A DNA stretch of 64,000 nucleotides from Marsupella aquatica (Eukaryota > Plantae > Marchantiophyta). The notes below the pieces were generated by a model. The model saw only the letters and a program-made list of their open reading frames with translations. It had not been told where the DNA came from and did no database searches. Each line of letters begins with the position of its first letter. Position 1 is the stretch's first letter. Positions 1-64,000 of this stretch are shown one piece after another. The translations under genes were made by a program, and so were the position numbers. Where the stretch lies: contig OZ316897.1 in NCBI GenBank assembly GCA_973895155.1, forward strand, positions 3,239,416 to 3,303,415, in the 5' to 3' direction.

Positions 1-639
1 ATCTGTGGACTCCCATGTTCATCCAAGGAATATATGTGATATGAAGTGAAATCAATTTTCAGCAAGGCAATAACCAATGTTTCGAGTCTCCCGGTGGTCT
101 TGGTGTGTGCTTGTTCACAAGAGAGCGCTCAGAAGATAGAGGAGATCAATTGGTTGAGATGATCTCTTTGGTTTATCATACAGAAGGTTGAATGTGGAGG
201 AATTAAGTTTGTGATGGATTTTGTTTACACATAATTGGGGAAATCATGTTTCTATCATTCCTGATTGATCGTTTGTGAGTTATGTTGAGCATTATTGACA
301 CAAGACAACACTCAGCTGTTGGCAAAAGAGTGCTTGTCGTTTCGGTGGGAAGACGCACAAAACGGACGAGCCATCACTTCACATGAAGGTTTTCAAGTGT
401 AGTTTTTTATTTAAGAAAGATATGGTGTGAGGGGGAGACCAGCAATTGTTTCTTCAATATAGAGGTTGCATTTGGCGTCAACCTGTGTTTAGAGTGAGCT
501 TCAGTTGAAGACCGGAGAAACAAACAATTCAAGTCGGAAAGCAAGCATTGCGGACAAGCGATGGCAACGTGATCAAAGAAATCAGTTTGCAGCGGCTAGG
601 TTTGTGACGGTGACAAGATTGTGACATCTCTAATTGAGG

Positions 640-1130
640 GTTTTCAATGAGCCTCACATTGACAAATTTTGTCAAGTTCCAAATGAGTTTTTGAATTTCT
701 CTGTCTTTCCAATGAGTGTAATAATAAGAAATTTTGATCATGAGTTCATGAATTCTTTTAGCTTTTCCAACATTGAGTCCAACATTGACAAATTTCATAT
801 CAGATTTTGTCACGGTACTAAAGAGGTCATGAGATTTTCAATCTCTCTAGCTTAATTTCTAATGTGTGACATTGGGAGTATTCTCAAGAATTGGAGAGAT
901 AATGAGTATTCAAATTTCTCTAACTTTCCAATGAACCTAACATTGATAGAGTTTGTCAAGCACTAAGGAGATGATGAGTTTCTAATTTTACTCTAGCTTT
1001 TCAATGAGTGTGACATTGATAGATTTTATCAAAACAGTACTAAAGAGGTCATGAGTTTCTAAATCTTCATCTTGAGCTTTCCAATGAATCAAACATTGAC
1101 AAATTTCATCAAGTACTAAGGAGATTGATT
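640..1130 (+). repeat. Degenerate tandem array of ~60-90-bp units
   Basis: About 7 recurrences of TTT(T/C)CAATGA-N-ACATTGA...ATGAGT...CTAGC, at ~641, 706, 763, 852, 925, 998 and 1078. A related motif lies at ~53525 and an inverted copy at 63279-63470. Confidence 0.7.
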
Positions 1131-1498
1131 ATTTTTTGTTTTACAATGTGGAGCCAAAGGGGTTCTAACTATGTACATTTCTATAGATTGGTTTTTTCAA
1201 ACTCTAAAACAATTAAAAAATACAAGCATTTTGATGTAAAACATTGACATATCATTGACAAACATCATAATCAATGGTAACTTTATTTTACTAAATGACA
1301 TCTCTTCCTTTGTATTCTGTTTTTTTGCGCTTAATACTTATGGCATGATGCCCCAAAATTACGTTGCTTTTGCTACAAACATGAATGTGCACTTTTGTTA
1401 CTGTCAAAAATAAGATCTTTCTTGTCTATGGTTGGTTGTGCTGATGTGGCACAACCTCGTGGCAGGGAATTTGCTAGGGACCTCACATGGGGGTCCAT

Positions 1499-1993
1499 AA
1501 TTAAAAATATCATGAGCATTTTGATGTAAACACTCAATTTTCAGTGTATGAAAACCTAAAATCTAATAAAAACAGTTTTAAGCCCACATGGACCATAAGG
1601 TTGGTTTTTGAAACCCCCATGAAACTCATGGGAGTTGGTAAAGAGAAATAAGAAAAAACTAACCCAAATATTCTATATGAACACACAAAAATTAATCTCA
1701 TGGAATTTGCCTCTCAGAAAATCTGTGATGAAAAACGCAACCAAAATGACCAAAGATTCATTCTCTTTGATGAAAGTGTAGCTTATTTACTACTCTAGTG
1801 TACCCCCAAAACTATAAAGTATTTGAATTTATGAATGTCAAGTCATTAGAATTAAACTCAAATGTTGGGAAATGTGGTCCATGGGGGTTTCAAAAACCAA
1901 CCTTATGGTCCGTGTGGGCTTCAAACTCTGATAATTGATTTCATACACTGAAAATTGAGTGTTTACATCAAAATGCTCATGATATTCTTAAAT
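1499..1993. mobile_element. Foldback/MITE-like element with ~120-bp inverted arms
   Basis: 1503-1621 (AATATCATGAGCATTTTGATGTAAACACTCAATTTTCAGTGTATGAAA...GGACCATAAGGTTGGTTTTTGAAACCCCCATG) is nearly the reverse complement of 1880-1991. The AT-rich interior is non-coding. No target-site duplication identified. Confidence 0.7.
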
Positions 1994-2944
1994 TTGTATC
2001 AAAACAATATTTTGATAGTTTGATACTATTTATCTATTTTTGATTTACCTACTCTAGTGTCATCCTTGCTTATGCAATACATAGCTATAATTTTAGGATT
2101 TATACAGTCTAGGCAACTGACAGAATATTTTAGAGTGCTTATGAAAAATGGGACCCCAAAATAAATTTGGGTTCGCTAGTTTTTGTTGAGCTACCATTGT
2201 GGGTCACTCAAAAGCATACTTCTGGCGGAACTAAACCAAAACTTGCCCACCTTAACCTTTTGTTCCTATCTTTCATCCTGAAGTCGTGACTTACTTTTTC
2301 GTTTTTGTTTCCCTTCAATCCTTTTCATCTGATTGGATGAGTGTCATTAGAATATTTTGGGACATCCATCATGCCACCCCTCACCAAAACAAGTAGAATC
2401 AATTAGTCTTAAACTCGGATTGCTTGCGGATGAGGCACATTCTTACATATAAACCTTGACAATTTTATTGACCCTCAACTCTCAACACTAAAAAACCAGG
2501 TGATCATTAGACATGAGGAACATCTCCTAGATATCGATTCCATTTTCCAAAGAAAAAAGTAGTTGTGCAGAACAAACTTCAACTGGGGAAAAATGCGAAT
2601 TAGAGGGAGAGATATATGGAGTATCCCTTTCCATGTTCCCTTGGCATTTCCATGACAAAAAAACAATGAGCTTTGATGTGTAAACTTGACCCAAAAATTG
2701 GACTCATTGCAATAGTCTATTATGCTGAACTACTGTTAAATTCAACCTTGGCTAGTTTACATGATCGATCACAAAGTTATGCACTTATTTCCCTCCAATC
2801 TTTTATGAAGCCTCAAGCTGAATGTCAAATCCCACAGGCTATGGATAGGTATTCAGAGGAATCAACATGCAAAGCCCTGATGTACCATGCCATTTGCAAG
2901 GTCGAATTCCATCCCATTTACCACTAAAATGCCAATCCTTATAT

Positions 2945-3004
2945 TTGAATACGAAATATCCCAATTGAATACGAAATATCCCAATTGAATACGAAATATC
3001 CCAA
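2945..3004. repeat. Perfect tandem repeat, 3 x 20 bp
   Basis: TTGAATACGAAATATCCCAA occurs three times in tandem. Confidence 0.95.
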
Positions 3005-4214
3005 CATCAAGTAACTACTTTGATGCCCCGTCTCTGAACTCCTGGTCTAGTTGTGCAGCAAGTAATTTTTGCCTTCGTTCGACTTATTGAACAAGAAATC
3101 TATCAATCCAGAGAGCCAACATGTGGACGTCAAATTTCCATGATACATCACAGTCGAATTCATGAAAAGTTAAAAGAGGGAAGCTCTTATCCAATGAGGT
3201 GGAACAGATCGCACAAGCACACTGCTAAGTTCCTTCGAGCAAAATCGGTCATGGATTCCACTTAGGAACTAAATCCAGCCACTCCTTTCAGGATCTTATA
3301 CAGAGTGCAACATCAATTTCGCAATCGTATACAATGAAGATGAGTAAACCGGCCTATTGAGGAAATATATGAATCCCCCAACATCACTTCAATGGATAGC
3401 CTATTTCCATAGCGACTACTGTCGACTGTCATCTCATCTAGTGTCCCCAGTTTGAAGACTCCGACAGGCTGATTGAGAGCCGCCATCAAGTAGTATGAAC
3501 CATCCGTCAATCCCAGGCATGCTAAACGTTTCCTGAAGGCCGGAACGACAGGTGGGAAATTGTGGAGCAAGCTCGCATCTTTCACCCACCCATACCCAGT
3601 GAAAGCCACAAACGACTTGTTGCAGTTGGGTTCTTTCCAATCGTTCAAGTCAACCTTGGTGACAGCAGCTGAGAATAGTCCACATCATAGCCAGGCGATC
3701 CAGCGTCCAGCAAAAGGAAACTTGGAAGGGAAATTTCTAATAATACTAAATCTTACTCAGCCTTACTGATTATTTTCCCCCAAGGTCCCCACAATGTCCC
3801 CACAACTGACCAACAGTAAGAGTATCACAAGCTGAGGGGCGTTTTATGGCTATACCGACTAGGATATAGATCCCAGAGTAATCTCGAGCGAATGCCAGTA
3901 AGTATATGAAGTAGCCCTCTGAAATAGATGCTTGCGTGCATTAAAAGATAATTTTCTGCAAAACTACTTTCTATGCACCTGTTCAACACATACTAACAAC
4001 AGAAATGATTGCAGAATCCTCACAACCACAAAAGAATGTGCTCCACGTAGCCTATCTTAGACACTACAGTGGGACAGTTGAACTTTCCTATCCTCCCAAC
4101 ATCATACTCTGATGAGTTCTCTCTAATAACAAGGTGGACTCTCACCGCTACTACATTATCTTACTCATAAACGGAAAATTTTGTTAAGACAAGTTTCAAT
4201 CACCATTCATTATG

Positions 4215-7200
4215 CTACAATCCTTGCGGGAAGTTTGAAACTTGACCTTGCTCAATCTTTTCCTCTCCATTGACTTTGTAAATGATCCTCAACTTCATGA
4301 GAAGTGATTTCTGCAAAAAACAACGACCATCATGACCCCCACTGTCGCAAAATCTGGGCCCAAAGTGGCTGCCAAAGAGTAAGAAATTACAGCAATTCTC
4401 CAAGAAAACGTCAGAAATAGTCAATTACTACCACCAAAAATGTGCCTTGTCATACCTGACCATGCAGAGTGTTGGTTATATTGATGACTTGGGTTATGAT
4501 ACCCTCACCATTTGCAGGGAGGGTATTGCCATTTGCAGGCTCCAGCTGTAGTTGCAGGAACTGCACAAAAGATAATTTCTAAGACTTCATATGCTGTCTA
4601 GAACCGGAACCAGCATTTCAAAATCACCGATACTCATGCTAATCAAGACAGCGCTTCTATTTTTTCAAAAGTTACATAAATAGTCAATGATGGTCATGCA
4701 TCCAAGGGAAAGCACGTGGTCATTGGATATTCAGCTAGAATCCAAAGAGCTGAAGGGGAGCTCACGGCCGAGACAGTACCAACCTTTGGGACAGCTGCTT
4801 GGAAAACGAAATCTGTGTACGGACTTGCTGACTGATTGAGATAGGACGCCCGTATGACTGTAATTTGAGGAGTAGCTGGGGGCTTTGTGAAATCGAACAA
4901 TACTTTCAGCCCGGGACTTTGAAATGCCACTATTGTTGAAAAGCCTGGCAGTGGGATCAGCCAGACAATTTCATTCAGGTTAATCTCAAACACAAACTTT
5001 CTGTGGACTACACAGCTAAGAGAACTAAGTCAAAAACTCAATAACGATAACATATCATTCTCGTACATTATCTAAGATCCGAAAAGAACCAAACGTGGCT
5101 CAGTAAGACACAGAACCAAAATACAAAGTACAATTATACGAACACAACCATTTGGAACAATGAGCTCTAGGTGAATACTAGATCAATAGCGCTAACATCC
5201 AAGCCAACAATGTCAGTAACAACTGAAATAGAAAATCTCGAGATCAAACTCAACTATGACATCACGAGAGTTGAACTCACCAGAAGTTGAAGCAGGTACA
5301 CTTGGAGCAATTTCAAAATCGTCCAGAAGAGATTCTCTGCGTGAAGTTTGGGCCCCAGAGGAGGTAGCACCTAGATCATCTAGAATAGAGCCTTTGCGCT
5401 CACCATCTACAGCAGAGAAGCCAGTGTCAGTATCCAGAAGAGAACCTGTAGGATCAACCCCAGACTGACCACCCCTAGGAAGTGGTGGATCAGCTAGATC
5501 CATGAGAGAGGCCGCAAAAGGATCCTTAGTGGCAGATTGGGAAAAGCCAGTGAGGGAATTTGGTGCTGTAGAAGTTGAGACAGGGGGCTCCCCTAGTGAT
5601 AAAATGTCCAAAAGAATGTTTGTCCCTCCAGCTGATGCACCAGCTGCAACTCCAGAAGATCACATAAATGCATTAATACACTAAACCAACAACACTTCCA
5701 ACGAACGACTTCTGACACAGTCATAACTCTCATTACAAAAACTAAAACCAACTTTCAAATCCAGGTCCTGGCGAAACTTGAATGGCAGACAGTCCACATA
5801 CCTGGAGATGTGCTCAGCAGGTCGCCCCCAAGCATACTCAGCAACTGATCACCAGCTGACTGCTGTTGCTGGGCTTGTGGGGTATCATCATCATCCAAAC
5901 TGAGCAAGTCCATGAGAGCAGCCGTAGTCTCTACTTTGGGTCCACCATTTGTAAGAGAATCAGCCACTTTTTCAAGAGTGACGCGCTTGGCGTCAGCAGG
6001 AATTGCCATTCCAGCACCATCTGCCTTCTTCGAGTTATAAGTAGCTTCATCTAGCACAGGCATTCTCTCAACCAGAACTCCTCTGATATGCACAGCAGCA
6101 AATTGTTACTAACTGGTTATCCTAACCTGGTTGTACAGGAAGGGAAACTGGCCAGACAAAGTAGTTCGAGAACAAATCAACCAGGATACAAAACCGGGAG
6201 CCAACGCACCAACCTAGAAGACATGTAACGACAGCAATGCTCAAGAGTAACATCACGTTGCACTGATCCAATCATCCACAACAAAAGAAGGGAAGGTACC
6301 AACTTGATATTATCATGTCTGTTAAGAATTGCACCAAACTCAATGGATCTCTGCTGCAGCTCAAGGATGAGATTCCCTCTGTATAGCTGGATCAGATCTT
6401 TGATGCGCCTGTTGGTGTTTCACAGTGAACCTCTTTCAGTAAAAATCGTTACTGAAGATTTTCCTTTAATCAATTGAGCTCAGTGAAACACCCTACGACG
6501 ACTGATAGGACTAATATGGAGACCAACATTCTTGCAACATAAATTTTAGATAACCTGTCGAATCAGTTTCCACAAAAAAACTGGGGAACAGAAACTTCCG
6601 CGGTTAAACCTCGGACGGGAGCACCAGTGCTGGATATAGTGAATCTCTTCAACTTAGTTATGGCTTTTGAAGAGCACGCCAGGTTTCACAAAGTCCCTAA
6701 TCCATTCCTCTTTGAGAACCCCAGGATGATATGTAAACATTAATGCTTGTCAAAAATGATCAAACAGCGTACGAAATGCACCAATTGAAATGAAGCATCA
6801 CGGCAGTCACATACTGTGCATTGGTTGGAAAACGAGATGACAACTTCAGTAATGCCGTTAGAGCATATCCCTGAGTAGAAGAGCTTGTCCGAACATCTTT
6901 CAATACTGTCTCAATTACATCCACTGCATCTGATTCCGTCACCTGCAGCGACCCCACCGATCAATCAACCATCATCTGGGAATAAACATTTCAAAGTGTA
7001 GAAGTCAAGACGTCCTCCTTAACTGCTGCAGTCCTCTTACTTCTTTCATGTTACAATGTGGCAGACAGAATGCAGACAGAAACGCGAGAAAGCTCGTGGC
7101 AACCATCCGTCTTAATTGATGTAAGCTAAAGTTGCACACCAGAAGAATTTAAATTAAAGACGTCTACGTAATATGAAAGTGGATTTCCGTAAAATCTTTT

Positions 7201-10200
7201 CAATCCGGTTAAGCAAAAACACAAATTTAACAGGTTTGCCGATATAATGAACCCACAGTTATAGGCTCTTCTCCTTGTAACTCATTGACGTTGTTGACAA
7301 GAATTTCGCCATATTCTCCAATAGACCAAAGTGATAATTGTGCAAGGCCTTCCTGCACATTCCAGACCAACTTGCTCGATAAGTCGGGTCAGAAAAAATG
7401 AGCAATATCTAACCTAAACTCAGAAACAGGGAAGCAACTGAGTGCGATCCTTCGTATTTCTACGCCTCTGGGTCTTCTTATACACGGCAAATTCTCAAGG
7501 ACCCTTTCCAAAGAAAAGGTTTTTTCTACTACCAAATATAGACCGGCCATGATTCGAGGCACGATTGAGTAGAAATTACTAATCATTGGGAACCTCAGAT
7601 AATGAAATGTTTATTTTACAGAATCTTAAAGATTAGTTCTGTTACCACACATCGCAAAAACTTACTTCAACAGGAAAAATACCTGTCCACCCCACTCTAG
7701 CATGGCGCGATAAAGTGATCTCACTGAGTAGCCATGCAGTTCAGGAGCATTGCTCACAACAACGACGATGGAACGAAGAACGTCATCCTTCACAAAGTTT
7801 CCAGGCTGCAAGAATCGATCCCAAACAACCGTGCCATGTTAATAATATATCTCCCCTCTTAATAACTCCGCCGACGGAATAGTGTAGAGTTTACTTCTGC
7901 TGGGTAATATTTTTTCAGCCTCAAAGATATCATATGCATTGCATTTAAGAGACGCAAGTATGCTCTCCCCTCTTCTCATCTCTGCGTTGAATCTTATTCC
8001 CCATCAAGCACGAAGACAAACTTGCGAAAAGCAGACGCCGTTAAGTCACATCTTGATCCACACAATCATGATGATCTAACATATAATGGAGACGGCTTCC
8101 TGACTGGGAGAGAAAAGTTTCTGGATGTGACTCCCCCAAGTTCATCACTCACATAAAATGATATGCATGAGCAAGTAGGAGTTTACCTCGACCAGAACAA
8201 GGATCATTTGATCAATGTACCACTGCTTGTTAGGAGAAAACCTACACACGAGCATATCTTACAAGAGCCTTAGTACGATGAGATAAATAATGGTGGGATT
8301 TGCAAAGTTGAGAATAGACAGACTTTGAAAAGACCGGACTCGGTTCAAGCTCAACATTTGGGGACTCTGGGATATTCTGACTCACACCCTATTTCAATCA
8401 GGTTAGCTACATAGGACTTCAGAGGATGTTCGTTGTCCTTGGCAACGGTCCGTTCAAATCTTCCAATTTCCATGCAAATGCACTCAACTTTAAGCAATTT
8501 GACTCTACGCAAAGGAAAAGTGTAGCCCAAACACAAGCCTTGATGAATTTACCCCTCTCGGTGAATACTTATTCATCAAAGGAAACAAACCGAGCTTCGA
8601 GCCCGCCTAACAACTTTCTAATTCACAGAAACAAAAATAGCTATTGAGGAAACTCCAAGAGTATTATTTGTACTTACTTCTGCACGAGAGAGCATATCTT
8701 GGCTGTCAAGTCCACTTTAAACTCCGGATCACTAACTTTTAGGTACTCCAAAAGCTCCTTTGTCAGAGTCTTCACGTTTGACTCATTTACCAGGGCATAA
8801 ACCAGCTCTAAAGCTCTTTTACGTATGGACACGTCTGAGTCCTGCTCACAGGGTTATATGCGACAAAAAGGTTCAAAGTGTTTTCCAAACATTCACGACC
8901 ATCAAACCATATTATCATGTTACAGATTGTCTCAATACTCGAAACTATCAAAGACTGCGTTTGCCAGCCATCGAAGAAATGACCGTCGCTTTCAATACTT
9001 TTTCAGATCATAATGATTTTGATGTAAGCAGGATTTTCAGATCCACGGCAATCCTGCATCTAAACTAACCTAGACAATCTCCACCTGAATAGGAGAGCCC
9101 CAGAGGGACACGAGAAAATGCATGGAGAGTGGAAAATAAAGTACTTCACCTTTACACATTCCACGATAGTAGTTCGATGCCTCTGAACAGCTTGAGTATC
9201 TACAGCTACTACCTTGATGAGCGTATTAAGAGCAACATATCTGTAAAAACAATACCAAGCATTATACGTAGAGCTAAAATCAATTGATGACCAAATACTA
9301 CATCTGAAGCACGACTCAATCTTCATCACATGACCAGAAATAAAGATTCTCTGCTGATATATGTCGGGAAGGAGTGTGGAGCTCGACGGGAAGAACCCTA
9401 ACAACAGAGTCGGAATTCTATACGTGATGAACATTGTGTTCCGGGAATGAAGTTAATCTCTTGCAACAATCAGATGAACCAACTCAGGTAGTCAAGCCTT
9501 CAAATGCCACAGTACTGAATGCTCCCCACAATGAGACCAAATTGTGTCCATACCTGATATTATTGTCACGATTAGCAAGAAATCGTCCCAAAATATTGAT
9601 TGCCAGGACTCTTAGGCCGCCAATGGATTCAATCGCCATGATAGTTAGCACACATTCATATAGGATGGCGTTGCCCGCATTCTTGTTGCCTTCTGTATTC
9701 GTTGCCACCTGTTTACACACACACAGAATGAGTTGGTATCAAACACTGGGAATGAATGCAATCCCACTTCACAGATCCAACCATGAGCACCTGATAAAGT
9801 ACCCAGGTGCCCAACGGCAGACCCAAAGGTGTATACAAGAGGCCTTCACTGAAAGTTTGATTGCCAGTGACTTGAGGAAATCCTCAGTCATTGTGTGGCT
9901 TTAAAAATGAAATGGACCACAACTACTCAAATCCAGGTAGAATGTGTAAACGCATCTCTGCTTAGAAGAGAAATGTAAGAACGTCGACAAGTTCACCAAC
10001 GGAGAAGGCAGAATGATTATGCCCAAAAACTTCCCAGAAAAAAATCCAAATCTACGAAATACTTCACATATTGGTCTTATTTCAATCTAAACATCTCAGT
10101 GTCTTCCATTGTAAGCATATGCACAAGCACTAAAAGTATTGAAAAACAGCGCAAGTGGATGGGTACTGATGTTCAAACCTGGGCAAGAATGTCACTCATG

Positions 10201-13200
10201 ACATCACTCGAGTCTGCATCACCTCTGCCCAAAAGCCGCAGCAATCTTAGAAGTCTTATTTGCAGGAAGGGGTCAGTGATCCCGCCGACATCGTACTCCG
10301 GTGCATATCCGCTAACTACCAAGTTCTTGAGAATTCGCACGAGTGTTTGCACATGCTGCATTGCACAGAACAACCGTAAGAGGTGCCTTAGAATAGCCAA
10401 TCCTCTCATGAACATGCACTCCGATTGTTGACAGTGGCTCAACTCTGCTTAAACAACAGAAACTGCGTAACATTTAACAATTATTCACACTCAACTTTAA
10501 CAGAAAACACTGTGTAAACCATCCCTCGATTGCTCATGAAAATTTGGCGGTGAACATTTTTGAAAAGAACTTAAAATCATGCGTGAATTGCAATAGCCAT
10601 CAAATTCCGCGCGAACGGTTGTCAACACAATTACTCAACGGACTGAAGATTACCTTTCTGAAATGCTCCAGGGCCACTTCACTGGACTGACAGAGCTCCG
10701 TACACAGCTTCACTCCCGCAATAAGGACTCCATGATGCTTATCAGAAAGTAGGCCCACCGCCGGTAGAGTGAAATATTCTACTAGATCAGGTACCTTCCG
10801 CACTATTCTAACAGAGCACAAAGCTGCCTACACAATCAACAGACACGGCAAATAATGACGGCATTCCTCTTGCCAAGATGAAAAACAGGAACAGAATAGC
10901 TTTGCAAGCTTTCCAAAGATGCGTTAACGTTGCCACACAGAAATATCATTCAATCTACCTTCTTCCGAATGTAGGAATTGTTGTTTTGGAGTAATTTGTC
11001 GACCTCCGGTGCAAGATCCCGGGCCATTTCAACTGAGCCTATGTTTCCAAGGGAGCACAGTGCCAGACCCACGATGAACTGATTTGAATGATTCAAATCA
11101 CTGAAGTCCAGTTAAGGATGATCCAGGCCAGAAGACAGAACTCACAAAACTGATGATGCATGTGCAGAAGTGGCTTACCCTCTAACGCAATTGTCTGGTC
11201 CTTCCATAATATGTAGATAGATCAAACTTCCATTACAAATATTGGTGCAGGTTCAAGAAATAACAACGGGGAACGTAAGGAGAAATTTGTTGGGTGAAAA
11301 CAGATAATTAGGGGGATTAATACATTCATTTGAGCTGAAACTCCCATAGGAGCCAATGGCAGATAGTAGAAGAAGGCTCCTAGGCAAGAGAACAGAGCAT
11401 TTTCCACACGAAATAAGATACAAATCAAGAAATAAGGGGAAATACAAGACAAGCTTCGAAAGTAAAAGGGAAAGTTGTGCGTATGTAGAAATATATCTTC
11501 GCTTTTTAGTGATTCCTTTGTGAGTTTGGCAAGACAAGCATGGTCCTCATAGGCAGCAAGAGCTTCCAGGAACGTCAGATCTGTGCAAAGAAGCAGGAGA
11601 TATGTAGCGAGTTATAAAGGATTTCGTAGAGGTCGGCAAGGAGTGAAGATCGTCATCTGCACTACCTCGAAAACCAGGCTCGTATAGAAAGAGAGCTGAC
11701 GAACGACAGCCTTGAATGTGAGCTATCTATCGGTTGGGGAATAAAAGGTTGTAGGACAAATTCGTCTCATGGGCAAAGAGGCTGAAGGAAAACAACATCT
11801 ACGTTCACAACTACATGCTGCCAAAACCTAACATTTCATCAGACCAAACTCAGAATGTGTGATCCCGACGATGTAAGTAAGGCGCCCACTTTTATGAAAA
11901 GCCTTTCTCAAATATGAAAGACATTGCACCCTTTACCAGGTTCTCAAAATGGTTAAGACATGAAGACTACACTGTGACAATGCAAAAGGATACTTCTTGA
12001 GGGAATTAGTCACCAACATGAGCACCTCCTGTCTCTCATCAAGAAGGAGCATGAGACCGAGGTAGCCAATGCGCTTTTCTGGGAATCCAGACGCAGCAAT
12101 CAACTTAAGGCACTCCATTTGTCCAAAGTGGGTCGGATACCCAAGCATATGAATGAACATGAGCTTTGCCACATTGCGATGCCTGTAGTCCTGATCATTT
12201 TCTTTGAAGGCATTTCGTAAATTTGCACACTCCTTGGCAATAACACCTCTCTCTTCTGCAGCCGTTTTGCAGGCTCGCACAGCACGGATCATGTCCCTAC
12301 CAAGGTACAACGCCATCACAACAGATGAACTTTCCATACAAGTCTTCGTGTCAATTCATTACTATCACGCGTGCACTTCAAACAGGTGTAAGTCAAGTAT
12401 AGCAAAAGGATCCAACATATTACAGTAAGCTCACCAGAAGTGACATTTTCACATTCAAAGTGCCTTTCAAATTCAATTCCACTGAGCTGGGATGGTAGAT
12501 GCTATATACTCGCCGGTGATGAGCATGTACGAATCTATCGTGCATCTCAAATTTGCAAATATGAATCACCATCCCGATCGATTCTAGAAGTAGATTCTAT
12601 CAATTGATTATGTGTTGTCCTCATTTCAAGCACAGAGTAATACTGCATCGTCATAATTGGTCTTTCCCACGCAACAGAACACTGGACTTTACTGATAAAA
12701 CCGAATTGACAGAATCAAGATGTTAATTCCAAGTATCAATGATGGCAAAATTTCCGCTATCCACTGAATGTATGGATTCTGGGTCGTGTGCACATCTGGC
12801 ATTAGCGGTAGATAAAACACAGTCGGCACTTACTCCATCTCTGTTAGGAAAATGCGCCCCTCCAAACCGAATCTCTTCCAGTCTTCTCATTCACTCCATC
12901 CCTCGATATATCACCTAAGATCACACCCTACTAGGCTACGATAGTAAATGTACCAGTTGCATACTGAATTCCAGGGTAAGAGTTTTCATAGGTGTGGATG
13001 GCAAGAAAAAAATTGACAATCTTGAGTTGTTCAAAAGAAGGTGATAGTCCAGTGGCCATGATGCTTAAGTTGCTTGTTCTGCTTTGATTACGACATTATT
13101 TTTAAAATGTTTAACAGGAGGGAAGTTCACGGGCCAAGCACTGCGTACCAGTACTTTCAAGGCACAATGGACCAACGACATAACCCTCAAGGAGAGTGAC

Positions 13201-14047
13201 AATCTCTCGAATAGGGCTGTACGTCCTACTCGAAGATACACTTCCTTTGGCAGCCATATTCATCCAGAACGGTTCAAGAGAATATCTTCTCAGGATTCAT
13301 CCCGTAGCTCTGCACCTGCTTCTATGCCAACAAGAGGCTTGACGGCAGAAATCTATCCATGAAGAAAATTGTTGAAGGTTCAAGCACGGCATGGGCAATG
13401 GCACATAGTTTGAGTCTGATCTAGGTAAGCATGAGATACATGAAAAGCTTTAACTGTGATCGGCTGAATCAACACCACCTTCGCTCCTGCCCCTCCTGAC
13501 ATACCTGGGATCTTACGTACTGGACTGACCGAAAACAAACCAGAACTTCGTCTCCCAAGAGACACAATTGAAATAGATGACTTTATGTCTGTACCAGGGC
13601 ACGGGCACAACAGAAGCCAAAATTCATTAATAAAACCTTTCTAGCGCATGATAGCAAGTGCCTGACAAACTCAGACAAGGCTGGTTAACCACATTGTGGC
13701 AAACTAGATGCGAGCAATCCACCGATCAGAAGCGAACGGCATAAGTGCAAGAGGACGCCTGAAGGGATACACAGAGGGTAGACTTCCACAACGACGGCAA
13801 AATTGGACACAAAAAAGCGTCAAACAGCACTTAGGCAATGAAACTTTGTCCACAAGCGAAGTAACGGAGGGAAAAAGAATGGGCAAAATCGTGCAGCAGG
13901 TGGAAAGCGATGAGGCCAGCAAGCTACACTGCGAATGAGAGGTTTAAAAGGCAGACTAGCCAAGAAAGAGTTGCATCTGAGCCATCCATCATCGGTCCAT
14001 TTCCTCTGTGTGAGACGAGTAGGTAGGTACCTTAATCGGGTCCCCAT
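4215..14047 (-). CDS. AP1G: AP-1 complex subunit gamma (gamma-adaptin), 18 coding exons, ~911 aa
   Basis: Exons: 14047-14031, 12296-11994, 11100-10959, 10827-10654, 10355-10179, 9708-9554, 9240-9150, 8841-8678, 8241-8187, 7805-7683, 7352-7257, 6942-6815, 6408-6304, 6082-5802, 5643-5281, 4944-4784, 4560-4456, 4310-4215. All introns are GT-AG and phases are consistent (2736 nt). Signature peptides: [61 protein letters not shown], and ear-domain [16 protein letters not shown]. Confidence 0.96.
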
Positions 14048-14610
14048 CCTGTGATCTCCACGCTGGCTCTAGACTTTTTTCAGTAATTCCAGATCCACAA
14101 CTCCTGATCGATCCCTCCACACAATCCGCCCTTTCGCCTTAAAGCTAGCAGATCTGAGCTTTCCGCCTCTCGAAGCTCCAGCAGCAGTCGCCAACTACTC
14201 CACAAGCACCATCTCTCAAAACTCATGAAATCTGCGCTTCTGCACTTCCATCTTCACCGAGCGTCCCTGCCTCCCCTCCTCCTCGTCCTGTTCCTCCTCT
14301 CACGCAGCCAGCAACTCAGCAGCCTTCCTTCCGTCCTGTGATGACGAATGCCGATCCACCTACCTGCTTCCTCCTCCTCCTCCCCCCTCTCGGTCCTCCC
14401 TGCTCGTGCTACCCCGGCATCGTCGCTGCGAGATATCGAGGAGCACAGAGGCCCGATCTGCGCCAAAAAACATTCTCTGTCCCGTTGCAGCCGGTGTGGT
14501 CTCTATGCGACAGGCAGCAACGACTGCTCGTGCGGATGTGCGATCCGCCAAACCACGGGCAAAATTGAAGAAGAGGACGACGACAGTTCGCACCAGGGAG
14601 TGGAATGGAA

Positions 14611-14634
14611 TGTGTGTCTGTGTGTGTGTGCATC

Positions 14635-14666
<32 letters not shown>
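14611..14666. repeat. Compound (TG)n/(AG)14 microsatellite in the presumed AP1G 5' region
   Basis: Read directly. On the minus strand it is a CT-rich tract of the kind common near plant TSS/5'UTRs. Confidence 0.85.
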
Positions 14667-14671
<5 letters not shown>

Positions 14672-14915
14672 AGTGTGGCGTCGATCGAGCACAAGGGATC
14701 GATCGTCGTCGTATGGGAGAGGAGAGGAGAGGAGAGAGACCGGACGACCCTACGGCACGAAGCTCGAGGAAGGGAAAGGCTCGACTTCTCTAGGCTCGGG
14801 CCTGGCCCAGGCCCGGTTGGGTCTGCGCTCTTGGCCGGGGGTATGAGTTTCGGACAAGCTCGTTCCGTCTGGCCTGGCCCCCTTCGGCCTCTCTTGAAAT
14901 ACCTCATGTTCGCCC

Positions 14916-15020
14916 GGCTCTCGCCTGGGCCCCTTTCGGTGCGTGGTCTTGGCTCTCGCCTGGGCCCCTTTCGGTGCGTGGTCTTGGCTCTTGCCTGGAC
15001 CCCTTTCCGTGCGTGGTCTC
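14916..15020. repeat. 3 x 35-bp GC-rich tandem repeat containing TGGGCC (site II-like) upstream of AP1G
   Basis: GGCTCTCGCCTGGGCCCCTTTCGGTGCGTGGTCTT at 14916, 14951 and (variant) 14986. Further GGCCC motifs occur at 14798-14880. Confidence 0.85.
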
Positions 15021-17959
15021 GTCGTCGTTGCTCGTTCCGTTGTCGAGGCTCTGGCCTTCCTTCCGCAATTTTTTTATTCGACCGTTCCGTTCTCCAGGCT
15101 CTCGGGTGGCCTGCCCCCAATTAGGCTGAGGTACTGGCTAGGGGCAGTCTCCGAAGGTACGTTGGTCTGTTTTTTTATTTGCTGGTTTTGTTCTGTGAGC
15201 TAGGGCCTGGCCCCTTTGGACTGAGGTACTGACGGTGGCTTTCATCAATCGTGTGTTGGTCTCCTTTCTTTTCCCCAGGCAGAGTGAGGCTCTGGCCTTG
15301 GCTCCTTAGGATTGAGGTCCAGGGGCCTTTTTCATCCATCTTATGCCCTATACACATGAGCCCTATGCCCATGCGTTGCACGTTACAAGAAGGGCCGGAC
15401 CATCGAGAATCGGGCCGGGGTATTTATGGAGCAATGTGAGGAAGCACATATGTGTCAAGGGTACCCATTTCCTCCATCAATGGTCAAGGAAAACAATCAA
15501 ACAAATCAAATGATTGTGTATCTTTCCTGCCCATGAGTTTTTTTGTATTGGAACGAAGGACGGAAAAACACGGGATCCCCTTATTATAGTTGTAAATACA
15601 TGCTTTTAGTGCAACTCAAGGCCTTTTTCATGTGTTGGCCTCCTTTCTTTACTCTGGTCGCTTTGGGGTCTGTCCTGGCACCCCGGCTTCAGCCTTCTTC
15701 ATTTATGTGTTGGCCTCAACCTATTTTTATGGGGGTGGCTAGGTTCCAACCCTGTAGGACTTGGGTGTGTTTTGAACCAAGTTGTGGCAAGTCTTGGGCA
15801 CATGGAATTAAGCAAACCAATGCAAGCACATTGTGCTCCTGAAGAAATCAAAAGACTATGTTTGTCTTATCAGCTAAGTAGCCAAACTTTCCAAAATGAG
15901 CGAGCAAAATAGAGATAGGACTAGTGAGTAGGCAGGGAAGTAGGGAGGGAGCGCATAGGAGTAGGTTTTATATCATTGCAGATAGAGATGGTGAATGAGT
16001 AGAGGGCAAGGTGGTGAAAAAGAAGGGAAAAAGACCTTTGTGCACTGTCAGGTGCAACAAAATTAATTTGTGGACGAGAACATCTTAGCAATTATAGCTG
16101 TGGTTTCCTTCCCATAGACAATAGCAACTAGCTGGCCCGGATTTCCTTCAACAACAGCTGCAACTTTGGATCAAACAATTCAGGCTTGGGCTCCTAGGCT
16201 CCCTCACATCATTCCCTAAAGCCTCCATAGTCAAGCTGCAGCTAGGGCTGCAATGTGACTGCTAAATGTGAAGTAGGGGAAGTCGTAAATCTATTGCAAT
16301 CGGGAGCAAGATTGCCCCACATACCTTATATTAATTTTCTTTGAGGAGTTGGAACTCCCTCACTTACCTCCAAAACACACACACAAAATCCCTCCCAAAA
16401 GCTCAGGCCCATGATTGTCTTGATTGTTGAGTGCCCATCCCCCAAAGTTTCTAACACTAGTACATTTTGGCACACAACATTATGACCCCCTTCAAGCAAA
16501 GTTAATTATGTGGCCTGCTGATAAGTATAAGAAACGTCTTGGAAATCTAATCTTAAGAAATATTGGATATTTCAAGAACATTCCAAAAAGATATTAAGGG
16601 TAAAAAATAGCATGCAAAGAGCTATAATTTCTTAAGTTTTAGGGTGTTTAATTTTGGACCCTACAATGTTGCAGGTGATGGGGGCGGGGTCCATCTATTG
16701 AGATCAACCCTCAAAAGCAGGAGTGATATCAGTTTGGGAAGCAAGGGAAGGCATGCACACCAGATGTACCCTTTAGAAAAACCATCTGACCACTAGAGTG
16801 CCAAATTTCAGAACCCGGAAGGCAATTCAAGAACCGGGAGGGTGGGGCTGAAGTTGTTTAGGATATCCAAAAGCCAGGACACGACAATTTTGGGAGATAA
16901 ACACAAGGCTTATTATTTTGGGTAAGTTTGCACTTTGGTACTCAACTACTGAAGACTGTTATATGACTAGTACATGAAGTCCTGTCAACATTTTGCACTC
17001 TACATGGAACTACAATCTACACTATTTGTCATAATCTATAGTCTTATTTCGGAAACAGTGTTTATCCTTAATTAATGTTAGTAAACCTAATTTAAGAGTA
17101 GGACAGGTTTGCATAGAAAAAAACACTAGAAGTTCTGGCATCTAATTTTTTTAGCTCAGACTATAGGGTAACCTTGAAATCTTACTTATAAAGTGTCAAC
17201 TCCAAGCTAGAGTTGGGACCTAGGCTTAATTCTACAGTGAAGTCTCTAGACCATAACTCGATGGCTCATCATGTGAATGGTTCACCATATGAATGGAAAA
17301 ACCATGACTATGATGTATGTAAAACTATAAGCATGCATGCTTTTACTTACATTAAAAAATATGCTCTATGGCCCCACCATAATATATGTGCAAAGAAAGA
17401 GGGATATTCATAAAAAAAGAGTATCATATCTTAGTTATGTATGATTATTAAAATGACTATATGCATGATAATTTTTATCATTTTATTAACCTACAAAGAC
17501 TATGAATAAGGAATATATTTTGGGGACATTTTTTTATATTGTCCTCCCTGCTCCCCGCCCCGCTCTTCACATTCAAAGAACGGGTAGTCGGGGCTAGTTC
17601 CATTAAATAACAAGTCTAACAAGTCACAGTTGTTAACTTGGGAGGTTAAGTTAGTGTATATTTTGGGGTACCATGTGCAATCCTATATAACCTAGCAAAA
17701 AAACACACAGTTTTAGCAGGAAAATATTCCAAGAATATTATTTATTTTTACTATTAATTACTTATTTGAATCTAAATATATATATTCTATAAATGTCAGT
17801 TTATATTACCTTCTTTTGCCTCCTACACTTCTTAAAATTTTAACTAATGTCTATCAAAAATACATATTTTAAATTGCATGTGGTTCCTAAGATTTTTGAT
17901 ATATAACACTTATCTTCCTACCACAATATCTTACTTACTTCCTCAACACTAAGGTAATC

Positions 17960-18180
17960 CCGTATGAACCGTATTACCCTTACTCTCCAAATATGTATAA
18001 GCCCAGTCAAACAAAACTAGATTTACACTGGTAATTGTTATCTACTTAGTGCACATGCTTACTATTAGACAATGTTAGTCCGCAATTAACACTGGAAATG
18101 TTAATTGAAAAGTAGCCAAACCCAAGATGTTAGGCTACACAATTCGTGTTACCAAGAGTAACTCAGGTGAACAATGTAGA
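17960..18180 (+). repeat. Dispersed repeat, homologous to 56100-56280
   Basis: Both loci share GTATT(A/C)CCCTTACTCTCCAA and CCCAAGA..TAGGCTACACAA.T.G.GTTACCAAGA.TAA....TGA.CA.TGTAGA. Confidence 0.7.
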
Positions 18181-18370
18181 TACTTAGAAAGCTAGAATGA
18201 TTACAAAGGTGCCTAGTCACGATTCATTTGCATCCTCACTGTTGAGGAAGTAAGTAAGACATTGTGGTTGCGGGAGCCCCGGCCGGAGGCTAGCATGACA
18301 TACCTATGGAGTTGTAGAAGAAGCTCCAAAGGTAAGACCTTAGTTTCATCCCCTTGAGCAAGCGTGATAA

Positions 18371-18580
18371 TGGGAACATACAATTATATATCTTGTTGCA
18401 TCCTTCACAAGCAGGTTATTTATGAAGCACCTATAGAAAGTTCCCATATTATATGCTGCACTCCCAAGAAACAAGGTGGGAACACATATATCTGGTTGCA
18501 TCCTTCACATGCAAGCAGGTTATTTATGAAGCACCTTAGACATTTCCCATGTTATATGCTGCACTCCCAAGAAACAAGGT
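18371..18580. repeat. Tandem duplication, 2 x ~105 bp
   Basis: TGGGAACA...GTTGCATCCTTCACA..GCAGGTTATTTATGAAGCACCT...TATATGCTGCACTCCCAAGAAACAAGGT occurs twice. Confidence 0.9.
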
Positions 18581-18893
18581 CGGAGTTCTGGGTGTGCTCA
18601 AGCATTGCAAAGGGAGCCCACACTTCACTGGCCAAGCGACTGAGTGTATGGGAAAATGAAGCAGGCTCAAGATGTGCAGTTTCCTGGCAAAAAGTCATAA
18701 TTTGGCAGCCACAAAGGTACAAGTTATCCTATGATGGCAGGGTAAGGTAGCTAGTAAGGACCAGGTTGACAAGCAAGCTACTGCAGCCAGGACTTTGGGA
18801 TCCTGGTTAGGGGGTCCAGACACTCAAACGTTGCACATGATGTATGCATGGCTAGGCATGCAACCTGGCGTTTTTTCAGTGACAACCCCGAGG

Positions 18894-19070
18894 TCTTGTA
18901 TACATATATGTACTTGAATGTGGAGAAACTAAAGTTTATTGTTAAACCAATTATAAAGCCTTTTGTAATGGTAGGGGGACACCCCTGAGATCTTGTATAT
19001 ATATGTACTTGAACGTTGAGAAACTAAAGTATTGTTAAACCAATCAACCCTTTTGTAATGGGTAGGGGGT
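18894..19070. repeat. Tandem duplication, 2 x ~90 bp
   Basis: TCTTGTATA..TATATGTACTTGAA...GAGAAACTAAAGT..ATTGTTAAACCAAT...CTTTTGTAATGG.TAGGGGG occurs twice. Confidence 0.85.
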
Positions 19071-19698
19071 GGGTTCCCCTGAAAGAACAATACTTTTTGT
19101 GAGAAGGGGCAGCAAACACCAAAGATCAAATTTAGTCTTGTACTTTAAATTCTTTCCCTTCTCACATTAACTGAGCAAGTCTTTTGTGATAGGCTCACCT
19201 GAAAAATAGTACTGTATAGATCGAGGTGTTCATTGTTCACAAAGAAGTTAAGATGAGTCTAAGTTGCAAGTTACATAAACCCTCCTTGTGAACCCTCCTT
19301 GTGTGGCTTGATCGGGTCTTCATTTGTATTTTAGTTGGTTTGCCAGACAAGCCCAAGACTCCTTCGTTGATTTTGAATGTCTTTGTCCTATGCACCTTAA
19401 TGGGCACAGATCTGGTTCGTGACCCCTCCTCAGGCTTCTCCTGGTCAAGCTTAATTTGTTGAAGACTCACAAGGCGGTTTGGGCTCCCATCAGGGCTCTA
19501 GCTAACCCGCCCCCTTGCACTCACAAGAAGGCTCACAGCTGGGGATTACACTCCGTAGCCTCCATTTTTCCACTCTTAACCACAATAACACTAATTCATG
19601 TAAACTAGTGTCAGCACAAAATTATTGTGACTAACACGACTTAACAAGTAGACCCTGAAAATTGGCGAAATTAGTGTAATTAATTCGCAGTAATTACG

Positions 19699-19898
19699 GA
19701 GCATTGTAGTAGTTTAGTTCCTCTTTCCTTACACTACACTACATGACCGTTTAACTTCAAGGATTTTGCTCGTTTCTTACTTTCGAGAATTCACTGAAGG
19801 TTTTACTCAACTCAAAGTTCTGGTTGCTGAAATTGTTAACCCCGTGTGGGCACAATGTCCACTCAAACTATACAGTGGGATTATATCCCACAATGCTC
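19699..19898. mobile_element. Putative ~200-bp MITE (Tourist/Harbinger-like ends)
   Basis: Imperfect TIRs GAGCATTGT...ACAATGCTC, with TAA following the right end. The right end is similar to 36996-37029. Confidence 0.4.
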
Positions 19899-19944
19899 TA
19901 ACCAGAACGTTACGCTATTCTAAAAATTCTACGAATCAGACCAT

Positions 19945-20450
19945 GGTGGCAGTGCGTCGTGTGTCCTGAGAGATGGTGGCAGTGCGTCTTGTGTTCTGAG
20001 ATAATCGACTGGAACTACTCACATTTGTTGCGTCTGGCTCGAAAGGGAGAAGATCCAATGCGTCACGTGTGTAGCGATTAATTTTAGAGAATGACAGAAA
20101 TATATAGCAATTATTGTTCTTGTTTTAACAGTCGACAGAGAGCGATCCATTTAACAGGACGTTCATTACCAACATCGGCTAGAAAACCACTTTTGCGGAC
20201 AGCTAAGTGATGGTGTATCTAGAAATCCAATGCGATTAATTTTCGAGAATGAGTGAAATATATTATTGTCCTGTTTTATCAGTCGATCCATTTAACAGTC
20301 CGACTTACATTACAAAGAATGAGTGAAATATATTATTGTCCTGTTTTATCAGTCGATCCATTTAACAGTCCGACTTACATTACAAAGATCTCTAGCTGGC
20401 TAGAAAACCACCCCGACTTGCGGACAGCTAAGTGATGGTGTACCTAGAAC
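19945..20450. repeat. Nested local duplications (2 x 30 bp; perfect 2 x 70 bp inside a larger duplication)
   Basis: AGAATGAGTGAAATATATTATTGTCC...CATTACAA at 20246 and 20316. GGCTAGAAAACCAC..TTGCGGACAGCTAAGTGATGGTGTA.CTAGAA at ~20177 and ~20398. TGGTGGCAGTGCGTC occurs twice at 19945-20002. Confidence 0.85.
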
Positions 20451-20599
20451 ACTTACTTAAGACCTTGAAATAAACTGTGCACAATATTGGGTCAACGACA
20501 CAAACTGACGATTGAGAGAACCGGTGGCAATTGATGTATACACGCCATATCGTCTATCCACAGCATGAAAGCAATTGAAATCAATCGCCAATAAACTAT

Positions 20600-21330
20600 G
20601 TCGCCCCCTAAATCATCCGGTCAACAATCGGTCATTCTGGATTGTAGCTATAAATCAAAAGTCCACCTAGCTAACAAATTGAAGGTCCTGATTGATCTAC
20701 CATGCTTGGAATGCTTACCTCCACCCCACTACTTTAGGTGGAGGAACAGTTACTTATGTTCAGTGAGAATGCGTTCTTCACCTCTTCAAGAATTTAAATG
20801 CCATGACACGCATGGCAAGCTGCAAATCCGTGGATCTTCAAATGACAATTAGAAAACCAGTGTAAATGAAAGCAAGGTTACCTACAAATTGCCCCGTACT
20901 GGATCTTTCACAATCGGAACTGTACAGACTGCAATCGTCATCGACCACTGAAATGTCCTTCCCAAAGCTTAAGAGAGCTTTATGAATGTCCTCAATAAAG
21001 CTCCAACGGCAAATGCCTCTCTTCGAAATGCAGTAGTTACTGCACGCTGCCAATTAAGAAACCGGCAAAACATCGATCCTCGGATGTTAATCTATGCATC
21101 CCACCGACAGTCTGAAGGAGACGGCATTCATCAGAGAATCTATGCTACACTTATCAGGGAAAACCAAATCATGCACAACAATACCCGAGAGGAACTAGGC
21201 AAGAGACTAAGCCTTGTGAAACAAACTTGATGACTTGGAGAAGAGCGGTTCTTGCAGAATGTTCAGATTCAATGGCTTAAAGTTTGAATACCAACTAGCG
21301 AACTTATTCAAACTCTTGAATTAGATTTCA
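20600..21330 (+). mobile_element. Possible decayed L1/Tx1-like LINE ORF2 fragment (post-endonuclease region)
   Basis: Broken frames give PHYFRWRNSYL (compare PFRF.N.WL) and EERFLQNVQIQWLKV (compare EE.FWRQ.SR..WLK.GD) in the expected order. There are many stops and no RT core. Confidence 0.35.
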
Positions 21331-22723
21331 TCGCTGAGTGCAGCCTATATATGAAGATTATGACAACAATCTTTTAATTAACTACAAACGAGAAAGAGGA
21401 ACATATTACCGAAAGCGAAGCTCAAGGCTTTCTTTACAGATATCCGCGATCATCCTGCAAAACAAAGAGTTAGTTCTTCGATGAAATTTAACTGCAAGGA
21501 GAAAGGAACTATGGTTGGGCCATTAAGCAGCTCATCGGAAAAGTAACAAAAGTACGTGATCTAACAATCAACGTACATGTCGACGATTAACTTGAGTGAA
21601 CCTTGAATTGACATTAAATTCATTCAGGGAGATTACGTTACCTGTCTAGACTCCAAAGCCGCAATGCTTAGTTACATAAAGAACTGGGCTGAAGTGAACT
21701 GAATAGAAGCATCAACGAGCTTACAAGTAGCAAAAATTTGAATCCAAACGCTTTAGCAAGACGATCGTAATTAACAGAGCGCCTGCTATAATATATACGT
21801 ACCTCGTTCGTCATACATGACAATAAAAACCTCAGATCTGGCACGCGATGCGGTTTCTAATGACAACATATTCCATCAGCTGTGCGTGAAGGTCAACTCG
21901 TATTTGACAATGCTACTGTACTTCCCTGAAGATGCAAATGTATCCTATTGAACCCGCTATTGAAGCAACGGGTGATAATGCATGAATCCTCAATAACTCA
22001 TATTAAGCAATGTAACTGAACATTCTTCGCTTCAAATAAAAATGCATAATAGGGCAACGCTTGTTAATGATTTGTGTTCTGCAGGAGAACCTCTTGGCCC
22101 AACATATACATTACCATATGAAGACTTGAACACTGGGGCTTGCATCCCATCGATCTGCTCTACTCTACCTACTTTAACGTACAGTTGCTTCTGCTAGACT
22201 GTCAATATCTCAAAGAAACAAACGCAGTCCTTCCAAACGCATGGTACGTCCTAGTAAACTCTTGTTGCAAGCGATCACAGGCCGAAAATCGAAGCTAAAT
22301 TAACTTGGAGAGGTTCTCTTGGAATTCTCAACTCTACATGTGTGCACACATCGTCATCATGATGTAATAATAGAGTAGATCCCTAATACGCTAACCAATT
22401 TTGTACATCAAAATCTACCCTAACATTGACGGTCCTCTGAATGTTGTGTTCTAACAAACTGTGTCGTCACGATCGATGTCCTCACATTTATCTGGCTGTG
22501 TTTATCTGGCTCTGTCCTACGCCTACCATTTTTGTAGATTTCCAGAATTTAGTTGACGCCGCCTGTGCAAATGAAGTGTGATAGTCGTGCCTCAAGCCCG
22601 GCCTCAAGCTGGAGGAAAAACTTCAGTTAATGTACCAGTAATTCTCAAGTCTATGTTCGGATAGAAGCTTTCCAACTGATATCAGATGCAATTGAGTCGC
22701 GGCTCCAACTAATACTACGCTTG

Positions 22724-24494
22724 TTAGCGTACGGTTGCCGCCGTTCTGATTTTCCCGTACGGGAGGTCGTAAATCAGAGCTCTGATAATCTCGTCTTCAA
22801 GAAGGTCTTGCGCGTTCATCATGCTCGTGCCGTTGTTGCCTGCGAGACAACTTACTTCGCTAATCATAGGTACTGCGCTCACAGGGGCAGCAGCAGCAGC
22901 AGCAGCTGCAGGTATATCCATGTCGCAAGTCTGGGGTTCTGTCACAGCCTGTGACTCTTTGCGTCTAAATTGTGGTTTCTTACACTTAATTTTCGCTTGC
23001 AAGGGACCTGAAGCGTGTCCATCCCTCTTGCAGACGATGCGACAGATAACAGGAAAAGGTCGGGGTCTCCCTCCGCGCCGTAACACAACTCGCTCGGATT
23101 GGATATCCTCTGCAAGGCCGATTTCCTCCATGGTCCAAATTGACCACTTCCGGTCTCTTCTATTGCAGACCATATCTTTATTTGTTGACGCATCCACATT
23201 GGCGCCTGAGGCACTGGACAATTTTGGGGGAATGTTGCTACCATTTTTTAGCGCCACGTAACTCAAATAAGTTTTGTAAGCTACTGTTTGACCATTCTCA
23301 CGGATCGGGAATATACGGCCCTGCTGCTTCCATCGACACCCGTTTTCTGTTATTCGCAATCGCGTTGGTCGTTTCAAGCAGCTATACTTTGTAGCGCTGT
23401 AGAAGTAGTTCGTGCAGGCACCTGAGGATGGCAAATAGAATGAAGGCCTCGAGGTTAGTGTTAATTCTCTACAAAGCCTCCCACCATAATTATGCCTTGA
23501 AGATCTAAAGATTCTACAGTAGATAAACTGGTACTAAAGCAAACGACAGAATCTCGGGGGCTTCGTGGCAATTAAATTGAGTACTCTTTTGTTTCGTTTT
23601 TCGATCCCCGAATACAGATCTTCGAGATTCACATTTCTCTGACCTGTTTCCGCACCTGGAAGATGGCTAACCTCAGAGTTCTCGAAACAACCTACATATC
23701 CACACAGCTGATTCTAAATCACATGTCCTGGATTAATGAGTATTCTATTCTGCGTATAGAATATATGAAAATCGCGGTCGCAAATATGCGCTCCACTCGC
23801 GAAGAAGTAGAGTATCCTCGATCAGAGTGCTGGTTAGCTATTGAAGGCTTCTCTTAGATTCGATAGTCTGCAGAAAGAACTATTGCTATCGATATATATG
23901 AATGGACTACGACCTAGAAAACCTGTTACAAACTCTGGTTTAGACTGCCATTTGGAAGCAGAAAAAGTGAAAGATCGGTATGCTTTACCTTTGATCAGAT
24001 CCGCTGGATGTAGTGCATAGACATCGGCCTCCTTAATTGTAACAGGATGCGCGATGGAGTCTTGAGCGAGTTGTTTCCATCGGCGCAAAGATTGTACCAT
24101 TTCGATTTCTGCAAGTTTTAAGAACTTCGTTGGATTGACGTTCTTGCCATCACTTTTGGCATCTACAGCTTGTTTCCATTCCAATTTTTGGTTTTTGCTG
24201 TAAATCTTCTTCGGAATGCAGTGCGGCTGCTGCTGTTTTGCATTACAAGTAAGAAAACCAGTAGATTCCTCATTGACTCAGCTTAGACCATGGACTACGA
24301 GAGCAAATCACGGCGGTCATTATGCATAGTATCTATTTTAATATCAAAAGCTAAAGAAACAATTAGCACTAGTCAGCATGGCAGGGAACACCATTGGATA
24401 CCTTGAATAAATATTCATCCACCAAGAGGTTTTCTTCGAAGGGCTGTCCTTCCTCTTCGACTCTGAAAGCAATAATTCCAACTGGTTGAGTCAT
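22724..24494 (-). CDS. Divergent NAC (NAM/ATAF/CUC)-domain protein, ~344 aa; start and last exon uncertain
   Basis: Exons 24494-24402 (tentative), 24232-23989 and 23421-22724 are phase-consistent GT-AG. NAC-like subdomains occur in order: EIEMVQSLRRW, IKEADVYALHPADL, YFY..RLRITENGCRWKQQG, IRENGQTVAYKTYLSY, WTMEEIGL, VICRI. An alternative 3' splice 22733>22608 would end the protein at 22549. Confidence 0.7.
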
Positions 24495-26289
24495 TTGTCA
24501 AGAGTCGTTTGTCAATATATTGCAAGACAAGGCACCTCATATGAATCAGATCATCATGATAAACACAAGCTTGTTTTTCTTGAGTTTACCCGGAATCAAA
24601 CTCGCTTCAATGACGGCTACATTACTGTTCTTGCGCGCTTTCTTTCAAACAGCAATGCGAATTTGCCAAACGAGTAGCATTGCCTTACATATCTGATCAC
24701 GATCACTTTTCGGTAACAGCAAGTGGAAGCCGGGACACTGAGCATGCACGTGAGAAAGCTAGAAAATCACGCTCTCTCTAACCGTAATGCCAGATGATTA
24801 CACAACGCGCATCTATATCATCCACTGTCAATTTCAATCGACAGACCTTGCATCGAACTCAAAACTGTATTGGGCCGGCGTGGGAGTCTCAAAATAACGG
24901 AGCACAGTTTCCCAACAGGTCCCATCCTCAGTGTTGGCCATGCCTGAAGCCATGCATCCGCTAGTCGACATCATTCGTTCGTCGACATCATGTAACCTTC
25001 GAAGCCAGCGACGTATGCTCTCTCTTGCCAGACTCCAGCAGCCGATCCAGTCCAGCTATTTTCGCCAAGCCTAATAGGGTAGCTACTCACTAAAATGTGG
25101 GACTCATGCAGTCCACAACCGCAGTTTGTGGAACGGGATCCTGCTCAGAAGCCTCAGACAATGTAGGTTTGCAAAAACTATAGTTAGCAGTTGTCTCCCC
25201 AGAGAGCATTTAACAACTTAGCCATTTAGGAGGGTGAGGGGAAAATTACGCCTGCCATAGAAACGACACTCGAGCACACATTTCGACAGGTTCTTGTCTC
25301 TATAGCTCGCTACAATAATTTGTCCTTCAACGGCATCATTTCCGGCGTCCTGGACTCGCAAGAATGACCTCAACAGACGAGAGCGGAGCATGGCTCGTGT
25401 GGCCAGTTTCTGTCCCGTGGAGCAAGTGCAAGTTATGCAGCGCAGCCTAGGGAAGATATAGCTTCGCAAGCGTAGGAAGAAGTCATGGCTCGGCATGCAA
25501 TCTGTCCGACAATCCAAGCTCGAAATGATTGTTATTATGTGCATCTGCACTTGTAGCGTACTCCTCCTCCTCCTCCTCCTCTCGTCGTCCTCTTTCTCGA
25601 TCGATTGCCTTGCAAACAGTACCCCATGCACGTCACTTATCTTGTTGCTCCTCCTCAGTCTCCGATCCGGAGAGGGCCTCGCGATCGAGAGCCCTACAAA
25701 TCTAGAATAGATTCTAGAGAGAGGGTTCCGGTACGACTCAAGTACCGAGTGCCGTATCGTACCAAGAAGAAGAGAGAGAAGGACGCCATGTAATCAGATC
25801 GAAGCTCGATCCCAGGGACGAATATCCTGCAAAGGATTTTCATGCGCGAACAATCACAATCCCGAATTCGCTCCGTTGTGGATCGATGATGATACTGCAT
25901 TCTTTCTTCCCGACCTAATCTACTGAGATGCAGAATCCCAATCTGCAGGACGCTCTAAATCCCTTCGGAAGCTCGAGATCCAATCTCTACTTTGTTTACG
26001 AGAAAACTTGATAATATTAAATCGTCAGCGTTCGGCCCAGATCTAAATAGGTTTAGAATTACTTGGCACTAAGCAATTCGATTTCCCCATAAAGACACTT
26101 AGTCCAGAGCCTTTGACGTGGCTGTATAAATCTTGGACTAAACAAAGTGTGGGTAACCATTTTACACTATGCTAGTATTGCCATAAACTTGTATCCAAAT
26201 TACCATTTGCTGCATTACTGCATTCTATCCAAACAGCGCCATGACACAGATACGGCCAAGGTGGCCGTAAACTGTTTTATGCCCGGGAC

Positions 26290-26690
26290 TTAAGTCCTTA
26301 CAGTTGAAAAGTCTAAATATAAACTCCTTAAGAATCTTACAGCTAAAATTAAAGTCTAAATATAAGCCCCCTAAGAATCTTATGGTTGAAAAGTCTAAAT
26401 ATGGGAGAACAATTTGCTTAAATATAAATTGCTATGGGAGAACAATTTGCTTAAGGTTTATTTTTGTTGGACGTACCACCTTTACGGGGTAGTGTGTGTC
26501 AAAGTTCTCCCATACGGTTTTTGTTGTTGTTGGACTTACCACCTTTATGGGGTACATATTTTCAATTGGTAACCCATAAGGATTCTGTCCTGGCTGTAAG
26601 TTCGTCATGTCCTGAGCCATAACTCAGGTAAAACTGTGCTTTGACACTCCCTATAAGCCCCCTAAGAATCTTAAGGTTGAAAAGTTTTGC
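26290..26690. repeat. Mosaic of short internal repeats (possible subterminal repeats of a non-autonomous TE)
   Basis: TAAGAATCTTA..GTTGAAAAGTCTAAATATA occurs 3-4 times, TATGGGAGAACAATTTGCTTAA twice, and TTGTTGGAC.TACCACCTTTA.GGGGTA twice. Confidence 0.65.
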
Positions 26691-29600
26691 CCATAGGACT
26701 TTGCCCGTGGCAATCCTTTGACACACCCTATTGCTAATGTTTGGGCGGGTTTACTACCTATAACCCAGGCTGCAAGTATGTGGGAACAAGTTGAGGCATG
26801 GTAAACCCTGCCCAAACCTCACATATTCTATAGGGTCCCTAGTCAGGATCAAGCAGCAGAGGGCTAGCCCATACCACTATGAAGCTGTCCTCCATCCTTG
26901 ACCTCAGGTGCCATAACATTTAGACAGGTTGTCAAAACTGAATTAACTCGTGATGCAGAGCTACTAGAACATGGAAGGGCGTCCCACTGCTTTACAACGC
27001 AAAACAGGTTGTGTTAATTGAATCCTTCTGCAGTTGTAGGGACTCTCAGGCTTTTTGCAAGTGGTTCTTCAGCATTCTCAGGGTAGTTTTTTACCCTTGT
27101 TCTCCCCTTTATTGTGTTTCTTACTTTTGGAATCCTGTCTCCAAGTTTGGCACTCCTGTCTCCAAATTTGTCATTTCTTGACATATGGCTGCAAAAGTTT
27201 ACTAGGGATACTGATTATGTAGCCTCCACTTGTTGCCCATGCATTATGCCCATCAGAGAAAGAGAGGATCACAACAAAGAGAAGACTAAAGGAGACATGG
27301 TGCCTTGGTCCAACATGCTATTAAATCCAATTCAGAGAAAAAACTTCTTGAATTAATTGTGAGAATTTTTTTGAAGGAAGACTCACTATGTTACCTTGGC
27401 CCCGCGCCCTCACCAATGCTCTACACTCTCATCTAAAATCCTTAGCAAGGGTGCATGATGAGGTCTTTGACAGAAATCAGATGTCAACTCAATTCAACAA
27501 AACTAAACTAAACTAAGGTACTTGCCAATTCACCAATTAACGGGAAATTCTATTAGTTATTTGTAGTTAACTGAGTGTGATATGGTTGCCCTGACACCTT
27601 TTATTTTTTATTAACAAAGGAGGGGATCTTGTACACAGGCCCTTCCCAAAACTAATGTATAAAAATTGAGTGTGCTTTCAAACATTTTCAACGAATAAAA
27701 ATATTCTACCCAGATAGTTCTTTCTTTGTAAATATATTTGAATGTAATTGAACCTCTAACAAAATACCATAAATGGAAAATTGACTCATCCAAAAGAGCA
27801 GAAGAGAAAAGGGCATGGGCTTTGTGCTAACAATCTAAACGAATAATCGTCAATTATGGATCAAATGTCAGTTTGGGTGTAGGGTGATAAAAGATTACTC
27901 AAGGGTAACTGAGTTCCAGTGTAAACTAAGACAAAACTGATGAGCGAGCATGGATGTGTGCGTGGGAGCCAAATGTACCACAGACAGGATCCCACGGGCA
28001 GAGAGAGCGAGAGAGAGACCCCATTTATTAGACGAAGAAAAAACCATCTGCTCTCCCTTGCTGCTGTAGTTTGTAGTTGCTCCCGCCCCCCATTCCCTCT
28101 GCGCAGTGGGGCTCCCCTGCTACACCCCCCGCCCTGCCCCCCGCGACTTTCCCCCCTCCAGCCGCGACACCAAGCACGACAGTAAGCTTTCCTGCGTTAG
28201 GGGCGGGCCGTGAAATGAAGCTTTTGTACACAGTACGCCTCCTCTCACCCGGCCGTTGTGAAAACCGTCGGGCCAGCAGGCCAAACCACGATCCGACCCT
28301 GGGGGACTTTGACCATGGCTGACCACCCTGACCCATCCCCTTCTCGCGACGTACCCGACGTGGTCACAAATACACGACCGCGTAGAGGGCGATCACACGA
28401 GCCAGGCGTAAAATTTGGAACTTCTGACGGAAGCAAGTTTGCGTTTTTCTATCCTAGTCATAAATGAAATTACTGACTTTGAAATTAGTAATTTGAGTTT
28501 GTTAGTCTCTAATTGACGTTGGTAACCCTACTCTGAGAGTAGAGGATATCACTAATTGTGGTGAGAATTTTTGCTAAGCCTAGTGTGGGCTGGATTTCCA
28601 TGATTGGGAGCAATTCCCATTTGTCAAGTAGGATTCCATGACGGGGAGCAATATTTCTCAAATAGAGTGCATATAGTGGATGAAGATTGGGTGACTCTGC
28701 CCACATCATAAAATGAGATTATTGACTCAAACATCCTATACTTAGTACTGAATACTCAATACCTAATACTTAGAATGGAGCTGGACGACTAATGAAAGAA
28801 AGAATAGCAAGGAATTAAAGTTTTTTTTAAACCAGCATTGTCACCCATAACTCCTTGCAGTTCCTGTCAGTAGTTACTTCTGGTAAAATTCTGAGCATTA
28901 CAAAGAAGAAACGAAGATCAGAACTAAGAAAAGAAAAAAACTTTTGGAGAGTTTTCCTTCATCCTTCATATGACGGGTCTCAATTTCAAGATACCACTAA
29001 TTTAACTTATTCACTAAGAAAGTTATCCTTACTACCTTGTTCAGGAGTATTGGTGGAAATATTGTTGATAAGGTAAATGGGAGGGTTAAACAAAAAGTAC
29101 GATACTTTTTGAGTGAAAGAGAGGTACAATATCGCCTGCATCTTGAATGTACCTTGTGCTACATTGAGGGGGGCTTTGTTCACTTGCTACAAATTGATCT
29201 AAAACCCATGACACATGAAAACATTATAAGCAATGGACATATAAACATTTATGGACAAGGTCACGCCTGGCTTGGCTGGGTGAGAGTAGGACTGGGCACC
29301 AATACCAATAAGAAAATGAAAAAACTGTAAACTAAGTAATTAAATGAAAGATTTTAAGGGGGTTTATGGAAAACTGAGGATGGACAAAATTAAAACATAA
29401 GTATAAGGGTAACAAAAACCTCTGGGACAACAAGGTTAAAAACATTAAGAGGAGGACCAAAAAATCTGAGGACACAAGAAAGGTGAATAGTGAGGGAGTC
29501 ACTGTGGGCTAACACATTATAGTGGTCAATATCTACTCAACAGGTTTCAGCCTTGGATGGCCATCTTCCATGATCTGAGCACGTTGCCCCTCCACTGACA

Positions 29601-30130
29601 TTAAACAAAAACTTAAAAGTGGATAAATGATCTAAAATGACATGTTGATATTTTACTCGTCTTCGTTTCTCATTCAGTTTCGCTCACAAGTTTTGTGAGT
29701 CCTTTTAAAAACGTCAAAGATAGCCATTCGAATTGCAAGAAATAGCGCCAACCTTAACAAAGACCTTGCAAAATGGGAGCATCCCAAGAGAAAAGGCGCT
29801 AAACCCTAAGACTCTGAAAACCCTTGTCGTCAGTTGAGTCTCCTAGCAAACTAATCTAACTGTTAGCCATTTCGAAGAAGATGTACGTGACAGAACTGTG
29901 GCTCATGCTGTCAAAGCTGAACGCCATACTTTCGAGGTATCCACAAAGTCACCACGCATGACACTTGGCCATCATGAGGTCGCACAAACATAAATGTTTT
30001 TCATGGGTATTTGATTAGGCGAGTACTGTGGATGGACTTTTACTTACAAGAGTCAAAATGCATGTGAATCTACACAGCAAACTTTTCTTTCGTTACTTGC
30101 AGACAATATCTGTAGTACAAGGCCTCCACA

Positions 30131-33100
30131 CTACGTTTGTGGAATCAGTGGGTCCCTGCTTGATTCTGCAGGAACAGGTTGAGGTTGTCCATCGTAATGG
30201 AAGCGGAAAATGCTTGAGAAATCCTCGTGACTGTGGCCCTTTTTACAAAGAGTAGAATACCTTCATCACCACCAGAACACTTAGCTTTGTAAGAAATTGT
30301 TACGGACAAGGCACGCAAACATGGATGAGTTGCCTCATCTTCACTCCAGGAGCAACGGGCTACTGTAATCTCAATCGCAGCACAACCTTGTCAAAGCAGG
30401 GAAACTGAAACACAGGCCTGTTTGTAGACAACGTTTATCAGAGATAAGCTTGAAGGCCAACGTAGATTTCAGTAAGAATTAGTTAGAATAATTGTGAGCA
30501 TTGCATGCGAAGCAAAGAGTTTGAGGATACTCAGTTCGGCAGAGCAAGCACAGAATTCAATTCAAAAACTCAATAGTAGTGGCAGGGTCTCCTCACATTG
30601 CATGAACTTGCTCGGTTAAGGGGACAGCGATGCCCGACTCCTCAGCAGCTCTTAGTGCCAGTCCTAGATCTTTTGTCTGCAATTTAAGCAAGCATCTATG
30701 AAACGCTATCGATCAGTTTGATGAGGCATACAATCATAAACAAGATGATAAATCGACAGAACTTTGCAATTTCCTGCTGGACTCATTCGTTTCTGAGCAT
30801 TGATTTGCAATAGAAATTAACAATCAACTTAGAAATGATTACTTAAGCTTATGTACCACGTAAGCCGTAAAGTCCACATTCTGGCTCCATATTCGTCGAT
30901 GGTCAGTTTTTTGAATTACTGCACAGGCTCCACAAACTCCTGAAATTTCCTTTCTCAGAACTTAGGAGTGATCTACAAAATGAGGTGTATAACCAAAGCC
31001 AAATGCTTACCAGCAACTGGCAAGAGAATCCTCCCTGATAATCTCGTGATGCAGGAACGCCCTCCATGACTCCAGGGACTGGGTTGTAGGTGTCACTGTT
31101 CAAAAACATAATCACCCAGCCCGTCCATCATCACCTGTCAGAGTATATTTGCAGGCACACAGCCTTGAAGAAGTTCTAAACTCAACTCCTGGTGGCCTTG
31201 TGAAGGAAAATACCCACCTGCTCCAGCAGCGAGCACTAGAAGAGTTGAAAATCTTTGACAGCGTGATGGCATCAATACCCAAGCGCTGTCCAAGAGCATA
31301 CGCCTCTGAGACTCCTGCCATAGTAATACCCATTGCCAAATTGTTGCACACTTTTGCCGCCTGCGCAATTCAAGCCATGACTTATGAATATGTACCTGTA
31401 TGAGAACTTAAAGAGTATACCGTCTCTCTTCCAGCCCTCCCCGCGTAAGCGAAGTTTAATCTTCTCTGTGGGAACTCATCTCAAGGTGGCTCTCACAGAA
31501 AGATGAAAAAACTTAAGCAGACAACCACCAGATTTCTATGGTTAACAAAAAAATCATCAACAGAGAGGTAGTAGGTTTGAGAAAATCGTCCGGAGTATTA
31601 TTACTTAGTGATCAGGTTGCGGAGAGGAGAGCGGAGCAGGGATGCTTACTGCACCATTGCCAGGTCCTCCACAGTGCACAACTCTCGTTCCCATTGCGTT
31701 GAGTAAAGGCAATGCTTCATTCAAGCCCTCCTCCTCGCCACCAACCTATGCACCAGCCGAATAACTCAAATAAAATCCAAGGTGCACAGTGCAAATAGTC
31801 TGAGTGTCTTTAAGCTTCTAGACAAAAAACTATTTAAGGTGAAACAAATAAAAATGCAGCAAAATAATAGAACTGGTGTGAATGTCAAACCCCAGGAAGA
31901 TCTCAGCAGCATTGATACAATACTTGGGGCGTCTTGTAAAGCTGGTACCTAAATAATGATAAGATTTCTAAACACATATACATTTTCTCCATGAAAGAGG
32001 GACATTGATGCATATGAAAAGGGAATCGAGCAGTCATCCACAATGCTCATGACGCCGTGTGTAAGAGACAATCCGCATACCATAAATGTCAATCTTCCTG
32101 CCTGTGCTCCACCCACACCGCCGGAAACCGGAGCATCAAGCATCTTTGCTGTTCGAGATCCAGAATTTCCTGCGTACAATTTAACAACAAACAGTTCTTA
32201 TCGTGATCACTGTAAAGTTTGCTTCTCCATTAGTCGGTAACAGATCTCTCAAAGGTCCAGGGGTACTGTGAAAGGCAACAACTAAGTATATATGGTCGAA
32301 ATATTTAACCAAAGGGGCTGCGACCCTGGACCAACTTTGAACCCTGTTTGCAAAGAACTTCTTCGGGTTTACGACTTTGACAAGGGTACAACACATTGAT
32401 GCCAGCACAGTAATAAAAAGTAATCTTACTTGGTCTAGCTGCCAGTGTACACACAGCCACTTTAGACGCCAGAAGCCGACAAGTTTCAGGATCAATGGTC
32501 GAGCAATCAATAAGTAATGATGGCCGTAATGCTCTAGTGTTGGTCAGTAACCCGTTTGATCCTGTGTAAACCTCCTGCACCTGGCGCACAACTATCCATT
32601 AATGTAGGAATCGACAAAACCACAGCAGAGAGGACTACTGTACTGTGATAAATTGCAATTGCACTTCTCGGTAAACTCCATATAGGGTGCTCCCTAAGTC
32701 TAAATTTTTATAGAGTAGGAAGAATAGCAGAGGTTTCTGAATTCATAGTACTAGCTCAAACGTGTATCTTCAATGTCTCGCAGGCAATGTACACTTAATA
32801 CATAGAAAGGGAGACCATTAAATATACACGACTTTTTATCATTGACCAGCCTTTCCATAACATCTCTGTTATCACCCAGATTGTCCGTTGCAGCCATCCT
32901 TAGGAGACTGCAGAAATACACAACAACAACATCTCTCGGCGGTAGCGAATTTAGCACAAGATAATAGGACATATTGTATCGTTAGACACTACATCATTTT
33001 ATCTTTATTTAATTCTGTTGTGATCGGCAAATAGCCATTGGCCGCTTACATGGGCTGAGGCAGGCAGCATTGTTATAACGACGTCACTCTGTTCCGCTAC

Positions 33101-34684
33101 TTCGTATGCACTTTGTGCAATCGAGGCTCCTCTTTCAGCGAAGGCCTGCATTGCATCTGTGTTCCTATCCAGTAACCATCCCGAGTCCACCATATAGTTC
33201 AGAGAAAGACGATTTACGACAAAGCAATTTCTTCCAGAATTTTCCCTCACAAGAGATAGGCAGGCAGGTGACCATGATAGAACACAAGCCCTAGCTACTA
33301 TTTACCAACCCAGCCCTACTTTTCGACCCAGACAAGGAATACCTGTGCGCATAGCAATGAAACCTGACTCACAAAGAACCATGATTCTGCTGTCAGCCAA
33401 AACTCACTCGAGAAAAAACTATTGTAGACTCCTGGCTAGAACATTAGGGATGATCCTTGATTCTAAATTCGCATCCAAGGTACAGAATTAGTACTATATG
33501 ACAGGTTGAAGTACATGAGATTAAACATTAGGTCTCGCCCAGCGACTCGTCTCCATTATAAGCATCTCACAGGCAGTGGGCTTGAAGAAGAGGAGTAAGG
33601 TTTTTAGAGTCTGACTACACAACGTACCTGTCGTAGACACAGAGGGAGTGGCCCGCTTTGAGTAAGTTTGTAGCCATGTGCGAGCCCATGTTCCCAAGCC
33701 CGATGAATCCTACATTCTGAAATGATTGTGCATCAAGTCATTATTCGTTTCAGAACCTAAGATAGGATTCAATGCAAATTTTGCGAGCTCAACTAAGAAC
33801 AGCCACTCATGCTTCACTCTCAGTCGTCGAATTTGTACTAAACTCTATTTTGACTCCATCAAGCGACAGTGCACAGCAGGCCCTGAACAATGACAGAGAC
33901 CAGAATCACTCTTGCTAAGGCTAACACTCCCCATACTGAACCACTCCACAATCATTCAGAGGCAGCGTGATGGAATAGAACTACCAGTTGCAATGGGTGC
34001 TTTTGCTGAGTACAATCAATCAATTTAAACCTTGGAACTAAATCTCAGTCACAGAGGAGATGAGCTGTGCATTACATGTTTAAAATTGACGATGCTAATT
34101 TTCTATATCTCGGACTCTTTTGTGGTCAGCGGATAAATTTAGTGGGTCTACTCACTACTAAATATGATGGAGGAACATTATGATTTCTGTCTTTATGACT
34201 ACAAACGAAGACGAAGCGACTTCTCTTCAGAAATCACTTTTACAACTTTTAAATGGATGGACTGGGATTCCTTCCCACAACTTCTTCCGAGAGGAAATTC
34301 AAGAGAGATTCTCTAAATAATTCTTCGAGGGTGTACGTCACTACCTTAATTTCAGCGCACTAAAACTAACGAGTTTCTCCGTCGACAGCAAAATTATGTT
34401 TCAATGTAACTCGCCTGAAGAGACTCCAATGACTTTTCTACAAGCCAAAAACAGCCTACAACGTTCTACAACCCCAATCTGCTCTAGACACTCTAAAAGC
34501 ATCCGCGACCACCGACCTGAGAAGTGCTGGTGACACACCCATCAGAGAACCTCCGCGTTTGAGCTGAAAATGGCGATTGAGCTGAGACCAATGAAGCGCC
34601 GCGGCAAGTCGACGTTGTTGAAGAAGAGAGGCGCGTTGCAAACGTACATCGAAACAGCAGCATACCCAGACATTTCTTCACCAT
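30131..34684 (-). CDS. HIBADH: 3-hydroxyisobutyrate dehydrogenase, mitochondrial precursor, 10 exons, ~381 aa
   Basis: Exons: 34684-34517 (Ser/Thr/Arg-rich transit peptide; alternative ATG at 34663), 33716-33628, 33164-33050, 32580-32430, 32169-32081, 31745-31650, 31360-31218, 31095-31011, 30676-30597, 30260-30131 (1146 nt). Motifs: [56 protein letters not shown]. Confidence 0.95.
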
Positions 34685-34765
34685 GTTGAAAATAATAATG
34701 GTCTATCTGCGATAAGAATGAAATGTTACAGAGGCGGAGAGGAGAGATGATGGGTGGGAAAGCGG

Positions 34766-35017
34766 ACAAACGAGTGCGAAGTTAAGAATGCAGAAACTCA
34801 AATCAGGGCTATAAGGACAACAACTGAAGCTTGGAATTGCGATCTCAAGCACAAATGGGTGCGAAGTTCTGAATGCAGTAACACAATTCAGAGCTGAAAG
34901 GGCAATAATTGAACCTTAAAATTGCGATCCCGGGGACAAATGGGTGCGAAGCTCAGAGTGCAGATACACAATCCAGAGCGCTTTAAGAACAAATCAAGCT
35001 CGAAATTGTGCTCGCAA
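34766..35017. repeat. Three diverged 85-bp tandem units just upstream of the HIBADH start codon
   Basis: ACAAA.G.GTGCGAAG....GA.TGCAG..AC.CAA..CAG.GC starts at 34766, 34851 and 34936, an exact 85-bp period. Confidence 0.85.
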
Positions 35018-36705
35018 ACTTGGAACTAAAGGAGAGAAATCAGCATCAAACTCCGAACAGAGGAGCTGAGAGTTATCTACAAGTTGCAAAGGCAGACTCA
35101 AAATAGAAGTACGGAGTCAGTTTCGCAATAGTACCGTAATGTATTGTACAGTCGCTTCTTCCTAAGTACACACTCCATAAGTGCAAAACCGGCTAATTGC
35201 AAGGCATCCCATTGCTCGCTTTCTCCAGACCAGTTTGCTCTTGTTTTTTGTAGAACCTGGAAGTGCAAAGAGAGCAGCACCACACGACAAATATATAAGT
35301 GGGAAATCCTCTACAAATGTTTATGAACGCTTGTGACTAAAGCGTACAATTGATAAGTGCACTCATTTTTCAGTTCGAGGAAGTTGCACTTATGAGATAG
35401 GGGATGACGTTTGGGGCGGGAATGTACAATTTAGGAAGGAAATGACAAGAATGCTGACTGAGAGAGGGCCCATTGCATATCGAGGTACTGTAGACTATTA
35501 TTCATAAACGCAAGTTCCAAATTTTGCCGCTTACAATGGAGGGTTAAGTCTACAAGTGGCCTCTTCCTAGCGGTGTGTGCACTTAAGGAGAGGCAACAGC
35601 AGTGGCAATCACGGAGGAAAAGTCACAAATGCGACAAAATAGCAGGCATTTGCCTTTTCAGGTAAGGTGGGGTGGGACAGGAGGTTCTTCAATCTTTTCA
35701 TTTTACAGCCTTAAAATATTTACTCATTGTGAACCTGACAAGACCTGCACCCACAGTAGATCTGTTAAGATTTCCCCTATTGACCCTAGACCTACTTGGT
35801 GCCATGGATGGACATGATCGCCAAAGCCCAGAAATGGATTATGCCTGCCAAGTTTTGAATCTGATTTTTTGCCAATTAGGGATATTTTTGGATTTGTGAG
35901 AACCTATGAACCCATCCTCACATGGAAGAATTACAGGTGTGAATCTGAAAGAGAATGCCAGTTTGCCTCACTAGATGTTGAGGCTGTGATGCCCGTGCTG
36001 TGGTAAGTAGTATCTGAGATTGACTACTTTGCCAAATCCTTTCTCTGAAATTGCTACCTTCCCACTCTTTTTAGTTAGAATTAGCCTGATTACCCATTCC
36101 TTGAATAAAGAGCTGACCGCAAAAAAAACCTCAGTTGCAAAATAGAGGTTCTGAGTTAGTTTACTGTTTCTTGTTGATTTTTGCCCCCGTCCCTCTTGTT
36201 TTATTTATCTCCACCCTCATTTTCAGTTATGTCTTGAGAGTCACGGTGTAGCGTTTTCACTATAGATGGCCCAGGGAGAAAATTTTTGACTGGGAGATGA
36301 GGAGAAAAGCCTCAAGAGAAAAGAATTCAGATATGTCACTTCCTCTTCATCATGGCCCCCATTGTGTTTTTGGGTCTGCACCCTAAACCCTTTTTGTGTA
36401 CACCCTCACAACCTCACTTTCAGTTATGCCCTCACTTAGAGTTGCAGTATACTGGCTTCACTCTAGAGAGTAGGCCCAGAAAGTAACTTCTGATCGCTCT
36501 GTATTAGTAAGATGTTGCGTTTTTCCCTTGGTTTTTCCCGCACCACATGTTAACCATGTATGGATAAGTAAGGTCAAAACGGCCAAAGTCATGAAATATC
36601 TATGCATCCAACGGCTAGGAAGTGCCTTTACGTAAAGACTTTTGTGATTTTTCTCTTTGTATTTCTGAGTGCATTAATTCCCCAGACAGCCTCCCTTCTT
36701 TTGAG

Positions 36706-37019
36706 GAGGGCATTATGTGAAGTATCACTAGAACATTAAAGGTAATTAAAACCCAAATATAGTGTTAACCAAGTAAGTAACATAATATCTTGTATCAAAA
36801 TTACAAGATTTGTTTTTAACTTTTTTCATGCCGTTGGCCAATTGCATGCCCTTTTGCTTGGATTTTCTATTCAAAGTTTCACTTTTTCTTGTTTGTTACC
36901 TAAAAATCACTCAAGTTTTTACTTACATTAATGTCCTAGTTACTGGCATTATGAGAATAATGCACTCAAAACTTGGGCTACTGCCCTGGCTTGTTGGCAT
37001 TATATCTCATAATGCACTC
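36706..37019. mobile_element. Putative MITE related to 19699-19898
   Basis: Imperfect TIRs GAGGGCATTATGTGA ... TCTCATAATGCACTC, followed by TAA. There is an extra internal end copy at 36945-36967, and the interior is AT-rich. Confidence 0.4.
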
Positions 37020-38121
37020 TAACCAGGACATTATACTATTCAAACCCACACCCAACTCATAGTGCCACAATCGAAGGGGTGGTTTGTCTAGGGTGAGCTC
37101 ACCCACCCGGCTCTCCTCCTCTTTTAGCTCAACATTTTCATACCTTCCAAAATCGATTCCCTGCCGTTTCAATTGTAGTTTCTAGCGCAGCAGCAAACTG
37201 ACAGAACCATGGAGAAAACGCAAGTTCCTACTGCACAATCGAGCTTCTACTTCCACAACACATATCTTTGCATCATTTTGGTTGTTGGTTTTAATGAGGC
37301 AACAAGTGTAAAGTGAGCAAACTCTGTATGACCAAGGAGAAATTGCACTAAAGTAGCTCGATTGGTTGCATTCTTGGTCTTTTGTTATACTGTAGAACTA
37401 GAAGACTCATAAATCTGCTGCAATCTCCTAAATATGCAGCCTGAGCGTTCGAACCGTGTGGCCAGTCTGACGACCAATCAGGCTTTTGAAACGAGTCCCC
37501 TTGAATTTGGACAACTGAAGAATGTATACATATTGTCTTGACTGAGTGTCTATTTCCTGTGCCGCAAATATGGCAGGTAACTTTGAGGGTTTTAAAGATT
37601 ATTACTTTACAACCTACAAAGGTTCTGAGCACAATTTGATGCGTTTCATGATTATTATCCAAGATCCTTGGTGGAGTGTTATATGTCATATATATTTGGG
37701 TGAGTGTTACATCAGAACTGCAGTGAGTTTCCTTCCGTCTAGATTAATTTTTAAAGCTCACTCCTGTAGCAAGTTTGCTTAGTTTAATTCATGTTCTATG
37801 AATGTTCTGTGGCTTTTCTGCCATTTGAGAAATATCTTGATGGTTTTACACAAACATAGTTCTGAATTGAATTTGGCCTGGTAGATACAAAATTCATTGC
37901 AACTGCACCAAAAGCTGACAGTCAGAAACCCCCAGTTGAAAGATTGACGATCCCCAATTTTTTTGTCCATTAGAAAGCAAGGTACATCAAGAGGCTCGAC
38001 TCTTTGCTGTTTCTGAACCAGCAAACAAATAGAAATCTCGCTCAATCGAGGAAACTAACGAACCAGCAACAAGGTGTTGATGGACAAAAGCAGGCATTGG
38101 TTCACATTTTCGATGCGGCCT

Positions 38122-38760
38122 TCAATGGAAGTCGGCTCTGATAACTTCATCCTTCATTCCTAGTCCTAGAGCCTCAAGATGTGCACCATTCTCCATTTTT
38201 AGGCCAGGCAACAACAACGCTCTCGTGCCGATGAATGTATCGTCGCCAAGAAGGTTAGACTTGAACGCCACCTTTTCTCCCTCGTACAAATGGCCGAAGA
38301 GGAGAGTGTTGCGGCCGATAGCACTCCGCACTCCAACTCGGAGCTGATCAGGGTTCATGGCGTGGAGTGTGTCGATGTACACACTACTGTCCTCGATGGA
38401 AGCCCCCAAGCCTTGAAGATACCAAGTGCAGAAGGCAGACCCCTTGCCCAACTCCAGAAACGTGCTACCGATTGTCTGGTTGAGGACGTCCCATATGGTA
38501 TGGCGGAGGGTAGAGGCGCTCCACAATTCTTGAGTTTGGCCATCAGTGATTTTCCAAGATATGACCCATTTGCAAATTATGCCCAAGGTAGCACACAGAA
38601 GGCTTGTGCAGAAGTAGGCAACGGGGAGGAGCCCATACATCCACTGTTTGCCTGCATTGGCCCCTACAATCCCAAGAGCAAGAAGGGATGGATACAGGGA
38701 CAGAGTCAGGAACGCCATCGGTGTTACCACTTGCAAGATCGGTTGGACGAAACGTATGAA
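38122..38760 (-). other. Domain 7: third TM + LbH module
   Basis: Two hydrophobic stretches, then KWVISWKI..ELWS, GSAFCTWYLQGLGASIE, NPDQLRVG...IGRNTLLFGHLYEG, LGDDTFIGTRALLLPG. Confidence 0.8.
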
Positions 38761-41700
38761 AGACAGATCGCTAACTGGTCCTCCAGCTTGAGTCTTCATC
38801 GACCTGAGAATGCCTTTACTCTTGCCTTGTTGGTCAGCTGAAGCCAAGGCACCTTTCGACTTGTCAGTCTGATGATCGAGATGATCATTAACCAGCGGCT
38901 GACCGTGCTCGTGTAAGAGCTTAGAAGCTTGACTGCTTCCTATGACGGGACATCCTCCGGAGGACACCGTAGCTTGTTGATTCGCTTCATCTGGTCCTGA
39001 TGGGCGTGCTGTCGGCGCGAGATCATTGTTAAAGGATTTATGTACCAAGTCGTTCCACTGGGGTGGCAAGGGAGTGCCCGACCGCAAGTAGCCAAGGAGG
39101 TCATGCATAATCGATCTTCCCGTATCGACGGATGACGCTTGCATCGCACTGGTGCCACGAATCATCGCCAGGCTTGTAGGCCCGTGTTTGGGGTTGAAGT
39201 GAATGTCGTCAAATAACGTATCGTCGATGGACTCGTTGAAGGATAGTTCTGCAACATCGATGTATGGGTACAGCTTCTGGTCCCAGACCTTGGTTGGGTC
39301 TTCCACGCTCTCGCGCTCTTTGGGAGAGTCCGGGATAGGATGGAGCTGCAGCTGTAGAATGAACTTCACCCCCTCCGGTAACTCCAATCTCGTTTTGAAG
39401 TCATCTCTCAGGAAGCTCTTAGATCGTTTTGTCATCGTTTGAAGCTGGGTACATTCCACTAATGGGAGGCAATTCTCCTTCCGTGGGCTTCACAGCACCT
39501 GCATCCTCCCCAAAAGCAGTGTCGCTCGGGCGAATCTTGAACTTGACATACATCTTATCTGGTGTGGCTGAATTGGACGACGATGCGCTTGGCAGGGCCT
39601 GGAAGTGGCGAGCAGTGCAGCAGAAGTAATGCATTTCCGCATAGGAGTTTGGTTTCCTCAAATTTCCCCACTGACTGTGCCCCAAGGCCGGAAATTGCTT
39701 GATCCGCTCATCTCTCTCGGCTTCGGTCATGATGTAGTACCCCAGGAATTCGACCATGTTGCGCGCATGGAATATGGACCCCGTCTTCATGAAGAGGTCG
39801 AGGAGTGGCTTGTTAAGATCGTCCGGGGAGTCGGGTTGCAGAAGTCGTAGTGTTCCTCCTCTGACCTCCGTAGCCCTGTAGTCAAGGAAGAACATAATCA
39901 TCATGTCAATCTTTGTCACCAAAATGGTGCACGAGCAAAGGGAACGATTTCAGGTTTTAGCCACGAAAATAATTGCCGATTGTTTGGTGAGTACCTGTCA
40001 TCGTCCTTGGAGACACCGTTACTACAACGAAGGATAATGGGGTACTCCGCTCCGGGAGTGAGAATGTCATGCTTTGGAAATCCACTGGGAAGTTTGTCCA
40101 GCACACGCATAGTTCCTTTCCCAGCTGATCCGAGAAAATGGATGTAGCGCGCGTGGCCAGGTGGGGTCTTCTTCACGAACTCAGCAGCTACACTGGCAAT
40201 CATTTGCCGGAAACGTGGATCCAAATCTTTTGCTATAGTCACAAGTGGATGATCCTCGTCTTCCTCGCTCAGTTCATGTTGATCAATCTGCTCCCAAGAA
40301 ACAAGAAATCGGCTTAAGATTAGAAACTGGTTGGTTAGACACGTACCGGAGTATGCATTAATCCTATGCAATTCAAGATATAGAAAAGTCATCCAGATTT
40401 CGAGTATGATTTGTTAGCACTTGGGTTGAATGGGCTCATGCATTTATCCCTGTCAGACCAACGCGCGCAGTGGTTTGGCAATGATGCCTTATTACCTGAA
40501 TCATGGCTGGCAATAACTTAATCAACAAGTAAACTGGAGGCTCACCTTTAATCCGACGTGTTTTGAATTTTGTCCCTGGGCACCGGCAGATGAAGGCTGC
40601 TGCTGGAAAATCTTCTTCGGGGTCTTCACACCCACATACACTCCACCCTCCTCCAGAATCGCGCCAGTTGGGGCCACCGACATGGCTCCCAAGACTGCTC
40701 GGTGCTGTAGAGTGGCTCCAGGCATGACAACGCTTTGGGCCCCCACAACAGAGCGCGCGCCAATCCTCACAGCTCCTAGAGAAACTACGCCACCTGGACA
40801 TTTTTGGTACCACGGCTTCTTCAGGAGATTTATCAAAATGATGGAGATTGGAGCACAGGCAGTGTCAGAAAGCTCCTAGGCATCAGATTTGGATCTACAT
40901 CAATTGTCCGTTAAATCCAGGAAGAAGCCTTGTTTATTTGAATTACAGGAAGATCATCACCACCGGCTGAACAACTGAAATGTAGAACAAACCTGGCAAA
41001 TATTGCGAAGTGATGATCTTGGAAAAGTCTCCCATATGGCACTCTTCTCCGAGATCGAGAAGGTCAGGGTCGACAAGAGCATTCAATCTACGAATGGAGG
41101 CCATTCGACCCACGTTGGCACCCAGGCTGCGCAAGTACACGCACAGAACTTCTGTGCCCATAAGTAGCACCATGAACTTCTCGTGTGCCGATCTCAACAA
41201 AGAATGGACCAACCATAAGCGATATTGGCAACCTTCGCTGTGACTACTGCTCGCAAGCATGGATCCTTCTTGTAACCTGCGTCGATTGATATAAATCAAG
41301 TTAGTCATTCCGATAATCATTCGGATAATTGTTACCTACGCAAAGTTCCACACGATTATGGATGTTGACGCACCAGACTAAAGTTTTCATCCACTACAGA
41401 CTGTTGAAATGTCGTCAAATGAAGGAAACGCCACCAACTCAACAGCCCTTCAAGTTTGAACTCTCTTCAAGTAATAGGCTCTCAAAGGTTCAGTGCTTCC
41501 TTCTGGATAGTTCATTAATCAGCTGGAGATACATGTTTTGGTAACCCTGGTTGTGTCCTGCTGTAACTCCGAGTTTCAAATGGCTTAGTAGCTCTCGTCG
41601 CACTGATTCCAGTGTCTTGAAATCTGGGCGGAATGGAAAATCAAGGAGTAGTTCGTGTAATGAAGTAGTTTTTGAGAATAAGATTTGCAAGCTTAATTAA

Positions 41701-44700
41701 GGATACTGATGTGCCCTATGTTTATCTGATAAATTTCGCGAAGTGTAGCTCTCGAAGATGGTCACGCTGTATCTCTTGATTGTTAAGTTTGTTTGTCAGG
41801 CTAGAAGATAGTGCTAACCTATCCCTTGGGATTGGTCTCTGCAATGGATAAGGCTTTTGAGTATTTTATTTTAGCATAGTTTCTTTTCTTTGTAAATTTT
41901 TGATGGGTCTATGTATTCATACCACCACTCCTGTTCTTTGGTTTTGGTTGGCCCTCTATGGACCTCTTTCACCTTTGGTTCTTAAAGTTTAGTTTCGCCC
42001 TCTCCTGTCTTCTTGTTTAAACCTTTGTTATTTCTCTTCAATTTATAGGATACTTAAAACTCAATTTGTATTACCTGCCAATGAGTGACCACTTGAGGAC
42101 ACCAGTTAAAACTGCAAGACTAGCTCCATATACCGCATACGCAACTCCAGAAATGGAAAGAAACACCATCACGTTCCTTTCCCGAGCAACATGCAGCAGG
42201 AGGTTTACAAGCAGGGCTGGATCCGGATACATCATGAGTGGAGCCAAGATCATCAGATACTTTGGGAAAGTTAATAAGAGAGGGAACACGACATATCCCA
42301 AATGTGCTGATTTCATTACTGCTTTCCTCAACGAAATGTCAGTCACTACTTCCGCTTGGGCTGCGAGCCATTGGAAAGTCGTGTATGCCACCAGAGCTGA
42401 GATGGTCGAGACCAGCCCAACCAGATAAATCCCACTCAGCTGCGCAATAAGCATTGTAAGAGCAGGCGACGTATAGTGCTTCACCTGCAATCCAACAGTG
42501 AACACCCCCTCTGTTCAATAAGAATTGAGCCAATATCATTTCAATCATTTAAACTGTAACATCCTGGCTTGTAAATTGTTAATTGACTGATCGGTTACTT
42601 TCTTTCTTCGCGGCAACTAACAAGTTCAACAATATATGTCAAAACTCTTTGTATGATAAACAAGAAATCCAATGCAGGAGAATTATTGTAATTTGGAATT
42701 TTGTTTGGATACCTGTTCCCCTTGTCCTGGGCTTGCGAACAGACGTTCCCCGACATCAGTTTTACCCAAGGCACTGATTCTGGAACCAGCATCCAAGATA
42801 CTACCTCTTTGGACAACAGCATGGGGGCCCACCACGCACCCTCTACCAATTCTTATACTTTGGAAGGTAACCAACCCTGAATTCACCTCGTGGCTTTGGA
42901 TGGTGGCCCCTTCGCCTATCACGGCTCCACTGCCCACCGATAGCAAAGCTGGGTCGGTTATATCGACAGAATCCAGGACCACAGATTCATCGATTTCGGC
43001 TCCAAGAGAGCGATACCAGTATGACAGAAACACTGTGCCTCTCAAATATACAGCAAGGCTATTGGAGGCGAAGTCCTGGAGCCGGTAGAGAGTCCACCAT
43101 CTCACGTAGCTCAAGGACCAGAGTGGGATCGCAGAGGGTTGGGACTTGTGGTTCATAGGAAGCAGCACTCTTGCCCCAAACGACGAGATTACGAATCCTA
43201 CAGCGCCAATGTAGAGAATCCACGCAAGAGGCACCAGAATCGCGGAGAGGAGAACAATGCTTGGGAGATTGTTCTTCAGCTGGTCATTCGGAGCTATCAC
43301 CTCGATGAGCTTTTCATAGATGTAAACGGCTGGGGCTATAAGTAAAGCTCCCATATAGAGTATACCCAAAATCTGCACGTTGAGATGAACGGTTGAATTG
43401 GTCATCTACCCGGAATTTATTTGACTTTTGATACAAATCATTCTCGAGAACAAGGTTAGTAGCAAATGTGATTAGGTACCTTACAGAATTCACTATCAAA
43501 CTGTTGCAATTTTTTGGAAATACATCCTCGGTAGAAAGTCGTTCTTTGTATTTTGATTGTGATGCGAAGATCATGCATGCAAAGGCTGGTTTACCTGTAG
43601 CGCTGTGATTGCTATCTTCCTCTTTCGCGACGGGTCCAGTGCATCTGCTAGCTGCGCCTCGGATATTTCTTCAACTTCCTCTTCATACTCCACTCTATAA
43701 GTACTGGTCAACGGCTGTTCGATTCCACTCAAACCTTGTTTGCTTGTACTCGTCACGAGACGTCTTGCCGTAGCAGGGTTGGAAGATCGCAAACTACCGG
43801 CACTAGCTGATTCTTCCTTCCCATCCACTCTCGAATCTAGTTTTTTCACAACGTCCTCACAGAAGTCTGCCAGTTCTGGGATACATCCCGTGGTATAGAT
43901 CTGAATCGCAGAAATATGAGTTCCCAAAAACTCTGACAGCTTCGAAGCTGCAGCCACAGTCCCTTGTGAATCAATGCTGTAGTTTTCAAAACTCTCAGTT
44001 ATGTTGATTCGGGATCCGGATAGGCCTGTCATCTCCGCCACTAACTGGATCAAAAAACTTGTGATCTGTTCCTTGGTCTTTGTGCGGGTGCTTGCAACCG
44101 CCTGCAGACGTTGTCCGTTTGTTAGATAAAAATGAGAGAAGTACTAGAGTCTGAGTACTTATCGCGGCATTTCCTATCGTTGTCAATCAACAACATAAAC
44201 TTTGTCAAAGCCATATCTAGATAATTATATACAACGTTCACGTCAGAATGTTTGTACTCAAAGGGCTCTAGTGGCGAAGCTAAGCAACATGTACACTTCT
44301 CGATCTTCGGATCGTCCGGAACACTATTCTCGAGAAAACCAGGATCATCCCTTTACCTGGCTTGGAGAGTGATATGAGCTTCCAGGGGTAATTTGAGTGC
44401 GCCGACGACGAAGACTAGAGTGGGCGCGTATTATAGAGAGATTGGCTGAACCCTTCACCGAAGAGAGAGTCCCTTCGGAAAATCTCTTCAAGCACTCAAG
44501 CCTTCGAATCTTCCCACTGGTTGTCTTAGGAATAGTGCGCGGTTTGATGAGATTAACGAACGCGACTTGAAGTCCGTGTTGCTCAGAAACAACAGCTTTG
44601 ACGTGCGATACAAGGTCGTCAACGGCAAGTTTACGCATCTTCTTTTCGTCTCTCACTTCTACTACGACGACAATCCCGTCTTTCTCGGACGTTATGACCC

Positions 44701-47700
44701 CTTTAGATTGCAAGACTCTCGCTGGCGCGCTGAATGCTGCACAGCAACCTGAGCAGGCGAGCACACGTCAGAGGGATCTAGCCATGGACTTGAACTGCAA
44801 ACTCGAGAATCACACTTAAGATTTGATCTCTGCAAAGCTGCAGTTGCAATTCACATTCCTGTACGTAGACAACGGTGAGAAGACCGAACATGTCATACTG
44901 CTCCTATTTCATACGGAAGAGGAAAAGTTTCACGCACCCGGTTTGACGGAATTGGAGCAGTTCTCCACAGTTTTCTCAAAATCGGAAGGATAATAATTCC
45001 TGCCATTGACTATAATGAGGTCCTTGATCCGCCCAGTGACGAACAAGTTTCCCTCGATCACCCGTCCCAGGTCTCCAGATCTTACGAACAAGATGTCTGC
45101 ATCTTCACTCGAGCAACCATTCAGCTGCGCGCGGAACGTCTCCTTCGTCGCTTCTGGCATGTCCCAATAGCCCACGCCATTGCTGGGGCTACTAAGCCAT
45201 ATTTCCCCTTCCACTCCATCACCCACCTCCTCCAGAGTATCGGGGTTTACAATTCTCACGTCAGAGGCTGAGTCTTGCCAGTCTTCTGCCAGTTTCCTGC
45301 ACATTTCGGAGGAAAGGAGAATCGAAGATCATTACTGCCTGAGATACATTCCTGACCATTGTATGAATTTGTAGAGCTTCCTCCGTGCCAATTTGTTGAC
45401 ATCATTCTACTGTCTAGCAATCACTTTATATAGCTGATACAGCTGTTCAACCAATGGATGGATTGCTCATAACTTCTATAAACTATCGAAAACGCATATT
45501 TGTCGTGTTGTGTGTTCGGTAGACCTTTACGTACGATTCTTATATCAACAAAAAGCTGAGAACAAGACTGTTCTAAGAATAAAGACTTATTGATCTAGCT
45601 TGGTGACTATAAATTTTGGTTCGAGTATCCTGTTCCACATTCCTTTCGATGATTGATCAGCCATAAATCGTCTCTTCAAAAAATAAACATGCATTTCATA
45701 TTCTTATGGCTTTCGTTCTTGGACTATTTTTCACTAAAACAATGTCCTGTATTGAAAAGGAGAACAAGAAAGAGTTCCGTAGTCTCGGACAAGAATGAAC
45801 AGTATCTATTACGGGTAACAGTCAAGTTTCTGGCCACAGAAAGGACATCGGAACTAGAAGTATATAAGGAGCATAGTTTCATCGGATGGGTTGGATGCAT
45901 GGTTTCTGTGACGCACGCAGAGTGAGGATTCGTGCCAGCACGAACGCCCTTCGTCCCTCGGGATTTGTCCGTGTATCCACAACCCACTCTTCCGTCAGAA
46001 TCCATCAACATAGGCCTGTTCCGTCCGAACGCACAGCAGATGAAGACACAGTTCTCCGCCATCCCAAATCCCGGGGCGAAGATTTCCTCCCTCACTCCTG
46101 CGTCCCAGAAGGTCTCTACGAACCCTCGCATTGTTTTCGAGCAAATGGGTTCCGCGCCCACCATCAGGAAGCGCAACGACGAGAGATCTAGAGGCTTCGC
46201 ACGGCCGCTCGCCTTGAGCATCTCGTAGCGTTTAAGCACTAGCTCAAATCCAAAATTAGGTGCCGCTGTGTGTGTCGCCTTGTACTTTTCCACCTGCACA
46301 TGTCATCATAACACATTAATCAACATTGACAACCTCTGGTGAAAATCATTGTACTTTCACACTGAACTATCATTGCACTTTCAATCTGATGATGAAGTTA
46401 GACAATCAATTGAATCAAGTGCTACAAATCATTAGCGCTCACATCGAATGACTCACTATTTCGAGCCACATCATGGGCTTGCGAATGAAAGTGATGGGAG
46501 AGTATATAATGAGGGAACCGCCTGTCACCAAGCTGACGAGCAGGCCGCCGATGAGCCCCATGTCGTGATACTGAGGAAGCCAAGACACCACCACCGCGCG
46601 TGATGTGCTCTTGTAGGCTGCGCGCATGGACTTGGTATTGTGGACTAGAGCTCCGTGGGTTATCATCACTCCCTTGGCGTGTCCGGTGGATCCAGATGTG
46701 AACTGCAGGAAGCACACGTCGTTTAAATCCGGCTGAGGAGCTCCGGATGCACCATATGCGTAGCTATTGACTTCGCTCGTGCTCCCACTCGTGCTTCTCC
46801 GATTCAATTTCAGGACCACTGTATCGTCATCATCAGCCGTTTCCTCTTCTGAACTATTTCCTTGCTCTGCAGATAGACGAACATCGTATGTCACGTTCTC
46901 GTCGCAAGTTGAAGAAGGTAAGTATGCTATTTGGTGTCATGGATTTCTTTGAAGTTTTTCTAGCCAAAAGTTTAGCTAACAAAAATAATTTATCTGTCCA
47001 ACGTGACTTGAAGAGAGCCCTTTATGAGTAACTCACCAGATGGACTTCCACTCCTGGTTTGCAGATCGCGCGGGGCTGTTGGCTGACTGCCAGCCCATAC
47101 AGTATACATGTTTAGTCCCAAGGATGCCGCGGCCAGTTTAGTCGCCGCCTTCTGGACTAGTGAGGTCCATGGGAGGGAAGCCGCGCGTGGGGTTGAAATC
47201 CGAGAACGGGAGTCATTTAAGCAATTGCTATAAATCCATGGCAAATCCGGCCATTTCAGCTTTGCAGACCTCGAAAATGAGACGGAGTTTGCGGCCCGAA
47301 CCACAGAATGATATGCGCGTGTGCTTATGATGGCTCTAGACTTGGTGATCTTCGCCACATTTATAAGTTTCTCTAGAGCCTGATCCCCTCCTTTTTTGGT
47401 CGGATCCGGTGGAATCAATGGCACGGCTAGAATCTGCACAATTCAGACAGAGCTAAAGCTAAGTCAACGTACTAGCTAGAGAGTCACTAAACGGTGCGTG
47501 GTAGAAAATCTACTGCTAAGCTTTTGAAAAATCAATGTGCATCTGATATCGATAAAAAAACTCGAGGATTTTCCAATATGAAGTATGCATATCAATTTGA
47601 TGAAGTGGAATGAAGATGTTCAGACGTACACGGGCTCTTAAGCAGGCAAGAAAAGCTTCGATGAATTCAAGTCCAGGTGGGTGCAACAGCACTACACGGT

Positions 47701-50700
47701 CACCAGGTCGCAGAGCAGGTTTCTTGCTTGTCAGCAGATGATGAGCTATGATAGAGGTTCGCGTTTCCAGCTGCGAAAATGTCAGTTTGTAGGACTCTTT
47801 CCCCTCGTTGTCCAGCCATGTGTACACCAATCGGTCCTTGGTTACTGGGTGGTTCGCGTAATAGGAGAGGTACGCGTCCACTGTGGGCAAATCTGGGAAC
47901 TCCACGCCTGGCAACTCAGTGAGATCATTCGGCTGGTAGTTTAAAATCTCTTCTGCTCCGTTCGACAGAAGATACTCCACCAGCCTCTGCATATGGTATA
48001 AAGAAATTTGTTAGACCTTCTACTCAATCCATTCGTGTTCAGAACCCGAACAAAGTTGAAGCATCATGTATAACACCTCTTCCACGAACGTTGCTTAAAC
48101 AACCTTCGGTGACATTGCTGTAAAAGTGATTGCGAATGATATGTGAGACTTGAAAGATTCATTCAATGGCATACTTTAACAACGATGGGTTCGGTGATGG
48201 AGCCAAAACACTTTTTCATCAGTCCCGTCGAATAGGTAGTGTTCCGCTCCGTCAATTCAAATGCCATCAATGCCCCCGTGAAGTAGGTGTTGTTCTTTCC
48301 TTGCAACTCTTCTAGCTTGTCATAGAAACCCGCTTTCATATCTGCAAGATCTCCGAGCGATGTCGACTGTGTTAGATTTTCGGGTCCTTCGAATTACAGA
48401 TGTCCTTTTGTATCCAACGTCGACATTAAAAATTTGCCGCATGCATCGTCGATATTTTAGGGAAGGAAGTGAAGTTTCGAAATCAAAAACTCTGAGCAAT
48501 ATGGTAATGTCTGTGCAACGTACAAACGAGCTGTCCACATGCCATCCTTGGATCCTTACAACAATCACGTCATGCAACTGAACGTCTGAACAAATCCAAA
48601 TTATCCGTAACGCACGGGGTATGATTCTTGGTTAGTGTCGTGAATAAAACCCACGACTGGCTTGACACTTTCTGCTCACGCGTTTAATTCGCAAGACACC
48701 ACGGCCGGAGTATTCCCTTCATTATGCTACAGTCCCAATGCAAGTTGATATACAATAACTGCGTATCGACCAACACTCCAATCAATATTTCCATCGAAAC
48801 CTCAGCAAGAACAAGCGGACGCTTTGGAGTTTACGTAAGAGGAAATAGATTACCGTTCGAATAGCGTAGACTTCGTTCGGTCTACTCAATCCATTCGGTA
48901 AAGTAAACTAAAAAGCAGATATGTAGCCGAAATTCATTCAAGAGGTTAAATTATAGATTATTGGAGGGATTCGTACGTAGCTTTTCCTCTAGGAACCCAA
49001 ATCACCAAACCAACCCGTGGCGAGTCAGCAACGAATCTGGTGGGTGAGAGGGATGTGGTAGCTGGGCTATAGGATTCATAACTCTACGGCGCGCCTGCTA
49101 GCAAACGCCCCCAAACAGATCATCACTCTTCATTAACGTCAAGCAGATGGATTCTGTCCATCGATCCCACAGCTTCATTAACGTCAAGCAGATCTGTCCA
49201 TGGATCCCACAGCAAGGACGACAATATACACAGAAGAAACATTGACTAAAATCTGCGGGTAGGTACGCACCTGGACTGCGAATGTGAGGGAAATAACGCC
49301 ACTTCCGCTGCAGAATCAAGGTCTCGACGCGCCCGCCCATCTTCTCTACATCTTCATAGAGAAGTTCGGTCACTCGCCGCTGATGCACTTCGGCGGTTCC
49401 GAAAGACCAGAACAGGAATATGTCCGTGTTGGCGTAGAAGCGTTGCATCGCCACAAAGCGCCCCATACTGGCTGGATCGTCCGCGTGCTCGGGGTAGTAG
49501 AACACGGCGGGGATGTCAAGCCCGCTGATCCTAAGTACAGTTGTGTAGTAGTCGATCGTTTCGACCCTTGAGAAGAGCTCTAGCTCCTCTTTCGAATAAT
49601 CGAGTATGCCACTCAGATTCTGAATCTCTGCATACATATACACCAAAGCTGGTGTGAAAAACGAATTCATATACTGTTACCAATATCCAGACTGGATACC
49701 AGCTAACCTGGCCACTGTAGCTGGTAATCAGGCTACATATAATTTGCAAGATGAAAGAGAGATTTGTTGGCTTGCATAAATCATGACGAATTACAAAAAG
49801 ATCATGAGTTGGGAATTGGAACGACCGCGTTGCAAAAACAATGTACTCTACAGTTAAGAGCTGTGCACGTACAATCCAGTCTGCCCAAAATCCAAATCCA
49901 GTCTAGCTAGAAGTTCGCAAACGTGAATTTGTATTTTACGAGTATGGGATATACAGAGAGATTCGTAGATACCAGGCTTCGAAGCGTCGGAAGATCGGTA
50001 AATTCGGTTCCCTTTAGGAATGGAAACACTACCAGACATTATAAGCTTGTCAAACTCAAGCGTCAGATTCTTCTGCAGCTCGGCTGCATTATCTGGGGAC
50101 GTGTTCGTTGAGGTGGAATCGATCACAGAAATTTGGACCACGTTTCCAGTTCTTTGAATGCCTTGGACCTGCACATTGCAACGCACATCTGGCAGCAAAT
50201 TGGCCACCTTCTCCCAGAAACTGCTGTATCCGCCCTTGACCCTCCATGCCTGACCCAAAGAAGAGCGCACAAACTCATGTATGTAAGCGTAAGGCATATC
50301 TTGCGGGTAGCCATAGCCTGATGCTGTAAACAACGCCGCCACAGCTCTAGGAACTCCCTTTCCAGAGCCGTGAGACTTCAAATACTCTGGGGCAAGCTCA
50401 TGGGCTAAACTGCTGACGGCATGTACTCCGAGTTTCCCTGATCCGTTGGCCTGGGCCTGAGTGTCAGTACACAGCAATGACAAGGCTAATCAATATAATG
50501 CATGAACAAAAACGTACTTTCTTTCTGAGATTATTAGTTGATTACAGGGTCCTTCAAACAAGATGTACTCCCGGAAGGCGTACAAGGCGTACGGCCCCAT
50601 GTTGCTTGATACATCAAATTCGAGACTGAAAATTATTTTCAGTATCGAAACCAAGGCGGATATGCATACAGATTCAAAGTAAGAAAGTCTGGACCATTGA

Positions 50701-52176
50701 AAAGCACCTGTAACTTGGAAGTAACCGGTAACAACGCTAAACAATCCGCAACAATTTTCATTTCCTCCATCTTCCCAGTATCGCAATCGATTCTGGACAT
50801 GGTGTGATGACCCATCTCTTCCAGCTCCACGCCCAACTGATCCATGATTGAGATTACGGTGGGAGAGCTTTCTCTCGCGATGACCTGTCCACCCAAATCA
50901 TAAACTCGGCCTGCATGCATGCAAACATAAGCCTTGACTCGTGAGACTAATATATTTCTTAATCCTTCAGTGGAATTTTGCATAAAGAAACGTACTGTGT
51001 TAGCAAGGCCATTAAAAATGCAAAAACCGGGCTACCAACGAGAAACTGCAGGAGTTCAAATCGTTGGCTAGGTAACGATTAAGATAGAACAGCGAACAAA
51101 CTGAAGTACCGAACAACATTGAGAATCTTCCATATATCCGATTATTTTTTTACCATTTAAAATAGATTGCGAATCTCCTTTTAGATATCTCCTATCCATT
51201 AGGACATATATGGGTAAGTAAGGTAGGCGAACGAGTCTGCGAGCTTCTACGCCAATCTCAACGTTCGTAGACTCACTTGACAACTCACGATGGATAGACA
51301 CAAGTGCTGCACAGGTCCATTACTCTGCATGTACAGTACTTGTTTCACAGTAGAACTGTATATCAGACATAACTGTGATTTGGAGGGAGTGTTCAGTGTT
51401 AGCAATTCTTCAAATGATGGACTACGGCAGGTTGGAAGGGATCGTCCAATTCAATGCAACAAGAGTCCTGTGTACGTGAAGATGTGGTCTTACAACGTGC
51501 AGATTGATTACGCACTCTGGGGCAGCCCATCAACCCATGCCAGTTTGTGGTGATCTTTCAAATTATTAGAATTCGACCAAATCCGTAAAGCTCTGGCAGA
51601 AGCTTAGATGAGATGTTCAACAACCACCGAAATTCGGAGAGTACAATTTATCGACCGTCTCTCTAAGTAGGTTTTGCACGTTGTGGATGAGTCCAGGGAG
51701 GGCGAGGGATACTAAATCGCTCCACTGAAGGTGCTCTTCAAGTCTAGTAAAGTTTTCCATCACGCGGGACACAATCGCAAGGACCAGTCCATTTTGGCAG
51801 CTGTTCGTTGGTTCCAGTTTTACCCTCTTAGTGTCATTTAGATGAAATTTGGATAAGCCTGTAAATTATTTCCGGGTAGTCAGTCGAAACGTTCAATGGA
51901 GGAGTGTTCAATGGGTAGAACGTTGCATATGATATCACCTAAACCCCCGTACGTAGGGAGAGAAGAGTGGATTGTACCTTCGATGAGCTCAGAGCCACAC
52001 ATGCCGCCGACTTTGTTGTGCTGCTCGAGCACCGTGACATTGTTGTAGCCCAACTTCACGAGTTGGTAGGCCGCCGACAGTCCGCTCGGCCCACCTCCAA
52101 CCACGGCGATGCGAGTGCTCAGCTTCACTGCGGGATACAGCTCCTCCCGTTGATTGCTGCGTGCCGCGAAATCCAT
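38122..52176 (-). CDS. NRPS-like lipid megasynthase: PAI-like flavoenzyme + FAAL + ACP + Pls-type TM/LbH modules with an embedded catalase-like domain; 18 exons, ~2618 aa if the 1-nt frameshift at 39427-39430 is corrected
   Basis: Exons: 52176-51978, 50910-50708, 50456-49973, 49627-49271, 48341-48175, 47986-47630, 47433-47037, 46866-46457, 46293-45917, 45296-44938, 44748-44357, 44101-43595, 43372-42713, 42484-42075, 41276-40993, 40793-40546, 40287-39995, 39875-38122. All 17 introns are GT-AG and phase-consistent, so the domains form one reading frame. The total of 7858 nt is one base off frame, localised to the last exon. Confidence 0.9.
39050..40287 (-). other. Domain 6: catalase-related (allene oxide synthase/short-catalase-like) heme domain
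   Basis: ARYIHFLGSAGKG (distal His), YPIILRCSN, EVRGGTLRL, DLFMKTG..F, YVKFKIRP, FLRDDF..RL, KFILQLQL, DPTKVWD...PYIDVAEL, FNP, GRSIMH. Confidence 0.8.
40546..43372 (-). other. Domains 4-5: two transmembrane + left-handed beta-helix (hexapeptide) modules, Pls/NRPS-terminal-domain-like
   Basis: Hydrophobic helices are followed by PLWSLSYVRWW..LRGTVFLSYWYRSLGAEID..LLSVGSGAVIGEGATIQSH..IRIGRGCVVG. The second module has LMGTEVLCVYLRSLGANVG..DPDLLDLGEECHMG..VRIGARSVVGAQSVVMPG. Confidence 0.8.
43845..44075 (-). other. Domain 3: phosphopantetheine-binding carrier (ACP/T) domain
   Basis: ITSFLIQLVAEMTG..INITESFENYSIDSQGTVAAASKLSEFLG..ISAIQIY...IPELADF. The spacing is ACP-like, with the (G)xDS Ser. 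Confidence 0.8.
44357..47986 (-). other. Domain 2: fatty acyl-AMP ligase (FAAL)-type adenylation domain
   Basis: LQFTSGSTGHAKGV, SWLPQYHDMGLIG, APNFGF, PGFGMAEN, GEIW..SPS.G.GYW, RSGDLG, GRIKDLIIVNGRNYYP.DFE, IPKTTSGKIRR. Confidence 0.92.
48175..52176 (-). other. Domain 1: FAD-binding amine-oxidase-fold domain, PUFA isomerase (PAI)-like
   Basis: RIAVVGGGPSGLSAAYQL..VTVLEQHNKVGGMC..EGRVYDLGGQ, GYGY, VKGGYSSFWEKV, and C-terminal WRYFPH...AGFYDKLEELQGKNNTYFTGALMAFE. This matches my recollection of the Cutibacterium acnes PAI termini. Confidence 0.75.
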
Positions 52177-52323
52177 GGCCCGAAGATGCTGCAGTACGCC
52201 CTTCGAGCCCTGTCTACCATACAAAAAACAGCAATCTACAACTACGCTGCAAACTAGCGTCTTAATAATGCATGCCTGACATGCCCAATGCAGAGAAATG
52301 CAGATGGAGCAAGAGCGCCTTAG

Positions 52324-52333
52324 TATATATATA
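52324..52333 (-). promoter_or_regulatory. TATA-like (TA)5 element ~150 bp upstream of the megasynthase ATG
   Basis: TATATATATA in a plausible position. The TSS is unknown. Confidence 0.3.
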
Positions 52334-53334
52334 CACATATCCAGAGAATTGTGAACAACGAGTTCTCACGAGAGTGTAGCTCTAAACTATACGGAGCAGC
52401 TGCCTATACAGCAGCCATCGTTCACCCGATCAGACTTCACCCACTGGCTGCGCAGCCTCAACTATGCAAAGGGAAGCTGCGATTTGCCCATTTTATTCGT
52501 TTGCTACACGCATACTAAATCATATAGGGGCATGTCTATGAGGAAACACTTTCCCCCTCTGTCATTGCTCGGCAGGCAGGTATCCAGTCAGACTGGTACT
52601 GTGCTTGATCGACTTATTACTTTCATCCGGGGCAAATCCAGCAAAGATAGTAACACTTAGCCACTAAAGAGATGTTCTTATTGACAATAGTGCCAATTTG
52701 TTTTGTATATTTATAAATATGCCTATAAATTTGTCAAGGTTTTGTATGTGAATGATAAAAATATTGACAATATTGTAAATTCAACATATCTTTGGTGACA
52801 ATGTACTTATTGGTGACAATGCACTTCCAAATTTAGAACATAAACTAAGAAAACAACAGGCAAAGATAGTAAATGGCATTTGCTTGGTTGTTCCCCCTTG
52901 ATTGGTATGTTGTCAGAGGACTATTCATAGAGTTACAATAGACCAACCAGATCATCTTCACATAATTATATCAAGGTGTCAAAGAACCAAAAAAAGCCAA
53001 CCCTAGACTCAAGATCCCAAAGGCAGGGAAACCATAATCTAAGACAAGGAAATCATAAATCATAATTACATGTTCTTTGTAGTTTCCTCGTTTGTTTTAT
53101 TATCATCATAGTGTGCGGTACTGCGGTAGCGATAAAATGATACTTGGAATATAATGACAAACAAGACAAAACCTCTTTTTGCTAACACGTTGGTGTCAAT
53201 ATGAGTGTTATTTGTGTAAGTTGATGCCAAAAATAGCTACGTGGATCGGTGGAAACCTTGCATGAGTGCTACAAATAAGCTGACACCATTCTCTAGAAAC
53301 AATTAATTAGTTTGTGTACCTTTAGTTGTTCTTA

Positions 53335-53436
53335 AAAGTTCAGTGACGGGTCCTTGACATATGTCAATGTACAATGATGTTTTCAAAGTTCAGTGACGGG
53401 TCCTTGACATATGTCAATGTACAATGATGTTTTCAA
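53335..53436. repeat. Perfect 2 x 50-bp tandem duplication containing the palindrome TTGACATATGTCAA
   Basis: AAAGTTCAGTGACGGGTCCTTGACATATGTCAATGTACAATGATGTTTTC at 53335 and 53385. Confidence 0.95.
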
Positions 53437-53873
53437 CAAAAAAACAAACATAACCCCTGGAAACCAATGTACAATGCTATTTTCAGCAAAAAATATACAC
53501 TACTGGTTAATGATGGTACTCAAGCTTTCCAATGACCTAACATTAACAGATTTGTTGTCACTAAATGGGATGATGTGGACACATGTGATGCTAGGGATTT
53601 GAAGAGAAATTTGCATGGGGTCAATATAATAACTACCCGTAGAGACAATTTAAGTTAAGTTCCATGAACTTCAAGTAGAGAATATTGATTCCTTTTAAAC
53701 CACCACTGGGCCATCTAAAATGAGTGTCCAAACTTTCTCACTTTTCACATTGCTCTCCTCCACTGTGAGACTTTGCTCCACAATTTGGGAGAAAGTACTA
53801 AAAATGATCAATCTGGGGGACCACATTTTTGTCTTGGCTAGTGGCGGTTTAAACTAGTCCGTGGGTCCAGCTT

Positions 53874-54319
53874 AATTTTTTTACGCATTGGTAGCCCAAT
53901 TGGTAGTATTATATTTGTTTGTTTTTATTGGCTCGTTTTCCTAGTCATCAAGCCTACCAAAACTCTCAATCTCTGAACCCTAAGTTCAATAAAACATCCC
54001 TATGTGCAAGCCTATGTGTTCTCCCACAAAACTTTGGAAGTTTTTTGTCACACCCACTTAAATGGGCCTATACTTCCTCGCACGTAATATGCCACTTCCG
54101 TGGAAGTGACCTCCCCGACCTCAATTTTTTTACGCATCGGTAATATAATATTTGTTTGCTTTTATTGGCTCGTTTTCCTAGTCATCAAGCCTACCAAAAC
54201 TCTCAATCTCTTAACCCTATGTTCAATAAAACATCCCTTATGTGTTCTTCCATTTTGTCACACTCATTTAAATGGGCCTATACTTCCTCGCACGTGATAT
54301 GCCACTTCCGTGGAAGTGA
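53874..54319. repeat. Tandem duplication of a ~200-240-bp unit ending in the hairpin CACTTCC-GT-GGAAGTG; followed by a poly(C) run
   Basis: Near-identical TTTATTGGCTCGTTTTCCTAGTCATCAAGCCTACCAAAACTCTCAATCTCT and AAATGGGCCTATACTTCCTCGCACGT in both copies. Confidence 0.9.
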
Positions 54320-56099
54320 GCCGCTGCCCCCCCCCCCCCCCACAGGCAAAAACTGATCTCTTACAAAACTTAACGGGAAGCTAAATCAAGCATGGACTCT
54401 ATCTATACTTTCAAACTTAATTTTCACGTACATGTTATTCATCATAATAATTGATCAAAAAATTTCAAATTTATAGCATTATCATAGTTGGATGTGAGAA
54501 TACTAGTATGTTAATATTTTACCACAACACCTAAAGCTTCTTATTTGAAGAATCACAAGAATAATGAGAGATTTTCTCCAATCTTGACCAAAATGTAATG
54601 TTAGGATTTACTCTTAGGTCTAGAGTTACAACTGTACCATAGTTAAGGCTAACCTTAGTTGCAGACTTGGTTAGGTTAGTCATGCTATGCACACTCTATA
54701 ACCAAGCGGTGTTTGCTTGGAGAGTAGGAACTCAGGCTCATTGTTATGGAGCTAGTTGAGAGATGGAGAGAGCTTGCGCTGTGGATGCTTGGTATGGCTG
54801 GTCGGCCTAGAGCGCAGTAAAGCTCATGTGTGTTCCCATGGATGTAGCCTCATGTGGAGGTGAACCACGTATCTCTCTGTGTCGACTCTTGTGCGTTGGA
54901 TGGTTCATGGGCTTGCCGTTGCGATTGTCGTCTATGCTCAACAAAACATTAGTAGTTTGCATTCTATTTGTAGAAAGCACTGCTCTTGGTAGGTTCATGT
55001 GCCTTCTATAATTTTGTTTCATATTGTTAGGGTTATCTTAGCAGATTACATATTAAGAAAGTGAAATTTGCCCTTTGCTGGATTCCAAAAATGAGGAAGT
55101 TAGCTCTTAGTACCAAAAGTTATTCACTTAAGTTGATTATCAATTGGGTACAGGGCAGCTATCACTTCCTGCTCAACACAATCAAGGAATAACATGCTCC
55201 CTTGACTATAACCTGCCTGCATCTGCTCTTTCCACATCATCTTTGCAATCTAAAAGTTACTGACAAATTAGTAGACCAATATGCTTAGACTTTGGTTTGT
55301 AGTTTTTGGATAGTAACTAAGTCCAAATAAACCGTTTATATGGTGCATCTATGGTACATCTATGTTTTGATACGAATTAGTGTACCATTTCTTTAGTTAC
55401 TATTTTAGCTTTATGGGGTTCTGACTCCCAGGGTTCTTTGTCAATTGTGAAGCACTTTTTAATTGGGCTTAGTTTTGCTACTAGCACTCCCAACCCACCG
55501 CATCCAAGGCAAAGATCCAAAAAGTGTGTTCTAAATGTGATTCAAAGCTGATGGACTGGCCAAACTCAAGTCATCACCTCACTATATTTACTCTTTCAAA
55601 GCAAAATTAACAAAACTACCACCTAGTTTCTAAGAAGCAGGATGCCCTGCAGACTACTTGGAAGTGGTCTAAGCAAATCCATGGACAGGACACGCCGCAT
55701 AGAATTCTCAAATATATGGACGGTAGAATGGGTGCCCCTCCATGCAAATAGTTGATTGAGGTGGGATTTGAAAATCAGTACACCCTCACCATGGACCAGA
55801 TTTTCAGGGCCCCATGATATATATATATCATGGGGCAAGTACTTCAACGTCCTACTACTCAAGTTATATAAGTAAGGGAAAAGAACCCAAAAATACAAAT
55901 CTAAACTAAGAGATTCATGGAAACTCTGGGAATCTATAAAATCTAACTCCAGAAGTGACTGAATGTTGGTCTTGTCTTGGAAGTCTTATCTCCAAATTAA
56001 TTATTAAAGCATTTGTCTTTGAAATGTGGCTCCCTGGCTCCCTTGATTGTTTCAATTGATTGTCGTTGGGGTGCTTAACTCTCCAAATAGTTATGCACA

Positions 56100-56465
56100 A
56101 ACTGAATTAGTATTCCCCTTACTCTCCAAGTAGTGTTATGAACAACTGAATTAGTATTACACTAATGTTATGCATGAGCTATTAGTGTTAGTCCCTAAAG
56201 TTAATTAACCGTACGTACACCCAAGAATTGTAGGCTACACAAATAGCGTTACCAAGACTAATTGTGATGAGCATTGTAGAGTGGAGCTATGGACTAGGCA
56301 TGTTTTTCTTGTTACTTTTAAAATAGTAGCCAAGGTGACACGTACATTACATCAGGTTGTTCTCGTTTTTAAACATTCATTAGCCAAGGTGACGACTTTT
56401 ACTGTCAATTACAGAGTACTACTTTTTGAATAGTAGCCAAGGTGACTACTTTTACTGTCAATTAG
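56100..56465 (+). repeat. Second copy of the 17960-18180 repeat, followed by 3 x TAGCCAAGGTGAC units
   Basis: Direct comparison with 17960-18180. TAGCCAAGGTGAC occurs at ~56327, 56381 and 56434. Confidence 0.65.
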
Positions 56466-57152
56466 AGACGACTCTGACAATTGTAGAGTACTCAATACAA
56501 AATGAAACAGGTTTAATTTTTTTTTAAATAGCATGAGTGTCATTTGCCTGAATGTATAATTACAAAATGATTGCAGGAGTTTTGCTCTTGAAAATTCACA
56601 AAATAATTTTCATCTGGTCGCTGTCTAAAATATGAAAAAATTAATCACCTCCTTATTCCTTGTAGTCCTAAAGCAATAGGGGAGTCCCTTGCTTTTTGGC
56701 TCGTTGCTTTGCTGAGGTTTTTCCGTGTGTTCTCCTTTCGACCTGGTCTCTGGCCTGTGTGACCCTGTTTCCAGGTTTCTGGAGCTTTGTGTTCACTTGG
56801 CCCCTTTTTGGTATTTGGCAGTATGGTATAGTTTGAGAGTTTTTCCCTTGTGTTTCCCTTGGGTCTCTGGCAGGCCTCTGAGATCCTGGCGCTCTTTGTT
56901 TATTGGGTCTCTGGCCTGTGGGATATTGTCACCACGTGTTTTGGAGCTTTCTGGTTTTGGCAATGTGATATATAATTGTAAGTGTTCTTCCCTTGTGGTC
57001 TCCCATTTTATTGGGTCTTTGGCTTATGGGATCCTGTGGTCAGCTTATGGCGCTTTGGTCGTTGGCAGTGTGATATAGAATTCGAATGTTGGACACAATA
57101 ATAATTCATCCACAAAATTGGGAGTCCACAGTGCTGGAATTGTCAACAGCAT

Positions 57153-57248
57153 GGACCAGCTAGGATGAACCTAGGACTTCCAGTGTACATCATAGTGCTC
57201 TACCACTGAGAGTGTACATCATAGTGCTCTACCACTAAGCCACAGGCC
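57153..57248 (-). mobile_element. tRNA-derived SINE head or tRNA pseudogene with an internal 29-bp duplication
   Basis: The minus strand reads GGCCTG-TGGCTTAGTGG (A box)-TAGAGCAC...GAAGTC-CTAGG-TTCAT-CCTAG (T arm, degenerate B box)-CTGGTCC. Segment 57182-57210 is repeated at 57211-57239. Confidence 0.65.
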
Positions 57249-59971
57249 GCTCATTTCCAACACACGGGACTTGCTGGCTCCACTCCATGAATCGCGATCT
57301 GCAATTCCTGGAGCACCGTCTGAGAAAGTGAAGGTTGTCGATGGGGCCTCGCCTCACCATATTTGTCCTTCCTATAGTCAATCGAAATAAAGGGCAGATG
57401 CTGGGGGAGGCGGTGGGTTCGCAGGGAGGCTCAACAAAGTATGATTTAAACTGAACACGAACTGCTTAGAGCCACGGAAGCTGTCCAGAGCTGATTGTTG
57501 CTACGTTAGACCTTGATTACCCACACCATTCTCCCATTGCTGCTGTTGAACTGTTCAAGAAGTAATAAGCTGGCAAGATCTGAATGTACATGAGCGTTCA
57601 ACACTAGAAACTTGGTTCACCGATCAGGGCCCGAAAGTTTTACTAACTGCAAGTTATATTCTCTTTGTCGGAAAACTTATTCAATCGATCTCTTGCAATG
57701 TTCAACATTACTGATTGCAATCATCAAACCTCGATTCTCATTCGTTGTCTTGCCTGAAATATCACCAAGTGAACTGTAACCTTTGAAATCCTTATGACGA
57801 CAGTACGATCTCTCCAGTCTCCACCGTGCAGGCTCAGAGACATGCACTCTGGATGAGACTAAAACCTGTCCACTGGAAAAGTTAAATCTCAGGCTGCGAG
57901 TCCCATCAGAACATTCCATGTGTCATCCTGCCTTGCGCGCTCTTACCCATGATCAATATGCAAACAGCTGCTCCAGACGCTGCCACCCACCCAATTGTAG
58001 CTCCATTGAAGATCGACCTGCCTGATTCCATTACTGGATGGACGGACTGGTCTACTGTAGGTGGGAGAGGAGGCACAACCACAGCCATGGCCTGCTTCCC
58101 CGGAATCTTGACTGCCATCCACCCGGCCTGGCCCACTTTCTCGCCTCGGAGGAAAACCTACCTCAGGATAGCATCTTCCGGCCGTTCATCTATATATGAG
58201 TTACGTAGAACACACACAAAAGGTGGGAAGCAGGAATATACTCACTTTACATTGGGAAATTTTTGTCGTTCGAGAAAAGATTACAATGTCCGTGATAAAG
58301 CTGGCCGGGGTCAAGCTTTGCAATTATTGTTGTCATAACAGTTTCAGTCACGTGCTTGACCAGAATAACCTTAGTTTGCGGAAATTTAGACTTAGTGCAG
58401 CGTATAAGTTGAATGCATGATCATTCCCTTTCAAACTCTATAATGTAACTACTGCACATGCATTGAGATTTACTGGTGAGATTATCTAATTAATCATAAC
58501 CACTATTCTAAAATTCACTAGACGAGCTGTGATAAAATTTACTCGCAAACAAACTCATGGGTTCTTCTAGTCGTCGAAGCCTATCAGTACATACAACCCA
58601 GTCTCATCTCGCTGGAATTTTCTTCGCCAAGAACTCAACCCTGACTGCTGAGGCTCGTCATCAACCGAAGTACGAACCACCTGTACATACCTGCGCATGG
58701 CAGATCGGATACATTCACAAATTGCTCATTTAATTTCGGGGGAAGAAACAGCACGTTTCGTCTTTGTTTACCGGCGGTGTAGATGCTGGCTGTTACGACT
58801 TTCAACGCAGTATTTGTTTTTTCTGGTGAATGTTAAGTTCCATGATCCCCGAAGCTCCAATTGATGACTAACACGACAATCGTGACAGGGAATTTAGTTT
58901 TATATTAAAGTATCTTAAATTTATGTCAGTGCGTGCATCTAGTTGCAATTACACATGCCTTTGTCGTCTTGGAGCCGGGTAGCTGTTGCGTACTACTCTT
59001 GTCCCATCCCCAAGCCTGATCAATTTTTCATGTAAAGCAAAGCTTTGCTCTGGCAGTACTACTGCCGACCTTGCATTTGATCTGCCGTTGTTTCGCGTCC
59101 TGCCTTCATGTGTATCTCGTGCTAGATGTTGATTTCTAAAAAGTGTAAGTTTTGTCAACATTTCTAATCATCTACCAGACTACTCCAAGTAATTGGACTT
59201 GAAGGATCTATTATTGATTTGCGAAGGGACGGTACGTAACCTGACCTGTACTGGAATGGATGTGTTCTGTAAAGAGAATTATTACTGAGTGGACTAGTGG
59301 AGAGCAGAACGGCCAGACAAGCTAAGGTCGTAAATATGCAATCCAATGTGCAGGTTCCATTTTACAGAAAGAACAGTTTCTCATGTGGTGATCGTTTGAA
59401 TGGGATCGTACAATGTCCAACGATCGTAAGGGTGCATGATAAACACGATAGCTACAGTAGAACACACTTCGCAGAACGCAGTGAACCGCCAACGGTGTTC
59501 AGTTTGCACTACAAGGTTTTCAACAGGAATACAAATAAGAACGAGTCCCCGTCAAACAAATATTCAATATACATACTTAGTTATGGTGAAATAGAAAGTC
59601 AAGAGACAAATATCAAGCTAAGAGTTAAAACAAAACATCATGTTAAACGGCTTAGGCGGATCAAATATGTTATGCGCCCTTGGGATAATTGCAAGAATGC
59701 GCCCTTGGGATAGTTGTAATAATTATATAAAAACAAAAAATAGAAACCATCCTTGCCATGCTGGTAAAAGAAAAAAGAAAAAACAGTGTTACCTACATAA
59801 TTGTCAGGTTATTCTTCACTTTATGAAATATGGCTCATGTTGTTAGCCTTCGAAGAGAATGAACGCCACCTCATCTAAGAGAATGGCGTCGCTCGAATTT
59901 CACATCAAATTGTGACAACATATGGTGTTCTGTGTCACTCCATAGTTACCATGATACGCAACATTAATTTG

Positions 59972-60112
59972 TTGAACTGAGTGTTATTCTACATACGTAT
60001 GTATCTGGCTGTCTGTTTTTGATGTGTCTGTATCGCAAAATTATTTTCTTGAACTGAGTGTTATTCTACATACGTATGTATCTGGCTGATTGTTTTTGAT
60101 GTGTCTGTATCG
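59972..60112. repeat. Tandem duplication with a 77-bp period
   Basis: TTGAACTGAGTGTTATTCTACATACGTATGTATCTGGCTG..TGTTTTTGATGTGTCTGTATCG at 59972 and 60049. Confidence 0.9.
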
Positions 60113-62272
60113 GAATTACCGGGACTCAAGAGAATGCTCACAACACTAGGCTAGTCACATAAATATTGTTCCAATAATAATAAAAACCTTACTCCCAGGC
60201 TCTCCTTTCTAAAGTAGACAAAATTGAAAATTATCACTCGGCTATGTTTTAAAAAAAAAAGGACTAGATCTCTTGAACAATAATAAGAAAAGGACCAGCA
60301 GCAGCGCATAAGCTGGGTAGAGATAGCTTGCTATCTGTATGTCTAAATAGAGAATAACATTTAGGCTTGTAGTCAGACCCAGCGAAAGGATCAACGCTCT
60401 GCTTAATTCCTGAAATTTCCGCAGCCCACGGAAATTGAGATGGGCTGTCCCATGGTTCCCAGCTATATATGTCTAAGCTAAGTTAGTTTAATTTTCATAC
60501 TATGGAGTGTCCATTTTGCATCCCTTGGTTAAGTCTTGAAAGGCTTCCGGCCATTCAATGCAAGCTTCATCGCGTTTGATTGAGTCATGGCTTGCCACAT
60601 ACGACTTCGTAGATGGGACGTTATGTCTAGCTTGCCACCTCAAGTACGTGTCAAGAGAAAGTTGGCATACACTGATATGGAATTCACCCGGGATCTCATT
60701 TATTCGGTTTCTTACAAGCTTCATAATAGACTACAGTACCAAATTTCATAAAAGGCTGCTGAATATTGACATCGGATGGATGATAACGATCCTCAGAAGT
60801 TTGTGCGAGTGAGAGCATGCCAGAACTCTTGCAGGAAAGGTGAGAAATTGAATGATAATGCGTCACAGTTTCATTGGAACGGCAAGTACAAGTACAATAG
60901 ATGTGAGAAACACATCAGAATTTAATCCCCGCTAAAAGGCGGAGGTGAAAACAACTAAGTAAGAGCTAAGTGCGAAACCGGGTGCGGAACAAGTGGAGAC
61001 GCACCTGGCCGGTGCACCAGGTTTCACTCAAATCGGAAGATCAAAAAGAGAGGATAAACAACGGTTTGCATTCATTGTGTCAATTCTATTAGAAAAGGTA
61101 CAAGATGGTAGGCCACCTAGTTCCAAGAACGGTTGGCGAGTTTCCAAATTAATGGGGTAACTTAGACTATTAGGTGGGCTATGGTACAAGTTGGCCCACC
61201 ATCTCTTATAGGCCATTAGAGAATCATTAATAAGCACGAGGGAATCATAGAACTCTTGTTGTCTTGACCAGGCAGCAAAGGGGCTACCACTCGAGGCTGC
61301 CACTCAGTGTATAAACCCTTCGATATCTCAATGGAAAACACAGGAATTTAACATTGTTGAGCTCCTGGACTTCTAACAAACTCAACGTCAACCCAAATTT
61401 CATGATTAGGGTCGTCCATGCTCAAAGCTGATAGATCAGTGCATCAAGAAGCTGTATAGTATCGGTACAAGCTTTCAAACTACGAGCAGCCACAGAGAAA
61501 ATATATTTCATGAGAAACTCACAAAACCTGTCAACAGCTTGTCGCCTCACTGTAGTTCTTTCCTGTATTTTGAATTGATTTCAGCATTCGTCGTCTAACG
61601 CCTATTGCTACAAGACTTGGATGTACAATGCGAGTAGTTTCTTCTCATATTACTTCAAACTGAAGTATCCGTTCAGACCTCCTCCTAGAAATGCAATTTT
61701 TGCTGGAAGGAATATTTTTATAAAAAAAATTCCGGGGGGAACCAGTGCCGTCCACCACAGGAGAAATGCAAGCCAAGAAACACAAGATGAACAAATGCAA
61801 TTTTGCATTCAGTTGGTGTCAACTAGATCGGCAACGCCGTCTTTCTCGCACAGCTGTTTAAGTATAAGAATATATTTTATAACAACAAATGTGGGGAGAG
61901 AAATATGAATGTACTAATTTGGCGGGTAATTTGGTCACCCTAGCTAGCAAGTCAAGTACTCCTCAAGGATATTTCTTCATATGCTCAACGGAAATCAAAA
62001 GGTAATCCGGGAGCTTGGCATGCCAGCAAATATGTAGCCATACTGATGACAACCACTGTCTAGTAGGATTGGGCAAAAAAGCTGATCGAACGTGATCCGT
62101 TGCAATAATACTCCCCAGGCAGACAGGACTGTTTTCCATTTCCCCTTTCTCTATGGGTGTGCTCCCCCTCTCAGCCCCCTTAATTCGTTTTTTCTGCTGC
62201 CTTCCCCCTCCAGGCAGTTTGTATTGTTTTGGTTCATGGGAATAAAGTTTCACGGGCTCGTACCGTTAAAAG

Positions 62273-62293
62273 AATAATAATAATAATAATAAT
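62273..62293. repeat. (AAT)7 microsatellite
   Basis: Read directly. Confidence 0.9.
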
Positions 62294-63278
62294 ACTCCCA
62301 CGCTAAGTTTCTAGAATAACCAAAATCTGTCCTGGTGACACGTATTTTCGATCGAGATCGTTTCAGACTTTCAGTGGCCGCGCGAACTGGTTTCGCAATG
62401 AACTTTTGACAGGTCATCATAATGGATTGTGTCTTGCCCTCCTTAGCATGATCGAGGAGGCTCGGAAGAAACCATATCTCATGGCAGATTCTAAAAGCAA
62501 GATGGACAGAAAGTACTGGCCAGGCAAGCACGGAGGCTGAAATTGCTGGAGGCTAGCCATGCTCCCTGTTGCTTTTTCCTGCACTGATTCACTGCGCTTG
62601 CTGTGGTTGTCTCTTGCGTGATGTCCTTCGTTCTGTGAGAGAATCAGGAGCACTGAAGGAATGACTTGTCATCCCCGAGTTACATATAGATTGGAATCGA
62701 GAGGAGTTCTAAGAAGGTAATCCACTTGCATGCTCGCGACTTTTCATCGTGAACAGAGTGACAAATGTCATCCACAATCAACTTTCGATCACATCTAGAG
62801 TTTACTGTTCTTTGCCTACTGGAGGTATTACTCTTCGCAAGATTCTTTCCATGAGCAGCACGACTGCAGTCGATGAGAAGGGCCAGTCATTAGTCTCAAT
62901 CAACATGGGCCCAAATCTAGATTTTTTTCTGAGAATTGTTACCCTTCAATTTGGTGAGAAGGCAGCCACTGCAGTGGCTATCGCTGTTGAGGACTTCCGT
63001 GATGGAAGGGTAAACCTGAATTGCTCCTTGGAAGTTGATCACTTAGACTTCTTGTGACTCAAGAGAGAAGGCAGGGCCATTGTGCTATATGCGGCATTTC
63101 AGAAATCAAATGAGTTCGCTTCCTGTTTTCATGAGTAAATTAAACTTATCCTTAATGTAAAGGGGTCAAAACCAGGGCCAGATTCCCTATTTGGTTTTTC
63201 TATTTGGTTGTTCAGTGTGTTTCCTAGTGTGTATTATTCTTCTTTATATCTCCATTAGTAAAATCTCCATTACTATTC

Positions 63279-63470
63279 CATGATCTCTCTAATTCTTGAC
63301 AAATACTCTCAATGTTACACATTAAAAAGCTAGAGAGATTTAATGAAATGTCAAAGTTAGTTGCTCAAAAATTTTAAATATTGCAAAGTGTGGAGGGTGA
63401 ATAATGAAACACTCCTTAAAAGTGTGTAACTCTCAATGTTCCTCATGAAAAGTAGAGATATTGAATTTTT
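63279..63470 (-). repeat. Inverted copy of the 640-1130 repeat family
   Basis: The reverse complement of 63279-63341 (AATCTCTCTAGCTTTTTAATGTGTAACATTGAGAGTATTTGTCAAGAATTAGAGAGATCATG) closely matches 840-904. Confidence 0.75.
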
Positions 63471-64000
63471 GAAGAATGTTTTTATGTAGTGTCTAACAAG
63501 CCCAAGAAGAGCAAATTCAGTTGGACATCAACTTAGGAGATGTTGAACGTCAAACTTTGTAAGGAAAAGTTATGGAGACTAGGAGGGTATCAATAAGTGA
63601 AGGTGTACAAGGAGCCAGAGTCCATGGGATTGCATGGGAGAATCCAGGGGACAATCATTTTCAAATATTCAAACATAACCATTTTATTATTGTGGACGAC
63701 AATACACTACCGGGTACTCTACTGCTGGTAGTTTACATATACAAGTCCAGTGCCAGTGCATTGCACAATTGTCATTCGAGTCATTTCATTGTTGTGGCCA
63801 TTCATAGTTGTGATCAATTTGTCATTGTGTTCATTTTATGCTTGCAGCCATTGTGCCATTGGTCAATGATGGTGTTGCAAAAAAGAATTTTGGATTTAAT
63901 GTTGATGTAGGAATAGAAAAATAATAACTTTGTTCTCCTCTCAATAGACTTTAAATTCTTTTTAGCTCTTTTATAAATCATTTTTTCAACTCAAAATTGT

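What the first reader, a model, noticed from the sequence alone, without database searches (positions are those of the whole stretch)
38122..52176. Single-gene plant lipid assembly line: isomerase-like flavoenzyme, FAAL, ACP and a Pls-type membrane ligase with an embedded catalase/AOS-like domain
Seen: 18 phase-consistent exons join fragments that look like separate ORFs into one ~2618-aa protein with seven modules. Known: FAALs load fatty acids onto carrier domains without CoA. PAI-type flavoenzymes conjugate PUFA double bonds. Short catalase-related hemoproteins (coral and cyanobacterial allene oxide synthases) transform fatty-acid hydroperoxides. An A-T unit followed by three TM-separated C-terminal modules is the layout of epsilon-poly-L-lysine synthetase. 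Inference: this is a self-contained, membrane-anchored system that activates, tailors and then transfers or polymerises a fatty acid, for example to an oxylipin conjugate, estolide or surface polyester. Plants are generally regarded as lacking canonical NRPS lines. I recall similar ~2300-aa proteins in other land plants annotated only as uncharacterised or 'FadD-like', so the architecture is probably not unique. I know of no assigned function.
Basis: partly seen in the sequence, partly recalled or inferred. Interest (0 to 1): 0.93.

Follow-up and report, generated by a model that had tools for sequence, protein, structure and literature searches.

The report
Plant fatty-acid megasynthase, function unknown
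This is one very large liverwort gene that fuses a fatty-acid-activating enzyme, a carrier domain, two lipid-oxidising or isomerising domains and a membrane-bound coupling domain of the type bacteria use to make poly-lysine; the family runs from liverworts to eucalypts, nobody knows what it makes, and this copy has a one-base frameshift.

Summary
Guided by the closest relatives (Calypogeia fissa, 67-94% identity per exon), the minus strand from 52176 to 38122 gives 18 exons, all with GT..AG introns. Domain searches on single exons and on full-length orthologues give this order: PAI-like flavoenzyme, FAAL, ACP, then a Pls/PosA-type membrane domain of three TM/beta-helix modules. A coral-AOS-like catalase domain sits between modules 2 and 3.

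Caveats:
- This copy has one extra base in an A4 run (39427-39430) that breaks the frame. One contig from a related organism lacks that base.
- No RNA data exist for this organism. In Eucalyptus, two independent 7.2-kb contigs carry all domains in one uninterrupted ORF.

New here:
- The FAAL, catalase-like, PAI-like and ACP set recurs in bacteria as a soluble cassette ending in a thioesterase or reductase. In at least two loci it lies next to PUFA-synthase genes.
- The plant catalase-like domains form one clade nested among those bacterial fusions.
- Liverwort copies have His where other members have the haem-ligating Tyr.

The architecture (HemY-FAAL-catalase) was already noted in eLife 2021 with function unknown. 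First readers of this scan flagged the same stretch before. The proposed mechanism is inferred, not shown: load an unsaturated fatty acid, tailor it oxidatively, then transfer it at the membrane.

The parts
38122..52176 (-). Whole gene: 18 exons, ATG at 52176, stop at 38122, 2618 codons if one base of the A4 run is skipped
48175..52176 (-). Exons 1-5: FAD flavoenzyme of the PAI (P. acnes polyunsaturated fatty acid isomerase) type. The GxGxxG motif starts near 52098.
44357..47986 (-). Exons 6-11: fatty acyl-AMP ligase (FAAL) with a DIP2-like C-terminal subdomain. Motifs A3, A5, A7 and A8 are intact.
43595..44101 (-). Exon 12: acyl carrier domain (PP-binding) followed by a low-complexity linker. 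The attachment Ser lies in the motif IDS, codon 43967-43969.
42713..43372 (-). Exon 13: Pls/PosA module 1, with two TM-like segments then a hexapeptide beta-helix (TIGR02353 positions 11-182)
42075..42484 (-). Exon 14: hydrophobic stretch with 3-4 TM-like segments between modules 1 and 2. It has no family hit.
40546..41276 (-). Exons 15-16: Pls/PosA module 2 (TIGR02353 positions 287-448)
39045..40287 (-). Exon 17 and the 5' part of exon 18: catalase-related haem domain of the coral-AOS type. The distal His is kept. Residue T66 of coral AOS is Ile here, N137 is Lys, and the proximal RxxxY reads R-S-I-M-H.
39427..39430 (-). A4 run with one base too many: a +1 frameshift, followed by an in-frame TAA at 39419-39421
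38122..38760 (-). 3' part of exon 18: two TM-like segments and beta-helix module 3 (TIGR02353 positions 484-686)

Best explanation
This is a liverwort orthologue of Marchantia MpACOS18. That gene belongs to a land-plant family of ~2300-2600-aa single-polypeptide, NRPS-like fatty-acid synthetases.

Shown:
- The order of the parts is PAI-like flavoenzyme, FAAL, ACP, then a Pls/PosA-type membrane domain with three TM-pair/beta-helix modules. A coral-AOS-like haem domain is inserted before the last TM pair.
- The same four soluble parts occur in bacteria as a FAAL / catalase-like - flavoenzyme - ACP - TE (or R) cassette.

Inferred mechanism:
1. The FAAL adenylates a long-chain, probably polyunsaturated, fatty acid and loads it on the fused ACP without CoA.
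2. The flavoenzyme attacks a bis-allylic position, as PAI does. Together with the haem domain it converts the chain into a conjugated or oxygenated (hydroperoxide-derived) acyl group. The flavoenzyme thus plays the part that lipoxygenase plays in catalase-LOX fusions.
3. The Pls-type membrane domain stands where the bacterial cassettes have a thioesterase or reductase. It off-loads the chain by transfer to an amine or hydroxyl acceptor at the membrane, possibly repeatedly.

This copy carries a one-base frameshift. Unless that is an assembly error, it cuts the protein within the haem domain.
For: Architecture. Gene model and colinearity with full-length orthologues. Catalytic motifs and ACP Ser intact.

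One mRNA in a relative: two Eucalyptus contigs from different SRA runs each carry one 6.9-kb ORF holding all domains.

Functional linkage of the parts:
- Each of the three catalytic domains of MpACOS18 matches the corresponding domain of the cyanobacterial, myxobacterial and Streptomyces fusions over its full length (27-37% identity, E 1e-28 to 1e-95).
- Of the non-plant proteins found through the catalase-like piece, nearly all are CAT-AO fusions and one is CAT-LOX.
- Plant catalase-like domains form one clade (100/100) inside a group of bacterial CAT-AO fusions (92/98).

PUFA link: a PfaC-like subunit plus PPTase lies directly upstream in Streptomyces, and a FabA+acyltransferase Pfa3-like gene plus PPTase lies in another locus.

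Off-loading role: the bacterial cassettes end in TE or thioester reductase at the position where the plant proteins have the Pls-type domain.
Against: No substrate, product or activity is known for any member, plant or bacterial.

The haem site is atypical. N137 is Lys in all plant members, T66 is Phe or Ile, and the proximal Tyr is His in liverworts. AOS-type chemistry, or even haem binding, is therefore uncertain here.

TIGR02353 scores are far below the family cut-off: 216 bits for MpACOS18, and about 190 summed over this window's exons, against 423.

Only 2 of 8 bacterial loci examined show PUFA-synthase genes.

Selaginella RefSeq models split the gene, with the flavoenzyme alone as a 456-aa protein.

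There are no RNA data for this organism, and this copy is frameshifted.
Confidence: 0.5

Rival explanations
1. The gene and parts are the same, but the redox pair works differently. The flavoenzyme is an O2-dependent oxidase or desaturase that releases H2O2. The catalase-like domain either removes that H2O2 or uses it as a peroxygenase to hydroxylate or epoxidise the tethered chain. No fatty-acid hydroperoxide or allene oxide is involved.
For: Thr66 of coral AOS suppresses reaction with H2O2 (from the literature on that enzyme, recalled). That position is Phe or Ile in plants, closer to the Val of true catalases. Amine-oxidase-fold flavoenzymes commonly make H2O2. Some bacterial cassettes add P450s, that is, further oxygenation chemistry.
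Against: The best solved relative of the flavoenzyme is an isomerase that does not consume O2 (2b9w). The catalase-like domain is closest to AOS (1u5u), not to true catalases. The distal Asn needed for catalase turnover is Lys.
Confidence: 0.2
2. In this genome the locus is a recent pseudogene or null allele. The extra A is real, translation stops at 39419-39421, and the product lacks half of the haem domain, the last TM pair and module 3.
For: The frameshift is in the window and in run X1. A4 is a short run that is rarely miscalled. Run X4, from another study, shows no deletion at depth 227. Calypogeia fissa has two paralogues, so redundancy is possible.
Against: X1 is probably the source of the assembly, so it is not independent. 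X2 does not cover the place. A contig from related organism B (X3) lacks the base and restores the frame. The 436 codons downstream are open and 75-80% identical to Calypogeia. The three listed A-versus-B differences in module 3 are all synonymous.
Confidence: 0.45
3. The domains are made as two or more separate proteins (flavoenzyme; FAAL-ACP-membrane part) from neighbouring genes. The single 2618-aa model would then be an artefact of homology-guided joining.
For: RefSeq splits the Selaginella locus into a 456-aa flavoenzyme and a 1049-aa FAAL-ACP-Pls protein. The Cryptomeria RefSeq model (1858 aa) lacks the flavoenzyme. There is no RNA for this organism.
Against: All 17 introns are phase-consistent with consensus sites and no stop. 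Full-length models exist in Marchantia (two species), Riccia, Calypogeia, Eucalyptus, Dillenia and Cryptomeria (GLJ23286.1). Eucalyptus contigs from two runs carry one ORF with all domains. The junction 48175/47986 between flavoenzyme and FAAL is a 188-nt intron, not an intergenic gap.
Confidence: 0.1

Closest known systems
Epsilon-poly-L-lysine synthetase Pls and the Pls/PosA family (TIGR02353)
   Same: An adenylation domain and a carrier domain are followed by three hexapeptide beta-helix modules, each preceded by a pair of TM helices. There is no canonical C or TE domain. TIGR02353 matches all three modules.
   Different: The loading domain is a FAAL, not an amino-acid A domain; the non-plant Pls-like hits examined all have amino-acid A domains. 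A flavoenzyme is added at the N-terminus and a haem domain is inserted between modules 2 and 3. Scores are below the family cut-off. The acceptor and product are unknown.
Coral allene oxide synthase, the catalase-related domain of the AOS-lipoxygenase fusion (PDB 1u5u, 3dy5)
   Same: It is the best and only solved relative of the haem domain, at E 6e-21 over 57-360 of 374 residues for MpACOS18. The distal His and the Arg of RxxxY are kept.
   Different: The partner is a PAI-like flavoenzyme, not a lipoxygenase. T66 is Ile or Phe and N137 is Lys. In liverworts, including this gene, the proximal Tyr is His.
Propionibacterium acnes polyunsaturated fatty acid isomerase PAI (PDB 2b9w)
   Same: There is full-length similarity of the N-terminal domain (19-456 against 5-422, E 4.7e-27). 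It is the only PDB hit below 1e-5 for the Selaginella domain.
   Different: PAI is a free-standing enzyme acting on free linoleate. Here the domain is fused to FAAL and ACP. Identity is low, and the substrate-entrance residues could not be compared because that stretch did not align.
Bacterial FAAL - catalase-like - amine-oxidase-like - ACP - TE/R proteins, for example Coleofasciculus WP_190428476.1, Polyangiaceae MCU0655709.1 and Streptomyces WP_172387093.1 (all uncharacterised, annotated 'FAD-dependent oxidoreductase')
   Same: They hold the same four soluble parts, each homologous over its full length. The plant haem domains nest among them in the tree.
   Different: The domain order differs. 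The bacterial proteins are soluble and release the product through a thioesterase or reductase instead of a Pls-type membrane domain.
Plant orthologues: MpACOS18 (Marchantia polymorpha BBN01803.1), Calypogeia fissa 'unnamed protein product', Eucalyptus LOC104421554, Selaginella EFJ28539.1
   Same: They have the same architecture and are colinear. Identity is 41-75% (Marchantia) and 67-94% (Calypogeia) per exon.
   Different: This copy has the frameshift. Vascular-plant members keep the proximal Tyr and some have two ACPs.

Membership tests
Pls/PosA-type NRPS-like synthetase | Adenylation domain followed by a carrier domain with the phosphopantetheine Ser | tested here: met
   AMP-binding and PP-binding hits on exons; motif IDS present. 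The adenylation domain is of the FAAL class, not an amino-acid A domain.
Pls/PosA-type NRPS-like synthetase | Three tandem beta-helix (acetyltransferase-like) modules, each preceded by TM helices | tested here: met
   TIGR02353 positions 11-182, 287-448 and 484-686 fall in separate exons. Kyte-Doolittle TM-like segments lie in exons 13, 14 and 18.
Pls/PosA-type NRPS-like synthetase | Score at or above the TIGR02353 cut-off (423 bits) | tested here: not met
   MpACOS18 scores 216.5 bits. This window's exons score 82.7, 36.3, 20.4 and 53.1 bits. A bacterial Pls-like protein scores 600 bits.
Pls/PosA-type NRPS-like synthetase | Iterative amide-bond formation giving a homopoly-amino acid | not testable with these tools
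   This needs biochemistry. The FAAL loading domain makes an amino-acid polymer unlikely.
Fatty acyl-AMP ligase (FAAL) | Closest to FAAL families and structures rather than to acyl-CoA ligases, with a DIP2-like C-terminal subdomain | tested here: met
   The top NCBIfam hits are fatty-acid--AMP ligase or FadD32 families for 4 of the 5 FAAL exon pieces that matched; for 46442-46936 and 45727-46302 the top model is named long-chain-fatty-acid--CoA ligase (PRK07768), followed by FAAL families. PDB 7r7e and FadD32 are best for MpACOS18. PF23024 hits are present.
Fatty acyl-AMP ligase (FAAL) | FAAL-specific insertion and blocked CoA pocket | not tested
   Patil et al. 2021 report these features for plant FAAL-like domains in general. 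I did not map them on this sequence.
Catalase-related allene oxide synthase (coral AOS type) | Catalase-core similarity with the distal His | tested here: met
   1u5u is the only solved match of the exon pieces. His aligns with H67.
Catalase-related allene oxide synthase (coral AOS type) | Proximal Tyr ligand in RxxxY | tested here: not met
   The window reads R-S-I-M-H, as do Marchantia and P0001. Vascular-plant and bacterial relatives keep Tyr.
Catalase-related allene oxide synthase (coral AOS type) | Thr66 beside the distal His, and Asn137 | tested here: not met
   These positions are Ile and Lys in the window, and Phe or Ile and Lys in all plant members.
PAI-type polyunsaturated fatty acid isomerase | FAD Rossmann motif and full-length similarity to 2b9w | tested here: met
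   GxGxxG lies in exon 1. 2b9w scores E 4.7e-27 (MpACOS18) and 2e-27 (Selaginella domain). For the window itself only exon 4 reaches it, at E 0.006.
PAI-type polyunsaturated fatty acid isomerase | Isomerase activity on a 1,4-diene | not testable with these tools
   This needs an enzyme assay.

The most novel reading that the evidence does not exclude
The family is a lipoxygenase-independent oxylipin machine. A PAI-like flavoenzyme makes the peroxide or carbocation intermediate on a carrier-bound polyunsaturated chain, and the catalase-related haem domain rearranges it. The Pls-type membrane domain then couples the oxygenated acyl groups to one another or to an acceptor. The result would be an extracellular or membrane-associated lipid polymer or conjugate (estolide or polyester-like) that arose early in land plants from a bacterial PUFA-tailoring cassette.
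Probability: 0.12. Interest if true: 0.9.

Novelty: new variant of a known kind. Interest (0 to 1): 0.62.

Why it matters
Plants are not thought to use NRPS-type assembly lines. Yet this megasynthase has been kept from liverworts to lycophytes, ferns, conifers and several eudicot and monocot lineages, and no product is known. Recognising the C-terminal part as a Pls-type membrane coupling domain gives concrete, testable chemistry. So does recognising the three soluble enzymes as a cassette that bacteria place beside PUFA synthases. The bacterial cassette is soluble and may be easier to express and assay than the plant membrane protein. If the flavoenzyme and haem pair turns out to replace lipoxygenase plus AOS, that would be a new route to oxylipins.

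Tried and rejected
RNA evidence. The look-up of sequencing runs found only DNA-type holders, so splicing could not be checked in this organism. Read laying was used on the frameshift instead.

Single-exon searches against solved structures. Exons 2 and 3 of the flavoenzyme, and the middle catalase exon, gave nothing significant. The domain-level assignments therefore rest on the orthologues plus exon-level identity to them.

Literature. No paper mentions MpACOS18. None links catalase-related, PAI-type and FAAL domains. None describes a plant Pls-like enzyme or the bacterial cassette beside PUFA synthases.

Neighbouring genes. There is no sign of a gene cluster. I found an Adaptin_N exon and a weak NAM-like ORF, and nothing else had a Pfam hit.

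The first gene model, guided by Marchantia, gave 2538 aa with three uncertain junctions. I replaced it with the Calypogeia-guided model.

The PAI carboxylate-binding residues could not be compared because that stretch did not align.

Joined step left out. The full spliced protein was never assembled or sent to any search or fold tool. Exons were searched by reference, one at a time. Only up to 45 codons on each side of a candidate junction were joined inside a script to score splice sites. No structure prediction was run.
Full report
**1. What is in the sequence**

On the minus strand between 52176 and 38122 lies a row of open segments. Taken one at a time, they match the following.
- An FAD Rossmann fold (NAD_binding_8, Amino_oxidase) at 51880-52338.
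- AMP-binding in four segments, plus the DIP2-like C-terminal subdomain.
- PP-binding at 43571-44053.
- Hexapep at 42683-43405.
- A weak Catalase hit in the last, 445-codon segment.

NCBIfam on the same exons ranks fatty-acid--AMP ligase or FadD32 families first for 4 of the 5 adenylation pieces that matched. For the other two a model named long-chain-fatty-acid--CoA ligase (PRK07768) ranks just above the FAAL families. It also finds TIGR02353 (Pls/PosA) in four exons. Model positions 11-182, 287-399, 394-448 and 484-686 appear in that order.

**2. Gene model**

The last exon, searched against 1.84 billion representatives, found full-length plant proteins.
- Marchantia MpACOS18, 2465 aa.
- Selaginella, 2385 and 2439 aa.
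- Cryptomeria, 2453 aa.
- Eucalyptus, about 2313 aa.
- Adiantum, 2178 aa.

A second search added Marchantia paleacea, Riccia fluitans, Dillenia and two Calypogeia fissa proteins of 2592 and 2613 aa.

tblastn of these onto the window is colinear from 52176 to 38125. Identity is 41-75% per exon for Marchantia and 67-94% for Calypogeia. The source is therefore a leafy liverwort close to, but not identical with, C. fissa.

Scoring all GT/AG pairs around each gap against the Calypogeia protein gives the following.
- 18 exons and 17 introns of 119-1067 nt, all GT..AG.
- No stop codon inside any exon.
- ATG at 52176 and stop at 38122.
- 7858 nt in total.

An earlier model guided by the more distant Marchantia protein was shorter and ambiguous at three junctions.

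The whole spliced protein was never assembled or sent to a search or fold tool. Exons were searched by reference.

**3. The frameshift**

The frame changes between 39431 and 39426, with no room for an intron. The minus strand reads gac-aaaa-cga. With three A's the translation continues as in the relatives (...PASNDDK RSKSFLRDDF... against Calypogeia-like ...PASPDDT RSKSCVRDDF...).

Contigs of four public runs were laid on 38101-44000.
- X1 is identical to the window and is probably its source.
- X2 (same organism) does not cover the place.
- X3 (a related organism) has one contig with exactly one letter left out at 39427. That restores the frame.
- X4 (the related organism, another sample) shows no deletion and has a contig that breaks at 39422.

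Whether the extra base is an error or a real null allele stays open. I put it slightly below even odds that it is real.

Downstream, 436 codons stay open and are 75-80% identical to Calypogeia. The three listed differences between the two organisms inside module 3 are all synonymous.

**4. The parts in detail**

Flavoenzyme. MpACOS18 residues 19-456 match PDB 2b9w, the P. acnes polyunsaturated fatty acid isomerase, over its whole length (E 4.7e-27). The next amine oxidases match only the Rossmann part. For the Selaginella N-terminal domain, 2b9w is the only hit below 1e-5. Of the window's own exons, only exon 4 reaches 2b9w (E 0.006, the sole hit).

FAAL. The best solved relatives are FAALs (7r7e, FadD32, FadD23, FadD28). 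Motifs A3, A5, A7 and A8 are intact.

ACP. The Ser is present in the motif IDS.

Membrane part. There are two TM-like segments at the start of exon 13 and three or four in exon 14. Two more lie before the last beta-helix. This is the Pls layout of TM pairs ahead of each soluble module. No solved structure of that part of Pls exists in the PDB copy; only the A domain (7wew) is there.

Haem domain. MpACOS18 residues 1847-2162 match coral AOS 1u5u at E 6e-21. The window's last exon matches 1u5u residues 247-360 at E 6.8e-6. The domain sits between TIGR02353 positions 448 and 484, that is, after module 2 and before the last TM pair. By analogy with Pls topology it should face the same side as the ACP.

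The key residues, relative to coral AOS, are these.
- The distal His is conserved everywhere.
- T66 is Ile in liverworts and Phe in vascular plants.
- N137 is Lys in all plant members.
- The proximal RxxxY is kept in Selaginella, Cryptomeria, Eucalyptus and Dioscorea.
- It reads RxxxH in this gene, in Marchantia and in a third liverwort-like sequence.

The Tyr-to-His change is thus a lineage feature, not damage to this copy.

**5. The bacterial counterpart**

The catalase-like piece also found non-plant proteins. Pfam, source names and pairwise BLAST show their architecture to be FAAL - catalase-like - amine-oxidase-like - ACP - thioesterase. Examples come from Coleofasciculus and Trichocoleus (2007-2009 aa) and from Polyangiaceae (1703-1726 aa). 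Other variants have these features.
- A terminal thioester reductase.
- The FAAL encoded as a separate adjacent gene (Streptomyces and others).
- A fused P450.

Each catalytic domain of MpACOS18 aligns with its bacterial counterpart over the full domain (27-37% identity, E 1e-28 to 1e-95).

Of the non-plant proteins holding a near-complete catalase-like domain, nearly all are CAT-AO fusions. Only one is a catalase-lipoxygenase fusion.

In a maximum-likelihood tree of the catalase-like domain, the nine plant sequences form one clade (100/100). Its inner branching follows plant phylogeny, and it lies inside a group of bacterial CAT-AO fusions (92/98). The tree is unrooted.

Gene neighbourhoods are as follows.
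- In Streptomyces sp. MNP-20 the order is PfaC-like PUFA-synthase subunit, PPTase, FAAL, then CAT-AO-ACP-TE.
- In a metagenomic contig a FabA+acyltransferase (Pfa3-like) gene and a PPTase flank the fusion.
- Other loci show a PKS dehydratase, P450s or nothing telling.
- The non-plant Pls-like proteins that match the C-terminal part carry ordinary amino-acid A domains.

The combination of a FAAL with a Pls-type domain was seen only in plants.

**6. Mechanism**

Shown: the parts, their order and their conservation; their co-occurrence as one polypeptide in plants and as a cassette in bacteria; and the intact catalytic motifs.

Inferred:
- The FAAL loads an unsaturated fatty acid on the ACP.
- The flavoenzyme and the haem domain act as a pair on that chain. 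The catalase-related domain stands directly before the flavoenzyme in the bacterial fusions, just as it stands before lipoxygenase in coral and cyanobacterial fusions. This suggests that the flavoenzyme supplies what lipoxygenase supplies there.
- The Pls-type domain replaces the TE or R as the release step and transfers the acyl group to a nucleophile at the membrane.

The main variant is an oxidase plus peroxygenase or catalase pair. The unusual haem site, and its His form in liverworts, is unexplained.

**7. What is known**

Patil et al. [quoted passage not shown] Their 'HemY' is the flavoenzyme.

The FAALPred paper (PMC12820801) found FAALs in 20 of 130 Viridiplantae genomes, all classed NRPS-like.

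In the texts I could search, neither mentions the Pls-type membrane domain, the PAI or AOS affinities, or the bacterial cassette. No paper names MpACOS18. First readers of this scan had already flagged this same stretch and its sub-features. Their claims on the RxxxH site, the Lys, the frameshift and the insertion point were all checked here and hold.

**8. Verdict**

The domain reading is correct. The family is real, old and uncharacterised, but its odd architecture is not unreported. This copy may be a null allele. Mechanism and product remain hypotheses, and they now have a tractable bacterial model.

Noticed in passing
window 39422 (run X4): A contig of run X4 matches the window down to 39422, three bases from the frameshift-induced stop. 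It then continues with 30 unrelated letters. This could be a structural variant, a paralogue junction or a contig artefact at the same place as the frameshift.
   Followed up: partly
window 41453-41516: Contigs of the related organism (X3, X4) show a 64-nt 'goes back' joint inside the 798-nt intron. This is a tandem-duplication length difference between the two organisms.
   Followed up: no
window 11936-12355 (-): This exon has a strong Adaptin_N hit (E 3e-26). An AP-complex subunit gene lies upstream on the same strand.
   Followed up: no
window 22727-23533 (-): A 269-codon open segment has a weak NAM (NAC transcription factor) hit, E 0.007, below the cut-off.
   Followed up: no
window 14150-15200: This is a G+C-rich island (0.53 against about 0.42 around it). 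Long open segments overlap on both strands in several frames and have no Pfam hit, so it is probably a repeat or low-complexity block.
   Followed up: no
P0156/P0157 (Selaginella RefSeq) against P0004 (JGI model): RefSeq splits the Selaginella locus into a 456-aa flavoenzyme and a 1049-aa FAAL-ACP-Pls protein, while the older model is one 2385-aa protein. This is either an annotation artefact or real separate expression in that species.
   Followed up: partly
P0019 (Logan contig, 1248 aa): This bacterial-type relative has two catalase-like domains in tandem ahead of the flavoenzyme and ACP.
   Followed up: no
L004 1-13558 (Streptomyces sp. MNP-20); L005 375-19288: An uncharacterised FAAL / catalase-like-flavoenzyme-ACP-TE cassette lies directly beside PUFA-synthase-type genes and a PPTase. 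It looks like an undescribed PUFA-tailoring gene cluster.
   Followed up: partly
P0013 (Perilla frutescens KAH6812933.1), P0012 (Salix purpurea): Fragments of the family are annotated 'HXXXD-type acyl-transferase family protein' and 'AMINE OXIDASE'. These names are misleading and hide the family in databases.
   Followed up: no
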